Assembly (NCBI GenBank): GCA_963762565.1
Contig: CAVXLD010000005.1
Coordinates: 548,338-612,337, forward strand
Length of the DNA: 64,000 nt
Source of the DNA: an uncultured Verrucomicrobiae bacterium
Lineage (GTDB): Bacteria > Verrucomicrobiota > Verrucomicrobiia > Chthoniobacterales > JAFAMB01
Direction: 5' to 3'
Below, one piece after another: positions 1-64,000 of the stretch (its first letter is position 1; every line of letters starts with the position of its first letter). The position numbers and the translations under genes are program-made. A model generated the notes under the pieces. It had not been told where the DNA came from. It saw only the letters and a list, made by a program, of their open reading frames with translations, and did not search any database.

Positions 1-364
1 CCGCACCAAATTTCCTCAATCAACAGGAGAAAGCATCTTATCCGCTTTAGAAATAGTGGTTAAGACAGCAGACATAACCGAAGAGGACTATGGCGGGGTA
101 TCGTACATAAAAGGAAACATTGGAGCTAAGCACCAAACCAAAGCTTCGCTATTGCAGCGGATCTCTGAGTTAAAAAACCAAGTAAAACGAGAAAGATCGT
201 CTAACGGTAGTCTATGCGAGCTCTGCCTCAGAGGTGTCTCTACCTGCCTTGACCGAGAACAGGTACCCCAAATTGACGTACGAGAATTAGATGACGTTCT
301 TGACGCAATAATCAGGGACATAGTCCACGAGGGAGACCAAACGCTCTTAAACCAGCTGAGCTAA
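1..364 (+). CDS. hypothetical protein, 5'-truncated by window edge; paralog of 14355-14780
   Basis: DNA and protein closely match 14420-14780 (VVKTADITEEDYGGVxYIKGNIGA). Confidence 0.6.
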   Translation, partial: RTKFPQSTGESILSALEIVVKTADITEEDYGGVSYIKGNIGAKHQTKASLLQRISELKNQVKRERSSNGSLCELCLRGVSTCLDREQVPQIDVRELDDVLDAIIRDIVHEGDQTLLNQLS

Positions 365-628
365 AGCAAAACTTATATCGGATCTCTACGAAATCCCACC
401 AGTCGACAGCTAATAACTATCGACTTATACCGGTTTGCCCGATGCTGAACTCTGGAGACTGGTGTCTTCAAATCAAGGTGGTTTGTCTCGGCCTAGCGTT
501 TGCCAGCCTCGGTATTACTTTTATCGGCGAGACGTGACCCTAAGGATTGCTGCCGATCCACAGTTTGATAAGACAGAACGCGAAGCGCCATTCCAGCTCG
601 CTGCCTTGACTGCGAGGCCGATGCGCGT

Positions 629-2330
629 TCAGGCGTAAGTTCTGAGGACCTCGTGCACGCCCTCGACCGCCATGCCGCCTTCGCCCACTGCGGCGGCGCA
701 GCGTTTCACCGAGCCGGAGCGCACGTCGCCCGCGGCAAAGATGCCCGGCCGGCTCGTCTCCAGCGGCCCTGGCGAACGGCTCATCGCCTTTCCACGCGGG
801 CGCGTCGGCGACCGCGTGGCCGGTTTTGATGAAGCCCTTTTCATCGCGCTCGATCTCGGGCGGCAGCCAGGCGGTGCATGGCTTTGCGCCGATCATGGAA
901 AAGACGGCCGGCGTCTGCACGGTGCGCCGTTCGTGCGTCTGCGTGTTTTCCAGCTCGACAGCTTCGAGAACCTTCCCGCCCATCATTTTCCGGATCTCGG
1001 TGTGCGCTAGAATTTCGATGTTCTCCTTCGCCTCGACGCGGCGCGAGAGATAGCTCGACATGCTTTTGGCGAGACCTTCGCCGCGGATCACCAGCAGCAC
1101 TTTCTCCGCGCCTTCGGAAAGAAACATCGCGGCCTGCCCCGCCGAGTTGCCGCCGCCGGCGACGATCACCGTCGAGCCGCGGCAGAGCTTGCCCTTCCCG
1201 CGCCGTGGCAGCGTAGTAAACGCCGGAGCCTTCGAAGTTCTCGCGCCCCTCGGCCTCCAGACGATGGTAATCCGCGCCCGTGGCGATGATGACGCACTTC
1301 GCGCAGCAGGGTGGCGTTGCAGCCCTCGACTTGCAGGCTCGCGCGGTGCTCGCCCTCGGTGAATGCGAGCGAGAGCGCCTGCGCGGGCGTGGAAAACTTC
1401 GCGCCGAAACGATAGGCCTGAAGCTGCGCGCCGTAAGTCAGATCGCCGCCGCTGATGCCGGTGGGAAAGCCGAAAAAATTCTCGATCAGCGAGGAGGATC
1501 CGGCTTGTCCGCCCGGCGCGTAGCTTTCCAGAACCACGGTCTTCAGCCCTTCGGATGCGGCATAAACCGCGGCGGCAAGACCGGCCGGACCCGCGCCGAC
1601 GATGGCGAGGTCGCAGGTGATTTCGCTCTCCTCCTCGCTGCGCCAGCGGCCGGAGCAGCCCGGCGACCCGCGCGACTTCGCGCAGCGACGGGCGCCGCAG
1701 CGGCATGCCATTCGCCGTGATCAGCGCGGGCAAATCGCGACTCGCCAGGTGCAAGCGTTCGCATAAGGCGCGCCCGTCTTCGCTTTGAAAGTCGATCAAT
1801 CGGTGCGGGATGTGATTTTTGTCGAGAAAATCGTCGAGTTGCCGGCCGTCCCGCGAGCCATCCTGCGCGACGATGCGCAGCCCGGCAAACTCGCGGTCGC
1901 GCTTCAGCCGCTGCCGGCGCATGATGAACGCGCGCACGATCGGCTCGCTGACGCCCGGCAGTTCCGCGAGCGCCTGGCGAAGCCTGTCTGCGGGCACTTC
2001 CAGAATTTCGCTCTCATCCGCTTTGCCTCGCGCGCTGGCCAGCGCCGCGGTGCCCATGAGCATCGCCACGTCCCCGATGAAATCGCGCGGGCCTGCAGTC
2101 GCGAGGATTTGCTCTTGCCCGTCGCGCGACTCGAAGACTTCCAGCTCGCCGCGCAGGACCACCGTCAGCCCGAGATCGCGCTGGCCCGCTTTGTAGACCA
2201 GTTCGCCGCGCCGCACGATGCGGCGCGCGCCGAGCGGCTCCAGCATGGCGAGCTGCCGGTCATCGAGCTTCGGAAAGGCGATGCTCTCCGTATCGCGGTA
2301 GAATTGCTCGTCTTCGTCGAGTTCGGTCAT
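629..2330 (-). CDS. cNMP-binding domain / FAD-dependent thioredoxin-reductase-like oxidoreductase (several frameshifts)
   Basis: N-terminal cNMP-like domain; [24 protein letters not shown] and [15 protein letters not shown] motifs are spread over three minus-strand frames. Confidence 0.85.
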
Positions 2331-2545
2331 AAGCGGATTCGTTAGAGGGCAATGCTCAGGCTTCGCCCCGTCCTTTTGAGGCAAAGCATCTTGGCCAGTA
2401 GCGGAGCATAGCGCGTCGGGACGAGCAGCTACAAGGTCGAGTCTTCGTATCCCTTTCTTAAGTTTCTCCCCAGATTGCCGGTAGTAATTGTGACAAGTCG
2501 GCGGTAGGTGACCTCGAGCTCACGATGGAGTTGAACCATGACCCC

Positions 2546-3532
2546 TCAACGTGAAGAACCGACAAAGCCTCGGACCAATGCGGCGATCTCATCTGCAGCC
2601 GTGTCCAATGCGAAATGACCGGCGTCGAGAACGTGAACTTGGGCGTTCGGCACATCGCGGCGATAGGCTTCCGGCTCCGAGAGGTCGAACGAGAGGTCAT
2701 ATTTGCCCCAGATCACCAGCAGGCGCGGCTGCTTCTCGCGCATCCAGGCCTGCCACTTCGGGTAGGCGTCGACGTTCGTGCGGTAGTCGTAGAAGAGGTC
2801 GCTTTGAATGTCGGCCTGGCCGGGCTGGTTGAGAAAGGCAAATTCATCGGTCCAGAGATCCGGGTCATAGCGTTCCACGTTGGGATCGTTCCCGACATGG
2901 CGCGTCCGCGTCGTCGCCAGCGACAGGAGATTTGTGCGAAGCGCGCTTTCGTTGGCAGCGCGATCGGCCCAAAAGGCCCGCCGCGTCTTCCAATTCGCCC
3001 CCAGGCCTTCGTTGTGCGCCACGGCGTCCTGGACGATGAGAGCCTCGATCCGGTCCGGATGGGCCAAGGCCATGCGAAAACCCACGGGGCCGCCGTAATC
3101 CTGCATGTAAAGCGTGTAGCGCGAGAGCCCGAGCGCTTCGGTGAAGTGATTCATGATCTCGGCGTAGTGATCGAACGTATACGCGAATTTTTTCGGGTCC
3201 GGCCAGTCGCTGTGTCCGAAGCCCGGGTAATCGGGCGCGACAAGGTGATAGCGATCGGAAAGCCGAGCGAAGAGAGGCTCGAACATCCGCGATGAAGAGG
3301 GAAGTCCGTGCAGCAGGAGAAGCGTCGGCGCGTCTTTCGGGCCGGCCTCTCTGTAAAAGATGGAGAGCCCATCGATCTGTGTCGTGCGATAAAAAGTCGG
3401 GTGTTCCATGGGACGTTCTTTTCCTTGGGCTTGGGCCAGCAATTGAAATGATGCGAGCATCACTGAAAACAGTGACGCCAGGCGGGATACCTGCATGCCT
3501 CGGATCCAACCGGGCGAGCTGAAAAAGGGCAT
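2546..3532 (-). CDS. alpha/beta fold hydrolase (epoxide hydrolase / dehalogenase-like)
   Basis: LLLHGLPSSS, APDYPGFGHS, QDYGGP nucleophile elbow, C-terminal GHF; start uncertain. Confidence 0.85.
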   Translation of the reverse strand: MPFFSSPGWIRGMQVSRLASLFSVMLASFQLLAQAQGKERPMEHPTFYRTTQIDGLSIFYREAGPKDAPTLLLLHGLPSSSRMFEPLFARLSDRYHLVAPDYPGFGHSDWPDPKKFAYTFDHYAEIMNHFTEALGLSRYTLYMQDYGGPVGFRMALAHPDRIEALIVQDAVAHNEGLGANWKTRRAFWADRAANESALRTNLLSLATTRTRHVGNDPNVERYDPDLWTDEFAFLNQPGQADIQSDLFYDYRTNVDAYPKWQAWMREKQPRLLVIWGKYDLSFDLSEPEAYRRDVPNAQVHVLDAGHFALDTAADEIAALVRGFVGSSR

Positions 3533-3721
3533 TGTTTGACTCCGCTTATGCAGGATTGCGGACCAGCGCTCGGTTGGTCGGTGAAGCGCAGGTTTGTCCT
3601 CGGAACCGCAGGTGTTCCCGAGTCCGACCCCTGCACCCGGCTCTTGCGATGCCTCTGTTGCGTTCATTGATTTGCTATCGTTGTACAGGGGTCGCTCCGA
3701 GTTTCTTGGCGAGAGAAACCG

Positions 3722-4408
3722 CTAAGCGGCCTTCTGCGCGAATAGCTGCAGAAGCGCTTGGGCGGCGGCAGTCGATGATGCGGGATTTTGCCCGGTAATC
3801 GAGACGACCATCGACGACGGCAAAGCTCTGCCAATCTGCTGCTTTTTCGTAGAGGCCGCCCAGTCTCTTCAGCTCATCCTCGACCAGGAACGGCACAACC
3901 TTGGTGAGATTCACTGCTTCCTCTTCACCATTGGTGAAACCCGTCACACGCTTACCCTTCACAATCGGCGCGCCCTGGTAGGTCACCCGATGGAAGCACG
4001 CCGGTGAATGGCAGACGGCAGCGACCGGCTTGCCGGAATTGTAGAAAGACTCGATCAAGGCGATTGAATCGGGATTATCGACAAGGTCCCACATGGGGCC
4101 GTGCCCGCCCACGTAGAATACCGTGTCGAAATCTTCCGCCTTCATATCGGCAAGCTTAACCGTCTGGGAAAGCGCCTTTTGCGCTGCTGGTCCTGCTTGA
4201 ACCGCGACATCGCGGGGGTCTGATTTTCCGGCAGGTCGCTCTTTGGATCGATCGGCGGCTGCCCGCCTTTCGGTGAGGCGAGCGTGAGGTCGACGCCTGC
4301 GTCCCTGAACACAAAGTAAGGGGCGGCGAATTCTTCCAGCCAGAAGCCCGTCTTGCGGCCAGTGTTGCCCAGTTGATCGTGGGATGTCAGTACCATTAGT
4401 ATTCTCAT
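3722..4408 (-). CDS. DJ-1/PfpI family type 1 glutamine amidotransferase-like protein (frameshifted)
   Basis: MRILMVLTSH..TGFWLEE, GGHGPMWDL, AVCH and ITGQNPASS across frames. Confidence 0.85.
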
Positions 4409-4448
4409 GCTTCTCCTTTGCTTTTTTATCGGACGTTCCGGCACCGGC

Positions 4449-4865
4449 TTAGACCAGGTTTATCTCAACGGGGATGTTGCCCTGTGTAGCTTTCGAATAG
4501 GGACAGGTCTGATGCGCTGCGTGCACCAGAGCCTCAGCCACTTCGTGGTCCACGCCGGGGAAGCTGACGTTGAGACGAGCTTGCAGGGAGTAACCGTCGT
4601 CAGACGTACATAGATCGACTTCAGCGTCGATCGCCACGTCGGCGGGCCTCACCTTCATTTTGGCGGCCTCAATTTTGATGGCGCTGAGGAAACATGCCGA
4701 CCAACCCACGGCTAACAGCTGCTCAGGGTTGGTGCCCGTGCCCGGACCACCAGGTAATGATAGCCTAACGTCCAGCCGCCCGTCACTGGTGCGAGAGGCA
4801 CCGCCGTCGCGACCGCCGGTAGTATGGGTTTTGGCTGTGTAGATTACTTTTTTAATTTCAGTCAT
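4449..4865 (-). CDS. ohr: Ohr family organic hydroperoxide resistance protein
   Basis: TGGRDG, GTNPEQL..GWSACF and CPYSKA two-Cys motifs. Confidence 0.9.
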   Translation of the reverse strand: MTEIKKVIYTAKTHTTGGRDGGASRTSDGRLDVRLSLPGGPGTGTNPEQLLAVGWSACFLSAIKIEAAKMKVRPADVAIDAEVDLCTSDDGYSLQARLNVSFPGVDHEVAEALVHAAHQTCPYSKATQGNIPVEINLV

Positions 4866-4912
4866 AATAAGGTTCTTTTTTGATTCGAAACACGATCAAT
4901 CAGACACCTCAG

Positions 4913-5755
4913 CTAGCTAACTGACCCACATGGTATCCGAGGCGATTTTCGACATCCCCCGGCTTGTGGAAGCCGCGCGCCATCAGCGCTTTGATTCCAT
5001 CCTGGGCGGCGGGTCGCCCGAGCGAAGCGATGCACGCATCCCACCCGGCGCCGAGTTCGACGTCCGGCGGCAGGCTGGTGTTGACGAGGCGCTTGGTATT
5101 GGCGATCGCCCATTTGTCGAACGCTGGCGATCCGGGTCGCGAGCGCCTCGACGAACGCGTCCAGCTCGGCGTCCGGCAGGGCGCGATTAACGTAGCCGTA
5201 GGCCTCGGCCTGGTCTCCCCGGATATCTTCCGAGCTCAAGAGCACCTCAAGGGCGCGGTTTCGGCCGATGAGTTGGGGCAGCCGGGCCATGGGGCCGCCG
5301 CCGGCGACCATCCCCACGCCCACCTCCCATTGCGAGATGATGGCCTTTTCGCGGCTGGCGAAACTCATGTCGCAGGCGAGCGTGATCTCACTGCCGTTGC
5401 CCGTCGCCCGGCCGCGGATGAGGGCGATGGAGACAACCGGCAAGCGGGTCAGACGCACGAGAAAGTCCGGCCAGGGCGGCAAGCCTGTCGGACCAGCCGG
5501 CATTGAGGTCAGGTCCTCCAGCTTGGCCAGGAAATCGGAGTGATTCAGGAAGTAGTCGTCGACCGCGCTGTCGAAGACCACGACCCTGACATGCTCGTCG
5601 GCCTCCAGAGCGTTGATGACTTCCTGGAACTGCCGGACCATTTCCGGTCCCATCACGTTGATCGGCGGGTTGTCGATCGTGACACGCCAATAGGCGGGCG
5701 ACCGCCGGGTCAGGCGAAGCTGTGCGGTTTTCGTAGATGCGTTCATTGTTGTCAT
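4913..5755 (-). CDS. enoyl-CoA hydratase/isomerase family protein (C-terminal frameshift)
   Basis: crotonase motifs GRATGNGSE..ACDMSFA, QWEVGVGMVAGGG; paralog of 7931-8779. Confidence 0.85.
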   Translation of the reverse strand: MTTMNASTKTAQLRLTRRSPAYWRVTIDNPPINVMGPEMVRQFQEVINALEADEHVRVVVFDSAVDDYFLNHSDFLAKLEDLTSMPAGPTGLPPWPDFLVRLTRLPVVSIALIRGRATGNGSEITLACDMSFASREKAIISQWEVGVGMVAGGGPMARLPQLIGRNRALEVLLSSEDIRGDQAEAYGYVNRALPDAELDAFVEALATRIASVRQMGDRQYQAPRQHQPAAGRRTRRRVGCVHRFARATRRPGWNQSADGARLPQAGGCRKSPRIPCGSVS

Positions 5756-5826
5756 TGGATTCTCCTTTGTATGTGTGAGTGTTCAGAAACGGGTTGATTG
5801 TCCTTAACGTTTTCTTGAAGTCTGGA

Positions 5827-6342
5827 TTATTTGTTCGTCGCCTGGAGTTGGTTAATTACTGCCGCGCCGGCCTTGCTGACGATCTCGTCCTGGGAATCCG
5901 TGCCTCCCGAACAGCCGATTGCGCCGATAATCGCTCCCTGCTCGATCAGTGGAATGCCACCGCGAGACGCGATAACTCCATCGAACGCGAGCAGATAGTT
6001 GAGATGCATCAGATTGATGCCGTCCTCGAAGATCTTGGTTGGGCGCCGGAAGGTCGCGGCTGCTCGCGCCTTGTGTTCCGCAATCTGAATTGAGGCAAGC
6101 ATCGCGCCATCCATTCGTTGGAAGGCAACCAAGTTGCCCCCGGAATCGGCCACTGCTACGTTCATCTTCCAATTCCGCCGCTTCGCCTCTGCCACGGCGG
6201 CGTGAATAACTGCTTGAGCTCGGGCTAGTGATATCGGGAGCCCATAGGGCACATCGAATGGCATTTCGTCCGGGACGGCATCAAGAGGATTCGACGCCGC
6301 GGGCCTTGATTCATTGGCGAGTTCTGTTTTATCGCTTGGCAT
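5827..6342 (-). CDS. GlcG/HbpS family heme-binding protein
   Basis: VAVADSGGNLVAFQRMDGA, KARAA, GGIPL..GAIGCSGG. Confidence 0.85.
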   Translation of the reverse strand: MPSDKTELANESRPAASNPLDAVPDEMPFDVPYGLPISLARAQAVIHAAVAEAKRRNWKMNVAVADSGGNLVAFQRMDGAMLASIQIAEHKARAAATFRRPTKIFEDGINLMHLNYLLAFDGVIASRGGIPLIEQGAIIGAIGCSGGTDSQDEIVSKAGAAVINQLQATNK

Positions 6343-6523
6343 ATTATTTTCCTTCGAGGGGTCGGGAAGTTGTCTTGAAAATGACGCGCACTGGCGGCAA
6401 TGCCTGGCCCAGCGCGGGATTTGATCGTAATGTTTTCGAATTGAGAATGGGGCCCTGGAACAGTTTTTGCAGCAGTGAGGTTAGTTAGGTGCCGATCTTA
6501 GAGTTGCACTGGCAACGTCATAG

Positions 6524-6670
6524 AACAGGTTGCATGCCAATCCGTAATTGTTGCTACTTTCTTCCTCGGCGAAGCGGGAATTGGGCAGAGAATACGATTA
6601 AGCAAATCTCAGTACGAAGTTTCGGTCAGTTATGCTTTCCGTTTGATAGAGTCCGAAATGCTGAACTAGC
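6524..6670 (-). promoter_or_regulatory. conserved promoter block copy 1 (sigma54-like TTGGCATGCAACCTGT plus upstream CGAA..TCG sites)
   Basis: homologous to 8808-8950; both lie upstream of minus-strand operons. Confidence 0.55.
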
Positions 6671-6804
6671 CGGGGCATGTTGTGAAATGGGTACATGGAG
6701 GCGGAAACGCCGATGGCCGCTTAGTCTAGCGGACAATGAAAAATCGGTGCTGATTTCACACTCTTCGCAAACGGTTTCAGTGACATTTTCCTGCGAGCTT
6801 ACTC

Positions 6805-7827
6805 TCAGTTCTCCATCATAAGAACAGCGCGAAAGCGCACCTTGCCGCTGTTCATGCGTTCGTAAGCGTCGGCCACGCGGCTAAATGGAAATTTCTCGAT
6901 CATGGGATGTACATCGCTCAGTGCACTGAATTCCAATGTGTCCTGAGAGTCCCTGGCGGTGCCGGAATACCAGCCCAAGATTTGCCGGCGGCCCATTATC
7001 AACGGAAACACGCTAACGGTGAGCGGATCGTTGGGCGCGGCCGGAATTAGGAGATTGCCGTTTATACCCAGTCCGCCGACTACGTCAGAGATTGCCTTCG
7101 CGCTTGGCGCCGTTGCCAAAATCACGCGCGCACCGCCAAGCTTCTGCAGTTCACCCACCGTATCGACGGCAGACGAATCGACGTAGTGATGTGCGCCGAG
7201 TTTTTTTGCGAGCGGTTCTATGTCTTTGCCGCGTCCGAGAGCAATGGTTTTAAATCCCATTTTGCGGGCGTACTGCACACCGAGATGCCCGAGACCGCCA
7301 ATTCCCTGCACCGCGACGACGTCACCAGGACGTGCGCCGGAGTTACGAAGGGCGTTGAAGACCGTCACGCCCGCGCACATGAATGGTCCGGCTTCTTCCG
7401 CCGGTAATTGGTCGGGAATCGCTGCGAGTGTTTCCGCGGGTACGACGACGTATTCGGCGTAACCCCCGTCGTAGTCGATACCTGTCACCTTTCGATTAAC
7501 GCACATTGCGAAATCCCCATGTCGACACTCATCGCATACGAAATCATGGCCACCGTGCCAGCCGACGCCCACCCGATCGCCTATTTTCCAGGTCGTGACC
7601 CCCTCTCCCAGAGCGTTAAGATGGCCAGCGATTTCGTGGCCCGGGACGCGTGGATATTGCAGGGCCGGCCACAGGCCTTCTTTTACAAAGATATCGCTAT
7701 GGCAGACTCCACAAGCCTCGACCTTTAGGCGAACCTGGCCCGGGCCCGGTTCGGGAATATCGCGTTCAACCAACTCGAAATTCCCACCCGGCTTGCTAAT
7801 CTGAGCGACTTTCATTTTCGTATTCAT
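6805..7827 (-). CDS. zinc-dependent alcohol dehydrogenase
   Basis: CGVCHSD, GHE, structural Zn Cys cluster, GIGGLG Rossmann motif. Confidence 0.92.
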   Translation of the reverse strand: MNTKMKVAQISKPGGNFELVERDIPEPGPGQVRLKVEACGVCHSDIFVKEGLWPALQYPRVPGHEIAGHLNALGEGVTTWKIGDRVGVGWHGGHDFVCDECRHGDFAMCVNRKVTGIDYDGGYAEYVVVPAETLAAIPDQLPAEEAGPFMCAGVTVFNALRNSGARPGDVVAVQGIGGLGHLGVQYARKMGFKTIALGRGKDIEPLAKKLGAHHYVDSSAVDTVGELQKLGGARVILATAPSAKAISDVVGGLGINGNLLIPAAPNDPLTVSVFPLIMGRRQILGWYSGTARDSQDTLEFSALSDVHPMIEKFPFSRVADAYERMNSGKVRFRAVLMMEN

Positions 7828-7930
7828 GACGAGTTTAGTGACTAACCTTTCTTGTCTAACTTTTGAGAAAAAGAGATCGATCCAATTACTTCATATGTTA
7901 AGTTGACTGCAGCCGTAGGAGCTCTGATTA

Positions 7931-8779
7931 CTAGTCTGATGCCGCACCTATCTGGCCCACATAATATCCCAGGCGAGTTTCGACATCGCCGGGCTGGTGG
8001 AAGCCGCGCTGCATTAATGCCTTGAATCTCGTTTGATGAGCAGGGCGGTTAATCGAAGCCGCAAAAGCGGCCCATTCAGGCACGATCTCGGCGTCGCTTG
8101 GCAGGCTAGCGATATTGACTAGACGCTTTGTTTCCGCGATGGCCCATTTGTCGAAGGAAGCAATCCGGATAGAAAGCGCCTCGACAAAGGAGTCTAGCTC
8201 TGCGTCCGGGAAAGCCCGATTAACATAGCCATAGCGTTCGGCGAGGTCGCCTGAAATATCGTCTGCTCCAAGCAGTACTTCTAACGCACGTCCTCTGCCT
8301 ATGAGCCGGGGTAGTCGTGCCATGGGGCCGCCGCCTGGAACTAAACCGGCACCGACCTCCCATTGTGATAAGATTGCCTTTTCCCGGCTCGCAAACCGCA
8401 TATCGCTAGCGAGCGCGAGCTCGCTTCCGACCCCGGTAGCGCGCCCGCGAATCGAGGCGATGGATACAACCGGAGCGCGGCTCAGCCGTGCCAGCATGTC
8501 GGGAAGCGGCTGCAGACCTGTCTCGCCAGAAGACAAAGATGTCTGGTCTTCCGGCTTTGCCAGGAAATCCCAGTGCGTTAGAAAGAAGCCTTCAACCGCG
8601 CTGTCAAAAACCACAACCTTTACCCGCTCATCAGTTTCGACTTTGGATATAACTTCATTAAGTTGGGAGAGGTTCTTCGGGCCGAAGATGTTTAGAGGCG
8701 GCAGGTTAAAAGTAACTCGCCAATAAGCTGGCGAGCGTTGTTCAAGACGGATCTGCTTGGTAGTAGTTATGTCGCTCAT
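7931..8779 (-). CDS. enoyl-CoA hydratase/isomerase family protein
   Basis: crotonase motifs GRATGVGSELALASDMRFA, QWEVGAGLVPGGG. Confidence 0.88.
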   Translation of the reverse strand: MSDITTTKQIRLEQRSPAYWRVTFNLPPLNIFGPKNLSQLNEVISKVETDERVKVVVFDSAVEGFFLTHWDFLAKPEDQTSLSSGETGLQPLPDMLARLSRAPVVSIASIRGRATGVGSELALASDMRFASREKAILSQWEVGAGLVPGGGPMARLPRLIGRGRALEVLLGADDISGDLAERYGYVNRAFPDAELDSFVEALSIRIASFDKWAIAETKRLVNIASLPSDAEIVPEWAAFAASINRPAHQTRFKALMQRGFHQPGDVETRLGYYVGQIGAASD

Positions 8780-8807
8780 GTTTGTCTCAGTGCTTGGACC
8801 CTCCTTT

Positions 8808-8950
8808 AACAGGTTGCATGCCAACCTCTGCTTGTTGCTACTTCGCCCGGCGATCAGGCAGTTATGCAGAGAATACTCGTTAGCAAATCTTGGTACGAAG
8901 TTTCGGAACCTCGGATTTTAGGTTGACCAAATCCGAAATGTCGAACTAAC
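8808..8950 (-). promoter_or_regulatory. conserved promoter block copy 2
   Basis: shares AACAGGTTGCATGCCAA, TTGTTGCTACTT, GCAGAGAATAC, GTACGAAGTTTCGG and TCCGAAATG with 6524-6670. Confidence 0.55.
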
Positions 8951-9059
8951 CAAGCAGAACCTGTCTGCCATAGTTTAGCCGCGACGAAGGCTGGGTTTCA
9001 AGATAGTCCAACAAACTGTTGAAAAAGGCGTGAGTTTCTGACTGGGTGGGTCAGGCGTA

Positions 9060-10478
9060 TTAGATGAGAGTGAAACAGAATGTAGTTCCCGGGCCATTGT
9101 TGGGCTGAGCGATGAGCTGTCCTCCATGGTTGTTGATGATCGAGCGGCTGATCGAAAGGCCCATACCCATGCCATTGGTTTTCGTCGTGTAAAACGGCTG
9201 AAAGATCGATTCCAGCTTCTCTTGCTCAATGCCAACTCCGTTATCTTTTACTTCTACTCGGAGACCCCCAGATTCGGGACGGGTCAGGATGATTAGCTCT
9301 CTTGGTCGATCGAGGACGTCGGCCAACGCATCGGCTGCGTTTAAGATAAGGTTGAGGAGAACCTGCTGGAGCTGAACAGAATCGCCTTGAACGATGGGAA
9401 GTCGCTCGGATAAGTCCATTGTGAGCAAGACATGATTCCTATCGAGCTCGTGCCGTACTAACGACACAATTCCTTCCACGACTTCATTTATCTTAAGGGA
9501 TGTCTTTTCCCCCCCGCTTGCCTTGAAGAAATTGCGCAGTCGCAAAATCACGTCACGAGCTCGTTGACCGTCCCTGATCATTCGTTCGATGGACTGACGT
9601 ACCTCCTCAAGATTTTGGGAACAAGATTCGCCGCCAGCCAGCCATCGGAGACAGGCATTTCCATTCGTCAAGACGCCGGAAAGCGGTTGGTTTACCTCGT
9701 GCGCGATCGTCGCCGCCAGCCCACCCATAGTTGTGATTCTGCTAATTCGCGCGAGGTCGTGCTGGGCTTTCCGAAGAGATTCTTCAGTCTGTTTCCGCTG
9801 GCTCATCTCCGAAAGAACGCGATTGTTGGCTTCGATTTGTTGCGCCACTGCCACCTGGAGTGAGGCCGTTCGCTCGTCAACCAAGCGTTCTAGCTCCTCT
9901 CGGCGTTTCGCTTCCGTATAGATAATCTCCAGATGCAATTCGACGATGTCCCGGAACTGGGTGATTAAGCGTTTGTACTTCTCAGAATATGAATTCGTTT
10001 TGCAATCGAAAACGCACATAGTCCCGAAAGGCCTCCCGTCAGGCCAACGAATGAGATATCCCAGATAGGATATCAGATTCAGGCTGACCTGCGGATTGTT
10101 TCTCCACGCCTCATCAAAGAGCGCGTTGGGAACCAACAGCTCGTGATTCTTGGTAACAACCGTTTCGCAATAGAGGCCAGAGTTCCAAAATTGCTGGCAG
10201 TCTCCACGATGGTAAGGATTTCCCTCCGTGCCGCTCGAGACAAAAACGTGTATCTCCTCACCCACGATCCGCGTGATCAGAGCTGCGGGCACATCGAGCA
10301 TCTCCGCCATCAGATTCACAATATTTTGCCACTTTTCCAAAATTGTGTCTGGAATCGGTGGTTCCGGATGATGGCCTTGCGAAAGCAAAACGTCGTTCCG
10401 GCTTTCCTGACTTGACAATTCGTCGCCAATTACAAAGACGAGAGGATTTTTCTCATTCGGTAGATTGCTGGCATTCAC
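9060..10478 (-). CDS. GAF-domain sensor histidine kinase
   Basis: GAF region, H-box IAHEVNQPL, N-box QQVLLNLILNA, G-boxes DNGVG / GMGMGL. Confidence 0.9.
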   Translation of the reverse strand: MNASNLPNEKNPLVFVIGDELSSQESRNDVLLSQGHHPEPPIPDTILEKWQNIVNLMAEMLDVPAALITRIVGEEIHVFVSSGTEGNPYHRGDCQQFWNSGLYCETVVTKNHELLVPNALFDEAWRNNPQVSLNLISYLGYLIRWPDGRPFGTMCVFDCKTNSYSEKYKRLITQFRDIVELHLEIIYTEAKRREELERLVDERTASLQVAVAQQIEANNRVLSEMSQRKQTEESLRKAQHDLARISRITTMGGLAATIAHEVNQPLSGVLTNGNACLRWLAGGESCSQNLEEVRQSIERMIRDGQRARDVILRLRNFFKASGGEKTSLKINEVVEGIVSLVRHELDRNHVLLTMDLSERLPIVQGDSVQLQQVLLNLILNAADALADVLDRPRELIILTRPESGGLRVEVKDNGVGIEQEKLESIFQPFYTTKTNGMGMGLSISRSIINNHGGQLIAQPNNGPGTTFCFTLI

Positions 10479-10530
10479 GGTTACTCCTTTGCCTTACAAA
10501 TCAGACGCCAGGAGTGATCGGAGTTCTATT

Positions 10531-10542
10531 GGACCTTGGTCC
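10531..10542. promoter_or_regulatory. palindromic operator GGAC-N4-GTCC
   Basis: GGACCTTGGTCC upstream of the GAF kinase; same palindrome as the 12352-12391 repeat. Confidence 0.45.
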
Positions 10543-10580
10543 AAGAACGCTACGACGTAGGGCTCAACATCGCCTAGCTC

Positions 10581-12254
10581 TCAGCCGCCTGTCCTTTGGG
10601 TGTGCGCCGGCAACACGAACTGGAAGGTTGCGCCAAGACCCGCATTCGGCGTTGCCCATAGTCGTCCACCATGCGCTTCCACGATAGAACGACTGATGGC
10701 CAAACCCATACCCATGCCTTCCGCTTTTGTTGTGTAAAAGGCTTCGAAAAGCTTCGGCTGGTCCTGCGCCGACAGGCCGACACCTGAGTCCGTCACGGCG
10801 ATCTGAACGAACGCCTTGCCCTCCGAGAGATGCGACTGTGCCTCGATAGCGAGATGCCGGCAGTCTTCTGGAACTTGGTGCATCGCCTCCATGGCGTTTA
10901 TCACCAGGTTCAATAATACCTGCTGTAGCTGGATCCTGTCCCCCCTGACCGGGGGCAGATTGTCGGATAAAACGGCTTTAAGTACGATGCGGCGTCCATT
11001 TAACTCACGTCGAATTAACGGCAAGATGTCAGCGACCAGGTCCTTGACCTCCAAAACCACCGTCTCAGGAACGGCCTTCTTCGAAAGCGCCCGAATCTGC
11101 GTAATGATAGCGCTCGCTCGATTGGCATCATCTACAATCTCCGACAAGGCGGTGGCGATGTCGGTTACGTCAGCGGACCCGGTTGTGATAAGTCTTAGGC
11201 ACGCATTTCCATAATTAACGATTGCTCCAAGTGGCTGATTAATCTCATGGGCGATCGAGGCGGTTATCTCGCCCATCGTCATAATTCGCGTTATATGGGC
11301 CAGTTCAGCCTCTCTCGAGCGCAGCTCTTCTTGCGCTTGCTTTAGCTCCGTGATGTCCGTGGCGATACCACAAATCGCGTACGGCTCGTTGACTTGATCG
11401 CGCAGCAGAAATTTAACGACGACATAGTAACGGGCGCCTAGCCTCGATGGCACAACTTCTTCAAACTGCAAAGGCCCACCGGTTTCCATGACTTGCCGAT
11501 CGTTAGCTCTCAGCGTTTCGGCCACATCATGCGGGTGAATGCTGAAATCGGTTTTACCTCGGATTTGATCGCGTCCAATGTCAAAAAGGCGTTCATATTC
11601 GCGGTTGACTAGAACGTACCTGAGCTCCAGATCCTTGATGAAAACGAGTGCGGTTGTGTTGTCGACGATTGCTTGCAAACGCTGCTCGCTCACTCGAAGG
11701 GCCTCCTCCGATCGCTTGCGGTCCGTAACATCGCGTACGATGCCAGTGAAGAAATGCTTGTCTTTGCGCACGTCCTCGCCAAACGAGATCTCGATTGGGA
11801 ATTCTCGACCGCTCTTGTGTAAGCCGACCAGTTCAACGGCTCTCCAGCGGATGTGCTTTTGACCCGTGGTCAAATACCTCCTAAAAGAGGTCAGATGACT
11901 CTGTCGGAAACGCTCGGGCATGAGAACGGTAAGGTTTTTGTCCAGCATCTCGGCTGGCTCGTAGCCAAACATTTGCCCAGCGGCGGGATTTACGTACCGA
12001 ATGGTGCTTTGGTCATCGATAGAAATGATCCCGTCTGAGGCCGCCTCCGCTAGAGTGTTGAACCGGCTTTCGTTATCGGTCTCTTGCTCGAACTCGCCGC
12101 CGTGAGCAACCGTCTCTAGCTCATCGAGAACACTGGACAGGAGGTCGACAGCCTGCCGTACCCGGCTCTCGCTGCCGGGCGGGCCGAGCCCCGCCAGCTC
12201 CGACAGGCGCTGCCGGGCCGCCGCGATGCGCTCAATGGAGACTCTCCCCTTCAT
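10581..12254 (-). CDS. PAS-PAS sensor histidine kinase (FixL-like)
   Basis: two PAS domains, IAHEINQPL, QQVLLNLVINA, DSGVG, GMGMGL. Confidence 0.9.
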   Translation of the reverse strand: MKGRVSIERIAAARQRLSELAGLGPPGSESRVRQAVDLLSSVLDELETVAHGGEFEQETDNESRFNTLAEAASDGIISIDDQSTIRYVNPAAGQMFGYEPAEMLDKNLTVLMPERFRQSHLTSFRRYLTTGQKHIRWRAVELVGLHKSGREFPIEISFGEDVRKDKHFFTGIVRDVTDRKRSEEALRVSEQRLQAIVDNTTALVFIKDLELRYVLVNREYERLFDIGRDQIRGKTDFSIHPHDVAETLRANDRQVMETGGPLQFEEVVPSRLGARYYVVVKFLLRDQVNEPYAICGIATDITELKQAQEELRSREAELAHITRIMTMGEITASIAHEINQPLGAIVNYGNACLRLITTGSADVTDIATALSEIVDDANRASAIITQIRALSKKAVPETVVLEVKDLVADILPLIRRELNGRRIVLKAVLSDNLPPVRGDRIQLQQVLLNLVINAMEAMHQVPEDCRHLAIEAQSHLSEGKAFVQIAVTDSGVGLSAQDQPKLFEAFYTTKAEGMGMGLAISRSIVEAHGGRLWATPNAGLGATFQFVLPAHTQRTGG

Positions 12255-12351
12255 TCAAACCTTGTCTGGCCCAAGAAAATACGCCAGGCGGTTTCTGCAA
12301 GCCAAATCATTTCTCCCATCAGCAGCTGCCGGTCGCATGTAGGAGCGATCC

Positions 12352-12391
12352 AGCCTAGGACCAAAGTCCAATAGCCTAGGACCAAAGTCCA
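12352..12391. promoter_or_regulatory. tandem operator: AGCCTAGGACCAAAGTCCA x2 (21-bp period)
   Basis: exact 19-bp direct repeat with internal GGAC-N4-GTCC palindrome in the divergent kinase/regulator intergenic region. Confidence 0.6.
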
Positions 12392-12458
12392 TCCGGTAAC
12401 AGGCTATCGCGTGCGCTATTGTGCAACCCTGAAGAAGTCTATAAATCGAACAATCAAA

Positions 12459-12863
12459 GTGCCGAATAATAGCGCCAACCCAACCGCCCCGTTGGTTTGC
12501 ATAGTGGACGACGACTCCTCGATGGCAGACTCGACCCGATTCCTTGTCCGCTCTTTTGGCTTCAGGGCAGAAGCCTTTCTGTCTGCTCAGCAGTTTCTGG
12601 ATTCAGGCCTGGTCGAAGAGACGAAGTGCTTGATTCTAATCCTCGACCTGCGGATGCCCGGAATTGACGGCTTGGAATTGCAACGAAATCTGGCAAGCGC
12701 TAACAAACGCATTCCGATCATTTTTATCTCTGCCCGTGCGACCGACCAGGAGCGGACAGAAGCCATCGCCGGAGGTGCCGTGGATTTCCTGTGCAAGCCG
12801 TTCAGAGAAGATGCATTGTTCAACGCACTCCAAGTAGCGTTGACTCAACGGAATTCAGGATAG
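12459..12863 (+). CDS. single-domain response regulator receiver
   Basis: IVDDD, LDLRMPGIDG, FLCKP. Confidence 0.88.
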   Translation: MPNNSANPTAPLVCIVDDDSSMADSTRFLVRSFGFRAEAFLSAQQFLDSGLVEETKCLILILDLRMPGIDGLELQRNLASANKRIPIIFISARATDQERTEAIAGGAVDFLCKPFREDALFNALQVALTQRNSG

Positions 12864-12942
12864 CTAAGAGCACAATTTTTTGGTAAGTGGCAGAGAGAAG
12901 ATTTCTATTTGCTTCTGCAATTTGCTATCCTCAGCGCTAAAC

Positions 12943-13560
12943 GTGAAAGAGCCGGGAGATCCATCGCTGGTGTTTGTCGTTGACGACGACAGCTCTTTTC
13001 GCAGATCCACTGAGTTTTTGATTCGGTCGGCTGGTTTAGACGCCCAAGGCTTCGGGTCGGCGGAGGAATTCTTGCGGAGTCATCGACCGGACGTGCCTTC
13101 GTGTCTAATACTCGATGTTCGGTTGCCGCATCTAAGTGGCCTAGACCTACAGCGGCAATTGTTCAAAATCGACGAACAAATCCCGATCATTTTCATTACC
13201 GGTCACGGTGACATCCCGATGACGGTCCAAGCCATGAAGTCCGGCGCGGCTGAATTTCTGACTAAGCCGTTCCGGGAACAGGAACTTTTAGACGCCGTCC
13301 GTCGAGCCATCGATTCTGACCGAGCTGCACGTTTGCGGCGGGCAAAGCTGGCGGATTTGCGCGGACGATATGAATCGCTCACGCCGCGCGAGCGTGAAGT
13401 AATGGGGCGGGTTGTACGGGGGATGCTCAACAAGCAGATCGCCGGCGAAATCGGTACCGCGGAAAAAACCGTGAAGGTGCATCGAGGCCACATCATGCAG
13501 AAAATGCAGGCAAAGTCTTTGGCCGAACTCGTGCAGATGAGTCAAAGGCTGCTCGGTTAA
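12943..13560 (+). CDS. FixJ/TodT-type response regulator (receiver + LuxR HTH)
   Basis: [45 protein letters not shown]. Confidence 0.92.
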
Positions 13561-13840
13561 CCTTGGGGTACGTATTTCGCTCATCGAAACCAGGCCGACG
13601 TCGCGGAGGTTTTCAACTCGTCGCTTAACTGCTTCTTCGGGAGAAGATGCTTTCTCCCTGTCGAGGCCCAAAGCGGTCTCTCCTTCCGCTCGCATCACCA
13701 ATGACGTCTTAGCCACAGTGAGGGGGTTTTGATGATTACGTCCTACTCCTGCCTCGATTCAAAAAAGTGTCCAAGAAGTGTCCAAGCAAGTTGTATGAGC
13801 GAAGCTGAGCTTAATCGGTAAGTCCTTGACTATGAGGCTT

Positions 13841-13886
13841 GCACCCGGCAGGGCTCGAACCTGCAACCCTATGATCCGAAGTCATA
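13841..13886 (-). mobile_element. att-like site: 3' half of tRNA-Arg(TCG)
   Basis: revcomp TATGACTTCGGATCATAGGGTTGCAGGTTCGAGCCCTGCCGGGTGC has anticodon arm, T-arm and acceptor 3' strand; no D-arm or 5' half upstream. Confidence 0.75.
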
Positions 13887-14354
13887 GACTGTAGAGTCGT
13901 GGCAGCCGTAAAAAAAAAGGCTGGTACTTCGATACTGATCACGCGGCCCGTGACGCGCGGGTCCACAGCACGCCGCGACGGAGGGCACGGCGTTGGGGAA
14001 TGTCCATCGCTCGGCGCCAGGCGCTCCAAGGTCGCGGCCGGCAAAGGAGAAACGCCCGACTAATGCGCCGCCCGGACAACCGATGTGAGAATAGATCGGA
14101 AGCGTCCTGAGTTGGGATGGTTAAGAATTTACGCGGCCAAGGGCCCCAGCGATGATTCAGTCGATGGATGATGCATCGACAGGTAAATACCGATGAGCGC
14201 CTCCGGTCGTGGAAAGGTGAAAGTTGAAAGGAGCTAGGTCGTAGGAGAATCGCAAAAAATCGGAGGATCTTTATCCGGTTTTTTTGTTTTATAATTTGAG
14301 AGAACCTAGAAGTAGAATGACTGAGATGGCACAGCCACCGAGTGTCGAGGTAAC

Positions 14355-14780
14355 ATGAAATCAAAAACGGCAAAAAGAGCAGCCGCTTTGCAACAGTTCT
14401 TTGCCAGAAAAAGCGTCACTCACACCAAATTCTCTCAATCAATGGGAGAAAGCGTCCTATCTGCTTTAGAAATAGTGGTTAAGACAGCGGACATAACCGA
14501 AGAGGACTATGGCGGGGTATGGTACATAAAAGGAAACATTGGAGCAACGCACCAAACCAAAGCTTCGCTATTGGAACGGATCTCTGGGTTAAGAAACCAA
14601 GTAAAACAAGAAAGAGCGGCTGACGCTAGTCTATGCGACTTCTGCCTGCGAGGCGTATCTACCTGCCTTGACCGAGAACAGGTTCCGCAAACTAACATAC
14701 AAGAACTGGAAGACGTGCTTGACGCAATACTTCGGGGTATAGCGCATGAGGCAGACGAAACGCTCTTAAGCCAGCTATAA
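14355..14780 (+). CDS. hypothetical protein (paralog of 1-364)
   Basis: ATG with RBS GAGG; duplicated in window. Confidence 0.6.
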   Translation: MKSKTAKRAAALQQFFARKSVTHTKFSQSMGESVLSALEIVVKTADITEEDYGGVWYIKGNIGATHQTKASLLERISGLRNQVKQERAADASLCDFCLRGVSTCLDREQVPQTNIQELEDVLDAILRGIAHEADETLLSQL

Positions 14781-14833
14781 GTCGAACAAAGGATTCAAAC
14801 TCCCGACTTTCCATCTTCTGCGGCAGTGATTGG

Positions 14834-15896
14834 TCATTTCACGATTTTGAACTGCACCTCGGAACGGAGCTCAATAGCGTTCAGTTCGTCGACAGCGACC
14901 AGCAGATGCTCTGCGAGCTCGGCGTCGGTGAATCCAAGCTCTGATCGATATGTTGAAAGAATTTCTGCCAGCAGAGTCGGCTGCTCTGGTTTTAGTTTAT
15001 CGTCGTAGGGTTCACGCTCTTTCATTCCTTCCCGTGACATCTTTGCCCAGTAGTAACGTGCTGTTGATCTCGTAGATAGCCCCCATGGCCTCTGCGCGCT
15101 TGACAAGCGCCTGCATTGACACTCCCCAGTAAAGCTTCAGGCGGGCAAGGCGGTCCATGGACAAAGGTCTAAAACTTGATTCAATTTCCAAAGCGGGCGT
15201 CAAGAATTCTGCCGCAAACTGGAATGCCTCCCTGTTCTTGTTCGGGATCCGGCAGCGTGTTACGGTGCATGATTAGATGACCAAGCTCGTGGACGATGGT
15301 CGTTCGCTGTCGCACGGCCGAAAGAGAACTATTAACGAAGATGACGGGAGTGCTGCCGACGAACATGCTACAAGCGTCGATTTTCCTTGTTCCAAAATCC
15401 ATAACCCAGACTACGACTCCCGCGTTTTCAACTAATTGGACCACTTTCTTGATGGGGCCCGGAGGAATTTTCCAATATCGGCGGAGCAGCCGCGCGATTT
15501 CAGCCGGTCCACCGGTCATTTCGTGAGGGTCAACAGATGGCAAACCCGGCGTATCGATTTCTGTGCTGGTTAAGACCTGTCTGACTCGGATCGTCGCAAG
15601 AGTTATCAAAGCCCAAAACCTTCTTTGGACCTGCGCAGGGATGCTGACGCGCTTTCTATATTGAACAAACGTTGGCGCTTCGATCGGTCCTTGATAGCGG
15701 AAAAAACTAACGGGCCTATTAAGGGCCTTTCCGAGGTTCTGTTCCAATTCTAGTGTGGGAGCCAATAAACCTGTCTCCAGCTTTGATAAGTTCCTTGGGT
15801 GATGCCCAGCTTTTCGGCCGAAGAACTCTTCTGGGTCTCACCGATTTCCTCGCGCGCTAAGACCAGCATTTCAGGTCTTAGCGGCGCTTTCTCCAT
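14834..15896 (-). CDS. XRE-HTH / ImmA-IrrE (M78) zinc metallopeptidase (frameshifted)
   Basis: N-terminal HTH (LVLAREEIGETQ..KLGITQ), RQRTTIVHELGHLIMH, LKLYWGVSMQALVKRA across frames. Confidence 0.8.
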
Positions 15897-16458
15897 CGGA
15901 GGGAACAATTCCTCCTTTGAGTCGAACTCTGCGAGGCGAGGGGGCAGTTTTGACATCGGTATCTCCAAATAGGTCCGGGGTAAGAAGCACGGATCGTTCT
16001 GTAATGTCGAGAAACCAATTGTTTTCGAGTGGGGTTTTTGGGTTAACGATGAAAAGGGAATACCTTGTGTGGGATTCATTCGGACTATATCCCACGGTGA
16101 AGCGAGGATAATATATCAAACCGGGTAGTTCCTGTTGGCTGTCGAAAGCTATCGAAGTTTCATTTGGACTGTTTATCGCATGCAGTTCCTCGTCCAATTT
16201 CTTGAATTGAATCACGGCCCAGTCCTCTAGGATGAAGAGCCTTCGCGTTCTGTATTCGTGTTCTTTGACCCCAGGCTGGTCGCGAAAAGACTCTCTGCCT
16301 ACAATGACGGCTCGATTCTGTATTGCGGTGGCCCGATATCGCGAATCATCAAGCGGGTGCATGGCATGTCTGAAGTACCATTCCCACGCTTCCCTAAAAC
16401 AATACCTAAACCATTCAACGTAAGGCTCGAACCGCCGATTTGCTTCGATCTCGGTCAT
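15871..16458 (-). CDS. hypothetical protein overlapping XRE-ImmA start (putative toxin)
   Basis: 195-aa ORF whose end overlaps the peptidase gene start. Confidence 0.65.
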   Translation of the reverse strand: MTEIEANRRFEPYVEWFRYCFREAWEWYFRHAMHPLDDSRYRATAIQNRAVIVGRESFRDQPGVKEHEYRTRRLFILEDWAVIQFKKLDEELHAINSPNETSIAFDSQQELPGLIYYPRFTVGYSPNESHTRYSLFIVNPKTPLENNWFLDITERSVLLTPDLFGDTDVKTAPSPRRVRLKGGIVPSDGESAAKT

Positions 16459-16841
16459 GGTCTCGGGTTATACGCTGCTAGCGCGAAGCTGTCAAAACAA
16501 TTGCGAAATATTCCCATAAATATTCCAAACAGGTGATTTGAATGGCCTCCGGACAAAAGACTGGAGGTTAAGCGGGGCCTCGATCCAGCTTATTTTTTTG
16601 TCCTGTGCTCCGGCAATCCGATGCCCTTGAATTTGTCTAAGGCACCCACGAACCTGGCCGTCGCTCAAGTCGTTGATTCAGTTAGTCGCTTGTAACGATA
16701 CCCTTGGAATGAGCTCACGCGCGTTCCACATCGAGCTCATTTCGGCACTCAGAGGCGGTTAGATTAATGCTCGCCAATTTCTTGAAGAAATTCCGGCCTG
16801 ACGATCTTACCCGGCCCCGTTTGGGCGGCTTGCATATGAGC

Positions 16842-16961
16842 TTTTTTCTCGACCGACAGCACGCAGCCGTTTGTGATGATGTGCTGCTCGGCGATCGACT
16901 ACCCGACCGCATGAAGCTTCGGCAGAACGAATTTGCTACAAGTATCGGACTCCCTAATCAC
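16842..16961 (-). pseudogene. relic of type I restriction R subunit N-terminus
   Basis: reads MIRESDTCSKFVLPKLHAVG*SIAEQHIITNG, resembling the ExDTC.K...PKL..aGW..SIaEQ..fTdG start of HsdR proteins. Confidence 0.45.
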
Positions 16962-16979
16962 GATTCCCCGTCCCCTCGG

Positions 16980-18054
16980 CTAAAGTTTGGTGCCGGTTGG
17001 TCCGGAGTTCACCTGCTTCTCGAAGTCTGCAATACGCGCAAGGATTTCGTTTAGGCTTGGAGCCGCGCCGAAGATCATCCCTGACATGGCAGTGTAGTCG
17101 CGGGCCAAGGCAGCGGCCATATCCGGGTTCGGCGTAAGCGTGAATGATCCGGGAACAGCAGTCGCCAGGTTCAGATCCGGCACTGTTGAAGAACATCCGC
17201 GCATGCCGTACGCAATCCTCCGCTAGCTCAAAATCTCTGGCCTGCGTCCCGGCCGAGATTGGAGTCCAACAATCGAAAGACATCATAGTAATGGCGGGAA
17301 ATCCGCTGACCGCCACCCCGCAGAGCGCCGCGTCGTTCGAACCATTGGCGCAAACCATGCAAAATTATGGCCTTGTCCCAGAACGTCAGCGCGGCAACGA
17401 CTGTGGTTATTCGGAAACGCTTAGCTCGATTCCCGCAAGATCGTCGGCGACATATGGGCGGATGACAGATGGCCGATTTGGATCGAGCGCGGATTTCGCG
17501 CCAGACTCGATCTTCACGGCGGGCCGGATGTATCCGTCATCAGCCGCGGTGACCTTCGGGTACCAGACCAGAAGGCTTTGCTGATCCGGGTCGTCCGCGT
17601 CAGCCTCGACCCGGCCGGCACTCGCATTCATTCCCGCTGCCTCGAGGGCTTCTGCGAGACGCTTCGCCACCTGCATGCGCATCGCGCCGTTTACATGGGC
17701 TTGGGCGGCCGCCTTGATCGCATCAAGCCGCTTACGCCGCTGCTTGCCGCTCAGTGCTTCGAGTTCCTCGACATTCGCCGCTTCTCCGAGATCGTCGCGA
17801 AAGATCGTAATGTCGATGTCTTCGGAAAAGCGCGAGATCAACCGGAAGGCCTTCGACAATGACGTTCCGCCTTTGAATAACAAGACGGGGGCCGCCCGAT
17901 CGGCGTCGTTGAATAGCGCGTCCAGCGTCCAAGCGACCCAGAAATCCTTTTCGATGTTCTGCTCCGGCGTGCCGAGTCGTTGGCCTGTGCCAAGAAAAGC
18001 GTCGCGACGATCAGCCGCCGTGGCCGACAGGAAGGCGTTGAAGGCGGGGTTCAC
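16980..18054 (-). CDS. AbiEii-type nucleotidyltransferase toxin (frameshifted)
   Basis: IEKDFWV, FKGGTSLSKAF..ISRFSEDIDI, KIESGA; C-terminus in other frames. Confidence 0.85.
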
Positions 18055-18728
18055 TGCTGTCCCTTCTTCTGAGGTTTCGGCGGCTTGGTCTCCGGTGCGG
18101 CGGGCGCAGGGCATTCCAGCAGAGGCCGAGAAACGTCTGCATCCAGTCCGGCAGCTGGCTGAATCCATCACGTAAATCTGCCGCGATGGCCGCGCCATGA
18201 TCGGGATCCGCGAGGATCGCCGTAAGCCGGCGGGCTGATCCGGTCGTGGTCGCTGTCGATCATGCTGCGCAGCCATTGCAGCGCCTGTACAAGACGCATC
18301 GCCGGGCTGCCTGCCCAATGCAGCCGGCTGGGGGCGGTCAGTTTGAAGGTGATGGTTTGAGCCCCGAGCTTGATCGGGCGTAAGCGCGCGTCGGTGTGAA
18401 CGGAGATCTTGGCGGGCACCGCATCGGTCAGGCCTAGGTCATTTGCAGCGGTTAGACCATCGACCAGCATACGCGCCTGGTCGCGCCGTGCGAGCGCGTC
18501 GATGACCCGATGCGGATCGGGATTGGTGGGCTTGCCCGTCAGTTTATTGGAGCGCGGCAGGTCATAGAGGCCGCGCGTAATCCGGCGAATATTTCCGGCG
18601 GTGGTCATGCGTGAAAGCGCCTGGTCGATTGCGTCACGCGAGGCAAGGTCCAGGAAATCGGTAGGCGTCCAGACGCCGAACGGCGCCTGGGCCGCCATCC
18701 TCTTTTGGAGTTCGGTCTTGAGATCCAT
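18051..18728 (-). CDS. DUF6088 / AbiEi-type antitoxin (frameshifted)
   Basis: DFLDLASRDAIDQALSR..IRRITRGLYD, AANDLGLTDAVPA; overlaps toxin start (GTGA). Confidence 0.8.
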
Positions 18729-18738
18729 GGTCCGCGCT

Positions 18739-18811
18739 GTCAGAAAAACGTATACGCTCTTCTGACGGAAAAGTCCAGCGCCTGTCAGAAAATTGTAGAC
18801 ATGCTTCTGAC
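18739..18811. promoter_or_regulatory. two tandem inverted repeats GTCAGAA-N14-TTCTGAC (TA operator)
   Basis: 18739-18766 and 18784-18811, immediately upstream of the antitoxin start. Confidence 0.7.
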
Positions 18812-19377
18812 GCTATTAGGCGCGAGGCCGGAGCCCTCTCCGTGAGTTTAAAACTCACGGTCGGCGCAGCCATTACTAGCCATCGCCTGCACCTGTGTAG
18901 TCAGTCTACAGTCGGAAAGATTTTGAGAGCGCGCCGCATCCGTGAGCGAGCGAAATCCTAGTGTAACTCGTGCGGTCGAATCGCAATAGCGCGCAAACTG
19001 CTATGCCAAATAATTCGCAAAATGACAGGCACTCCTGATTATAGGCCCTTAAGATAACCGCTGCCTCGGCCCACCGAAACGGGAGCGTGGCGGCATTCTG
19101 GTTTCATGGGCACACTATGGGCTCCCACGAGGATCTTGATATTTTTGAGGAAGCAGTGTGCCAGCAATACAGAAAAATGGACGGCTTTGTAAGAACGAAA
19201 ATCCAATCCTTCGACCCTCCAAGAGAACTTTGGCGAGCATGCCTCGGTGCGTCTAAACCCGTTCGCCCAGTTAATTCTTCGAGCAGGATTAACTGTTCAA
19301 GAATTGCCGAGAAGTGGCCGAGTCAACTCCAGCAGCGAGCTTCCTGGTTGCGGCGTAAATTATTGAGGCTGAGCCGT

Positions 19378-19423
19378 GCACCCGGCAGGGCTCGAACCTG
19401 CACCCTATGATCCGAAAGTCATA
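19378..19423 (-). mobile_element. att-like site: second copy of tRNA-Arg(TCG) 3' half
   Basis: near-identical direct repeat of 13841-13886 with two 1-nt indels; adjacent to integrase 3' end. Confidence 0.7.
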
Positions 19424-19482
19424 TCCTGCTGTGCCTTTGGCTGCCGCTGAGCCTGATCGTTTCATTTCTTTATTCGCCGAAA

Positions 19483-20791
19483 TCACTTGGACGAACGCGG
19501 CAATTTACGTGATTTCTTTGACGCGAATAATCTCCCGAGGCCCGGCGTTACTCGCGCCCTTGAGTCGGTGTAGAAATTGTTGGTAACACTGATATCGGCG
19601 TGCCTCAGAGCCTTGCTGGCGGCATGGATGCCGTGCGCCTTATTGATCAGCGAACCGTATTCCTTCCGTAAGGTATGGAGTGGTTTTTGTGTGTTGACGC
19701 CTTTGCTGCGGAGCCAGGCGTTCAGGCTGTCAAAATGGGATTCGCACCTGTAATAGTCTCCCCTGGTGACGGTCTTGGGGATTCGGTCGGAGGGGATTAC
19801 AAAGGTGCCTTTTGCTTTGTTCTGGTATTCTCTGAAGATCGACATCACTTCGGTATCCACCTGAATTTCACCTATCGAGTCTTGAGACTTTGGATGAAAG
19901 AATTGGGTTGGCTCGACCCGAATTGCGTTCTCCTTGAACCGAAATGCTGACCATTCCAGAAGGTCGATCTCCTTCCTTCTCAGGCCCGCAGCGACGCCGA
20001 GAAGAAAGATCATATAAACCGGCGGATCTGAGGGTCTGAGCTCTTTATTTGCCAGTTTGATCAGGTCGAGAACATTAAAGTTACTGCGGTACTTCATGCT
20101 CTGGCGCGGTTCGAATTCGACGCCATCGAAAGGCAAAGGAGAGGGCAGGCTGAGTGGCAGTTGCCGAAGGACCTTTCGGCGAAAAGAGGCTGCGCGATCG
20201 CCGGAGAAGTGTGTTCACGGAGATCCGCGCTTTGCGAAGAGCTAGCGGGTCATCCCCGGCCGCCGCAAGGAATGATTGTTTCCATTCCTGGATCTTGGCG
20301 GGAGTGATTTCGCTGAGACAGATTCCGTGGATCTTAGCTAACCATTCGTCCCGGCCGCCGGATTGGTAATCGAATTTTGCCGGGTCAGTGGCGAGTCCGA
20401 AGAGGTCGGCGACGACTTTCCGGAACGCAATTGCGTACCCTTCGATTGTGGATCGGCTCGTGCAGACGCTGAATACCGCGTCAAGAAAGGAACCGACCGT
20501 AATTTCGGAAGTATCTGCTGCCGGCGCAGATTGAGACCTCGCCTTATACCTTGCAAGCGTCAGGGGCCAACCGTTGACGGTGAGGAACAGGAATATGTCT
20601 CGCGCCTTTGCTGCCGCGGCCGCTCTGTTTGGGGTACCGAGCTGGAAAAAAGCCCGTTTTCCCTGAAACTGGACCCGTGCGTACCATTCCTTGGTCAATC
20701 GACGTTGGCCATCTACGATGTACGGTTGCCGGAAAACTGCGCTCTGCCAGAACCGGATATCGGTTTTTGGAAAGTGGCTAAGATTTTTCAT
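19483..20791 (-). CDS. tyrosine recombinase / phage-type integrase (one frameshift)
   Basis: GLRRKEI (R), HTLRKEYG (HxxR), LRHADISVTNNFY (H, Y); N-terminal arm-binding-like WYARVQFQGKR. Confidence 0.88.
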
Positions 20792-20845
20792 TTCTTAGCC
20801 ACTTTTTTGGTTCATCCCTGGACCGTTTTGACCTTTCATGAGCCG
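20755..20845. repeat. integrase 5' end/promoter with inverted repeat GTGGCTAAGA..TCTTAGCCAC; repeated at 62079-62169
   Basis: about 90-bp diverged direct repeat seen at both positions. Confidence 0.7.
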
Positions 20846-20943
20846 GTGCCGCAAATGATAGAGTGGCTCTAAAAGCGTGTCCAGGAGCCAATCGACGGCT
20901 CATAGCAGCTCATATCGGATCACAGAAATCGGGGGAGCCATAC

Positions 20944-20986
20944 ACTCTTAATCACTGGGTTGTAGGTTCGATTCCTACACGGTGCA
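20944..20986 (+). mobile_element. att-like site: 3' half of tRNA-Lys(CTT)
   Basis: ACTCTTAATCACTGGGTTGTAGGTTCGATTCCTACACGGTGCA; 5' half absent. Confidence 0.7.
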
Positions 20987-21040
20987 TGCTTCAGTATCAG
21001 GGAGTTAGCGACAAAGTCGTTGAGACCTCTTTGTGCCGTC

Positions 21041-21445
21041 TTAGCCAATTTTGAACGTTGGATGAGAACCGCCCCACGTGCCCCAATCCGATTCTTGCCC
21101 CAACCCGGCGGCTTCAAGACTTTCGTTCCTAAATTGAATCGCCGTACGAATCTGCCTGTAAGCTTGATACTGAGTTGGACCACCTACATAGGCCTGATTG
21201 TTAGTTGCGTCCGGGAAAACGTAGTAGGTCTTCCCGTCTTTCCGGATCAGCGTTACTCGATCAGAGGGAAGTTCTTTAAGTCTTTGTTGCTGCGCGGCCG
21301 TACGGGGGACGATCGCTTTGAAGCCTGCGGCGATTAGAAACCTCTCTTGGTTCCGCGTCTCCCTCTGCGTCATGGTGCAGCTAACTGCCAGTGCTAAAAG
21401 CGCGATGGCGCCGATGAGATTGAATCCGGTGAATATATGTTTCAT
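21041..21445 (-). CDS. hypothetical lipoprotein
   Basis: signal peptide ending LALAVSC; RBS upstream. Confidence 0.65.
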   Translation of the reverse strand: MKHIFTGFNLIGAIALLALAVSCTMTQRETRNQERFLIAAGFKAIVPRTAAQQQRLKELPSDRVTLIRKDGKTYYVFPDATNNQAYVGGPTQYQAYRQIRTAIQFRNESLEAAGLGQESDWGTWGGSHPTFKIG

Positions 21446-21900
21446 GCTTTCCCCTTTTTTATTGGTTAGTTATTTGGTCCGGTTAGTTACCTTTTGATGG
21501 TGTGACTCGCGTTGTCGCTGGGTATTGGGTTTTGCCTATTCCGCGCTAGCTCTAAATCGTTCCCAAAAAGGGCGAGCGACCCTTTCGCAACAATCACGCA
21601 CCGGAACCCATGCGGCGCAGGGCCGCATAAGCGCCGCCACCCGCGTAGTTAGCGCCGGTGCATTTGCGCGAGATCCATCAACCGGCCGAAGGTCCGTAAG
21701 TCGGCGTGATAGAGGAGTCATAGTTTCAATAAAGCCACAAGTTTCCAGTGCGGACAGCCCTTCAGCAACGCTTCAGACTTCGGCGCCTATCAATGTGTAG
21801 CAAGACTATCCCGTTCAATTGCTAACAAAGCCGCAAGGCTGCCCAAAACCGATTGACACCGCGATGTCAAGTCACTATCCGTTGTGGGTGGCGGTGTACG

Positions 21901-22695
21901 ATGCTATCCTCCCCGAATCACTTGCCGCTTCCTGCGGCTGTCCTCGACGCCGGTCTCCGAGACCGCGAACATCTCCGCCACCTGTTACTTGCGCATCCAT
22001 CAGTGGATCTTAAAGCTGAACTCTCGGCGCTTGCGGAGGTTAGAGAGACCATCGAATCAATTTCTTTGCGCCTTTTGTTCTGCGACCTGGGAGACGATCC
22101 AGCGCAGATCTTCGCTTGGCTCGGCAACAGACCGCCGACCCTGGACGTGATTCTCATGACCAAAGAGGAAAAATGGGCTGCTCGCGCGTTCGAGGTGGAC
22201 GCTTTGGATTTTCTCTTAAAGCCGTTGTCGAAGGAGCAACTGAACCGCAGTCTTCGCCGGTTGTTACGGCTGGACTGGTCCAGCAATGTTAGCGCCGCAC
22301 CGGCGGAGCGAGCGTTTGTGCCTTTCGAACGCGGACGGCGTTTGGTGTCGGTTGATGAAATTTGTGCGATTCAAGCGGTCGGAAATTACACGCGGATTCT
22401 TTTTGCGGACGGCACCACCGAGGTTGCGCTGCGCCCGCTGCGGCGATGGGAGGAGACACTCCCCAAGAATAGCTTTTTGCGGATTCATCGATCAACACTC
22501 GCCAATACCAAGCGCGTGCGGCGGATTGAGATGACCGGGAAAGGTGACGAATGCTGGGCTGAGGTTGACGGCATCACGGAAAGACTTGCCGTCAGCAGGA
22601 GATCTTTGGGGGGGGTTCGCGCGGTTTTGAGTATGACCGAGTCAAAAACGGCTCGATTCGCCTTTAGCGGAGGTCAATTAAGCACGCCGCTTTAG
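21901..22695 (+). CDS. LytR/AlgR family response regulator (atypical receiver + LytTR domain)
   Basis: AFEVDALDFLLKP receiver end; LytTR motifs IQAVGNYTRI, FLRIHRSTLAN, LAVSRR. Confidence 0.9.
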   Translation: MLSSPNHLPLPAAVLDAGLRDREHLRHLLLAHPSVDLKAELSALAEVRETIESISLRLLFCDLGDDPAQIFAWLGNRPPTLDVILMTKEEKWAARAFEVDALDFLLKPLSKEQLNRSLRRLLRLDWSSNVSAAPAERAFVPFERGRRLVSVDEICAIQAVGNYTRILFADGTTEVALRPLRRWEETLPKNSFLRIHRSTLANTKRVRRIEMTGKGDECWAEVDGITERLAVSRRSLGGVRAVLSMTESKTARFAFSGGQLSTPL

Positions 22696-22700
22696 ATACC

Positions 22701-23825
22701 GTGAGCCAACCGTCCCCCAGACAGAACCTCTTCCGAGAAGCGGCCCTCGCCAAGATTCGCTCGCCGGAACAGCTCGACGCGTTGCTTCCAATTACTTCGC
22801 CTTTGGGCTGGTTGGCTTTATTGACGTCGGCCATCGCGCTGGGCGTCCTCATATTCTGGGCCTTTTTCGGCATGATCGTTCGCACCGCGACAGGCCAAGG
22901 CATTATTGTCCGTAATAGCGAATCGGGCCTCAGCTCGGTCGTCGGCCAAGGATCGGGGCTAGTCTCCGAAGTCCTCATAAAGCCCGGTGACAGTGTGCAA
23001 GCAGGTCAGGTCATGTTTTACTTGGATCTCACCCCGCTCAAGCAGCAGTTGGCCAGCGCCGAAAGCACGATGGAAAGTCTTCTGGCCCAAGATGCTAACC
23101 AAGCCAAGGACGAATCGGATAGGATCAAGACCTTACAAGAAAAATTGGCAAACCAGCAGAGCCTCTATGACCAAGGTCTCCTGACGAAAAGTCAGATCCT
23201 GGATACGAAGAACGCCATTTACGACGTCCAGGCGCGCCAGTATTCCCGGAACCAACAGATATCCGATCAGAGAGCCAGGATTCGGGATCTTGAACTTCGT
23301 CTGATACAAGAAGGAACGATTCGCTCCGTTCGTGCCGGGCAAGTGATCGAGGTCCAAGTCGGACTTGGTGATTTCATCCAGCCCGGGCGAGTGCTTGCGC
23401 GTATGGAAGGTCTTTCCGGTGACCGGGGAGCTCTGGTTTTTGTGCCAGCGAATGAAGGTAAGAACATCAAGACCGGCATGACGATCCGGATCTCGCCATC
23501 CACCGTAAAACCAGAGGAATACGGTTATATCCAGGGCAAGGTTAAAAGTGTCTCCTCTTACCCGGTGACCAGAGATGAGATGATGTTCTACCTGCAGAAT
23601 GAAGTACTGGTCAATCGCCTGCTTCAAAGCGGCGAGACGATTTCTGTAGCGGCGACCTTGGAATCGGATCCCAGCACCCCGAGCGGGCTACGCTGGTCTT
23701 CCTCCGAGGGTCCCGATCTTCCGGTGGAAGGTGGAACGGTATGCAGCGCCTCGGTTGTACTGGCACGGCAGCGCCCCATCACTTTGCTGGTTCCATTTCT
23801 CAAAAAGCAGCTGGGTCTGTATTAA
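22701..23825 (+). CDS. NHLP/NHLM bacteriocin system secretion protein (HlyD family)
   Basis: LFREAALAKIRSPEQLD..L, one TM helix, SPSTVKPEEYG, RWSSSEGP, C-terminal RPITLLVP. Confidence 0.92.
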   Translation: MSQPSPRQNLFREAALAKIRSPEQLDALLPITSPLGWLALLTSAIALGVLIFWAFFGMIVRTATGQGIIVRNSESGLSSVVGQGSGLVSEVLIKPGDSVQAGQVMFYLDLTPLKQQLASAESTMESLLAQDANQAKDESDRIKTLQEKLANQQSLYDQGLLTKSQILDTKNAIYDVQARQYSRNQQISDQRARIRDLELRLIQEGTIRSVRAGQVIEVQVGLGDFIQPGRVLARMEGLSGDRGALVFVPANEGKNIKTGMTIRISPSTVKPEEYGYIQGKVKSVSSYPVTRDEMMFYLQNEVLVNRLLQSGETISVAATLESDPSTPSGLRWSSSEGPDLPVEGGTVCSASVVLARQRPITLLVPFLKKQLGLY

Positions 23826-25993
23826 TGGCGATTCGTCTACCGAACCGGCGCGTGCGCACCCCGACGGTGATCCAAATGGAAGCTGTCGAATGCGGCGCGG
23901 CGGCACTGGCCATCGTGCTTGGCCACTATGGTCGAATTGTTCCGCTCGAGCAGTTGCGCGAGGAATGCGGCGTGTCACGCGACGGAAGCAGGGCGCTGAA
24001 CGTCATTAAAGCAGCCACGCGTTACGGTCTGGAGTCAAAAGGCTTTAAGTACGATATCGGGAAGCTGGCCAAAGTGCGGTTGCCGGCCATCTTGTTCTGG
24101 AATTTTAATCACTTTGTCGTGCTGGACGGTATCAGCGGGCACGGCAAAGTCTTCCACATTAACGACCCAGCCCGAGGCCGCCGAAAAGTCCACGCCGACG
24201 AGTTCAACGACAGTTATACAGGCATAGTTCTGACTTTTCAGCCGACTCCGGAATTTCGAAAAGGGGGCCGCAGACCCAGCACGCTGAGGTTTCTCGGTGC
24301 ACGGCTGCAAAAGAGCCGCACCGCCTTCGTCTATGCGTTTCTTTGCGCACTGCTGCTGGTAATTCCCGGTCTCATCATCCCGGCGTTTATGCGGGTTTTC
24401 ATCGATGATTATCTGGTTGGCTCAGAAAAGACCTGGATCCGCCCGCTCCTTGCCGGAATGGCCGCTGTTCTGCTTCTGCAGATGCTCCTCACGGCGCTTC
24501 AGCAATATTGCCTGCTGCGTTTTCGAGAGAAGCTCTCACTGGCAGGCTCTGGCCGTTTCCTTAAGCATATTTTGCGGCTACCGATGCGCTACTTTTCCCA
24601 GAGGTTCGCCGGCGAGATCGGTTCCCGGCTTCCTCTTAATGATGAGGTGGCGGGGGTGGTCGGGGGGCAGCTCGCGAAAATCTCGTTGGATCTGGTGCTA
24701 GTGGTTTTCTTTGCCGTCTTGATGTTTTTGTATGACCCGGTCCTCGCCACAATCTGTGTAGGCGTGGCGCTGATCAACGCAGCGATTGTCCAAATCGTAG
24801 GCCGAGCCCGCGCCGACAAGAATCGGATTGCAACTCAGCACTATGGAAAGATGACCGGCACGTCGATCAACGGTCTTCAGATGATCGAGACGTTAAAGGC
24901 GAGCGGAGGAGAAGATGAATTCTTTGGACGTTGGGCGGGGTATCAAGCCCAGTATCTAGCTGAAAAACAAGCACTGCTTACCTTTTCGCAATATATTATG
25001 ACGGTCCCGACGGTGCTCAACGCCATGAGCACGACGATCGTCCTGGCGGTGGGCGCTTTCCGGATCATGGACGGCAGCATTACCTTGGGAACCTTTGTGG
25101 CGTTTCAGGCGTTAGCCGGCCAATTCGCGGGTCCATTGAATAGCTTGATCCAATTTGCCAATAACCTTCAGATGTTAGCTGCGAACATCACCCGCATCAA
25201 TGACGTATTCCAGGCGCCGGAGGATCCCATCTACGCGGCGCAACCGGATACGGCTAAGTTTGCATCCGTTTCCAGTCTCAGCGGGCGACTAGAGCTTATC
25301 GATGTCACGTTCGGCTATTCTCCCCTTGAGAGACCGCTGATCGAAAATTTTAGCCTGAGCCTTTCACCCGGTTCTCGAGTGGCGCTGGTTGGCGGCAGCG
25401 GCAGCGGTAAATCCACCATCGCTAAGCTCGCCTCGGGGCTCTATCGGCCTTGGAGGGGCGAAGTCCGATTCGACGGCTATACGATCGATGAAATTCCGAG
25501 GGACCTCTTTGCGATTTCCGTGGCCATGGTAGACCAGGATGTCATCTTAATTTCGGGTTCAGTAAAAGACAATCTCACCCTGTGGAACGCCTCAGTGCCC
25601 GAACAGGCGATCCACCGGGCGTGCGACTATGCCGGAATCGCTCACGTCATCGCCTCGCGCAGCGGCGGCTATCAGAGCGAGCTTGGTGAAGGCGGGGGCA
25701 ATCTTAGCGGCGGGGAACGCCAACGTTTGGAGATCGCTCGCGCCCTGGTGCACAGTCCCAGCCTTCTGATTCTTGATGAAGCGACCAGTGCTTTGGATGC
25801 CACCACCGAGATGGTAATCGATCAAAACCTGCGCCGGAGCGGCTGCGCCTGTTTAATCGTGGCACACCGGCTAAGCACGATCCGGGATGCTGACGAAATC
25901 ATCGTGATGGACGCTGGCAAGATCGTCGAGCGGGGAGTGTTCGAGGAATTACACGCCCGAAGAGGCAGCCTATTTCGCTTGATGGAACAATGA
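23825..25993 (+). CDS. NHLM-type C39 peptidase-containing ABC transporter (LanT-like)
   Basis: QMEAVECGAA (catalytic Cys), NHFVV (His), INDPA (Asp), TMD, GGSGSGKST, LSGGERQR; TAATG overlap with hlyD. Confidence 0.95.
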   Translation: MAIRLPNRRVRTPTVIQMEAVECGAAALAIVLGHYGRIVPLEQLREECGVSRDGSRALNVIKAATRYGLESKGFKYDIGKLAKVRLPAILFWNFNHFVVLDGISGHGKVFHINDPARGRRKVHADEFNDSYTGIVLTFQPTPEFRKGGRRPSTLRFLGARLQKSRTAFVYAFLCALLLVIPGLIIPAFMRVFIDDYLVGSEKTWIRPLLAGMAAVLLLQMLLTALQQYCLLRFREKLSLAGSGRFLKHILRLPMRYFSQRFAGEIGSRLPLNDEVAGVVGGQLAKISLDLVLVVFFAVLMFLYDPVLATICVGVALINAAIVQIVGRARADKNRIATQHYGKMTGTSINGLQMIETLKASGGEDEFFGRWAGYQAQYLAEKQALLTFSQYIMTVPTVLNAMSTTIVLAVGAFRIMDGSITLGTFVAFQALAGQFAGPLNSLIQFANNLQMLAANITRINDVFQAPEDPIYAAQPDTAKFASVSSLSGRLELIDVTFGYSPLERPLIENFSLSLSPGSRVALVGGSGSGKSTIAKLASGLYRPWRGEVRFDGYTIDEIPRDLFAISVAMVDQDVILISGSVKDNLTLWNASVPEQAIHRACDYAGIAHVIASRSGGYQSELGEGGGNLSGGERQRLEIARALVHSPSLLILDEATSALDATTEMVIDQNLRRSGCACLIVAHRLSTIRDADEIIVMDAGKIVERGVFEELHARRGSLFRLMEQ

Positions 25994-28878
25994 GCGCCGA
26001 AGCCCACGCATCGACCGGTATCGCTTTGTCTGGAAGCCATATCTTGAGTCTGGGCGAGACGACGAGCCGCATTTTACAGGTCTCGAAAGGCGCTCTGGAG
26101 TTGTTCCTGGTTTTGGGAGAGCCAGGGGTAGACGCCAGGCGTCAACACCTGGCCACGGTCTCAGAAGGAAAGTCGTGCTTCGATGTTGGATTTAACTTAT
26201 CAGACGCTGGTTTTACTATCTTAGTCACTGGCCAGCCTGGAACCGTCGTTCAGCTGGTAGAAATGGACCAGCTCGACCGTCAGGAGCTCTCAGTACGATT
26301 AGGCGAGTGGCTAACCACCTTCGTTCACGGAATCTCCAAGCTGGTCAACGATGAGAGGGAGCTGCACCGTTCCGCGAAGCCGGGTCCTCTTGGGCCGATG
26401 GCAGCCGGGGAAATTTTAGGCATACCACAGGGTGTTTGCTGGTGGAGCGCCGATGGTGCGGAGGCGACGTATTTAGGCCTGGAAACTCTGCGACTCCGGT
26501 ATGTCCCTTTGGTCTCGCGTGGTTGGGTCATCATCTCCAGACCGATCCCCTCTTCCCAGATCCTGGACAGTGACGAGTTTTTGGAATTAGCCGACTGGCA
26601 ATCGGAGGTTGCTGCCGCGCACGATTTCCTTAGTAAAGTCATTCGCAGCGCATTGGCTAAACAGGAAGCAAAAGCGCGAGAAACGGCGGCTGAGCGATCG
26701 CAACTTCGCCAGGCAGCCGAGGATGGCGGATGGCAAGACATCGCCACCGTTCTTTCCGGCTCTCGGGAGGGGCGGTCTGCGCTGCGGTCTGCGCCCGGTG
26801 GATCTTCGGTGGGAGTCGCCTTTCAGCGCGTAGCCACCCTTCTGGGCGCGGAATTGCGATCGATGCCAACGCTGGTCAAAGGCGGTAGCGCTTCCGCTAT
26901 GGTCGGACTGTTAGCGCGAGAGGCCCAACTGCGCTGGAGAGATGTGCTGTTGACCGGGCGCTGGTTCACTCGTGACCACGGCCCAATGATTGGCTTTCTG
27001 TCGGCCTCGGATGAAGCAGTTGCCCTTTTGCCGAAGGGATCGGCCCGCTATCAAATGGTACGAGCAGACGGCACCAGAGTCCGGGTGAACGCTGCCACGG
27101 TTGGGCAGTTGCGGCCCTCAGCCATTTCGCTTTACCGCACCTTGCCATCCCGAAGCCTGGGAATGAAGGATGTCATTCGATTCACAGCCAGGGGAAGCGC
27201 TCGCGACCTGGTGATGATCGTCACGATGATTGTCATCACCGGGCTGCTAGGCATGCTCACACCGATGGTAACCGCCAGAATCTACGATGTCATCATCCCC
27301 CAGTCAGAGCGTACCCAGATGACGCAGATCGCGCTCATTCTGATCAGCGCAGCAATTATCAAATGTCTCTACGAGCTCGTTCGGGCCGTCTCTTTGCTAC
27401 GAGTCGAAAACCGGGCACATGCCCACTTGGAAGCTGCGATCTGGGACCGGTTGCTTCGACTTCCGACGGGTTTCTTTCGAAAATTCACGGCCGGCGATCT
27501 TGCCAACCGCGCGCAGGGCATCACCACCGCTCATCAACTGCTTTCTTCAACGGGGACCACGATTCTGTTTATCCTGCCCGCCGCCCTGTTCAACCTCATC
27601 GTAATGTTCTTTTACAGTGCGCCTTTGGCTCTCTGGGGGCTGGGAATTGCGCTGATAGGAACTCTGATCTCGGTCGGTTTCAGCGTCGCGGAGGTCTTGA
27701 TCCTGCGAAAACAATACGAGATTCGGGGCCTGCTTTCCGGTCTCGTTTTCCAATTGATCAACGGCGTCGCGAAGTTTCGCCTCGCCAATGCAGAGCAATT
27801 CGCTTTTGCTGAGTGGGCGCGACCGTATGCTTCGCAGGAGAGGCTGTCCGTCCAAGCCGGAAAGTGGAGAGTTGCTTCGGGTACGTTTTTCTCCGGGTTC
27901 TCACTGCTCACCACGGGGATCATTTTCTGGTTGGTATCCCAGGAAATGGAGAAGGCGGTCAGCGCACCAGCGTTTACTACCGGCGCCTTCCTCGCTTTCA
28001 ATAGCGCGTTTGGGGCGCTGATCGGAGCGATGATTCAGGTAGGTCAGAATTCGCTGGGTTTACTGCAGCTTTTTCCGCTGCTCGAACGCACTAAGCCCAT
28101 CTTTGAAGCAGAACCCGAGATCGCCCTAAACCGGCTCTCTCCAGGCGAACTGCGCGGCGAGATTGAAATTGCGAATATTCGTTTCACTTATGGCGCAGAC
28201 TCACCGCCCATCCTATCCGGATTTTCGCTAAAGTTGCGGGCCACGGAAATGGTGGCTCTAGTTGGGCCGTCGGGCTCTGGCAAATCCACTGTGCTCCGGC
28301 TTCTTCTCGGTTTCGAAACACCCAATGCCGGTTCGATCTTCTATGACGGCAAAGATCTGCAGACCCTGGATTTGAGAGACGTGCGCCGGCAGATCGGCGT
28401 TGTGTTGCAGACCACCCGGCTCGTGACCGGTGACATTTTCCGGAACATCGTCGGCGAGTCGAACTTGACCCTGGACGACGCATGGGAAGCAGCGGAAATG
28501 GCGGGACTCGCCAATGACATTCGCGCGATGCCCATGCAGATGCACACGCTGATAAGCGAAGGCGGCGGCGGTTTTTCCGGTGGGCAGCGGCAACGATTGG
28601 CCATCGCGAGGGCATTCGCTCACAAGCCTCGGATGCTTTTCTTCGATGAGGCGACCAGCGCACTGGACAATCGAACCCAGGCGATTGTGACGGAGTCGCT
28701 GCAGCGGATGCAAGTTACCAGGGTCATCATTGCTCACCGGCTTAGCACGATCGTGAAAGCGGATCGCATCGTCGCGCTCCGCGAGGGAAGAGTCTTTGAG
28801 GAAGGTACTTACGCGGAGCTCATGGAAAAAAAAGGATTCTTTTATGAGCTCGCTCGCCGCCAGCTTGCCTCAAGATGA
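25990..28878 (+). CDS. NHLM-type second ABC transporter (no peptidase domain)
   Basis: long N-terminal extension, TMD, GPSGSGKST, FSGGQRQR, FFDEATSALD. Confidence 0.92.
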   Translation: MSAEAHASTGIALSGSHILSLGETTSRILQVSKGALELFLVLGEPGVDARRQHLATVSEGKSCFDVGFNLSDAGFTILVTGQPGTVVQLVEMDQLDRQELSVRLGEWLTTFVHGISKLVNDERELHRSAKPGPLGPMAAGEILGIPQGVCWWSADGAEATYLGLETLRLRYVPLVSRGWVIISRPIPSSQILDSDEFLELADWQSEVAAAHDFLSKVIRSALAKQEAKARETAAERSQLRQAAEDGGWQDIATVLSGSREGRSALRSAPGGSSVGVAFQRVATLLGAELRSMPTLVKGGSASAMVGLLAREAQLRWRDVLLTGRWFTRDHGPMIGFLSASDEAVALLPKGSARYQMVRADGTRVRVNAATVGQLRPSAISLYRTLPSRSLGMKDVIRFTARGSARDLVMIVTMIVITGLLGMLTPMVTARIYDVIIPQSERTQMTQIALILISAAIIKCLYELVRAVSLLRVENRAHAHLEAAIWDRLLRLPTGFFRKFTAGDLANRAQGITTAHQLLSSTGTTILFILPAALFNLIVMFFYSAPLALWGLGIALIGTLISVGFSVAEVLILRKQYEIRGLLSGLVFQLINGVAKFRLANAEQFAFAEWARPYASQERLSVQAGKWRVASGTFFSGFSLLTTGIIFWLVSQEMEKAVSAPAFTTGAFLAFNSAFGALIGAMIQVGQNSLGLLQLFPLLERTKPIFEAEPEIALNRLSPGELRGEIEIANIRFTYGADSPPILSGFSLKLRATEMVALVGPSGSGKSTVLRLLLGFETPNAGSIFYDGKDLQTLDLRDVRRQIGVVLQTTRLVTGDIFRNIVGESNLTLDDAWEAAEMAGLANDIRAMPMQMHTLISEGGGGFSGGQRQRLAIARAFAHKPRMLFFDEATSALDNRTQAIVTESLQRMQVTRVIIAHRLSTIVKADRIVALREGRVFEEGTYAELMEKKGFFYELARRQLASR

Positions 28879-30662
28879 TCCCCCGGAAACCAACACTGCT
28901 CTTTACGCCCATCCTGACGGGCTTGGTCGCAATCTGCTTCTCTCTGGACTCGATGCAGGGTCAAACCGGTGAAAAGCCGAGTCCCACTCCGCAGTTATCC
29001 CCGAGCCCGTCTTTGCCGTTGATTCCGGGGGAAAAGGAATCCGATCCCTTAACGGGGCCGGCGGTCCCGTGGGTTAGTCCGCTCCCGGTTCCTACTAAGC
29101 GGGATCTCCAAATAATCCGCGAGGCATTCGAAAAAAAAGCTTACGACCCCTTTTCTCGCGTCGACCTTGGGTTTGCCATTCCCAGGATTTCGGCGCTGAA
29201 GGCCGTCCGGGTCACCCTGGACTTAAGTCCTCAAATCCTTTTTCAGAAAGCAGCGGTCCAGGGGAGTGCTGGAACGGTCCAGGTAACCCAGGGAGCCTTT
29301 GACACCACGATCACCGGCTCGATCGCTCCCAATGCCTCACGCAACGAGCGCTACATCCAGAGCAAGCCTGCGCCCGGTGCAAACCCGGTAGCCTTCCCGA
29401 ATCCGCTGGCGGCGCGGAGCGGCGTCATCAACTATGAACTCGGCCTGCAAAAAACCCTGGAGAACGGCATCGTCATTAACCCAAACGTCAGTTTCAGCCA
29501 AAGCACCAACACCGATTTCGACCATCAATACAATGATACTAACCAGGGAACAGTCAATTTCACGGTTACGATTCCCTTGGCCAAAGGCGGCGGCACACTG
29601 GCGAACAAGGCGCCGGAGATCGCCGCTCGTTACGATCTCCTGGCCAGCGTCCTGCAACTCCGGTTCATCAGCGCGCAAAGTTTGCTCAACACGATCCAAG
29701 CTTATTGGGCCTGCAAAGCGGCGGAGGAGACCTATCAACTTCAGGTGGAAGCGGTCGAAAGTGCGGATAGGCTGGTCACAATCAGCGCCGCGTTGATTCA
29801 AGCGGATGAGCGCGCCCCGGACCAGTTGCCACAGATTCTGGCCGAACGGGGCAATTCGATTGCGAACCGGACACAGGCGGAGAGCTCTCTGATAATCGCA
29901 CGCCAGAACCTGGCGGTAGAAATGGGGTTTAGCGCTGCCTCGCTCCCGGTCGCTCCGCTGGTCGCGGACGAGTTTCCTCAACCGCCGGAAACTGAGCACT
30001 ACCCGGCAGCCGACAAGCTGATCGCCTCTGCGCTTCTTTTACGGGACGATCTCAGAGGCGTGCGAGAAACCGTAAAATCCCAGAAAGTCCTGATGGACGC
30101 GGCCTACTTGAACCTGCGTCCCACGGTGAATCTGCAGTTGGCGGCCAGCTATGTTCCGCTGCAAAGCCGAACAAATCTGACGAACACCCATGGGAATACT
30201 TGGGAGGTAGGCGCACTACTCAGTCTCAACTGGCCCGTGGAAAACAACACGGCGATTGGCTTGTATATTCAAAGCCAGAGCTCGTTTCAGAACAGCCAGA
30301 TCACCGTCGAAAGCACTGAAATGGCTGTTGAATCGAGCGTGATCACGGCTTTAGCCCAGTTAAAAGCGGCGGCAGTTAACGTTAAAGTTTATCGGGATTC
30401 GGTGCGCTGGTACCAGCAGGCATTGGCAGCTCAGGAAAAACTTTTCCAGTTAGGGCAAGCCACATTGGTAGACACGATCACCATCCGGCAAAACTTGATT
30501 AATGCGGAACTCTCTTACATCACGGCCCAGCAAAGCTACGCTGTCTCTCTTACTCAACTTCGCTTTGCCACCGGCACTCTGATCTTTTCCGACGAGAAAG
30601 GAAGCTGGATCGATAGCGAGGTCTGGAAGACCGTTCCATTTATGTTTTTGAAAAAGCCATGA
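28875..30662 (+). CDS. TolC family outer membrane efflux protein
   Basis: signal peptide, two helical OEP-like repeats, ends LRFATG; ATGA-coupled to the ABC gene. Confidence 0.85.
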   Translation: MIPRKPTLLFTPILTGLVAICFSLDSMQGQTGEKPSPTPQLSPSPSLPLIPGEKESDPLTGPAVPWVSPLPVPTKRDLQIIREAFEKKAYDPFSRVDLGFAIPRISALKAVRVTLDLSPQILFQKAAVQGSAGTVQVTQGAFDTTITGSIAPNASRNERYIQSKPAPGANPVAFPNPLAARSGVINYELGLQKTLENGIVINPNVSFSQSTNTDFDHQYNDTNQGTVNFTVTIPLAKGGGTLANKAPEIAARYDLLASVLQLRFISAQSLLNTIQAYWACKAAEETYQLQVEAVESADRLVTISAALIQADERAPDQLPQILAERGNSIANRTQAESSLIIARQNLAVEMGFSAASLPVAPLVADEFPQPPETEHYPAADKLIASALLLRDDLRGVRETVKSQKVLMDAAYLNLRPTVNLQLAASYVPLQSRTNLTNTHGNTWEVGALLSLNWPVENNTAIGLYIQSQSSFQNSQITVESTEMAVESSVITALAQLKAAAVNVKVYRDSVRWYQQALAAQEKLFQLGQATLVDTITIRQNLINAELSYITAQQSYAVSLTQLRFATGTLIFSDEKGSWIDSEVWKTVPFMFLKKP

Positions 30663-30790
30663 GCGCGTCATCTTCGTACTCGGCTCCGGGGACGCGGAGT
30701 GTTGGAGTGATTGAGTACTGGAGTATTGGCGGCCACGTCGGACAAGCCGCTCGTTCCCCGACTTCACCATTCGCTGGGGGAAAGGCGGAA

Positions 30791-31216
30791 ATGGGCGGCA
30801 GGCTACGCTGGACAAGCCGCTCGTTACTTCCGCTGCTGGTCGCCCTAATGCTTTCCGGCTGCCAATGGCCGCAGAGCATGCTCGAGTCCAAAGCGGATGT
30901 GGAAATCGATGTTCCCTCTTCTGATATAACCAGGATTCTTTCCGTCACGAACTACCTTATGCAGCAGAATGGCTATCAAGCCGTTACTGACGCGGCGAAT
31001 CAGGAAGTTCCTTTTGTCGCTGCCCATCTCGCCAGCCGAACTAACCGGGTGCTTTGTTTTTCCAATGGCGGCCGGGATCGAATCTGGATTATCGCTCAAC
31101 CCTCTGGGCATGCTTGGACTTTGTATTGTTTGCCTGAACCCGAACGTGACGACACAAGTTTCGCGCGGCACAGGTTCCGGCAGATCTTACAATCCGTTCG
31201 CGCGGAATGCAGCTAA
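30791..31216 (+). CDS. hypothetical lipoprotein (candidate immunity/accessory protein)
   Basis: lipobox LLVALMLSGC; lies between export operon and precursor array. Confidence 0.6.
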   Translation: MGGRLRWTSRSLLPLLVALMLSGCQWPQSMLESKADVEIDVPSSDITRILSVTNYLMQQNGYQAVTDAANQEVPFVAAHLASRTNRVLCFSNGGRDRIWIIAQPSGHAWTLYCLPEPERDDTSFARHRFRQILQSVRAECS

Positions 31217-31428
31217 CCCCGGGATATAGCAAATAACAAAGCGCAGGTAGCAGGTAGGTGGCCTTTTCCAACAAGAAGAGAGGGCCGTCGCCGCTGGTCA
31301 GGGTTTGAACCGCCGTTCGTCCCAATCAGCTTGTCGGGCGGTTTTCGTCATGGCAATCTGAGTCGAAGCTTCGCCCCCCCCTTCAACTTGGCGCAGTGAG
31401 CAGCAATCAATAGCCGAGAGACACGATC

Positions 31429-31794
31429 ATGACCAAAGAAACCCTTAAGGCATTTGCCGACGCAGTGAGTAAGAGCCAGGAATTACAAAAGCAACTAGCT
31501 TTGATTCATCAGGAGACAGCGCGCTCAACTGCCGAAAAGCTGGCTAAGTTGTCTGAGAGTGCCGGGACGCCTTTTACCGCTGAGGAGTACTTGAACTCGG
31601 TGGCAGAGTCATCAGGGGAGATGTCCACCGAACAATTGCGTAGCGTGGCCGGTGGAGCTAATGAGTTTTGGTGGACATATTTTGAGTCGATTATTCCTGG
31701 TCCTAATATTGGGGTCGACTGCGCTGTCCAGAAAGTCTCGGCCATGTTTGATAGGAGTCTCTCGTTGGGTCCATGTCCCTTAAAAAAATCCTGA
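31429..31794 (+). CDS. Nif11-leader lanthipeptide precursor 1
   Basis: leader ending VAGG; core ANEFWWTYFESIIPGPNIGVDCAVQKVSAMFDRSLSLGPCPLKKS. Confidence 0.9.
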   Translation: MTKETLKAFADAVSKSQELQKQLALIHQETARSTAEKLAKLSESAGTPFTAEEYLNSVAESSGEMSTEQLRSVAGGANEFWWTYFESIIPGPNIGVDCAVQKVSAMFDRSLSLGPCPLKKS

Positions 31795-31951
31795 TTCGAC
31801 CCGCTGCGAAATTGAAGATTACTTAAACGAGAGAAATCAGTTCCGAGCCTCTAACTTTAGCCAACGCTGTCGCCGAACATTGCCGCTCAAGTTGTTGATG
31901 TGAACGACAATCAATTGACTAACAACAATCACTAACACCCGAAGCAAGATC

Positions 31952-32322
31952 ATGAGCCAAGAAAAACTACAGGCCTTCACGGAAGCCGTTAGCAAGAGCG
32001 AACAGCTGCAAACGCGATCCGCTTCGATTCAGATGGAAGGCGTCAAATCAACCGCCGAAAAGGTCGCCAAGTTGTCAGAGAGCGCCGGTACGCCTTTTAC
32101 CGCTGAGGAGTGCTTGAAGTGGGTTGCAGAGTCATCGGAGGAGATGTCCACGGAACAATTGCAGAGTGTGGCCGGTGGTGGAATCTCTTTCTCTGCCGAA
32201 GAGGTCTCAAGTTTATGAACTCGATTATAGGCAGTTTCGGTGGTACCGAATGCGCAGTCACACTGGCTCGTTCGCTCGCAGAAAAGGGTAACCCTTTAGA
32301 GTGTATACAAGTCAGAAAGTAA
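31952..32322 (+). CDS. Nif11-leader precursor 2 (1-nt deletion in core)
   Basis: restoring one G near 32203 gives core GISFSAEEGLKFMNSIIGSFGGTECAVTLARSLAEKGNPLECIQVRK, paralog of 43854. Confidence 0.85.
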
Positions 32323-32496
32323 CCTGATTTCCGACAAATGAACCGCCGCTTGTCAAGGTTTGAACCGCCGCTCGTCCCAATCACGTTGCAGAGAGCTGTT
32401 CGCCACGATAGCTGTCGCCGAACATTGCCGCTCAAGTTGTTGATGTGAGCGACGATCGATTAATTAACAACCATCAATGAGACCCGAAGCAAGATC

Positions 32497-32862
32497 ATGA
32501 GCCAAGAAAAACTACAGGCCTTCGCGGAAGCCGTTAGCAAGAGCGAAGAGCTGCAAAAGCGAGTCGCTTTGATTCAGGCGGAAGCCGCCAAATCGACCGC
32601 CGAAAAGCTCGCCAAGTTGTCTGAGAGTGCCGGTACGCCTTTTACCGCTGAGGAGTACTTGAAGTCAGTGGCGGAGGCATCCGACGAGATGTCTGCGCAA
32701 CAATTGGAGCGAGTGTCCGGTGGAGCTTGGGAGCCGAATAGCAGAAACATTCTTATGTCTATTTTTACTTTGGGCAGCGCCTGTGCCATCTCTGCGCTGG
32801 AATCGGCGATAGGGGGAGATGTCGATAAGTGTCAGATAAAGCCTCTTGGTCGAGGGAGATAA
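32497..32862 (+). CDS. Nif11-leader precursor 3
   Basis: core AWEPNSRNILMSIFTLGSACAISALESAIGGDVDKCQIKPLGRGR. Confidence 0.92.
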   Translation: MSQEKLQAFAEAVSKSEELQKRVALIQAEAAKSTAEKLAKLSESAGTPFTAEEYLKSVAEASDEMSAQQLERVSGGAWEPNSRNILMSIFTLGSACAISALESAIGGDVDKCQIKPLGRGR

Positions 32863-33334
32863 CTGACCGTGCCAGGCGCCCAGGCTGAAGAGTATTTCGA
32901 GAGCGAGGGTCGCGGTTTCCTGCCCTCGGACCACTACCAGCGGCATGCCGGGTGCTCTGGAGTCGATGAACATACCCGGACCGGCTAGTCCGATGGCTTC
33001 CCTCAGAGAGGACTGGCTACCTCGTTCATTGCTCATTCCCTATATGAGGCGGCATAGCAAATAGCAAATTGAGGTTGGCTTCCTCGAACTATTTTCTAAA
33101 CATTTGCCATCGACTTTGCTGTCCTGGATATCTCGCGCACGCTGCAGAAGGACAAGAATCTGCAAGCGTTTTTCCGAAACGGCACGAGATATTCAGGCTA
33201 CATCTGAATCGCCGTTCGTCAGGGTTTGAACCGCCGCTCGTCCCACTCCGGTTGCTGGGCGTTTCTCGCCGCAATAATCTAGCCGCACATCGACACGCAA
33301 TATTGATCATGTGAGCAACAACCATTTAATAAAG

Positions 33335-33422
33335 AACGACCGCCGAAAAGCTCGCCAAGTTGTCCGAGAGTGCCGGTACGCATTTTACCGCCGAGGAGTA
33401 CTTGAAAACGGTGGCAGAGTCC
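33335..33422 (+). pseudogene. internal Nif11 leader fragment
   Basis: TTAEKLAKLSESAGTHFTAEEYLKTVAES without start or core. Confidence 0.75.
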
Positions 33423-33449
33423 ACAATCGATAAAACGAGAAGCAAGATC

Positions 33450-33812
33450 ATGAGCCAAGAAAAACTAAAGGCCTTCGCGGAGGCCGTTACCAAGAGCGAA
33501 GAGCTGCAAAAGCGAGTCGCTTTGATTCAGATGGAAGCGGTCAAATCGACCGCTGAAAAGCTGGCAAAGTTGTCCGAGAGTGCCGGTACGCCTTTTACCG
33601 CTGAAGAGTACCTACGGTCAGTTGCGGAGTCGTCAGAGCAGCTTTCCACGGAACAATTGCGTAGTGTGGCCGGTGGTGGAGACAACCTTATTGACGACAC
33701 ATTTGGCGAAATTCTGCTTTCGGCTTTAAAAGGTTTTAGTAACAACTGCGTAATTGACGCGGCTCGTTCGATCGTAGATCCTAAGCCCGGCTTCGGGTGT
33801 TTATTCCCTTAA
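33450..33812 (+). CDS. Nif11-leader precursor 4
   Basis: core GDNLIDDTFGEILLSALKGFSNNCVIDAARSIVDPKPGFGCLFP. Confidence 0.92.
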   Translation: MSQEKLKAFAEAVTKSEELQKRVALIQMEAVKSTAEKLAKLSESAGTPFTAEEYLRSVAESSEQLSTEQLRSVAGGGDNLIDDTFGEILLSALKGFSNNCVIDAARSIVDPKPGFGCLFP

Positions 33813-33869
33813 TGACTGTTGGCTAACGACACCAACATGGGGGCGCGAGGTTCGGCTCAGGTTGCCATC

Positions 33870-34079
33870 GTGATTTGCTGCCTCGAGAAGCAGCTCGATT
33901 CGGCCGCATCGGCCACAGCACAGATGGCTTGCCGGGAAATTTGGTCCCGCCGTGGCGTCGCCCACTGCAGCCTGTATTTCCTCTCGAACCTCAGGCGTCC
34001 CACCGCCGAACTGGGCCAGTCTGCCAAGACCGATACCTGCCGGACCTGCACACCACCCGTACATGAACGCTTTCTGGCC
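33870..34079 (-). pseudogene. inverted fragment of a lanM paralog (cyclase WCxG..CCG region)
   Basis: 70 codons, 59 identical to LanM residues encoded at 48563-48772. Confidence 0.88.
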
Positions 34080-34375
34080 TTGCTCGCCGATAAGTGTCAA
34101 TAGGGACATGAAATTAGCCTGCAGACTCATGTCCCCTGTCGGTATGGCCAGTGCGATCACGCGGTGAGTCAGACAGATGCCAGTTTTGCGCTGGCAGAAC
34201 GCCTCAATGCCCACATCTGAGCCGCCGCTTGTCAGGGTTTGGACCGCCGCTCGTCCCAATCAGGTTGCTGGGAGCAGTTCGTCACGGTAGATATGACCGA
34301 ACATTGCCGCCCAAGTTGTTGATGTGAGCGATAATCAATTTATTAACAACCATCAATAAGACCCGAAGCAAGATC

Positions 34376-34729
34376 ATGAGCCAAGAAAAACTCCAGGCCT
34401 TCGCGGAGGCCGTTAGCAAGAGCGAAGAGCTGCAAAAGCGATTCAATTCGATTCAGGTGGAAGCCGCCAGAACGACCGCTGAAAAGCTGGCCAAGTTGTC
34501 TGAGAGCGCCGGCACGCCTTTTACCGCTGAGGAGTACTTGAATTCAGTGGCAGAGTCATCAGAGGAGATGTCCGCGCAACAATTGCATAGCGTGGCCGGT
34601 GGAGTTTGGGAGCCTTCGTTCGGCAACATTTTTACCTCTATCATGAGTGTAGGGTTAGGGTGCGCAATCGCGGCGGCCGGTTCGGCCATAGAGCGGGGAG
34701 GCGTTGATAACTGCCAAATTAAGTTTTAA
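34376..34729 (+). CDS. Nif11-leader precursor 5
   Basis: core VWEPSFGNIFTSIMSVGLGCAIAAAGSAIERGGVDNCQIKF. Confidence 0.92.
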   Translation: MSQEKLQAFAEAVSKSEELQKRFNSIQVEAARTTAEKLAKLSESAGTPFTAEEYLNSVAESSEEMSAQQLHSVAGGVWEPSFGNIFTSIMSVGLGCAIAAAGSAIERGGVDNCQIKF

Positions 34730-34942
34730 AGGACAGCAGGCAGATGCCAGTTTTGCGTTGGCAGGACGCCTCAATGGCTACATCTGAGCTGCCGCTTGTC
34801 AGGGTTTGGACCGCCGCTCGTCCCAATGAGGTTGCCGGGAGCAGTTCGTCACGGTAGATGTGGCCGAACATTGCCGCCCAAGTTGTTGATGTGAGCGATA
34901 GTCAATTTATTAACGACCATCAATAAGACCCGAAGCAAGATC

Positions 34943-35284
34943 ATGAGCCAAGAAAAACTCCAGGCCTTCGCGGAGGCCGTTAGCAAGAGCGAAGAGCTGC
35001 AAAAGCGAGTCGCTTTGATTCAGATGGAAGCGGTCAAATCGACCGCTGAAAAGGTCGCCAAGTTGTCAGAGAGTGCCGGCACGCCTTTTACCGCTGAGGA
35101 GTACTTGAAATCGGTGGCAGAGTCATCAGAGGAGATGTCCACGGGACAATTGCGTAGCGTGGCCGGTGGAGCCTACGAATTTGCGGACTTTGTCAAGACG
35201 CTTGCTATGGAGGGCGGGTGCGTGTTGCAAGCGATTTCGGCCATAGCACGGATTTCCAAAGAAGGCCCCAAACTCCCCTGTTGA
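34943..35284 (+). CDS. Nif11-leader precursor 6
   Basis: core AYEFADFVKTLAMEGGCVLQAISAIARISKEGPKLPC. Confidence 0.92.
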   Translation: MSQEKLQAFAEAVSKSEELQKRVALIQMEAVKSTAEKVAKLSESAGTPFTAEEYLKSVAESSEEMSTGQLRSVAGGAYEFADFVKTLAMEGGCVLQAISAIARISKEGPKLPC

Positions 35285-35360
35285 TACGGCCAGTGCGATC
35301 ACGCGGTGAGTCAGACAGATGCCGGTTTTGCGCTGGCCGAACGCCTCAATGGCCACATCT

Positions 35361-35434
35361 GAACCGCCGCTTGTCAGGGTTTGAACCGCCGCTCGTCCTA
35401 ATCAGGTTGCCTGCGCAGCTAGCCACGGTAATCT
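35361..35434 (+). promoter_or_regulatory. representative LytTR-type promoter: GAACCGCCGCTTGTC-N7-GAACCGCCGCTCGTC, then TTGCCT-16-TAATCT
   Basis: 22-bp period direct repeat (35361, 35383) directly upstream of sigma70-like -35/-10 hexamers. Confidence 0.7.
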
Positions 35435-35496
35435 AGCCCGATTTGGTCGCCCCAAGTGGGCGATGCGAGCAGAGTTAATAGACGAAAGACACCATC

Positions 35497-35856
35497 ATGA
35501 GCAGACAAACCCTTACGGCATTTGCCGAGGCAGTGAGTAAGAGCCAGGAATTACAAAAGCAATTGGCTTCGATTCATCAGGAAATAGCTCAGTCAAGAGC
35601 AGAGAAGCTGGCCGAGCTATCCGAGAGTGCCGGTACCCCGTTTACTGCTGAAGAGTACCTACGGTCAGTTGCGGAGTCGTCAGAGCAGCTTTCCGCGGAA
35701 CAATTGCACACAGTAGCCGGCGGAGTGTGGGAACCGTCGTTTGAGAATGTTTTCACGTCTTTAATCATGCTTGGCGTAGGTTGTGCCGGGGCTGCGATAG
35801 CCTCGGCAGCACAAGGGAACGTGGACAAATGCCAACCTGAAAAATGGCCGACTTAA
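35497..35856 (+). CDS. Nif11-leader precursor 7
   Basis: core VWEPSFENVFTSLIMLGVGCAGAAIASAAQGNVDKCQPEKWPT. Confidence 0.92.
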   Translation: MSRQTLTAFAEAVSKSQELQKQLASIHQEIAQSRAEKLAELSESAGTPFTAEEYLRSVAESSEQLSAEQLHTVAGGVWEPSFENVFTSLIMLGVGCAGAAIASAAQGNVDKCQPEKWPT

Positions 35857-35901
35857 ACAAACTATCAATTAACAACAATTAATAAGACGAGAGACAAGAT
35901 C

Positions 35902-36258
35902 GTGAGCCAAGAAAAACTCCAGGCCTTCGCGGAGGCTGTTAGCAGGAGCGAAGAGCTACAAAAGCGATTCGCTTCGATTCACGCGGAAGCCGCCAAGTCA
36001 ACCGCTGAAAAGCTCGCCAAGTTGTCTGAGAGTGCCGGTACCCCCTTTACTGCTGAAGAGTACCTACGGTCAGTTGCGGAGTCGTCAGAGCAGCTTTCCG
36101 CGGAACAATTGCATACAGTAGCCGGCGGAGTGTGGGAACCGACGGCGGACAATATTGTGCTCTCTACGTTAACCTTTGGCATAGCTTGTTGGGGAGCAGC
36201 GGTGCTCTCGGCACTATCGAAAGGGGACCCTGACAAATGCCAAATTGCGAAGCGCTAG
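35902..36258 (+). CDS. Nif11-leader precursor 8
   Basis: core VWEPTADNIVLSTLTFGIACWGAAVLSALSKGDPDKCQIAKR. Confidence 0.92.
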   Translation: MSQEKLQAFAEAVSRSEELQKRFASIHAEAAKSTAEKLAKLSESAGTPFTAEEYLRSVAESSEQLSAEQLHTVAGGVWEPTADNIVLSTLTFGIACWGAAVLSALSKGDPDKCQIAKR

Positions 36259-36308
36259 ACTTGAACAAACTATCGGTTAAAAACAATTAATAGACGAAAG
36301 ACACCATC

Positions 36309-36683
36309 ATGAGCAAACAGACCTTTACGGCATTTGCCGAGGCAGTGAGTAAGAGCCAGGAATTACAAAAACAATTGGCTTTGATTCAGCAGGAAATAGC
36401 TCAGTCAAGAGCAGAGAAGCTGGCCGAGTTATCCGAGAGTGCCGGTACCCCCTTTACGGCTGAAGAGTACCTACGGTCAGTTGCAGAGTCGTCAGAGCAG
36501 CTTTCCGCGGAACAATTGCATACAGTAGCTGGCGGAGTGTGGGAACCGTCGCCTAAGAATATTGTCGGCTCTATATTCATGCTTGGCATAGGTTGTGGCA
36601 TAGCTGCGGCGATCTCGGCAGGAAAAGGGGACGTCGACCAATGCCAACTTGGATCAGGTCCGATGGGTGGCGCCCCTACTTGA
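36309..36683 (+). CDS. Nif11-leader precursor 9
   Basis: core VWEPSPKNIVGSIFMLGIGCGIAAAISAGKGDVDQCQLGSGPMGGAPT. Confidence 0.92.
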   Translation: MSKQTFTAFAEAVSKSQELQKQLALIQQEIAQSRAEKLAELSESAGTPFTAEEYLRSVAESSEQLSAEQLHTVAGGVWEPSPKNIVGSIFMLGIGCGIAAAISAGKGDVDQCQLGSGPMGGAPT

Positions 36684-36761
36684 TTACAGGGCCGAAGTAA
36701 ATAGCCCCAGACGTGAACAAACTATCAATTAACAACAATTAATAAGACGACAGGCAAGAAC

Positions 36762-36800
36762 ATGAGCCAAGAGAAACTCCAGGCCCTCGCGGAGGCTGCC
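36762..36800 (+). pseudogene. truncated precursor start
   Basis: MSQEKLQALAEAA interrupted by an inverted cassette. Confidence 0.75.
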
Positions 36801-36959
36801 ATTGCGAGAAACGCCCGGCAACCGGATTGGGACGAGCGCCAGCCCAAACCCTGACAAGCAGCGATTTGAAGCTAGCCCTTGAAGAGGTCCGCCAGGGGAG
36901 AGTTGCCACCGCCTTAAATACCGCCCATGCTTCCGCCTGGGCGTTACAGGGTGTCAGCG

Positions 36960-37307
36960 CTAACTAGTTGGGTCACATGAGGGGTCGTTTCCTCCCAGCA
37001 CGGCCGAACCTATCGCAACGGCAAAACAGCCAACAGCGAAAGAGGCAAATGAAATGGCTATCGCCACCCCAATGTTAACGCCACCGGACACATTCCGCAA
37101 TTGGTCCGCTGACAACTCCGGTGAAGACTCTGCCACTGACTGCAAGTACTCCTCGGCAGTAAAGGGTGTACCTGCACGCTCGGACAACTTCGCTATCTGC
37201 TCGGCTGTCGATCTCGCAACTTCCACTTGAACCGAAACCAATCGTTTTTGTAGCTCTTCGCTCTTGCTAACCGCTTCGGCAAAGGCTTGTAGCTTTTCTT
37301 CGTTCAT
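36960..37307 (-). CDS. Nif11-leader precursor 10 (inverted, divergent)
   Basis: core VNIGVAIAISFASFAVGCFAVAIGSAVLGGNDPSCDPTS. Confidence 0.92.
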   Translation of the reverse strand: MNEEKLQAFAEAVSKSEELQKRLVSVQVEVARSTAEQIAKLSERAGTPFTAEEYLQSVAESSPELSADQLRNVSGGVNIGVAIAISFASFAVGCFAVAIGSAVLGGNDPSCDPTS

Positions 37308-37504
37308 AATCGGGTTGTTTATCGTTTGTTCTGATTGTTGCTCACATTACCAACTTTTGGCGGCGATGTGAGGCGAGATTACGATGACGAAAAACGCCTG
37401 GCAATCTGATTGGGACGAGCGGCGGTTGAAACCCTGACAAACGGCGACGCAGATGTAGCCCTTAAAGAGGTCTGCCAGCGGAAAGCTAATATCGCCCAAT
37501 GCTG

Positions 37505-37576
37505 GTTGCGGAGTCGTCAGAGCAGCTTTCCGCGGAACAATTGCATACAGTTGCCGGCGGAGAAGGGAAACCGACG
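37505..37576 (+). pseudogene. leader 3' fragment
   Basis: VAESSEQLSAEQLHTVAGGEGKPT fused to the next cassette. Confidence 0.75.
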
Positions 37577-37754
37577 TACCAGTTTTGCGCTGGCAGAACG
37601 CCTCAATGGCTACATCTAGGCCGCCGCTCGTCAGGGTTTGAACCGCCGCTCGTCCCAATCAGGTTGCCTGCGCAGTTAGCTAGAGTAATCTAGGCCGATT
37701 CTGGTCGCCCCGAGTGGGCGATGCGAGCAGAGTTAATAGGCGAAAGGCACCATC

Positions 37755-38117
37755 ATGAGCAAAAAAACCCTTACGGCATTTGCCGAGGCAGTGAGTAAGA
37801 GCCAGGAATTACAAAAACAATTGGCTTTGATTCAGCCGGAAATAGCTCAGTCAAGAGCAGAGAAGCTGGCCGAGCTATCCGAGAGTGCCGGTACCCCCTT
37901 TACTGCTGAAGAGTACCTACGGTCAGTTGCGGAGTCGTCAGAGCAGCTTTCCGCGGAACAATTGCATACAGTAGCCGGCGGAGTGTGGGAACCGACGGCG
38001 GAGAATATTCTGGCCTCTATATTCTTCATTGGGCTAGGTTGTGCCATGGCTGCGGGACTCTCGGCAGGAAACAAAGGGGACGTGGACAAATGCCAATTTA
38101 CTGGTCGGATGTGGTAA
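37755..38117 (+). CDS. Nif11-leader precursor 11
   Basis: core VWEPTAENILASIFFIGLGCAMAAGLSAGNKGDVDKCQFTGRMW. Confidence 0.92.
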   Translation: MSKKTLTAFAEAVSKSQELQKQLALIQPEIAQSRAEKLAELSESAGTPFTAEEYLRSVAESSEQLSAEQLHTVAGGVWEPTAENILASIFFIGLGCAMAAGLSAGNKGDVDKCQFTGRMW

Positions 38118-38211
38118 CCGCCCTTCGGCTTGATTACAGGGCCGAAGTAAATGGCCCCAGACTTAAACAAACTATCAATTAACAACAATTAATAAGACGA
38201 GAGACAAGATC

Positions 38212-38586
38212 ATGAGCCAAGAAAAATTCCAGGCCTTCGCGGAGGCTGTTAGCAAGAGCGAAGAGCTGCAAAAGCGATTCGCTTCGATTCAGGTGGAAGC
38301 CGCCAAGTCGACCGCCGAAAAGCTCGCCAAGTTGTCCAAGAGCGCCGGTACACCCTTTACGGCTGAGGAGTATCTACGGTCAGTTGCAGAGTCGTCAGAG
38401 CAGCTTTCGGCGGAACAATTGCATACAGTAGCCGGCGGAGTGTGGGAACCGACGGCTGGGAATATTTTGGGCTCTATATTCACCATTGGCATAGGTTGTG
38501 CCGCGGCGGTGGCAGTCTCGGCGGCATTCGAAGGGGACGTGGACAAATGCCAACTTGGAAAAGGGCCCGTGACTACGGGCGGCTAA
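38212..38586 (+). CDS. Nif11-leader precursor 12
   Basis: core VWEPTAGNILGSIFTIGIGCAAAVAVSAAFEGDVDKCQLGKGPVTTGG. Confidence 0.92.
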   Translation: MSQEKFQAFAEAVSKSEELQKRFASIQVEAAKSTAEKLAKLSKSAGTPFTAEEYLRSVAESSEQLSAEQLHTVAGGVWEPTAGNILGSIFTIGIGCAAAVAVSAAFEGDVDKCQLGKGPVTTGG

Positions 38587-38813
38587 TGCAATTCTCGGAT
38601 GTAAGCCTTAGATGTAACCAGTTTTGCGTTGGCAGAACGCCTCAATGGCCACATTAGAGCCGCCGCTTGTCAGGGTTTGGACCGCCGCTCGTCCCAATCA
38701 GGTTGCCGAGAGCTGTTCGCCACGATAGATGTCGCCGAACATCGCCGCCCAAGTTGTTGATGTGAGCGACAATCAATTAACTAACCACCAGCAATAAGAG
38801 TCGAAGCAAGATC

Positions 38814-39170
38814 ATGAGCCAAGAAAAACTACAGGCCTTCGCGGAAGCCGTTAGCAAAAGCGGAGAGTTGCAAAAGCGATTTAATTCGATTCAGATGGAA
38901 GCCGCCAGATCGACCGCCGAAAAGCTAGCCAAGTTGTCCGAGAGTGCCGGGACGCCTTTTACCGCTGAGGAGTACTTGAAATCGGTTGCAGAGTCAGCAG
39001 AGGAGATGTCCACAGAACAATTGCATAGTGTGGCCGGTGGAGTTTGGGAGGCGAATTTTAAAAACATTTTTGACTCAATTATTAGTGCTGGCATCGCGTG
39101 CATAATCCACGCGGCTGTCTCGGCAGGACATCTGGGCGACGTGGATAAGTGTCAACCTTCAAGATCTTGA
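38814..39170 (+). CDS. Nif11-leader precursor 13
   Basis: core VWEANFKNIFDSIISAGIACIIHAAVSAGHLGDVDKCQPSRS. Confidence 0.92.
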   Translation: MSQEKLQAFAEAVSKSGELQKRFNSIQMEAARSTAEKLAKLSESAGTPFTAEEYLKSVAESAEEMSTEQLHSVAGGVWEANFKNIFDSIISAGIACIIHAAVSAGHLGDVDKCQPSRS

Positions 39171-39264
39171 TTCGACTCAGCGCGAAATCGAGATTTTTCG
39201 AACGAGAGAAACCTGTTCCGAGTCTCCAACGTTAACCAACGATTGATAAACGAGGGAGCAACCC

Positions 39265-39482
39265 TCGAGCACAGAAAAACTTCAGGCCTTCGCGGAGGCT
39301 GTTAGCAAGGGCGAAGAGCTACAAAACAATATATTTCGATTCAAGTCGAAATAGCCAGATCGACCGTCGAAAAGCTCGCCGAGTTGTCAGAGAGTTCCGG
39401 TACGCCCTTTTACCGCTCAGGAGTACTTGAATTCAGTGGCAAAGTCATCAGAGGAGGTGTCCACAGAACAATTGCGTAGTGC
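39265..39482 (+). pseudogene. decayed Nif11 leader (no start, indels, core deleted)
   Basis: STEKLQAFAEAVSKGEELQ...STEQLRS joined directly to next cassette. Confidence 0.8.
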
Positions 39483-39664
39483 GACACGGGCACTTTTGCG
39501 CTGGCCGAACGCCTCAATGGCCACATCTGAACCGCCGCTTGTCAGGGTTTGGACCGCCGCTCGTCCCAATCACGTTGCCTGCGCGGTTAGCCACGGTAAT
39601 CTAGCCGTATTTCGTCGCCCCAAGTGGGCGATGCGACAGCAATTAATAGATGAGAGACAAGAAC

Positions 39665-39982
39665 ATGAGCCAAGAAAAACTAAAGGCCTTCGCGGAGGCT
39701 GTTAGCAAGAGCGAAGGGCTGCAAAAGCGATTCGCTTCGATTCAGGTGGAAGCGGCCAAATCGATCGCTGAAAAGCTGGCCAAGTTGTCCGAGAGTGCCG
39801 GTACGCCTTTTACCGCTGACGAGTACTTGCACTCGGTGGCAGAGTCATCAGAGGAAATGTCCGCGCAACAGTTGCAGAGCGTGGCGGGTGGAGTTTTTTT
39901 GGAGCAGTCGCCGGTCGAAAACATCCTGACCTCTACCTTTGAGCAGGTCGCTGGTGATTACCAATTCAAGAGTTGCGGATAG
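39665..39982 (+). CDS. Nif11-leader precursor 14 (short, single-Cys core)
   Basis: core VFLEQSPVENILTSTFEQVAGDYQFKSCG. Confidence 0.85.
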   Translation: MSQEKLKAFAEAVSKSEGLQKRFASIQVEAAKSIAEKLAKLSESAGTPFTADEYLHSVAESSEEMSAQQLQSVAGGVFLEQSPVENILTSTFEQVAGDYQFKSCG

Positions 39983-40133
39983 AATAATCCCTTAACGATG
40001 AGCGAGCCGCAGCAGCCGCACGATGATTTCAACTAGGGTCACGTCTTAACGGGCTGTTGCCGAAATGGATCATTACCCGGCAAGATCACAAAGTTCACAA
40101 AGACGGACTTTTTGAACAGAAGTTCTGTCGACC

Positions 40134-40637
40134 TTACTTTTGTTCCAGAAGCGGCAGTATCTCGGACTCGAAAACCCCCTGGCTCACGGCGCCTAGATGA
40201 GACGTGACGATGTTACCTTTGCGATCGAGGACAAAGGTTACCGGGACGGCGGTGACACCTCCATAATCGGCTGCGGTTTTTTCGTGGCCAAGTACGACCG
40301 GATAATTAATTCCGACCTGCATCACAAATGGCTTCACATCAGACGCTTCAGTCTCCACAGAAATACCTATCACGGTCAATCCTTGGGCAGCATACTTTTT
40401 CTGCAGTGCAATAAATCCTGGGATCTCCACTCGGCACGGCGGGCACCAGAACGCCCAAAAATCTAAAATCACAACTCTCCCTTTAAAGTCGGAAAGCTTC
40501 ACAGTTTTGCCGTCGAGATCATTTAGTTGCCACTCTGGAGCTTGGGTTGTGGCTGCGTTTGCCCGGTATAGCGGGCCCTCGAACAAAAGGATTCCGGCGA
40601 CCGCAACGCCAATAGAGAGATAAAAATTCCTGCTCAT
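40134..40637 (-). CDS. TlpA/ResA family thiol-disulfide redoxin
   Basis: signal peptide, LSDFKGRVVILDFWAFWCPPC, VPVTFVLDRKG. Confidence 0.9.
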   Translation of the reverse strand: MSRNFYLSIGVAVAGILLFEGPLYRANAATTQAPEWQLNDLDGKTVKLSDFKGRVVILDFWAFWCPPCRVEIPGFIALQKKYAAQGLTVIGISVETEASDVKPFVMQVGINYPVVLGHEKTAADYGGVTAVPVTFVLDRKGNIVTSHLGAVSQGVFESEILPLLEQK

Positions 40638-40904
40638 AAACGGATAGCAGTTTTATAGCCTATAGAACCATGCTGCGCACCAATTATTCCCACGACACCC
40701 ACTCTAAAAACCTCGAACAATGAAGGGTCCGTTGATCATTTGTTGTGGAACCCTAGTTTCTTCGCCTTCTTTAAATCACAGGAAGCCGCTTTACCGTCGC
40801 CAAGCACATGATAGGCATAGCCTCGACTGTGGTAAGCTCGGTCCAGGTCCGATTTGAGTCGAACGGCTTCGGTGTAATATCGGCAATGGCCCTTTCGTAC
40901 TGTC

Positions 40905-41774
40905 TCAGAATGAATCGCTCTTGACGGCGAGTCCGATGGGTCCGGGCAGCCCTTTGATGAAGCTGGGGCTAATCGCGGCTCCGGTGGTGGCGTCGTATTT
41001 GCCAACCGTGCCGACGAATTCGTTCGCCACGAAGAGGATGTTGCCCGACACCGCGAATCCTTCGGGTCCGGGCAGCCCTGTGATGAAGTTGGGGCTAATC
41101 GCGGCTCCGGTGGTGGCGTCGTATTCGCCAACCGTGTTGTCTGCGTTCGCCACGAAGAGGATGTTGCCCGACACCGCGAGTCCGACGGGTCCGGGCAGCC
41201 CTTTGATGAAGCTGGGGCTAATCGCGGCTCCGGTGGTGGCGTCGTATTTGCCAACCTTTTTGCCTGCGTTCGCCACGAAGAGGATGTTGCCCGACACCGC
41301 GAGTCCTTCGGGTATGCTCAGCCCTGTGATGAAGTTGGCGTTAATCGCGGCTCCGGTGGTAGCCTCGTATTTGCCAACCGTGTTGCCTGCGTTCGCCACG
41401 AAGAGGATGTTGTCCAACACCGCGAGTCCGATGGGTCCGGGCAGCCCTGTGATGAAGCTGGGGCTAATCGCGGCCCCGGTGGTGGCGTCGTATTTGCCAA
41501 CCTTGTTGCCTGCGTTCGCCACGAAGAGGGTGTTGCCCGACACCACGAGTCCTTGGGGTATGCTCAGCCCGGTGATGAAGCTGGCGTTAATCGCGGCTCC
41601 CGTTTTGGCGTCATATTTGCCCACGACCCCAATGAGTGGGCTTCCAGCAAACCCGGTGACATACAGCTGTGCGCAGGCGTTTCTTGGCATGGCCCAAAGC
41701 GCGGCAGCGGCGATAAGAAATGCGTATAAAGCGCGCAAAAGGGGCCCCCAATTTGAGGTGAGGGTTGTCTTCAT
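40905..41774 (-). CDS. secreted tandem-repeat (beta-propeller-like) protein
   Basis: signal peptide then six 41-aa repeats GKYDATTGAAISPSFITGLPGPxGLAVSGNILFVANAGNTV. Confidence 0.8.
   Translation of the reverse strand: MKTTLTSNWGPLLRALYAFLIAAAALWAMPRNACAQLYVTGFAGSPLIGVVGKYDAKTGAAINASFITGLSIPQGLVVSGNTLFVANAGNKVGKYDATTGAAISPSFITGLPGPIGLAVLDNILFVANAGNTVGKYEATTGAAINANFITGLSIPEGLAVSGNILFVANAGKKVGKYDATTGAAISPSFIKGLPGPVGLAVSGNILFVANADNTVGEYDATTGAAISPNFITGLPGPEGFAVSGNILFVANEFVGTVGKYDATTGAAISPSFIKGLPGPIGLAVKSDSF
40921..41620. repeat. 123-bp coding tandem repeat, six units
   Basis: unit anchors at 40981, 41107, 41230, 41353, 41476, 41599. Confidence 0.9.
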
Positions 41775-42189
41775 GGCTTTGTTCTGTCTTGGTTCAGCGT
41801 GAAAGTGAAAAGTCGGTGCTTGGCCGCCCGGCTGAGCAGATCAATTGTCGAATCGCGTACACATTCAACCAGCGGAGTATTGCCGATGAGCGAGAGAATC
41901 GCCTGGTTTTTTAGGGGAGTTGCTTGGAGGGCGCCGGAACCCATGTAATGAGTTTCCAGCCGGGACACAAGCTGTGTCAAGCAAGATAGTTCAAGGTTCA
42001 AAGTTCGACGTTCCAAGTTCCAGGCTACATTTGAGTCGCCGCTTGTCAGGGTTTGGACCGCCGCTCGTCCCAATCAGGTTGCCGAGAGCTGTTCGCCACG
42101 GTAGATGTCGCCGAACATCGCCGCCCAAGTTGTTGATGTGAGCGACAATCAATTAACTAACCACCATCAGTAAGACTCGAAGCAAGATC

Positions 42190-42549
42190 ATGAGCCAAGA
42201 AAAACTACAGGCCTTCGCGAAAGCCGTTAGCAAGAGCGAAGAGTTGCAAAAGCAATATCTTTCGATTCAAGTCGAAATAGCCAAATCGAGCGCCGAAAAG
42301 CTCGCCAAGTTGTCAGAGAGCGCCGGGACGCCTTTTACCGCTGAGGAGTACTTGAACTCGGTGGCAGAGTCATCAGAGGAGATGTCCACAGAGCAATTGC
42401 ATCGTGTGGCCGGAGGACTTTCCGCAGCGGAAGAAATTTATATTGCGTCGTCTATATTGACTGCGGGCATGACTTGTTGGGTTAAGGCGATCGTGTCGGC
42501 CTCAACTCAGGGTGGCGCCGAAAAATGTGTTGAATTACCCGGACTTTAG
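42190..42549 (+). CDS. Nif11-leader precursor 15
   Basis: core LSAAEEIYIASSILTAGMTCWVKAIVSASTQGGAEKCVELPGL. Confidence 0.92.
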   Translation: MSQEKLQAFAKAVSKSEELQKQYLSIQVEIAKSSAEKLAKLSESAGTPFTAEEYLNSVAESSEEMSTEQLHRVAGGLSAAEEIYIASSILTAGMTCWVKAIVSASTQGGAEKCVELPGL

Positions 42550-42775
42550 CAACTTCAACCCGCTACTCAGGTGTAGTTTTCGAGCAAGTAACAAATGGCA
42601 CTATTCCGGTACTCCAATAATCCGTCACCCTGTTTTTGCGTGATGAGATGGAGGGCGAAACGCCTCATGAAATGGAGGGATTGCCTGCGTGTCTAGGACC
42701 CCAGCTGACTGCCGAAATCCGACGTTGCCCCCTCTCCCCCTTTAGCTATGTCGGACAAGTTTGGAGGACAACCCC

Positions 42776-42871
42776 ATGAGGCGACCTAACTTCCAACAAC
42801 AGAAGACCCATCGCGAGGTTTGCGGCGATGCCAGTTTTGCGTTGGCAAAACGCCTCGATGGCGACATCTGA
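42776..42871 (+). pseudogene. internally deleted mini-NHLP ORF (31 aa)
   Basis: GGAGG RBS; MRRPNFQQQKTHREVCGDASFALAKRLDGDI joins the NHLP N-terminus to its C-terminus. Confidence 0.7.
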
Positions 42872-43023
42872 GTCGCCGCTTGTCAGGGTTTGGACCGCCG
42901 CTCGTCCCAATCAGGTTGCCGGGAGTTTTTCGCGACGGTAATTTCGCTGAACATTGCCGCCCAAGTTGTCGAGATGAACGACAATCAATTAATTAACAAC
43001 AATCAAAGACGAGAAACAAGATC

Positions 43024-43380
43024 ATGAGCACAGAAAAACTCCAAGCCTTCGCGGAAGCTGTTGGCAAGAGCGAAGAGCTGCAAAAGCGCGTGGCTTCGAT
43101 TCAGGCGGAATCCGCCAGAACGACCGCCGAAAAGCTCGCCAAGTTGTCCGAGAGTGCCGGTACGCCTTTTACCGCTGAGGAGTACTTGCACTCGGTGTTA
43201 GAGTCATCGGAGGGGATGTCCGCGCAACAATTGCATAGCGTGGCCGGTGGAGTTTGGGACCCGTCGGCCACGAACATTGTCACCTCTATCTTTTCTGCAG
43301 GCATAGTGTGCGGACTCTTTGCGACCGCTTCAGCCATTGGGAAGGGAGACGCTGATCAGTGCCAAGTTAAGATGGGATAA
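43024..43380 (+). CDS. Nif11-leader precursor 16
   Basis: core VWDPSATNIVTSIFSAGIVCGLFATASAIGKGDADQCQVKMG. Confidence 0.92.
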   Translation: MSTEKLQAFAEAVGKSEELQKRVASIQAESARTTAEKLAKLSESAGTPFTAEEYLHSVLESSEGMSAQQLHSVAGGVWDPSATNIVTSIFSAGIVCGLFATASAIGKGDADQCQVKMG

Positions 43381-43603
43381 GTGCCAAGTTAAGATTTAAG
43401 TAAAGACAGCACTACCCGCGCAGTTAGCAACTTCAACCCGCTACTCGGATGCAATTCGAGCAAGTAACAAATGGCAGTACTCCGGTACTCCAAGAATCCC
43501 TTACTCTGCTTTTGTATGATGAGACGGCGACGAAGCACCTGATGAACTGGAGGGATTGCGTCTCCAGGACCCCAGTTGACTGTCGAAATTGGAGGACAAC
43601 CCC

Positions 43604-43698
43604 ATGAGGCGACCTAACTTCCAACAACAGAAGACCCATCGCGAGGTTTGCGGCGATGCCAGTTTTGCGTTGGCAAACGCCTCGATGGCTACATCTGA
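43604..43698 (+). pseudogene. second mini-NHLP copy (1-nt deletion)
   Basis: near-identical to 42776-42871, one A shorter near 43675. Confidence 0.65.
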
Positions 43699-43853
43699 GT
43701 CGCCGCTTGTCAGGGTTTGGACCGCCGCTCGTCCCAATCAGGTTGCTGAGAGCTGTTTGCCAGGATAGCCGTCGCCGAACATTGCCGCCCAAGTTGTTGA
43801 TGTGAGCGACAATCAATTAACTAACAACCATCAATAAGACCAGAAGCAAGATC

Positions 43854-44225
43854 ATGAGCCAAGAAAAACTGCAGGCCTTCGTAGAAGTCGTTAGCAAGAG
43901 CGAAGAGTTGCAAAAGCGATTCAATTTGATTCAGATGGAAGCGGTCAAATCGACCGCTGAAAAGCTGGCCAAGTTGTCCGAGAGTGCCGGTACGCCTTTT
44001 ACCGCTGAGGAGTACTTGAAGTCGGTGGCAGAGTCATTAGAGGAGATGTCCACGGAACAATTGCGTAGTGTGGCCGGTGGTGAATTCTCTCTCTCTGCTG
44101 ATGAGGGTCTCAAGTTTATGAACTCGATTATAGGTAGTTTCGGTGGTAGCCAATGCGTAGTCACGCTGATTCATTCGCTCGCAGAAAAGGGCAACCCTTT
44201 AGAGTGTATACCAGTTAGAAAGTAA
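43854..44225 (+). CDS. Nif11-leader precursor 17
   Basis: core EFSLSADEGLKFMNSIIGSFGGSQCVVTLIHSLAEKGNPLECIPVRK. Confidence 0.92.
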   Translation: MSQEKLQAFVEVVSKSEELQKRFNLIQMEAVKSTAEKLAKLSESAGTPFTAEEYLKSVAESLEEMSTEQLRSVAGGEFSLSADEGLKFMNSIIGSFGGSQCVVTLIHSLAEKGNPLECIPVRK

Positions 44226-44253
44226 CCTGATAAATAAGACCCGAAGAAGGATC

Positions 44254-44360
44254 ATGAGCCAAGAAAAACTCCAGGCCTTTGCGGAAGCTGTTCGCAAGAG
44301 CGAAGCGTTGCGAAAACGATTCGCTTCGATTCAGTAGGAGGCCGCCGAAAAGCTCGCCAC
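44254..44360 (+). pseudogene. truncated precursor with in-frame stop
   Basis: MSQEKLQAFAEAVRKSEALRKRFASIQ* fused to next cassette. Confidence 0.8.
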
Positions 44361-44527
44361 GGCCACATCTGAACCGCCGCTTGTCAAGGTTTGGACCGCC
44401 GCTCGTCCCAATCAGGTTGCCGAGAGCTGTTCGCCACGATAGATGTCGCCGAACATTGCCCCTCAAGTTGTTGGTGTGAGCGACGATTAATTAAGTAACA
44501 ATCATCAATAAGACCGGAAGCAAGATC

Positions 44528-44884
44528 ATGAGCCAAGAAAAACTACAGGCCTTCGCGGAAGCTGTTAGCAAGAGCGAAGAGCTGCAAAAGCGATTCAATT
44601 CGATTCAGGTGGAAGCGGCCCGAACAACCGCTGAAAAGCTGGCCAAGTTGTCTGAGAGCGCCGGTACGCCTTTTACCGCTGAGGAGTACTTGAATTCGGT
44701 GGCAGAGTCATCAGAGGAGATGTCCGCGCAACAGTTGCATGGCGTGGCCGGTGGAGTTTGGGACCCGTCGTCCCATAACATCTTAGTCTCTATCGGTACT
44801 TTAGGCTTAGGGTGTGCACTCAAGGCGATCATTTCAGCCGCGGAGGGAGACGTTGATAAGTGCCAAATGAAGCGGCCAACTTAA
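44528..44884 (+). CDS. Nif11-leader precursor 18
   Basis: core VWDPSSHNILVSIGTLGLGCALKAIISAAEGDVDKCQMKRPT. Confidence 0.92.
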   Translation: MSQEKLQAFAEAVSKSEELQKRFNSIQVEAARTTAEKLAKLSESAGTPFTAEEYLNSVAESSEEMSAQQLHGVAGGVWDPSSHNILVSIGTLGLGCALKAIISAAEGDVDKCQMKRPT

Positions 44885-44979
44885 GTAAAGGCAGCATTAG
44901 CCGCGTAGCGGACTGCCGAAATCCGACGTCGCCCCATCTCCCCCTTTAGCTATGTCGGACAAGTTTGGAGGACTACCCC

Positions 44980-45285
44980 ATGAGGCAACCTAACTTCCAA
45001 CAAATGACCCGTCGCGAGATCGAAGATTACATGATCGAAAGAAGCTTAGTAGATCCAGAGTTTCGTGCTCGTCTGATCGAAAATCCACGTGAGACGGTAT
45101 CTGGGCTCGGGTTGCCGGTGGGCGCAGACGTCAAGATTCAAGTATTGGTAGAAGAACCCGACTCGTTCTGCATCGTACTGCCGCGAGTCCTGCGGGAGTC
45201 GCATGAACTCCCTGCGGAAGCTTTGAGCGATATAGCCGGTGGCGGCAGCTTTCCTCTGGCAGATCTTTTCAAGGGTTACATCTAA
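44980..45285 (+). CDS. NHLP (nitrile hydratase-like leader) precursor peptide
   Basis: TRREIE..IERSLVDPEFRARLIENPR..IQVLVEE..IVLP..EL..EALSDIAGG; 13-aa core GSFPLADLFKGYI. Confidence 0.9.
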   Translation: MRQPNFQQMTRREIEDYMIERSLVDPEFRARLIENPRETVSGLGLPVGADVKIQVLVEEPDSFCIVLPRVLRESHELPAEALSDIAGGGSFPLADLFKGYI

Positions 45286-45339
45286 GTCTTAGATCCGAAA
45301 ATTAGATCTGCAGTTCCGAAATGCACGAGAAGTAAGATC

Positions 45340-45681
45340 ATGAGCAAAGAAAAACTCCAGGCCTTCGCCGAGGCGGTTAGTAGAAGCGAAGAGCTACAAA
45401 AACGATTGGCTGAAATTCAGGTGGAAACCGCTAGGTTGACAGCCGAGAAGATGGCCAAGTTGTCTGAGAGCGCTGGTATCCCCTTCACCGCAGAGGAGTA
45501 TTTGAAGTTGGTGGCAGAGTCATCAGTGGAGATGTCAGCAGAACAATTGCAGAGCGTGGCCGGTGGAAAAGCTGGGGAATCAGCTGTCAGAGAGACTACT
45601 TACCCTTGGGAACCAGGGTGTAACAATACGCGCGTTACGGTTTTGCAGGGAGTTGAGTGTTTGCCGAAACCGGCGCTGTAA
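45340..45681 (+). CDS. Nif11-leader precursor 19
   Basis: core KAGESAVRETTYPWEPGCNNTRVTVLQGVECLPKPAL. Confidence 0.9.
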   Translation: MSKEKLQAFAEAVSRSEELQKRLAEIQVETARLTAEKMAKLSESAGIPFTAEEYLKLVAESSVEMSAEQLQSVAGGKAGESAVRETTYPWEPGCNNTRVTVLQGVECLPKPAL

Positions 45682-45765
45682 ATTGCCGACAAGTCCGACC
45701 TCGTTAGCAGCGATTCTGCCTAAACCGAACTTCGTCGCCCAAATGGGCGCTGTGAGCAGCAATCA

Positions 45766-48700
45766 ATGGCAATCGACCTGATGGATGTCTGGACGGAGGC
45801 GTTGTCGCCGGAGCGGGATACTCGTCGCTTGGAGCAACGGCTTCGCTTTCTTGGATGGAGCCACGATGAGGCGCGAAACCGCTTGTCCGACGATTTTTTA
45901 TTCGATGCGCGAAAGGAACCTGCCGCGCTCTCTTTGCTGGAAGGCGGTCTTGCGCGTTTTGAGCGCTCAGGCCCCGCCAAACGGAGGGATAGCGGGCGCG
46001 GGAGACAGAGTTCCGATAAAGTCCTTCCTTTCGAAGAAGTACTCTCCCCGTTCGCGTTCGCTGCCGCCTCAGACCTGATACGAAAAGAGAGACGACGCTG
46101 GCTGAAACTGATGTCGAGACCCGCCCGGCGCGCTTTAGTCAGGAGTTTACTTGAGCGGTTGTGCGAAACCGCCGCTCCGGCACTATCGGCGGCTCTGAGG
46201 CGGCGCCCTCAAGCGCTCTACCTGATGTTACCGGGGGTGCGTCTCCCCCAAAAAAGAACCTTACCTGCGTTTCGTAGACGGATTGCGACAGGGAGGTCTG
46301 CGCACCATGCTTGCTGATTTAACCGTGCTCGGGCGCCTAATTTGCGCACGGATGGAACAATGGCAGGCTGCTACCGCCGAGTTTCTTCTGCGTCTACAGA
46401 ATGACGCTCCGGTGTTGCAAGCGAGTTTTGGTCTCGAGAAAATCTGGAGCGCTCATCTCCAATGTGACCTTGGTGATTCCCATCAGGAGGGAAGGAACGT
46501 GATGGCAATCACCTTTCTTGATGGCAAGCGGCTCGTATATAAACCGCGTTGCGTGCGTATGGGCGAGGCCTGGTTCGAATTGTTGGAATGGCTGAAACGG
46601 GAAGACGCCAGCTTTTCGTTGTCAGCACCGCGAGTGCTGAGTCGCCAGAACTATGGTTGGGTGGAATGGGTTGACCCGGCGACGAATCCAGATGAACGCG
46701 GAGCGGAGCTCTACTACCAACGCGCTGGAGAACTGCTGGCTTTAGCCTGGCTCTTCTCCGCCACGGACCTGCACCAAGAAAATGTTATTGCTACCCAGGA
46801 CGGGCCTGTGATTATCGATCTCGAGACTTTATTTACTCCGGTCGTACGACCGTTTTTTACCAGCCGGCAAGAACTGGAGCTGACCGCGGGAACAAATGAC
46901 GTCGGCGTTGGCATCCTGATGACTTCGCTCTTACCGGTATGGCAGGTGAACGAAGACGGTCGCGCCCGGGACCTCAGCGGGTTCGCCGGCCGGATGCGAG
47001 AGGAAGCATCTTATGCTGAACCAATTTGGGTCGAGCTCGGCACAGACCAGATTCGACTCGAACCAAGGCTCGTGCGAGGTTCGCAACCTCATAATATTCC
47101 GAGAGACGGCGAGGGGCGTCTTGTCCTGCCTTACGATTATAGCGAAGCCATTGTGGAAGGGTTTATTCGCACGACGCGTTTTATGCTTGGGCGCCGGACG
47201 CAGCTCCTGGATCCGAATGGGATCCTGGCTCCGTTTCGGGAAGGGCAAATACGCTACTTGATTCGTGACAGCCAAATCTATGGGGTGATGCTGCACCGGC
47301 TCCTAAAACCAGAATTTCTCGGCAGTTTCGCGGTTCGGGATATCGAGATCGAGAAGTTAGCCCAAGCCTATTTCCCTATAACGGTTGAGGAGCCCCGGCC
47401 CGACGCCTGGAACTGTTATGACGGTGAGCGACACGCACTCACTAAGGGCGATGTTCCGCTCTTTCACGCAAAGACCGACGAGTTCACGTTGCATGGTGAC
47501 GGGGGTATCCAGGTCCACGATTATTTTTGGAGAACGGGCTGGAACGTCGTGCAAACTAGATTGTCCAATCTCGATGAAGCCGCTATCGCCGAGCAAGCCG
47601 GGTTGATCAGAGCGAGCCTTGAGTCGAGCTCAATCCGTCCAGGTATTGCGCGCGATGAAACTTCCGTTGGGCTGATCACCGAGCAGAACCACGACCGAGA
47701 AGGAAGCATCCTCAATCCGCCTCCGGATTCGACCTCAAACCATCTAGTCGAACACGCAACAAACGCCTCCCGTTTGTTCAATGCCGCCGAGCGGATTGCA
47801 GCCGACATCGAGCGCCGCACCGTTCCGCTCCGGCGAGGCGGTGTCACCTGGCTCAGTGTCTCTTTTGACCCACTCTATAAAAGACAAGTCTCAGCGGTGC
47901 TCGGATTGGACCTCTATGGCGGCAACCTCGGAGTCGCTATTTTCTTGGCTGCTCTTGCCTATACCACCGGGGAGCGCCGTTGGGCGGCTCTAGCCGAACA
48001 ATGCACGCGCAAACAACTAGACCAGTTACAAGCGCCCGAGATGCGGGCGGTCATCCAACGCATGCCACTCGGGATCGGAACTGGCGTTGGCTCCCTGATT
48101 GAAGGATGTCGAGTACTTGGGGGACTCCTGGGTGACGAGCGGTATCTACTCAGTGGCGGGTACTTTTCCGACTTCGTTTCTGTCGCTGCCGAAGCGAAAC
48201 AGATGGAATCGGATGTACTTGGCGGCATGGCCGGAGGCATCCTGGCACTCTTAAACCTCCACCGCGCAATATCTGCACCCGAGCTACTGGAAAGAGCGAC
48301 CAATCTTGGCTTGGCGCTTTTGGAAAACCGGGTGCAAGCTTCGACCGGACATGCCGTCTGGTTGAGCAGCTTCGCCGAGCGACCTCTGACTGGATTCGGA
48401 CACGGAGCTGCAGGGATTGCTCTGGCTCTGCATCGGCTCGGACAGGCGACAGGGGAGACCATCTTTTCCGCGGCCGCGGAGGAAGCGATCGGTTATGAGC
48501 GGGCGGTATTTGATCCGAAGGCAGTTAATTGGCCGGATTTTCGTCGCGGTGCATTCAAGCCCGGCCAGAAGTCGTTCATGTATGGGTGGTGTACGGGGCC
48601 GGCGGGTATCGGTCTTGCCAGACTGGCCCAATTTGGTGGAGCGACCCCTGAGGTCAGTGAGGAAATACAGGCTGCCATCGCCGACGCTACGTCGGGACCA

Positions 48701-48979
48701 ATTTTCCCGGCAGGTCATCTGTGTTGTGGCCGATGCGGACGGATAGAACTGCTTCTCGAGGCGGCCAATCGTCTCACCGACAATACACTGCGAGATGCAG
48801 CGGTCTCCCAGGCGATACTGCTCGAATCGCAGGCTCAGGAATCAGGATTTTATGCGCTAAACGGAGCCGATCGCGGCCGGCTGTTTGCGCCTTCTTTTTT
48901 TCAGGGCACTTCCGGCATAGGCTATACATTTCTCCGGATACTGAACCCTCAATTACCTTCCGTTCTATCGTTAGGCTAG
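45766..48979 (+). CDS. lanM: class II lanthipeptide synthetase LanM, CCG (ProcM-like) type; one frameshift near 46250
   Basis: dehydratase GDSH, LVYKPR, TDLHQENVIA, IDLETLF; cyclase DLYGG, GFGHGAAG, WCTG, LCCG, FFQGTSGIGY; about 1070 codons when joined. Confidence 0.95.
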
Positions 48980-49184
48980 AAGACCGCGGCTACCTCGCTA
49001 GAGATATAACATACTTGATTTATCTTTGTAGTTAGAGCTTTGACTTGATATGCTCCGAACGCAGCAAAGTTATTCAGCTCGGAGCCTGTCACAAGTCACA
49101 CTAGTTAAGCTAGGAGGAACGAGCCTGCATTTCTGCGATGACCGTGATAATCGGCTTCCAGTGTGCTTTTTGAGCCTGTTTTCA

Positions 49185-49391
49185 CATCCAGCCGACACTA
49201 TACCAATTGTTCCGCGGACGTCTCCTCTGATGACTCTGCCACCGACTTCAAATACTCCTCTGCAGTGAAGAGGGTACCAGCGCTCTCGGACAATTTGGCC
49301 ATCTTCTCGGCTGTCGATTGAGAAATTTCCACATGCAGGGATGCGGGTCGTTTTTGTAGCCCCTCGCTCTTGCTAACGGCCTCGGCGAAGC
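49185..49391 (-). pseudogene. decayed Nif11 precursor downstream of lanM
   Basis: revcomp reads FAEAVSKSEGLQKR..TAEKMAKLSESAGTLFTAEEYLKSVAESSEETSAEQL, no start, degenerate GG site. Confidence 0.8.
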
Positions 49392-49699
49392 AGGACAGCT
49401 TGGCTTCTGCGAAATACAGAACTGTTTGATTGATGGCAATGGCGCCCCATCAGGGGGTGCTGGCGTCTCCTCAATAAATGGCCGAAACTTGGTACAACAT
49501 TGTCAGATCCTGGACTATGATACCGGCGCTGATTCTGATAATGGCAAAACCATTTTCATCGCCAACTCTATTTTCAATTGCACGATCGGACTCAGCATGC
49601 TGAAGAGTGATAAATACCAAGGGAATGTGACCAACGGATGCACGACTCCTTTCTCCGGTGGAACTGCAGTAGGAGACGAAAATAACTAGCTAAAGTTGT

Positions 49700-50557
49700 T
49701 TACTCTGTACGGTTCTGCATTTCCGCGATGGCCTTGACAATGGGTCGCGGTGAAACGGATGTCTGGCCTTTGAACGGCTCGTCGAAGATGAAAACAAGGG
49801 CCACGAGCAATGCAAGCCCGAACCCCTGGCCGCCGAACGCCAACGCGCCACCAAACGTGGCTTCAGAGAATGCTGCCAGTAGGAGCAGTATTGACAGTAA
49901 GGCAATGATTGTCTCCCAGAAGATCCACGGTAACTCGAGTTCAGTGGCCGCAACCAAGCGCGTCTTACGGTCTGCTGCAATTTCATCAGCTTTTTTGAGC
50001 ATCTCCGCATAGATCAGGCTCTGGCGTCCAGGCGTCGGCTCGATTTTAAGTATCGCGCGCGAAATTGGGGTGAACAGCGCGGCGGTCCGCTCGCTCGGTC
50101 TGCCTTTACGTAGTTCCGGCCACTCATCCATTACGATCGAGTTTGCATAGTCGCGCAGGGATACCCTGATCGCACCGTTGCCAGGGTCACCATACCGGAC
50201 GAGCAAACGATCCATCTGCGCGAGGTTGTGGGCCTCCGTGCCGATCTGCGTTTCGAGGTTCCGGAGATTGTTATGCGCCTGAACGAGTGAGAACGCTAGA
50301 ACCAGCCCCGTAAATCCGATCACTACGCCCAAAGCATTGCGTGCAGCCTCAGAGTGATCGCTTGGCACCTGGATACGCAGCAGTTTTTCTCGCAAAAACG
50401 GCGCTCCAGCAAGCAGGCCGGCCCCAACCGTGCCGAACAGCAGCGCGATGCCGACGTCAGAAAGGCCGTACAACCAGTTAAAAATGGTTTCTACTCCTAC
50501 CAGCGGGAAGAGGAATAGTGGGGATTGCGTGAGGGGCGTCTTAGGAGCTGCGATCAC
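49700..50557 (-). CDS. DUF4239-like membrane protein
   Basis: four TM helices, LVLAFSLV, Y..S.V.DEWP, DEPFKG..SVS..P pattern. Confidence 0.7.
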   Translation of the reverse strand: MIAAPKTPLTQSPLFLFPLVGVETIFNWLYGLSDVGIALLFGTVGAGLLAGAPFLREKLLRIQVPSDHSEAARNALGVVIGFTGLVLAFSLVQAHNNLRNLETQIGTEAHNLAQMDRLLVRYGDPGNGAIRVSLRDYANSIVMDEWPELRKGRPSERTAALFTPISRAILKIEPTPGRQSLIYAEMLKKADEIAADRKTRLVAATELELPWIFWETIIALLSILLLLAAFSEATFGGALAFGGQGFGLALLVALVFIFDEPFKGQTSVSPRPIVKAIAEMQNRTE

Positions 50558-50635
50558 TGCGCGGAGCCTCCTCCATAAGTAGACACAGTTAGATGATGGA
50601 AGCTTCGCGCGGAATCAGCAATCACAAACTACGAG

Positions 50636-51253
50636 GTGATCTCGCTCAGTAAAGTCTGGGAGTCTATTCATGAGCTCGAAGAACCAGGGACTGTGCTCCC
50701 ATACGACCAAGCCGGGGCGGAACGAGGCAACGCGGACAAAATCAACAAAGAACTCTCCAGCTACGATGACGACGCCAAGGCCGCGGTAGGATATCTAAAA
50801 TCGCTTCCTAAATGTACCGGCAAGATCGGCTGTATGGGTTTCTGTATCGGTGGACACCTTGCCTTCAGATCTGCGACTAACCCCGAAGTGCTGGCGGCGA
50901 CCTGTTGTTATCCGACCGACATCCACACGAGGACTCTGGGCAAAGGCTTAAGCGACGATACGCTGGATCGAATCCCTGAGATCAAGGGCGAACTCCTGGT
51001 CGTGTTTGGCCGGCAAGACCCACACGTTCCCTGCGAAGGCCGGTCAACGATTTACGATGCGCTGACCGACGCAGAAACAAACTTCACCTGGCACGAATTC
51101 AACGCCGCCCATGCCTTTATGCGGGACGAAGGGGCTCGCTACGACGCGGCTGCCGCGCGGATGGTCTATGCAATGGCGCTGGACCTTTTCTACCGCAAGC
51201 TTAGCAGGGGCGACCTTTCGCAAATTCAAGGCTCCGCCGAGACGCGTCGTTAG
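50636..51253 (+). CDS. dienelactone hydrolase family protein (probably N-terminally truncated)
   Basis: IGCMGFCIGG, QDPHVP, HAFMRDEG. Confidence 0.8.
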   Translation: MISLSKVWESIHELEEPGTVLPYDQAGAERGNADKINKELSSYDDDAKAAVGYLKSLPKCTGKIGCMGFCIGGHLAFRSATNPEVLAATCCYPTDIHTRTLGKGLSDDTLDRIPEIKGELLVVFGRQDPHVPCEGRSTIYDALTDAETNFTWHEFNAAHAFMRDEGARYDAAAARMVYAMALDLFYRKLSRGDLSQIQGSAETRR

Positions 51254-51361
51254 ACGCGCACCGCGTGTGGCACCCCTGTCCAAGATAAGGGTGAGGCGCC
51301 GGATTCTAAAAGTTAGAGGGGCCGCCCCATAGGGGTCGCGTCTACAGAAGGACCCCTTGGC

Positions 51362-51553
51362 TCAAACCGTTCCCAAGAAATCCAACACCTTCTTGGCATC
51401 CTTTTGCGAGAGATCCCACCAAGAACCAGCCTTTATCCTGTGCTGAAGTTTTGACACCGTAATTTCCAAAATTTTAGCGATCTCATCGAGATGCTTTTCT
51501 ATCTGCAAGTGCTGGCGTATTAGGTCGCCTTTTTGTTTCGATGTGGCTGGCAT
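51362..51553 (-). CDS. small hypothetical protein
   Basis: 63-aa helical ORF divergent from 51659. Confidence 0.4.
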   Translation of the reverse strand: MPATSKQKGDLIRQHLQIEKHLDEIAKILEITVSKLQHRIKAGSWWDLSQKDAKKVLDFLGTV

Positions 51554-51658
51554 TTTAAGTCTTTTTTGGCATACTCTCGCCCAGGTTATCGGGAAATCAG
51601 GGACATTGCGAGCCGGTTGCTGCCGCCGCCAGTTCACTCACAAAGGAGGAAATCAGTT

Positions 51659-51853
51659 ATGGAAGACAAAGTTTACGCTTACCTGCAACAGCACCAGGGT
51701 ATGCAGCCAATTGATTCGGTTGCTTGTGCCTTAGAGTGCAGCGTACCTGCGGTTCTAAACGCATCGATAAGCCTTAAAAACAACGGCCTGATCAAAATGC
51801 GGTACTACCCAAACGGCAAGTACTTAGAGATATCTGATTTTAAAGAAAGCTGA
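51659..51853 (+). CDS. small winged-helix-like protein
   Basis: strong RBS AAGGAGG; VYAYL..VACALECSVPAV..L.NNGLI pattern. Confidence 0.55.
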   Translation: MEDKVYAYLQQHQGMQPIDSVACALECSVPAVLNASISLKNNGLIKMRYYPNGKYLEISDFKES

Positions 51854-52303
51854 CCGACGATAAACGGCACCGCGCTGACGAAGCCGGCGCTGCGGATCGT
51901 CATGGGCCGCTGCATTTCCAGATAACTCGGCAGCCAGGCGCTCATGATGGAAACAGCCACGGCTGAATCATCGAGAAGATGATAATCGGGATCTCCGGGA
52001 AAGGCGTTTCGTCCCAGAGGGACAAGAATGAAGGTAGCCAGCCCCAAAAGCTTTCGGGCCTGGCTACTATCATTAGATCCCTACGGGACGGGATCGTTTC
52101 TCCTAACATTGACTAACCATATGGCGTAGCCGACCGTTGGCCGTTCGGGCTGAACTGAACCCCTCATCCAGACCAGACGGTATGCCCGGGACACAGCTAC
52201 CCTTAACGCTCAAAGAGGTTATTCGCCAAACACTAGGCCCTTCAGGATTCGTCCCGGCTTGGCGGTAAACAACCTTCCGTTAATCCCAACCACCCTTCAC
52301 CCA

Positions 52304-53710
52304 ATGAACTCCACACGCATCGAAAAAGATAGCCTCGGAGAAGTCCAAGTCCCGGCTGACAAACTTTGGGGCGCGCAAACTCAGCGTTCTCTCGAACATT
52401 TCAGCATCGGTCACGATCTGATGCCGAGGGAAATGATCAGCGCCTATGCGATTCTAAAAAAGGCCGCCGCGCACGCCAATCACGCCGGCGGCCGTCTCCA
52501 AGAAGAGCCCTATAAGCTAATTATTCAAGTCTGCGACGAGATACTCAACGGACAACACCAGGAAATGTTTCCGTTGCATGTTTGGATGACCGGTAGCGGC
52601 ACGCAGTTCAACATGAATGTGAACGAGGTCATTTCGAACCGGTGTTGCCAGATTGCCGGCACGCCCCTAGGGAGCAAGAAGCCCGTCCACCCTAATGATC
52701 ACGTGAACATGGCGCAGTCATCCAACGATTCGTTTCCTTCCGCCATGTACATTGCGGCGGCGGTCAACATCAAGAGCCGCTTGGTTCCGGCCGTTGCGGC
52801 GTTGCATGACGCCATCGCAGCAAAGGCTGCGGGGTGGAACGACATCGTCAAGATCGGGCGCACGCATATGCAGGACGCCACGCCATTAACCCTTGGACAG
52901 GAATGGTCCGGCTATGTCGGAATGCTGGCCGACGATCTAGAACGGATCGAAGACGCGTTGAAAGGGGTTTACCATCTTGCTCTTGGGGGTACTGCGGTCG
53001 GTACCGGCATCAATTCGGCGCCAGGGTTTGACCAGGCCGCTGCTGCGGAGATCGCGAGACTCACTGGACTTCCCTTTGTTACCGCGCCAAACAAATTTAC
53101 CGTGCAAGGTTCTCACGACGCTTTAGTTCAGCTCTCCGGTTCTTTGCGCACGTTGGCCACTTCCCTCTACAAGATCGCCAATGACATCCGGCTGATGTCT
53201 TGCGGTCCGCGAGCCGGGTTCGCTGAGCTGATGATTCCGGAAAACGAGCCGGGTTCATCCATTATGCCGGGCAAGGTAAACCCTACCCAGGCGGAGGCTT
53301 TAACCATGATCGCCGTTCAAGTGATGGCCAACGACGTCGCCGTGGGCTTCGGTGGGGCAGGTGGTTACCTGGAGATGAACGTCTACAAGCCACTTATCAT
53401 CTTCAACGTCACCCACTCCATCACCATTCTGACGGACGGTTGCACCAATTTTCGCAAGTTCCTGATTGAAGGGACGAAACCCAATCTGAACAAGATCAAG
53501 GAATACGTGGATCGTTCGTTGATGCTTGTCACTGCGCTCGCTCCGGTTATCGGTTATGACCAGGCGTCAAAGATCGCTCACTACGCGATGGACCATGACC
53601 TCACTCTGAAGGCTGCAGCGCTACAATTAGGATTCGTGACCGAGGCGGACTTCGACCGCATCGTCGATCCGGCGAAAATGGTCAAACCTTACGTTGCAAC
53701 GAACGCCTAG
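52304..53710 (+). CDS. fumC: class II fumarate hydratase
   Basis: [41 protein letters not shown] signature. Confidence 0.97.
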
Positions 53711-53802
53711 CGTGCGCGAAACGATGCCAGGACTGGAACTCAACTCCGCCGGACTATCTGATTAAGGAACCCCCACCGCTACCGGTCGCGCTCGATCTCG
53801 CC

Positions 53803-55047
53803 GTGTTGAGCGCGAAGCTGTTGTTTGCCAATGGACAGACGACACAGAAGATGGTGCTGGCGTTGGGGCAGATGGCAGGCACGCTGGGTTTTAAGCTGAC
53901 GATCTATCCGAACTGGGGTGAATTGATCGTACGACTTGAAGATAATACGAGTTCGCGTTCGGAATCGATCGCGATAGAACCCGCCGGCGTCGATCAGAGC
54001 AAAGTGTCGGCCACCATGTGGGTGATCTTTCAAATCTGCGAGGGCCGCATAGACACAGCAGCAGCTCGGATGGCATTGGCAGAGATCTCCCGGGCGGCAC
54101 CCGTTTCGTTGGTACGTTTTGCCTTGCTCGCGGCAGCCGGAGCCGCAGCGCTCGGTGTCATCTTTGGCGCGAGTCACCCGGTCACCTTAGCGCTGATCGC
54201 GCTGGTCGGCGGTGTGGGCGCTTGCTTACGCCGGTGGTTAGCCGGGCTAAGCCATAATCTATTCGTTCAGCCATTCGGCGCCTCTCTCCTCGCTGGCATA
54301 GCGGGCGCGATCGCGGTCCATTTACAGCTCAGTTCCCCGCTTATGTTGGTCGCCCTTTGTCCCTGTATGATCTTAGTCCCCGGTCCCCATATTCTCACCG
54401 GCGCCATGGACCTTGCTCGAGCGCGCATCCCACTCGGCATCGCTCGCCTTGCCTATGCGAGCCTTATCATCCTTACCATCTGCACCGGGCTTATCCTAGG
54501 GCTGAAGGTTGGCGGTGTGAGCCTCCCTGCCTCCGGCCTCTCCTCCCCGGTGCCGCTTGGGTATGATGTCCTCGCCGCCGGCGTGGCAGTCGCTGCCTAT
54601 GGCACCTTCTTCAACATGTCCTGGCGAACGCTATTTATCCCTATCGCGATCGGCATGTTCGCGCACGCTTGCCGTTGGGCCGCGATTACCCTGGCCGGTG
54701 CGGACCCGGCCAGCGCGGCTCTTATTGCCTGTCTCCTCGTCGGATTTATCATGACACCGATCGCCGACCGACTCCGGCTCCCGTTTGCCGGACTCGCCTT
54801 CTCTGCCGTCGTCTCTTTGCTCCCCGGGGCTTATCTTTTTCGAATGGCCGGAGGAATGACCAGCCTCGTCACATCGGCCCCGGGCGCCGGTCCGGAGCTT
54901 TTCTTCCAAGTCGGCGCCGATGCGGCTGTGGCGATGCTAATCGTCGTGGCCATGACCTTCGGGCTGATCGTCCCGAGGATCTGGCTTGAAGATTTCATCC
55001 ACTTCTGGCCGGCCCTGGGAGGCATACCGAAGGATCGGAAAATCTGA
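53803..55047 (+). CDS. ThrE family threonine/serine exporter
   Basis: N-terminal soluble part, about 10 TM helices, two LVPG / LLPG motifs. Confidence 0.8.
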   Translation: MLSAKLLFANGQTTQKMVLALGQMAGTLGFKLTIYPNWGELIVRLEDNTSSRSESIAIEPAGVDQSKVSATMWVIFQICEGRIDTAAARMALAEISRAAPVSLVRFALLAAAGAAALGVIFGASHPVTLALIALVGGVGACLRRWLAGLSHNLFVQPFGASLLAGIAGAIAVHLQLSSPLMLVALCPCMILVPGPHILTGAMDLARARIPLGIARLAYASLIILTICTGLILGLKVGGVSLPASGLSSPVPLGYDVLAAGVAVAAYGTFFNMSWRTLFIPIAIGMFAHACRWAAITLAGADPASAALIACLLVGFIMTPIADRLRLPFAGLAFSAVVSLLPGAYLFRMAGGMTSLVTSAPGAGPELFFQVGADAAVAMLIVVAMTFGLIVPRIWLEDFIHFWPALGGIPKDRKI

Positions 55048-55322
55048 GAACCGCAAGGGCGACATCTTCGAGGAACTCGAGGATGTTGGATAGGGGATAG
55101 GTCAACTGTTTTGAGGCCGGTGTGCAAAACGACGTCGTCGAATGCATAAAGCGAGCTGGCCGCACAAACGAACCGGAGTGGTTGCCAGCGCTATCGGAGA
55201 CAAATGACCTGTCCCTTTCTAATTCATCACCATCGGTGGCGGCTGAAGCCTTGGACTATGATGGGTCACCGCTTCGCGCAGGGAATACACCCGAGCCACC
55301 GGACGAGGACGAGCACGATGTT

Positions 55323-56165
55323 CTAATACCGGACGATATGATCCAACTGGATCCTGACGAGGCTGGCCCATTCTTTCGCTGGTTCGTCGGCGTAATGGAC
55401 TCCGTCGCCGCCCGATTTGCCCGGGATGTAATGGGTGATCGCGCTGGAGTTGATGGTCTCGAACCCGTACTTGGCGGCGGCCGCTTTGATCAGAGCCAGC
55501 ACGGCTTGTTGCACCCGAGGCGGATAATGAGAAGAATCAGGTGGCGTTATCCAGATAATCTTTTTGACCGTGCTCGGCGAGGCCCGGATTACGGTAACGA
55601 AGCCATCCAGCGTCCGAGCATCTGCCTCTTCATCCCGCGCATCGGCGACTAATCCGTCCATCCAATTGGTTCCAAGCTGAACAATTAAGATGGTGGGCCG
55701 GTATTTCGGCAGCAGGTCGTCCAGCTTCGGGGTCGGCATAGGAGGCGGCGGTCCCCCATGCTGAAAATCATACAAAATCGTTGTTGAAGGCGTCTGCTCT
55801 CGATACCCGCATTTGGTCGTGTAATCGAAACCAGACCGTAACCAATGTTGCGGGGAAGAACCGCAAGCAGCGAAAATTGCGACGTTGTTCTGACCGAATC
55901 GATTCACCAGGTATTCCAGCATCGACTGCCCGAACTCGCCGACGGATAGAGAATCGCCAATCATCAATACGCGATCTCCGCCGCGTGAAAAATAGGGTTC
56001 ACTTGGTTGAGTAGAAGTCGGGGACGTCAGCTCACGCTGCATGCTCAGTCCGTTTCGTATTTCGGCGTCTGGCGGAACGCTGGTAGTGCTGCCGATGTAC
56101 CGCTCATCCGAGCAGGCTTGCAGTAAAAGCCCCGACAGCGTGATAACAAAAAGCGGATGCCGCAT
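55323..56165 (-). CDS. SGNH/GDSL hydrolase lipoprotein
   Basis: lipobox LLQAC, IGDSL, QLGTN, DGVH. Confidence 0.8.
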   Translation of the reverse strand: MRHPLFVITLSGLLLQACSDERYIGSTTSVPPDAEIRNGLSMQRELTSPTSTQPSEPYFSRGGDRVLMIGDSLSVGEFGQSMLEYLVNRFGQNNVAIFAACGSSPQHWLRSGFDYTTKCGYREQTPSTTILYDFQHGGPPPPMPTPKLDDLLPKYRPTILIVQLGTNWMDGLVADARDEEADARTLDGFVTVIRASPSTVKKIIWITPPDSSHYPPRVQQAVLALIKAAAAKYGFETINSSAITHYIPGKSGGDGVHYADEPAKEWASLVRIQLDHIVRY

Positions 56166-56258
56166 GCAGTTTACGCCAGCTTCCCTTAACTCGGCCCTGC
56201 AAGCAAGGCTGGGTCTTGCGTGAAAGACCGCTCCACTTTCCCTATCAAGCGCGATCTG

Positions 56259-57581
56259 TCAACTCCGTGGTGACGGCAAGCGGTCTTCGTCCTCCTTGCG
56301 GATGTAAGGCACTAAATCGATGCGCCCGGTCTCATCACTGGTCTTGATGGTGGCCCACGCTGTCGAATCTACCTCGTCCAGGTGCAAGAGAAAAGTGTCG
56401 CCGATCGCAAATTGGTCCAACGGCTGAGGTTTTAACTGAATGTGGGCAGGATGCAGGACGAGAATCTCTTTGTCATTATATGATCCGCCCAGCACTTGCT
56501 GGACTTCATAAATAAATGCCACCAAAGATTCCTGATAAGGCAACAGTTGCGCAACTGCTAATGGCTTCGACTTAAAAATTAGCTTGGCCTTAACCGTGAC
56601 CTCCCCAGGCAGCGTCTGCTCAGTGCTCGGGGTCTGCTCGGTGACTGAACTCGCCGAATTCTCAGACAGCCTCGGTAACAGCGCCACCGGATGCGAGTTA
56701 ATGTCATCCTTAATGATGGTAAAGACCCGGTCAGCCCACGCATCCATTTGGGCGCCGAAAAAATGCTCCCGATCCCGAGCCATAACCCGATAAGGATACG
56801 AAACCAGGTCGCGGCTGTCGATCAACGTAGCCTTATCCCTGGTAGACGACTGCAGTTGCTCAAAAACGAATTGCTGAACTTCCTTCGTAACCCGCCCTGA
56901 GATCGGCGAGCCGATCCAGTAGATCTTTTTCAACGAGGAGGGCGGCTTAACTGCGACCGTCAGGAAGGGCTCTACCAGGTTTCGCAATATCGGCCCTTGC
57001 ACTTTGGAATGTATCGTCTTGCCGTCCCTGAACAGGCTCAAAAGATTGGTGCCCGTTTGCATCACGAGAATATCGGGCTGAATCGCTGACAGGAGGGTTT
57101 CAAGCTTAGGGACAGGATGCGGCTTTGGGACATAGCCTCTTTTCATGCCGTACTCATCCTGAAATTCGCTGGGCGTATCTTTCCCGGGTACCGACTCGAT
57201 GGCCCAATAGCCGCAATAGGTCTTGGCATTGGCATAGGGGCTTTTTTGTAGCCAGCTGACGGGGACGGTTCCGCAAGCCATGTAGGTGAAGACCGCGCCG
57301 ACGCCATTGTCTTTCCGGAAAAGAGTGTCGAGACGCTTGCCGAAACCGCACTGACTCATCGAGTCGCCCAAGATCAATACCTTCAACTGTGCGGTTGAGG
57401 CGGTCGCGGCCACAGCAGAAGGCGAGGGATCGACCTCAGCATAAAGGGTGGGACTAACCCCGGAGAACAAAAGCAGCGATGAAAGAGCCGGGGCAACTAA
57501 GGGCGCAGTGTGGAAAAACTGGTTCCAAATCAACCTAAATGTCATCTGGTGAGGAGATACTCGGATGCCCATATAAAACAC
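56259..57581 (-). CDS. SGNH hydrolase with C-terminal beta domain
   Basis: LGDSM, QTGTN, DREH. Confidence 0.75.
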   Translation of the reverse strand: MFYMGIRVSPHQMTFRLIWNQFFHTAPLVAPALSSLLLFSGVSPTLYAEVDPSPSAVAATASTAQLKVLILGDSMSQCGFGKRLDTLFRKDNGVGAVFTYMACGTVPVSWLQKSPYANAKTYCGYWAIESVPGKDTPSEFQDEYGMKRGYVPKPHPVPKLETLLSAIQPDILVMQTGTNLLSLFRDGKTIHSKVQGPILRNLVEPFLTVAVKPPSSLKKIYWIGSPISGRVTKEVQQFVFEQLQSSTRDKATLIDSRDLVSYPYRVMARDREHFFGAQMDAWADRVFTIIKDDINSHPVALLPRLSENSASSVTEQTPSTEQTLPGEVTVKAKLIFKSKPLAVAQLLPYQESLVAFIYEVQQVLGGSYNDKEILVLHPAHIQLKPQPLDQFAIGDTFLLHLDEVDSTAWATIKTSDETGRIDLVPYIRKEDEDRLPSPRS

Positions 57582-57757
57582 AACGGCGGATCTTATTACG
57601 TTCTCAGGAATTGCCCAGAGATTACACTAAGGTCGCATATCGCTTATCTAGACGCTCGCTTAGGATACTTCGGGAGTGTTGGCAGTAACTCGAGCCAGCA
57701 AAAGCGTTATATACCTTTAGCCAGAGCGAATGATGTGAAAAAGAGAGTCAGAGCGAC

Positions 57758-58896
57758 CTATTTAGTTACAGGCAAAACCTGCCACCCCTGGGTCGCTTCG
57801 GTAAACTCGCGGGCGCTGAAGCACCAGACGACAACTTTTTTTCGGGATAGATATCCCGGATCCTTGATACTGCGGCGATATAAGCTCACCCGGACCGGTG
57901 TCGCCCCGGAACCACGCGTACCGATCAGATCTGGCCGCACACCCAGTTCTAACGTTAGCTGGTCTAGCAAGCCAGCGTCGGACGCCAGAAAATCGTGGAA
58001 CACGAGGGTATCTGACTATCGCCGATTACCAACAAAGGACTGTTGCTGTCAGGTTCGATAACGGAGCCGCCAGCGGCAGTTTTGACTTGCCTGATACTAA
58101 TTTTTTCCGGCGCCGGTTTTGGCGAACTCTCCGGCAGTAGACTCACTAAATCGCCTGCAATCGTTATTTCATTCCATGACACGAGGTAATCATCAGGTGA
58201 ACTCTTGGCCGGTAGCTGCGATCGGGCGCGATCGGCGATGGCTTTGGCTGCCAGGACACAACCAAGGCCAGACCAATGAGAGTCCGTTCGACAATAGAGC
58301 GGCCCACGCTCATCCATCCGCTCCGAATAGAACAGAGGTAAAAGGTCAACTACCTCGACTCCGGCCTTCTCCAGCCGTCGATAAAACGTTTGTAAGTCAG
58401 CGCCCAGGTCCTCGGGCTTGCTGCCAAAAGATGAAAATAATCTTTCCGGGTAAATGGCGATTTTCGGCGGTACCGGAACAAGTAGGAGCCGTACTCCTAG
58501 CGCCTGCAGCTGTTTGTTAAAGTCGACTATGGCCACCAAAGGATCCATCGCTGCCGGGTTGGTTGATCGGCTTACGTTCGCCGCGGCATCACCCCAGAAT
58601 TGTCCAACTGAAAGGAACCGGAGGTCATCTGTCAGAAAAAGCCATCCTCCGACGCCCGCGACGGCTACGACCTTCTGGCCGATCAGCGTCTTTACTTGGT
58701 CGGCTAACTCTCTTTTGAATGCATCATCCGCGGCGGGCGCGGACAGCGCCGTTGCCCAAACTTCGGCCAAGGTAGCGCACAAGATGAATGCCCCTAGAAG
58801 CCTGTTCGGCCGACGACCGCGCTTATGAGAACTCGGTGAGAACTCCTTTCTTCTATGGATCCGTTTAGTTGATGACCTATGGTCTTTAGTTCGCAC
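57758..58896 (-). CDS. AlgJ/AlgX family O-acetyltransferase (frameshifted; start uncertain)
   Basis: GWLFL, LLVPVPPK, TDSHW, IGDS, KVVVWCFSARE. Confidence 0.8.
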
Positions 58897-60351
58897 GTTT
58901 TTATTTACTATTTTCTTCCCGCTGCCCTTCTAGGATACTACACGCTCAGTCGGGCGCCGCAGCGTTGGCGCAACCTTTGGTTGGTACTGACTGGCTATCT
59001 ATTTTACGGATGGGCTGGGCCGGGTTTCACGATTTTGATGCTCGCAACGACTTCGTTTGACTGGCTCATGAGCCTGGTCATCGCGCACAACGACTGGCGT
59101 CCATTGCGTCTTTGCCAGGGTGACGTCTCCTTGCTTCCTCCCGGAGCGAGAACACGGACACAAACGGTGGCCTTGGTGCTATCGATTTCGTCGAACCTGA
59201 TCGTGCTCGGTTTCTTCAAATATTTCAACTTCGCAATTGGTAGCTACAACGGGGTTATCGAGCTTATTGGGGTGAGCCCGGCGCAATGGCACACAACCCT
59301 GCGGGTCGTCTTGCCTCTTGGGATCAGCTTTTACACTTTCCAAGCCCTCAGTTATATCATCGATGTCTACCGGGGCGATGCCATCGCGATGGTTAACTTC
59401 ATCGATTTTTCCTGTTTCGTATCGATGTTTCCTCACCTGGTGGCAGGGCCTATTTTGAAATTCTCCTTTCTGGCGAAGCAACTGACCGCGAGGACGTTGA
59501 CAGCTGAGAAATTTGCCCGTGGAGTGGCTTTCTTTTGTTTGGGCTTAGCAAAAAAGATTTTGTTGGCGAATCCATGCGGCACGATCGCAGATGCCACTTT
59601 CAACGCGCATTCGGTTGCTAGCTTGGACGCCTGGTTTGGCGCGGTGGCCTACGCTTTTCAGATCTATTTCGATTTTAGCGGCTATTCCGACATGGCCATT
59701 GGGCTGGGGCTGATGCTTGGTTTCGTTTTCGCTAAGAATTTCGATTCGCCCTATCAATCAGCATCCATCACCGAGTTCTGGCGGCGTTGGCACATCTCGC
59801 TTTCGACCTGGCTCCGTGAATATGTCTACATCCCGCTGGGTGGAAACCGTCAAGGAAACATCCGCACCTATGTTAATCTGATGTTGACGATGCTGCTGGG
59901 CGGGCTTTGGCACGGCGCTTCCTGGAATTTTGTGATCTGGGGAGGAATCCATGGCGGAATGCTGGCTCTGGAACGGCCCCGGCAACGTCAGAGCCTCCAC
60001 GCACATTTACCGAAGCCGGTTCGAATCGCGGCCACTTTTCTGGTCGTGACGGTTAGCTGGGTTTTCTTCCGGGCTTCCGATTTACCCGGAGCAATGGCTT
60101 ACCTTGGCAGTATGTTCGGTCTAACCCACCCAGCGCCGGCGGCTTCGTTGATCAGTGGGATAATATATGACCGTTACTTGTTATTCTCCTGGGCGCTGGC
60201 CGCTATCGTCGTTTGGGCAGCGCCGCAGACCTGGAATTGGACGCAGGTGCTGACATTGCCAAAATCAGCCGTTTGTGTTGGGTTAGCGGCTTTGGCGTTG
60301 GGTGTGCTCGCAGCGCAGGAAAGTAATCCGTTTATTTATTTCATCTTCTAG
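58879..60351 (+). CDS. algI: MBOAT O-acyltransferase, AlgI/PatA family
   Basis: MVFSS, LPLGISFYTFQ, QIYFDFSGYSDMAIG, FWRRWHISLS.W, GLWHGA, FIYF.F. Confidence 0.9.
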   Translation: MVFSSHVFIYYFLPAALLGYYTLSRAPQRWRNLWLVLTGYLFYGWAGPGFTILMLATTSFDWLMSLVIAHNDWRPLRLCQGDVSLLPPGARTRTQTVALVLSISSNLIVLGFFKYFNFAIGSYNGVIELIGVSPAQWHTTLRVVLPLGISFYTFQALSYIIDVYRGDAIAMVNFIDFSCFVSMFPHLVAGPILKFSFLAKQLTARTLTAEKFARGVAFFCLGLAKKILLANPCGTIADATFNAHSVASLDAWFGAVAYAFQIYFDFSGYSDMAIGLGLMLGFVFAKNFDSPYQSASITEFWRRWHISLSTWLREYVYIPLGGNRQGNIRTYVNLMLTMLLGGLWHGASWNFVIWGGIHGGMLALERPRQRQSLHAHLPKPVRIAATFLVVTVSWVFFRASDLPGAMAYLGSMFGLTHPAPAASLISGIIYDRYLLFSWALAAIVVWAAPQTWNWTQVLTLPKSAVCVGLAALALGVLAAQESNPFIYFIF

Positions 60352-60353
60352 TC

Positions 60354-62069
60354 ATGCCGCCCGATCCCGATTCAGCAGTCATCGAGTTAGCTCCAGAGCC
60401 GGTTCTGAGGAACAAACCGCAACGAACTCGGGAAGAAGAAGCTGACTGGGCTTTAAATCATTCGACCTTTTACCGAGGCGCAAGATCGGTCCTGCTTTAC
60501 TTTTTTCTGGCGATTGTATTCGGGGTTCCGTTAGCGCAGTTGACCATCGATTTGGGCGGGAAATCCACAGGTAAAGGATCCGGCATCTTGGAAATGTCTC
60601 GACAACTGTTTCCGTCGAGAGCGGTCCTGGATAAGAGACCGATGAATCTACTGCAGGTTCTCCCGACAGCCCAAACTATCAAGGCGGCAGAAAAGAAGCT
60701 GGAAGATTACTCCGCGCTATCTTGGTTGTGTCTACCTCGGGTACAATGGGTGTTAACTGGATTGTTTGGGACGGGAAACAAAGAAGTGGATGTGGGCCGG
60801 TCCGGCTGGCTGTTTTATCGACCGGATGTTGAATATGTTACCGGTCCGCCGTTCTTAGAGCCCATCCGTCTTCAGCAGCGGCTGCACGAGCCTGGTATTC
60901 AGCCGGATCCGATCCAGGCGATTGTCCAGTTCCGGGATCAACTAGCTCAGCGAAAGATCGATTTACTCGTGCTGCCAATTCCGGTGAAATCCTGCGTGCA
61001 AGGCGATCAGCTTTCCCGGTTCGTTGACCCGACGGTAATCCTGCAGAATCCGTCATTCGCGGAGTTTAAAACGCGGTTACAGGAACGAGGAGTCCATGTC
61101 TTGGACTTGACGCCTGACTTTATGATCGCCAAGACCGGGCAAAACGGCGGGCCCATCTATCTGGAAACAGATACGCATTGGCGGCCTGAGATCATGGATT
61201 TGGCGGCGCATCGGGTGGCGGCGGCTCTCGATGCGTTGCCGGGGACAAACGGGTTGCCCCCGCAAACAGTCGAGAAACCGGTTACCAACTATGGCGACAT
61301 TTTAGCCTTATTAAAGCTCCCGGCGGGCCAAGGCGTTTATCACCCCCAGACCGTCACGATCGGAACAATTTCGCGGGGGCACACTTTGTGGCGTTCAGAT
61401 CAGGCCGCGGACGTTCTGCTGCTTGGCGATAGCTTCTGTAACATTTATTCACTGCAACAATTGGGGTGGGGCGAATCTGCGGGATTCGCCGAACATCTGA
61501 GCCGCGCGCTCGGTGGTCGCCCAATCGATTGTATTCTTCGGAACAGTGACGGCGCGTTTGCCACCCGAGAAATCTTGAGTCACGAACTTCGTCGCGGCAA
61601 CGATCGGTTAAAGGGCAAGCGGGTCGTGATCTGGGAATTCGCAGCCCGCGAGCTCGCTTTGGGCAACTGGAAGCTGATGGATATGGAGCTGGGCACGCCG
61701 GGGCCATCGCGTTTCTTATCGTTGAAACCCAGTGAGGATGTCATCGTTACCGGCGTCGTTCAAGCCATCTCCGAGGTGCCACTGCCGGGTAGTATTCCTT
61801 ACAAGGATCATATCGCCGCCGTGGAGCTAACCGATTTAAGCGGAAGCTCTCAATTGATCGCAGGTTGCACCGAAGCTTTGGCGTATTTTTGGAGTATGCG
61901 GGACAACGTTTGGACCCGCGCCGCCCGGTTACGCTCCGGCGGTCGTGTTAAAATGCATCTATACGCCTGGGCGGATTATGCAGTTCAATACGACAAATTC
62001 AATCGAAGCGAGCTGGAAGACGCCACTTTGCAGCTTCAGGAACCAACCTGGGGTGATTTCGTGGAGTGA
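60354..62069 (+). CDS. AlgJ/AlgX family O-acetyltransferase
   Basis: GRSGWLFY, TDTHW, LGDSF, VVIWEFAARE. Confidence 0.85.
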   Translation: MPPDPDSAVIELAPEPVLRNKPQRTREEEADWALNHSTFYRGARSVLLYFFLAIVFGVPLAQLTIDLGGKSTGKGSGILEMSRQLFPSRAVLDKRPMNLLQVLPTAQTIKAAEKKLEDYSALSWLCLPRVQWVLTGLFGTGNKEVDVGRSGWLFYRPDVEYVTGPPFLEPIRLQQRLHEPGIQPDPIQAIVQFRDQLAQRKIDLLVLPIPVKSCVQGDQLSRFVDPTVILQNPSFAEFKTRLQERGVHVLDLTPDFMIAKTGQNGGPIYLETDTHWRPEIMDLAAHRVAAALDALPGTNGLPPQTVEKPVTNYGDILALLKLPAGQGVYHPQTVTIGTISRGHTLWRSDQAADVLLLGDSFCNIYSLQQLGWGESAGFAEHLSRALGGRPIDCILRNSDGAFATREILSHELRRGNDRLKGKRVVIWEFAARELALGNWKLMDMELGTPGPSRFLSLKPSEDVIVTGVVQAISEVPLPGSIPYKDHIAAVELTDLSGSSQLIAGCTEALAYFWSMRDNVWTRAARLRSGGRVKMHLYAWADYAVQYDKFNRSELEDATLQLQEPTWGDFVE

Positions 62070-62078
62070 GGACGGCTT

Positions 62079-62169
62079 GGATATCTGTTTTCGGGAAATG
62101 GCTAAGATTACCGATCTCTTAGCCACTTTTCAGGTTCATCCCTGGATAGATTTGACCTTTCATGAGCCG
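62079..62169. repeat. second copy of integrase 5' end/promoter segment
   Basis: GGATATC..GGCTAAGAT..TCTTAGCCACTTTT..GGTTCATCCCTGGA..TTTGACCTTTCATGAGCCG matches 20755-20845. Confidence 0.7.
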
Positions 62170-62478
62170 ATAGTTCGCGGGTGGGAATGGAACGTTAGAC
62201 CTTTGTCGTCGTGTTATGCCTATATTTCATAGCGACTATAAAAATACGCTGGGTCACATTGGAGAGTGGTCACTAACGGGGTGGAGGCACTTCTTTGGCT
62301 CCTCGATTGGTACTTTGGTCCAAAAGGAAGATCACCCTGACCTTTCCGACTATGCGGATGGGAGCGGGCTCCCGGATCTTATGATCATTAGCCTGCCGGT
62401 GAACAACCGACACCTTTCTCCCCCACGACCGATGCTCAACGCGCACTCCAGACCCAAGTCATGTAAGAAATGCAGGCT

Positions 62479-63966
62479 TTAATCGTGCACGTCGGGAGTG
62501 GTCGGAGCAGAGATTAACGGTACCGGAGCCATCTTCCCCGCCGAGATCAAGGGAAACTCGATACGGAAGAGAGCGGCCAGCATCGCAATCGAGTTGTCGC
62601 TCCATAGTCCGCCGTGTTCCCAAATTATCTCTTTTGGCACGCGCACGATCCAACAAGGCACCCGAGCATTGCCGGTATAGACAATTCGCCAACGTCGCCA
62701 GAGTTCTGGCCCCGTGGATGCAAGGGCTTGATCCGGATTATACTCACCGTTTTTGCAGAGACGATTTTCGCGACCGTCGTTATGCTCGCTGGTATAAAAA
62801 GAATAGTCTGGATGATTCTGTAAGAGATTGGCCTCGAATGCCCTGTTCTCTGCCGCCTTTAGACCAGGGGGCGGACTGGCTTCTCCAAGCGGAACTACTT
62901 TATAATTGACCAGATAGCGGTTGTTACCCGGTGTGTGGGTATAAAATTCCTGTTCAGACACTTTTTCTCCATGGTGGCCGGGCACCGATACTTTTTGCCA
63001 GTGAAACTGCAGAGCTATCTTATTATAAAATCCGGTGCCGATGGGAAAAAATGTCCCGGTTGCTGAATCGTTTTCGGATTGAAAGAACACCAGAAACGGC
63101 CGGTTTTCAGGCACGGGCGTGGCGTTTCCGGCACCTGGGGTGCGGCTGACGTAAGCATGGCGGGCTGGGTCATACCTGTAAAGGTAGTCTAGTTGTTTCA
63201 TCAACTGTCGCGTACTGATGGAACTGTCGGCCGAATTAAAGGTCACCGCCATGTCCCATGGATTAACAACGCGAGCGCCGGTACCGGTAGCGTCAAGAAT
63301 GGAATGCGTGATCGTATTTCCAAGTATCAACCCACCAAAGGAATGACCGATTAGGATGCAACTATGTACTTTCTTGCTTGGATCCCGAGCTGCCAACGCG
63401 AGCTCGTCGAGCGTTGCCAGGCAGGTGACCTGAGATGCGATCTCTGCAGCCGTGGCCTTGCGGCTATAGAATGTCAGTAAGTTCAGGCCAGGGAATGTGA
63501 GGTCACGGCCGTGCCAAGCCATATAAACACCAATCACATTCACTTTTCCGCCGGTGCCCTGGGGAAACCTTGATATCGTATCGAGGAAGTGCTCGAAGCG
63601 GCAGACGTCACCCGACTCGGCATTATTTTGCCAGCCGTGAATGTAAACGAAAAGCACTGGACGTTCCGCTTGGTGAATCAATTCGAGAGCGGTCTTTATT
63701 TGTGTATTATCTAAAGCTGAGCCTTGATCACCGAATTCAATAAAAGCCAATTTATAGCGTCCGTCCTTCGGTCCTCGGACTGAGTTAAATGGGTTCCCGG
63801 CAGTATCCGCGTGAAATGGGCCGAACGAAGCGCAACTTGCCAGCAGGATCGCGAAGGCGGGTGTAACAAAGAGCAGAAAAAAGGTAATCGACCATCGATC
63901 GGTCCAGCTTACACGGTTTTGCTTCGTCCGTGCGATGTTCCGAACTGTTGGCAAACTTGCTAGCAT
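62479..63966 (-). CDS. alpha/beta hydrolase-like putative lipoprotein
   Basis: LLASC, YIHGWQNNA, GHSFG nucleophile motif. Confidence 0.7.
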   Translation of the reverse strand: MLASLPTVRNIARTKQNRVSWTDRWSITFFLLFVTPAFAILLASCASFGPFHADTAGNPFNSVRGPKDGRYKLAFIEFGDQGSALDNTQIKTALELIHQAERPVLFVYIHGWQNNAESGDVCRFEHFLDTISRFPQGTGGKVNVIGVYMAWHGRDLTFPGLNLLTFYSRKATAAEIASQVTCLATLDELALAARDPSKKVHSCILIGHSFGGLILGNTITHSILDATGTGARVVNPWDMAVTFNSADSSISTRQLMKQLDYLYRYDPARHAYVSRTPGAGNATPVPENRPFLVFFQSENDSATGTFFPIGTGFYNKIALQFHWQKVSVPGHHGEKVSEQEFYTHTPGNNRYLVNYKVVPLGEASPPPGLKAAENRAFEANLLQNHPDYSFYTSEHNDGRENRLCKNGEYNPDQALASTGPELWRRWRIVYTGNARVPCWIVRVPKEIIWEHGGLWSDNSIAMLAALFRIEFPLISAGKMAPVPLISAPTTPDVHD

Positions 63967-64000
63967 GACTTCTCCGGAGAATATCAGTTTCTGTCGCCGA

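Follow-up and report, generated by a model that had tools for sequence, protein, structure and literature searches.

Putative relic of an NHLP gene end in the repeated promoter cassettes of a verrucomicrobial Nif11 precursor array

Genes and promoter cassettes of the locus

The window (the whole 64-kb stretch of DNA that was analysed) contains a prochlorosin-like class II lanthipeptide locus, which to judge from its nearest relatives most likely belongs to a Chthoniobacterales-type verrucomicrobium. It comprises 18 intact precursor genes with a Nif11 leader, a single LanM, and export genes that include a C39 peptidase; features are on the plus strand unless stated otherwise. A LytTR-family regulator with an atypical receiver domain is encoded at 21853-22695 (Pfam LytTR, 50.9 bits; Response_reg, 24.6 bits, below cutoff). 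The receiver domain has lost its acidic pair, and no HPK10-type kinase adjoins the regulator in the window. The export genes at 22701-30662 encode an HlyD-type adaptor (HlyD_3), a C39-peptidase ABC transporter (Peptidase_C39, ABC_membrane, and ABC_tran), a second ABC transporter (ABC_tran), and an outer-membrane efflux protein (OEP). The class II lanthipeptide synthetase, LanM, at 45766-48979 (DUF4135 and LANC_like) is read in two frames, the other frame matching the N-terminal 85 residues of its homologue in the related locus L001. An antisense fragment of a LanM C-terminus lies at 33864-34115 on the minus strand (tblastn, 52% to L001 LanM residues 832-915), and 33872-34079 is 84% identical at the nucleotide level to 48563-48770. 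The single intact NHLP-leader peptide gene, at 44980-45285, matches NCBIfam TIGR03793 with 57.1 bits (cutoff, 50.9) and has GSFPLADLFKGYI as its core after the GG.

Fifteen promoter cassettes of ~200 bp precede Nif11 precursors in the array. The core of each is an operator of two CCGYTYGTC half-sites, 22 bp apart, of the LytTR/AlgR type; 14 strict operator pairs occur in the window, against none in shuffled sequence. The second half-site is followed after ~30 nt by a -10-like box, and this in turn by a predicted leader RNA of ~60 to 100 nt. A sequence-only reading of this DNA had named the element a LytTR promoter. That label seems reasonable, since the half-site agrees exactly with the AlgR consensus CCGTTCGTC (PMC4787818), the spacing matches that of AgrA sites (9-bp repeat, 12- to 13-bp spacer, upstream of -35; PMC5600425), and the locus has a gene for a LytTR regulator (21853-22695). 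Both LytTR binding at the operator and the position of the promoter are inferred.

As located by nhmmer and Smith-Waterman alignment, the eight plus-strand cassettes with a class-1 head (the stretch 5' of the operator) are c34222 (34178-34335), whose head reads SFALAERLNAHI before its stop and which abuts the antisense LanM fragment; c34789 (34745-34902), whose head reads SFALAGRLNGYI before its stop; c35364 (35320-35476), with a type B UTR; c37621 (37577-37734), type B, with the head fused to a Nif11 leader/core fragment; c38660 (38617-38773), with the stop lost; c39532 (39490-39644), with a type B UTR and a type A leader; c42873 (42829-42985); and c43700 (43657-43813). Other cassettes retain little of the head. 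c31288 (31287-31407), before the Nif11 gene at 31429-31794, consists of operator and promoter without an NHLP tail and matches profile positions 45 to 158 only (nhmmer E, 1e-19). c32343 (32330-32456) has at most ~15 nt of head, c33209 (33196-33320; profile positions 33 to 156) clearly keeps only the last ~13 nt, c42036 (42023-42149) has only ~13 nt, and in c44374 (44357-44487) ~13 to 17 nt are fused to a truncated Nif11 leader. A cassette 3' UTR fragment also lies before the LanM reading frame (45719-45763; nhmmer E, 8e-5).

The intact NHLP gene is joined to the next Nif11 gene by a 54-bp spacer with no cassette between them, and c44374 is likely the promoter of an operon Nif11(44528)-NHLP-Nif11(45340)-LanM. 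The NHLP core is conserved across 27 homologues; in this subfamily it is short and Cys-free, with a C-terminal end [FL][FL]xGYx. Among 11 related Verrucomicrobiota loci, all of them distant (NHLP identity, 46 to 63%; closer relatives, at 82 to 95%, are known only as metagenome proteins), a LytTR gene is found immediately upstream of NHLP in 10 and an operator pair just upstream of it in 9. Together with the conserved core, this suggests an exported peptide under LytTR control, possibly a signal. By eye, pairs resembling the operator's direct repeats, together with the CCCAATC..TTGG stretch, also precede Nif11 genes of L001, L002, and L011.

Similarity of the cassette head to the NHLP gene end

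In 10 of the 15 cassettes, the 39 to 80 bp directly 5' of the operator are colinear in alignment with the final codons of NHLP and its stop, and this tail reaches to within 1 to 3 bp of the first half-site. Smith-Waterman alignments compared the 60 nt that precede the first operator repeat with the NHLP gene; the same 10 heads align to NHLP nt ~245 to 307 (the stop is at 304 to 306) with scores reached by 0 to 3 of 1,000 shuffles. Under a second Smith-Waterman set-up the head scores were reached by 0 of 500 shuffles, and the same heads aligned to the LytTR gene at shuffle level. Every significant head-NHLP alignment stops at the NHLP stop codon. The upstream 60 nt of c31288, c33209, c42036, and c44374 match NHLP at shuffle level (138 to 445 of 1,000), and that of c32343 matches 21 nt of the NHLP 5' end (nt 8 to 28) rather than the tail (1 of 1,000).

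The 42-mer head quoted in the sequence-only reading proved to be a consensus that is absent verbatim but has near copies in the cassettes: the nearest, at 34746, has 1 mismatch, and six more have 3 to 5. Outside the cassettes, no 42-mer of the window comes closer than the one that ends the intact NHLP gene (45244, 12 mismatches), the best background 42-mer having 19. In frame, the head translates as SFALAERLNGYI plus stop, and variants of it, and 25 to 29 of 39 nt are identical to the NHLP tail AGC..TAA, in accord with the proposed match to the end of the NHLP core. When the eight plus-strand cassettes alone are made into an nhmmer profile, the best noncassette match is the NHLP end (E = 0.047 with the whole cassette, 0.43 with the head only). 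Direct similarity between class-1 heads and NHLP is thus modest, and marginal by nhmmer, so that the case for homology leans in part on two minus-strand intermediates and on position.

The first intermediate precedes the degenerate cassette c36860- (36796-36955, minus strand; Smith-Waterman and nhmmer) and comprises ~80 nt of NHLP 3' end, encoding GGGNSPLADLFKG and a stop at 36872-36913; it aligns to NHLP nt 226 to 299 with a Smith-Waterman score of 30, against a shuffle maximum of 15. The second precedes cassette c37447- (37334-37502, minus strand; nhmmer), with a tail reading ALGDI-SFPLADLFKGYI (~37452-37502) in which the stop has become Cys (blastn-short, 86% over 37 nt to the NHLP tail, E = 0.001). 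The head of this cassette, at 37450-37485, is matched by the profile of the eight plus-strand cassettes (E = 0.0021), and the minus-strand open reading frame 37347-37658 includes ALGDISFPLADLFKGYI. This cassette precedes, and presumably drives, the Nif11 gene 37307-36960. Both NHLP core copies are therefore still encoded where the sequence-only reading had placed them, and the two tails occupy equivalent places adjoining homologous cassettes. Compared with intact NHLP, the c37447- tail carries 5 synonymous and 0 nonsynonymous sense changes (5/5 synonymous, P = 5e-4) and the c36860- tail carries 7 synonymous, 2 nonsynonymous, and 1 nonsense change (7/10 synonymous, P = 3e-3). As the differences are almost all synonymous, the minus-strand tails appear to derive from NHLP paralogues that were long kept functional.

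Two further features connect the head to NHLP physically. Mini-ORF 1 (42776-42871) has the ribosome-binding site of NHLP and its ~14 initial codons, which run in frame into a class-1 tail, and mini-ORF 2 (43604-43699) has the same fusion with a 1-nt tail deletion that shifts the frame. The ATGs at 42776, 43604, and 44980 (NHLP) have a GGAGG-containing lead in common; 44911-45003 is 96% identical to 42707-42799 and 44965-45003 is 95% identical to 43589-43627. A three-way alignment shows an internal deletion linking NHLP codon ~14 to the tail, which bears out the fusion described earlier, and the two mini-ORFs are best read as internal deletions of NHLP. Their N-terminus is 95 to 96% like the intact gene and their tail only 64% (25/39 nt), which indicates that these units are mosaics and leaves the order of events uncertain. 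It seems very improbable that the mini-ORFs (36 amino acids), or the 37-amino-acid frames that start with ATG and span head and operator, are genuine small genes. Mini-ORF 1 is in frame behind a GGAGG site and the two tandem units are ~99% identical from ribosome-binding site to operator, but mini-ORF 2 is frameshifted, both lack the double-glycine site and most of the NHLP leader, the core has lost its almost invariant Phe to another residue, and the 37-amino-acid frame is cut short in c35364.

Chance resemblance, or convergence on GC-rich sequence, would fit the modest direct similarity and E values noted above. It is nevertheless hard to reconcile with the shuffle results, the alignments ending at the stop codon, the equivalent position of the two minus-strand intermediates, the mini-ORFs, and the rank of the NHLP tail as nearest noncassette 42-mer in 64 kb, and we give it very little credence. 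Sequence comparison confirms the match to the NHLP 3' end and supports reading the head as its relic. The direction of change would be from NHLP to head, since homologues from cassette-free genomes keep the core motif [FL][FL]xGYx, and a fossil tail would mean that NHLP genes were formerly inside the repeated units.

Growth of the array and retention of the tail

The eight class-1 heads are 85 to 100% alike and 64 to 74% like NHLP, and they have the derived codons GCG, GAA, CGC, CTC, and AAT in place of CCT, GAT, CTT, TTC, and AAG in NHLP. Such shared derived substitutions point to one already-eroded ancestor tail rather than eight separate erosions, so that the heads appear to be one degenerate clade amplified together with the promoter. 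Cassettes that are further apart in head plus operator also tend to be further apart in UTR and leader (Mantel r, 0.45 to 0.56; p, 0.007 to 0.024), and long repeat blocks start at the head, not within an NHLP gene, which suggests that units duplicate as wholes.

The sequence-only reading had the array grow by duplication of a unit of NHLP gene, LytTR promoter, and Nif11 precursor, with NHLP eroding. Its first part holds up in that the minus-strand codon pattern, and the mini-ORF units that keep the NHLP upstream region and N-terminus, argue for an NHLP gene once lying directly before operator, promoter, and Nif11; its separate erosion does not. Taken literally, each cassette once had a complete NHLP gene that eroded on its own to a ~45-bp tail. 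Left ends do vary (c36860- has ~80 nt and c37447- 55 nt, the mini-ORFs have the N-terminus as well as the tail, c32343 has the NHLP 5' remnant, and upstream of c34789 a spacer after the Nif11 stop retains the first ~11 nt of the NHLP-upstream spacer), and at least three NHLP lineages are visible beyond the intact gene. However, the shared codons and mutual likeness of the class-1 heads indicate one ancestor copied eight times, and with repeat blocks beginning at the head we regard the literal model as unlikely. The expected order NHLP-promoter-precursor was found in 0 of the 11 distant Verrucomicrobiota loci, in which the operator is instead upstream of NHLP.

We suggest that in this lineage an NHLP gene landed directly before an operator-Nif11 block. 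Blocks of NHLP, operator/promoter, and one to three Nif11 genes would then have been copied through unequal recombination. This would have given three or more additional copies of NHLP, two of which stayed under purifying selection for a long time. Deletions and inversions with differing left ends may have removed the extra copies, and one degenerate ~45-bp tail (class 1) would have been carried with the promoter through most later duplications. This order of duplication events is one that we infer from the sequence. Abutting the c38660 head are inverted NHLP codons for GYI and stop with 18 nt of NHLP downstream sequence (38590-38619, minus strand; blastn-short, 90% over 30 nt to 45274-45303). 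In an array of 70 to 93% identical repeats, some junctions could be chimeric if the assembly is metagenomic.

Retention of the tail was a further point of the sequence-only reading, which allowed it a regulatory role. Mean identity is 0.895 for class-1 heads, 0.757 for the promoter spacer, 0.738 for the UTR, and 0.813 for the coding leader; between cassette types A and B the values are 0.885, 0.705, 0.628, and 0.763. Three new junctions fall within 2 nt of one head position. Neither the higher head conservation nor the coinciding junctions would be predicted for a purely neutral relic. A tail kept as a working element would influence the LytTR promoter or the 3' end of the preceding transcript, whether by serving as an upstream promoter element, by binding a protein, or by forming a small RNA hairpin. 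Such a role would accommodate this conservation, the independent-looking junctions, the tandem pair c42873/c43700 (head and operator differing by 1%, flanks by 16 to 17%), and a 7-bp hairpin, GUUUUGC-N4-GCAGAAC, predicted as the fold of 4 of the 8 heads. The regulatory hairpin originally put forward, GCCAG-N7-YTGGC, is not supported, being the predicted fold in 2 of 8 heads. Fold z-scores are -0.0 to -2.4, with 5 to 94 of 200 shuffles folding equally well, and neither hairpin occurs in the NHLP tail or the minus-strand heads. Moreover, each of the five cassettes with most of the head missing stands before an intact Nif11 gene, which argues that gene integrity does not depend on the head; c37447- combines another head sequence with an intact downstream gene; no third half-site in phase was seen within the head by eye; Rfam gave no match; and the Nif11 and NHLP promoters of relatives are without such an element. 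A working tail is thus a decidedly weak candidate, and the tail itself is most likely not functional. It may have been kept because it is contiguous with the operator, so that complete deletion would endanger the first half-site, and it is probably also kept uniform by local gene conversion that starts from the conserved operator. Taken whole, an explanation by a fossil tail, copied and deleted gene blocks, one amplified degenerate tail, and a tail most likely without function is the one we consider probable.

Comparison with known systems

Prochlorosin arrays of marine picocyanobacteria combine many Nif11-leader ProcA precursors with one ProcM-type LanM. The present locus is alike in its conserved Nif11 leader ending in GG, hypervariable Cys/Ser/Thr-rich cores, and one class II synthetase, but its relatives are Verrucomicrobiota, not cyanobacteria, and it has repeated LytTR-type operator cassettes bearing an NHLP gene relic. 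ComE, BlpR, and PlnC/D represent LytTR bacteriocin regulons. As in these LytTR-regulated systems, one cluster encodes a LytTR regulator together with a double-glycine peptide and a C39 exporter; unlike in them, the window has no HPK10-type kinase by the regulator, the receiver is atypical, the host is a diderm verrucomicrobium, and the operator has been amplified 15 times within one array. At the level of the site, AgrA P2/P3 share two imperfect 9-bp direct repeats, with a 13-bp spacer, ahead of a promoter without a -35 consensus (PMC5600425), and AlgR sites share the half-site (PMC4787818).

Haft, Basu and Mitchell 2010 inferred paralogous duplication and intragenic recombination among the NHLP and Nif11 (N11P) families; the words "regulator" and "pheromone" are absent from their text (PMC2887384). 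As in those families, the intact gene matches the NHLP model, the array genes match the Nif11 model, and a C39-peptidase ABC exporter is nearby; the short, Cys-free, conserved core differs from the variable modified core described there (PMC2887384). Our literature search returned no paper joining NHLP and LytTR, and a search on lanthipeptide, LytTR, precursor, and promoter gave an unrelated match only.

At duplication junctions of tandem gene arrays, a truncated neighbour gene marks the edge of a copied block, and left ends vary. The same truncated neighbour and variable left ends are seen here, but the relic adjoins a transcription-factor site directly and shows higher conservation than the downstream coding leader. 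The NHLP relic in the repeated promoters is thus probably a scar of array growth through block copying and deletion.

Gene content and promoter cassettes of the lanthipeptide locus

One large RiPP locus lies in the window. Its LytTR-family regulator, recognized by Pfam scan (21853-22695), is followed downstream, at 22701-30662, by an HlyD-type adaptor, a C39-peptidase ABC exporter, a second ABC protein, and an outer-membrane efflux protein; the exporter in this NHLP neighborhood (23741-25993) carries both Peptidase_C39 and ABC domains. The Nif11-leader precursor genes extend from 31429 to 45681, with 18 intact genes (17 on the plus strand and 1 on the minus strand) and several fragments. Six of the 18 intact precursors were submitted to the Nif11 leader model (PF07862), and all six scored between 24.6 and 33.3 bits against a Pfam cutoff of 23.8, while the single Nif11 protein submitted to NCBIfam (TIGR03798) scored 26.6 bits, under the cutoff of 32.3. 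The sole NHLP-leader gene (44980-45285) matched NCBIfam TIGR03793 at 57.1 bits (cutoff, 50.9); its Pfam NHase_alpha match was weak (23.4 bits, under 27.2). Its core, which has no Cys and one Ser, is preceded by a double-glycine cleavage site that falls between ..IAGG and GSFPLADLFKGYI.

A class II lanthipeptide synthetase (LanM) at 45766-48979 combines DUF4135 (324.9 bits) and LanC-like (143.2 bits) domains in one protein. Its reading is split over two frames, with open reading frames at 45766-46317 and 46283-48979. When the LanM from L001, one of 11 related Verrucomicrobiota loci (L001 to L011), was aligned, residues 24-108 fell on 45787-46065 and residues 132-980 on 46262-48973 in the other frame. 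In this, the sole synthetase of the locus, the break would reflect a frameshift or an error in the sequence.

The precursor array is broken at 40000-42000 by two minus-strand genes (40134-41774) that encode a thioredoxin-like AhpC/TSA protein and a secreted NHL/beta-propeller repeat protein, the latter gene holding internal tandem repeats of ~120 bp. Just before the regulator come phage-integrase-family reading frames (19483-20791, minus strand), with AbiEii/DUF6088 toxin-antitoxin-like genes at 17407-18728, and a position at the edge of a genomic island is possible for the locus. By eye, an A-rich stretch of ~45 nt (..CAATTAACAACAATTAATAAGAC..) precedes every Nif11 gene, with or without a cassette (e.g., 35857-35901 and 36259-36308), and Nif11 gene starts lack the GGAGG that is clear at the NHLP gene start, which may mean that the two families use different translation-initiation signals.

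The ~200-bp promoter unit that recurs through the array, the cassette, was recovered by profile search in 15 copies, two of them on the minus strand, along with two partial 3' pieces. A 33-nt intergenic-repeat pattern occurred 14 times at ≤3 mismatches (0 in 100 shuffles), and a strict scan of the window found 14 direct-repeat pairs of CCGYTYGTC at an exact 22-bp period, with none in shuffles. This half-site equals the published AlgR consensus, 5'-CCGTTCGTC-3' (PMC4787818). AgrA sites (PMC5600425) are imperfect 9-bp repeats with a 12- to 13-bp spacer upstream of the -35 region, the same repeat length and spacing as in the cassette operator. By eye, a -10-like box (TAGATG or TAATCT) lies ~30 nt past the second half-site both in the cassettes and in the NHLP promoters of relatives. 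A sigma-70 consensus scan of 34100-39700 returned 1 site, outside the cassettes, versus 3.1 expected; the lack of such a consensus in the cassettes is expected if the promoter is activator dependent, and for promoters of that kind the scan is uninformative. Rfam gave no match at E ≤ 1 within 30000-47000. LytTR binding to the operator and the position of the promoter are predictions.

Some further candidate elements were rejected. A third in-phase half-site inside the segment upstream of the operator reached at best 5 of 12 matches by eye. The window's NHLP gene has no operator of its own and sits in an operon behind c44374 (cassettes are named by position, with a trailing minus sign for the minus strand). 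Its upstream region was considered as a decayed cassette, and in Smith-Waterman alignments 167 to 182 of 500 shuffles did as well for the 94-nt region and 20 of 500 for a longer region, 42550-42775; neither cassette profile matched the NHLP upstream region at E ≤ 10.

Cassette heads and the end of the NHLP gene

An earlier sequence-only reading had noticed that the head of the cassette, the 39 to 80 bp upstream of the first operator half-site, resembles the end of the NHLP core, and alignments and a nearest-42-mer search confirmed this observation. The 42-mer quoted in that reading is a consensus whose closest real copy is 1 mismatch away. The closest noncassette 42-mer in the window is the end of the NHLP gene, at 12 mismatches, compared with 19 for the best background sequence. 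Seven of the class-1 heads (a set of eight alike plus-strand copies) share 25 to 29 of 39 nt in frame with the NHLP tail and read SFALAERLNGYI, then a stop, and variants of it. When the 60 nt upstream of the first half-site was locally aligned with the NHLP gene, 10 of the 15 cassettes aligned to nt ~245-307, each alignment ending at or beside the NHLP stop, with 0 to 3 of 1,000 shuffles as good; in a second alignment setup no shuffle of 500 was as good for any of the ten. Four cassettes (c31288, c33209, c42036, and c44374) were at shuffle level, and in the profile alignment they retain at most ~13 to 17 nt of head, while the sequence upstream of c32343 aligned instead to NHLP nt 8-28 (1 of 1,000 shuffles as good).

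Profile searches with nhmmer linked the class-1 heads to NHLP marginally (E = 0.047 with a whole-cassette profile and 0.43 with a head-only profile), the NHLP end being the best noncassette match with both. The head-only class-1 profile matched the head of the minus-strand cassette c37447- at E = 0.0021, and that head is 86% identical to the NHLP tail over 37 nt. An origin from the 3' end of the LytTR gene seemed plausible at first, because in related loci the operator comes after the LytTR gene; that comparison stayed at shuffle level (59 to 491 of 500 shuffles as good), and this origin was rejected.

The two minus-strand cassettes appear to preserve intermediate stages. c37447- encodes ALGDI-SFPLADLFKGYI right before a genuine cassette upstream of the intact Nif11 gene 37307-36960, and 5 of its 12 sense codons differ from those of the intact NHLP gene, all synonymously, with the stop changed to Cys. 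c36860- retains ~80 nt of the NHLP 3' end and over 14 codons shows 7 synonymous, 2 nonsynonymous, and 1 nonsense differences. Since random single changes would be synonymous in just 22 to 25% of cases (P = 5e-4 for c37447- and 3e-3 for c36860-), both tails evidently diverged from the intact gene under purifying selection. These codon patterns indicate that at least two further functional NHLP genes once lay directly upstream of an operator-Nif11 block. In the class-1 heads, nonsynonymous codon differences from NHLP outnumber synonymous ones, and the nearly invariant Phe of the family core is replaced.

The sequence-only reading had also described NHLP ribosome-binding sites and N termini fused to this tail at 42776 and 43604, and repeats and a three-way alignment bear it out. 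The NHLP upstream region with ribosome-binding site and first codons (44911-45003) recurs at 42707-42799 (96%) and in part at 43589-43627 (95%). In both mini-ORFs (42776-42871 and 43604-43699), an internal deletion joins codon ~14 to the class-1 tail, and in the second a 1-nt deletion in the tail breaks the frame; both are therefore decaying pseudogenes. Downstream of the Nif11 gene 34376-34729, the spacer opens with ~11 nt that match the start of the NHLP-leading spacer and then jumps to the head; this fits a separate deletion, although the match is short.

Other scars mark the array. An inverted copy of the NHLP GYI-stop end with 18 nt of NHLP downstream sequence (38590-38619) abuts the head of c38660 and, by eye, forms an inverted repeat of ~12 bp with that head's own end. 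An antisense fragment of a LanM C terminus (33864-34115, minus strand) abuts a head at 34177, its region 33872-34079 being 84% identical in nucleotides to 48563-48770, and ~45 nt from the end of this fragment was copied along with the next cassette to 35274-35322 (94%). The ~45 nt upstream of the heads of c34222 and c35364, considered as additional NHLP sequence, proved to be this LanM fragment end. Together these scars show an array reshaped by duplications, deletions, and inversions. The window may represent an assembly of a repeat-rich region, which would make individual junctions correspondingly less certain.

Growth of the array and retention of the tail

The long self-matches of the array start at the head. 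The region 35322-36247, a cassette with two precursor genes, matches 37579-38557 at 85% over 982 bp, and 42546-43250, comprising the NHLP upstream region, mini-ORF, cassette, and leader, matches 43424-44080 at 81% over 708 bp. Two types of cassette untranslated region (UTR) pair with two types of leader, and head-plus-operator distances correlate with those of the UTR (Mantel r = 0.56, P = 0.007) and of the leader (r = 0.45, P = 0.024), which argues that head, promoter, and precursor travel together. The eight class-1 heads have a mean mutual identity of 0.895, compared with 0.64 to 0.74 to NHLP, and share the same derived codons; they therefore descend from one already-degenerate tail.

The sequence-only reading proposed that the array grew by tandem duplication of an NHLP-promoter-Nif11 unit with erosion of the NHLP part. 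The part of this proposal that stands is that the tail is a fossil and that NHLP once belonged to repeated units; the part that requires revision is the frequency of erosion, as the single degenerate set of class-1 heads points to a fossil that was mostly amplified and seldom re-created. Under this scheme, most present cassettes would be copies of a block of relic tail, promoter, and Nif11 gene rather than separately eroded NHLP genes, and NHLP-containing units would once have been present in at least three further lineages.

The repeated retention of the tail could reflect a regulatory role. Heads are more alike than other parts of the same units (0.895, versus 0.757 for the promoter spacer, 0.738 for the UTR, and 0.813 for the coding leader), and this holds between cassette types (0.885, versus 0.705, 0.628, and 0.763). 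In the tandem pair c42873 and c43700, head and operator differ by 1% and the flanks by 16 to 17%, and three of the junctions lie no more than 2 nt from a single position in the head. However, the small hairpin that had been put forward as a regulatory element is the predicted fold in only 2 of 8 heads, an alternative 7-bp hairpin is predicted in 4 of 8, and neither exists in the NHLP tail or the minus-strand heads. Head fold z-scores of -0.0 to -2.4, with 5 to 94 of 200 shuffles folding as well, are not significant. The five cassettes that are without most of the head all lie upstream of intact precursors, and the promoters of relatives have no such element. We therefore favor neutrality, with the tail retained by hitchhiking. 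Because the tail abuts the first half-site, its complete deletion would endanger the operator, and the strongly conserved operator may seed short gene-conversion tracts that homogenize the adjoining flank.

The relic tail would be a readable record of the expansion of a large RiPP precursor array, in which copied blocks take in the promoter and the upstream gene and the surplus gene is then trimmed to the edge of a transcription-factor site. Prochlorosin-like precursor libraries are known from cyanobacteria, and in comparison with the prochlorosins this locus may be a useful model for the growth of such libraries outside that phylum.

A LytTR-operator-NHLP module in related loci

The NHLP protein has 27 homologs in a large protein collection, ten of them at 82 to 95% identity and from metagenomes. 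Unlike lanthipeptide cores, the core after the GG is short, Cys free, and conserved, with Phe97, Gly99, and Tyr100 nearly invariant. A profile search of 1.8 billion representatives yielded 3,112 NHLP-type proteins, just 4 at E ≤ 1e-30; the [FL][FL]xGYx ending was present in the 4 closest of 9 sequences retrieved and missing from the remaining 5.

Scanning a single genome per species gave 11 related loci, all from Verrucomicrobiota metagenome-assembled genomes (Chthoniobacterales, Terrimicrobiaceae, and similar). The NHLP gene lies directly downstream of the LytTR gene in 10 of the 11, and in 9 a strict 22-bp operator pair lies between them, 50 to 75 bp upstream of the NHLP start; L006 and L011 have degenerate versions by eye. 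This co-occurrence of regulator and operator indicates that LytTR gene, AlgR-like operator, and NHLP peptide gene form a conserved predicted module in Chthoniobacterales-type bacteria. L003 to L005 contain the adaptor, C39 exporter, ABC protein, LytTR gene, and NHLP gene, and no LanM or Nif11 gene was found within their flanks. In L001, L002, L010, and L011, the opposite strand carries Nif11 genes and LanM, and in L001, L002, and L011, by eye, direct-repeat-like pairs and then CCCAATC..TTGG precede the Nif11 genes, as in the window cassettes.

Downstream of NHLP, relatives have an efflux gene, a tRNA, or, in L003, a second operator pair before a protein of ~1,000 residues. The NHLP-promoter-precursor order that the sequence-only reading had expected in related clusters occurred in 0 of the 11, which counts against it among these distant relatives and does not overturn the evidence within the window; the NHLP-operator junction therefore arose in this lineage. 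No modifying enzyme is constantly linked to the NHLP gene across the 11 loci. A radical-SAM/SPASM protein (10316-11581, minus strand) adjoins the NHLP gene in L009 and in no other related locus. The conserved protein of ~950 to 1,080 residues (L003, 10425-13652; L004, 8-2923; L005, 1244-4159; L009, 5772-8747, minus strand) is 54 to 61% identical between species, lies behind an operator pair in L003 and L005, accompanies the LytTR-NHLP module in loci without LanM, and is absent from the window; searches of Pfam, NCBIfam, and PDB sequences found no match for it, and Atlas gave no usable one.

Haft et al. 2010 (PMC2887384) inferred paralogous duplication and intragenic recombination among the NHLP and Nif11 families, and the words "regulator" and "pheromone" are absent from that text. 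The searchable literature yielded no paper linking NHLP with LytTR, and within it regulation of lanthipeptide production by such means is undescribed for this phylum. This module, the more interesting by-product of the analysis, offers a regulator, a predicted binding site, and a candidate peptide for the control of lanthipeptide production.

A bolder possibility, which we consider unlikely, is that the NHLP core is an exported signal that feeds back on the LytTR regulator whose operator controls the peptide gene and the array. The C39 exporter would cut at GG and release a Cys-free core of 12 to 13 residues (...[FL][FL]xGYx-COOH). The recurrent linkage of LytTR gene, operator, and NHLP would fit such a signal, as would the pairing of the module with exporters in L003 to L005, loci that lack LanM and Nif11 genes, and a core that stays conserved down to 46% overall identity. 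Several points count against it: the module has no constant kinase partner, the receivers look phosphorylation independent, and the true product, or else a maturase, could be the ~1,000-residue protein present in four loci. In the window domain scan no histidine kinase adjoins the regulator, and among five loci scanned with Pfam a MASE1 and His_kinase protein is nearby just in L008 and L009. The receivers of six aligned NHLP-linked LytTR regulators (window 21898-22692, L001, L003, L004, L008, and L009) are atypical: L003, L004, L008, and L009 have Glu in place of the phospho-acceptor Asp, and the window and L001 lack the acidic pair, which suggests control without phosphorylation. Given these receivers and a kinase only at L008 and L009, a classical kinase-driven pheromone loop is not established. 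Were the signal reading true, it would place a double-glycine peptide autoinduction circuit in diderm Verrucomicrobiota, with signal gene and responsive promoter coamplified in this genome and the tails as their footprints.

Known peptide-pheromone quorum-sensing modules are of the ComCDE, BlpRH, and Pln types. These have a cognate membrane histidine kinase beside the regulator, which is absent beside the window regulator, and a canonical phospho-accepting receiver, which the aligned NHLP-linked regulators lack. What they have in common with 9 of the 11 relatives is a double-glycine peptide gene behind its own operator.
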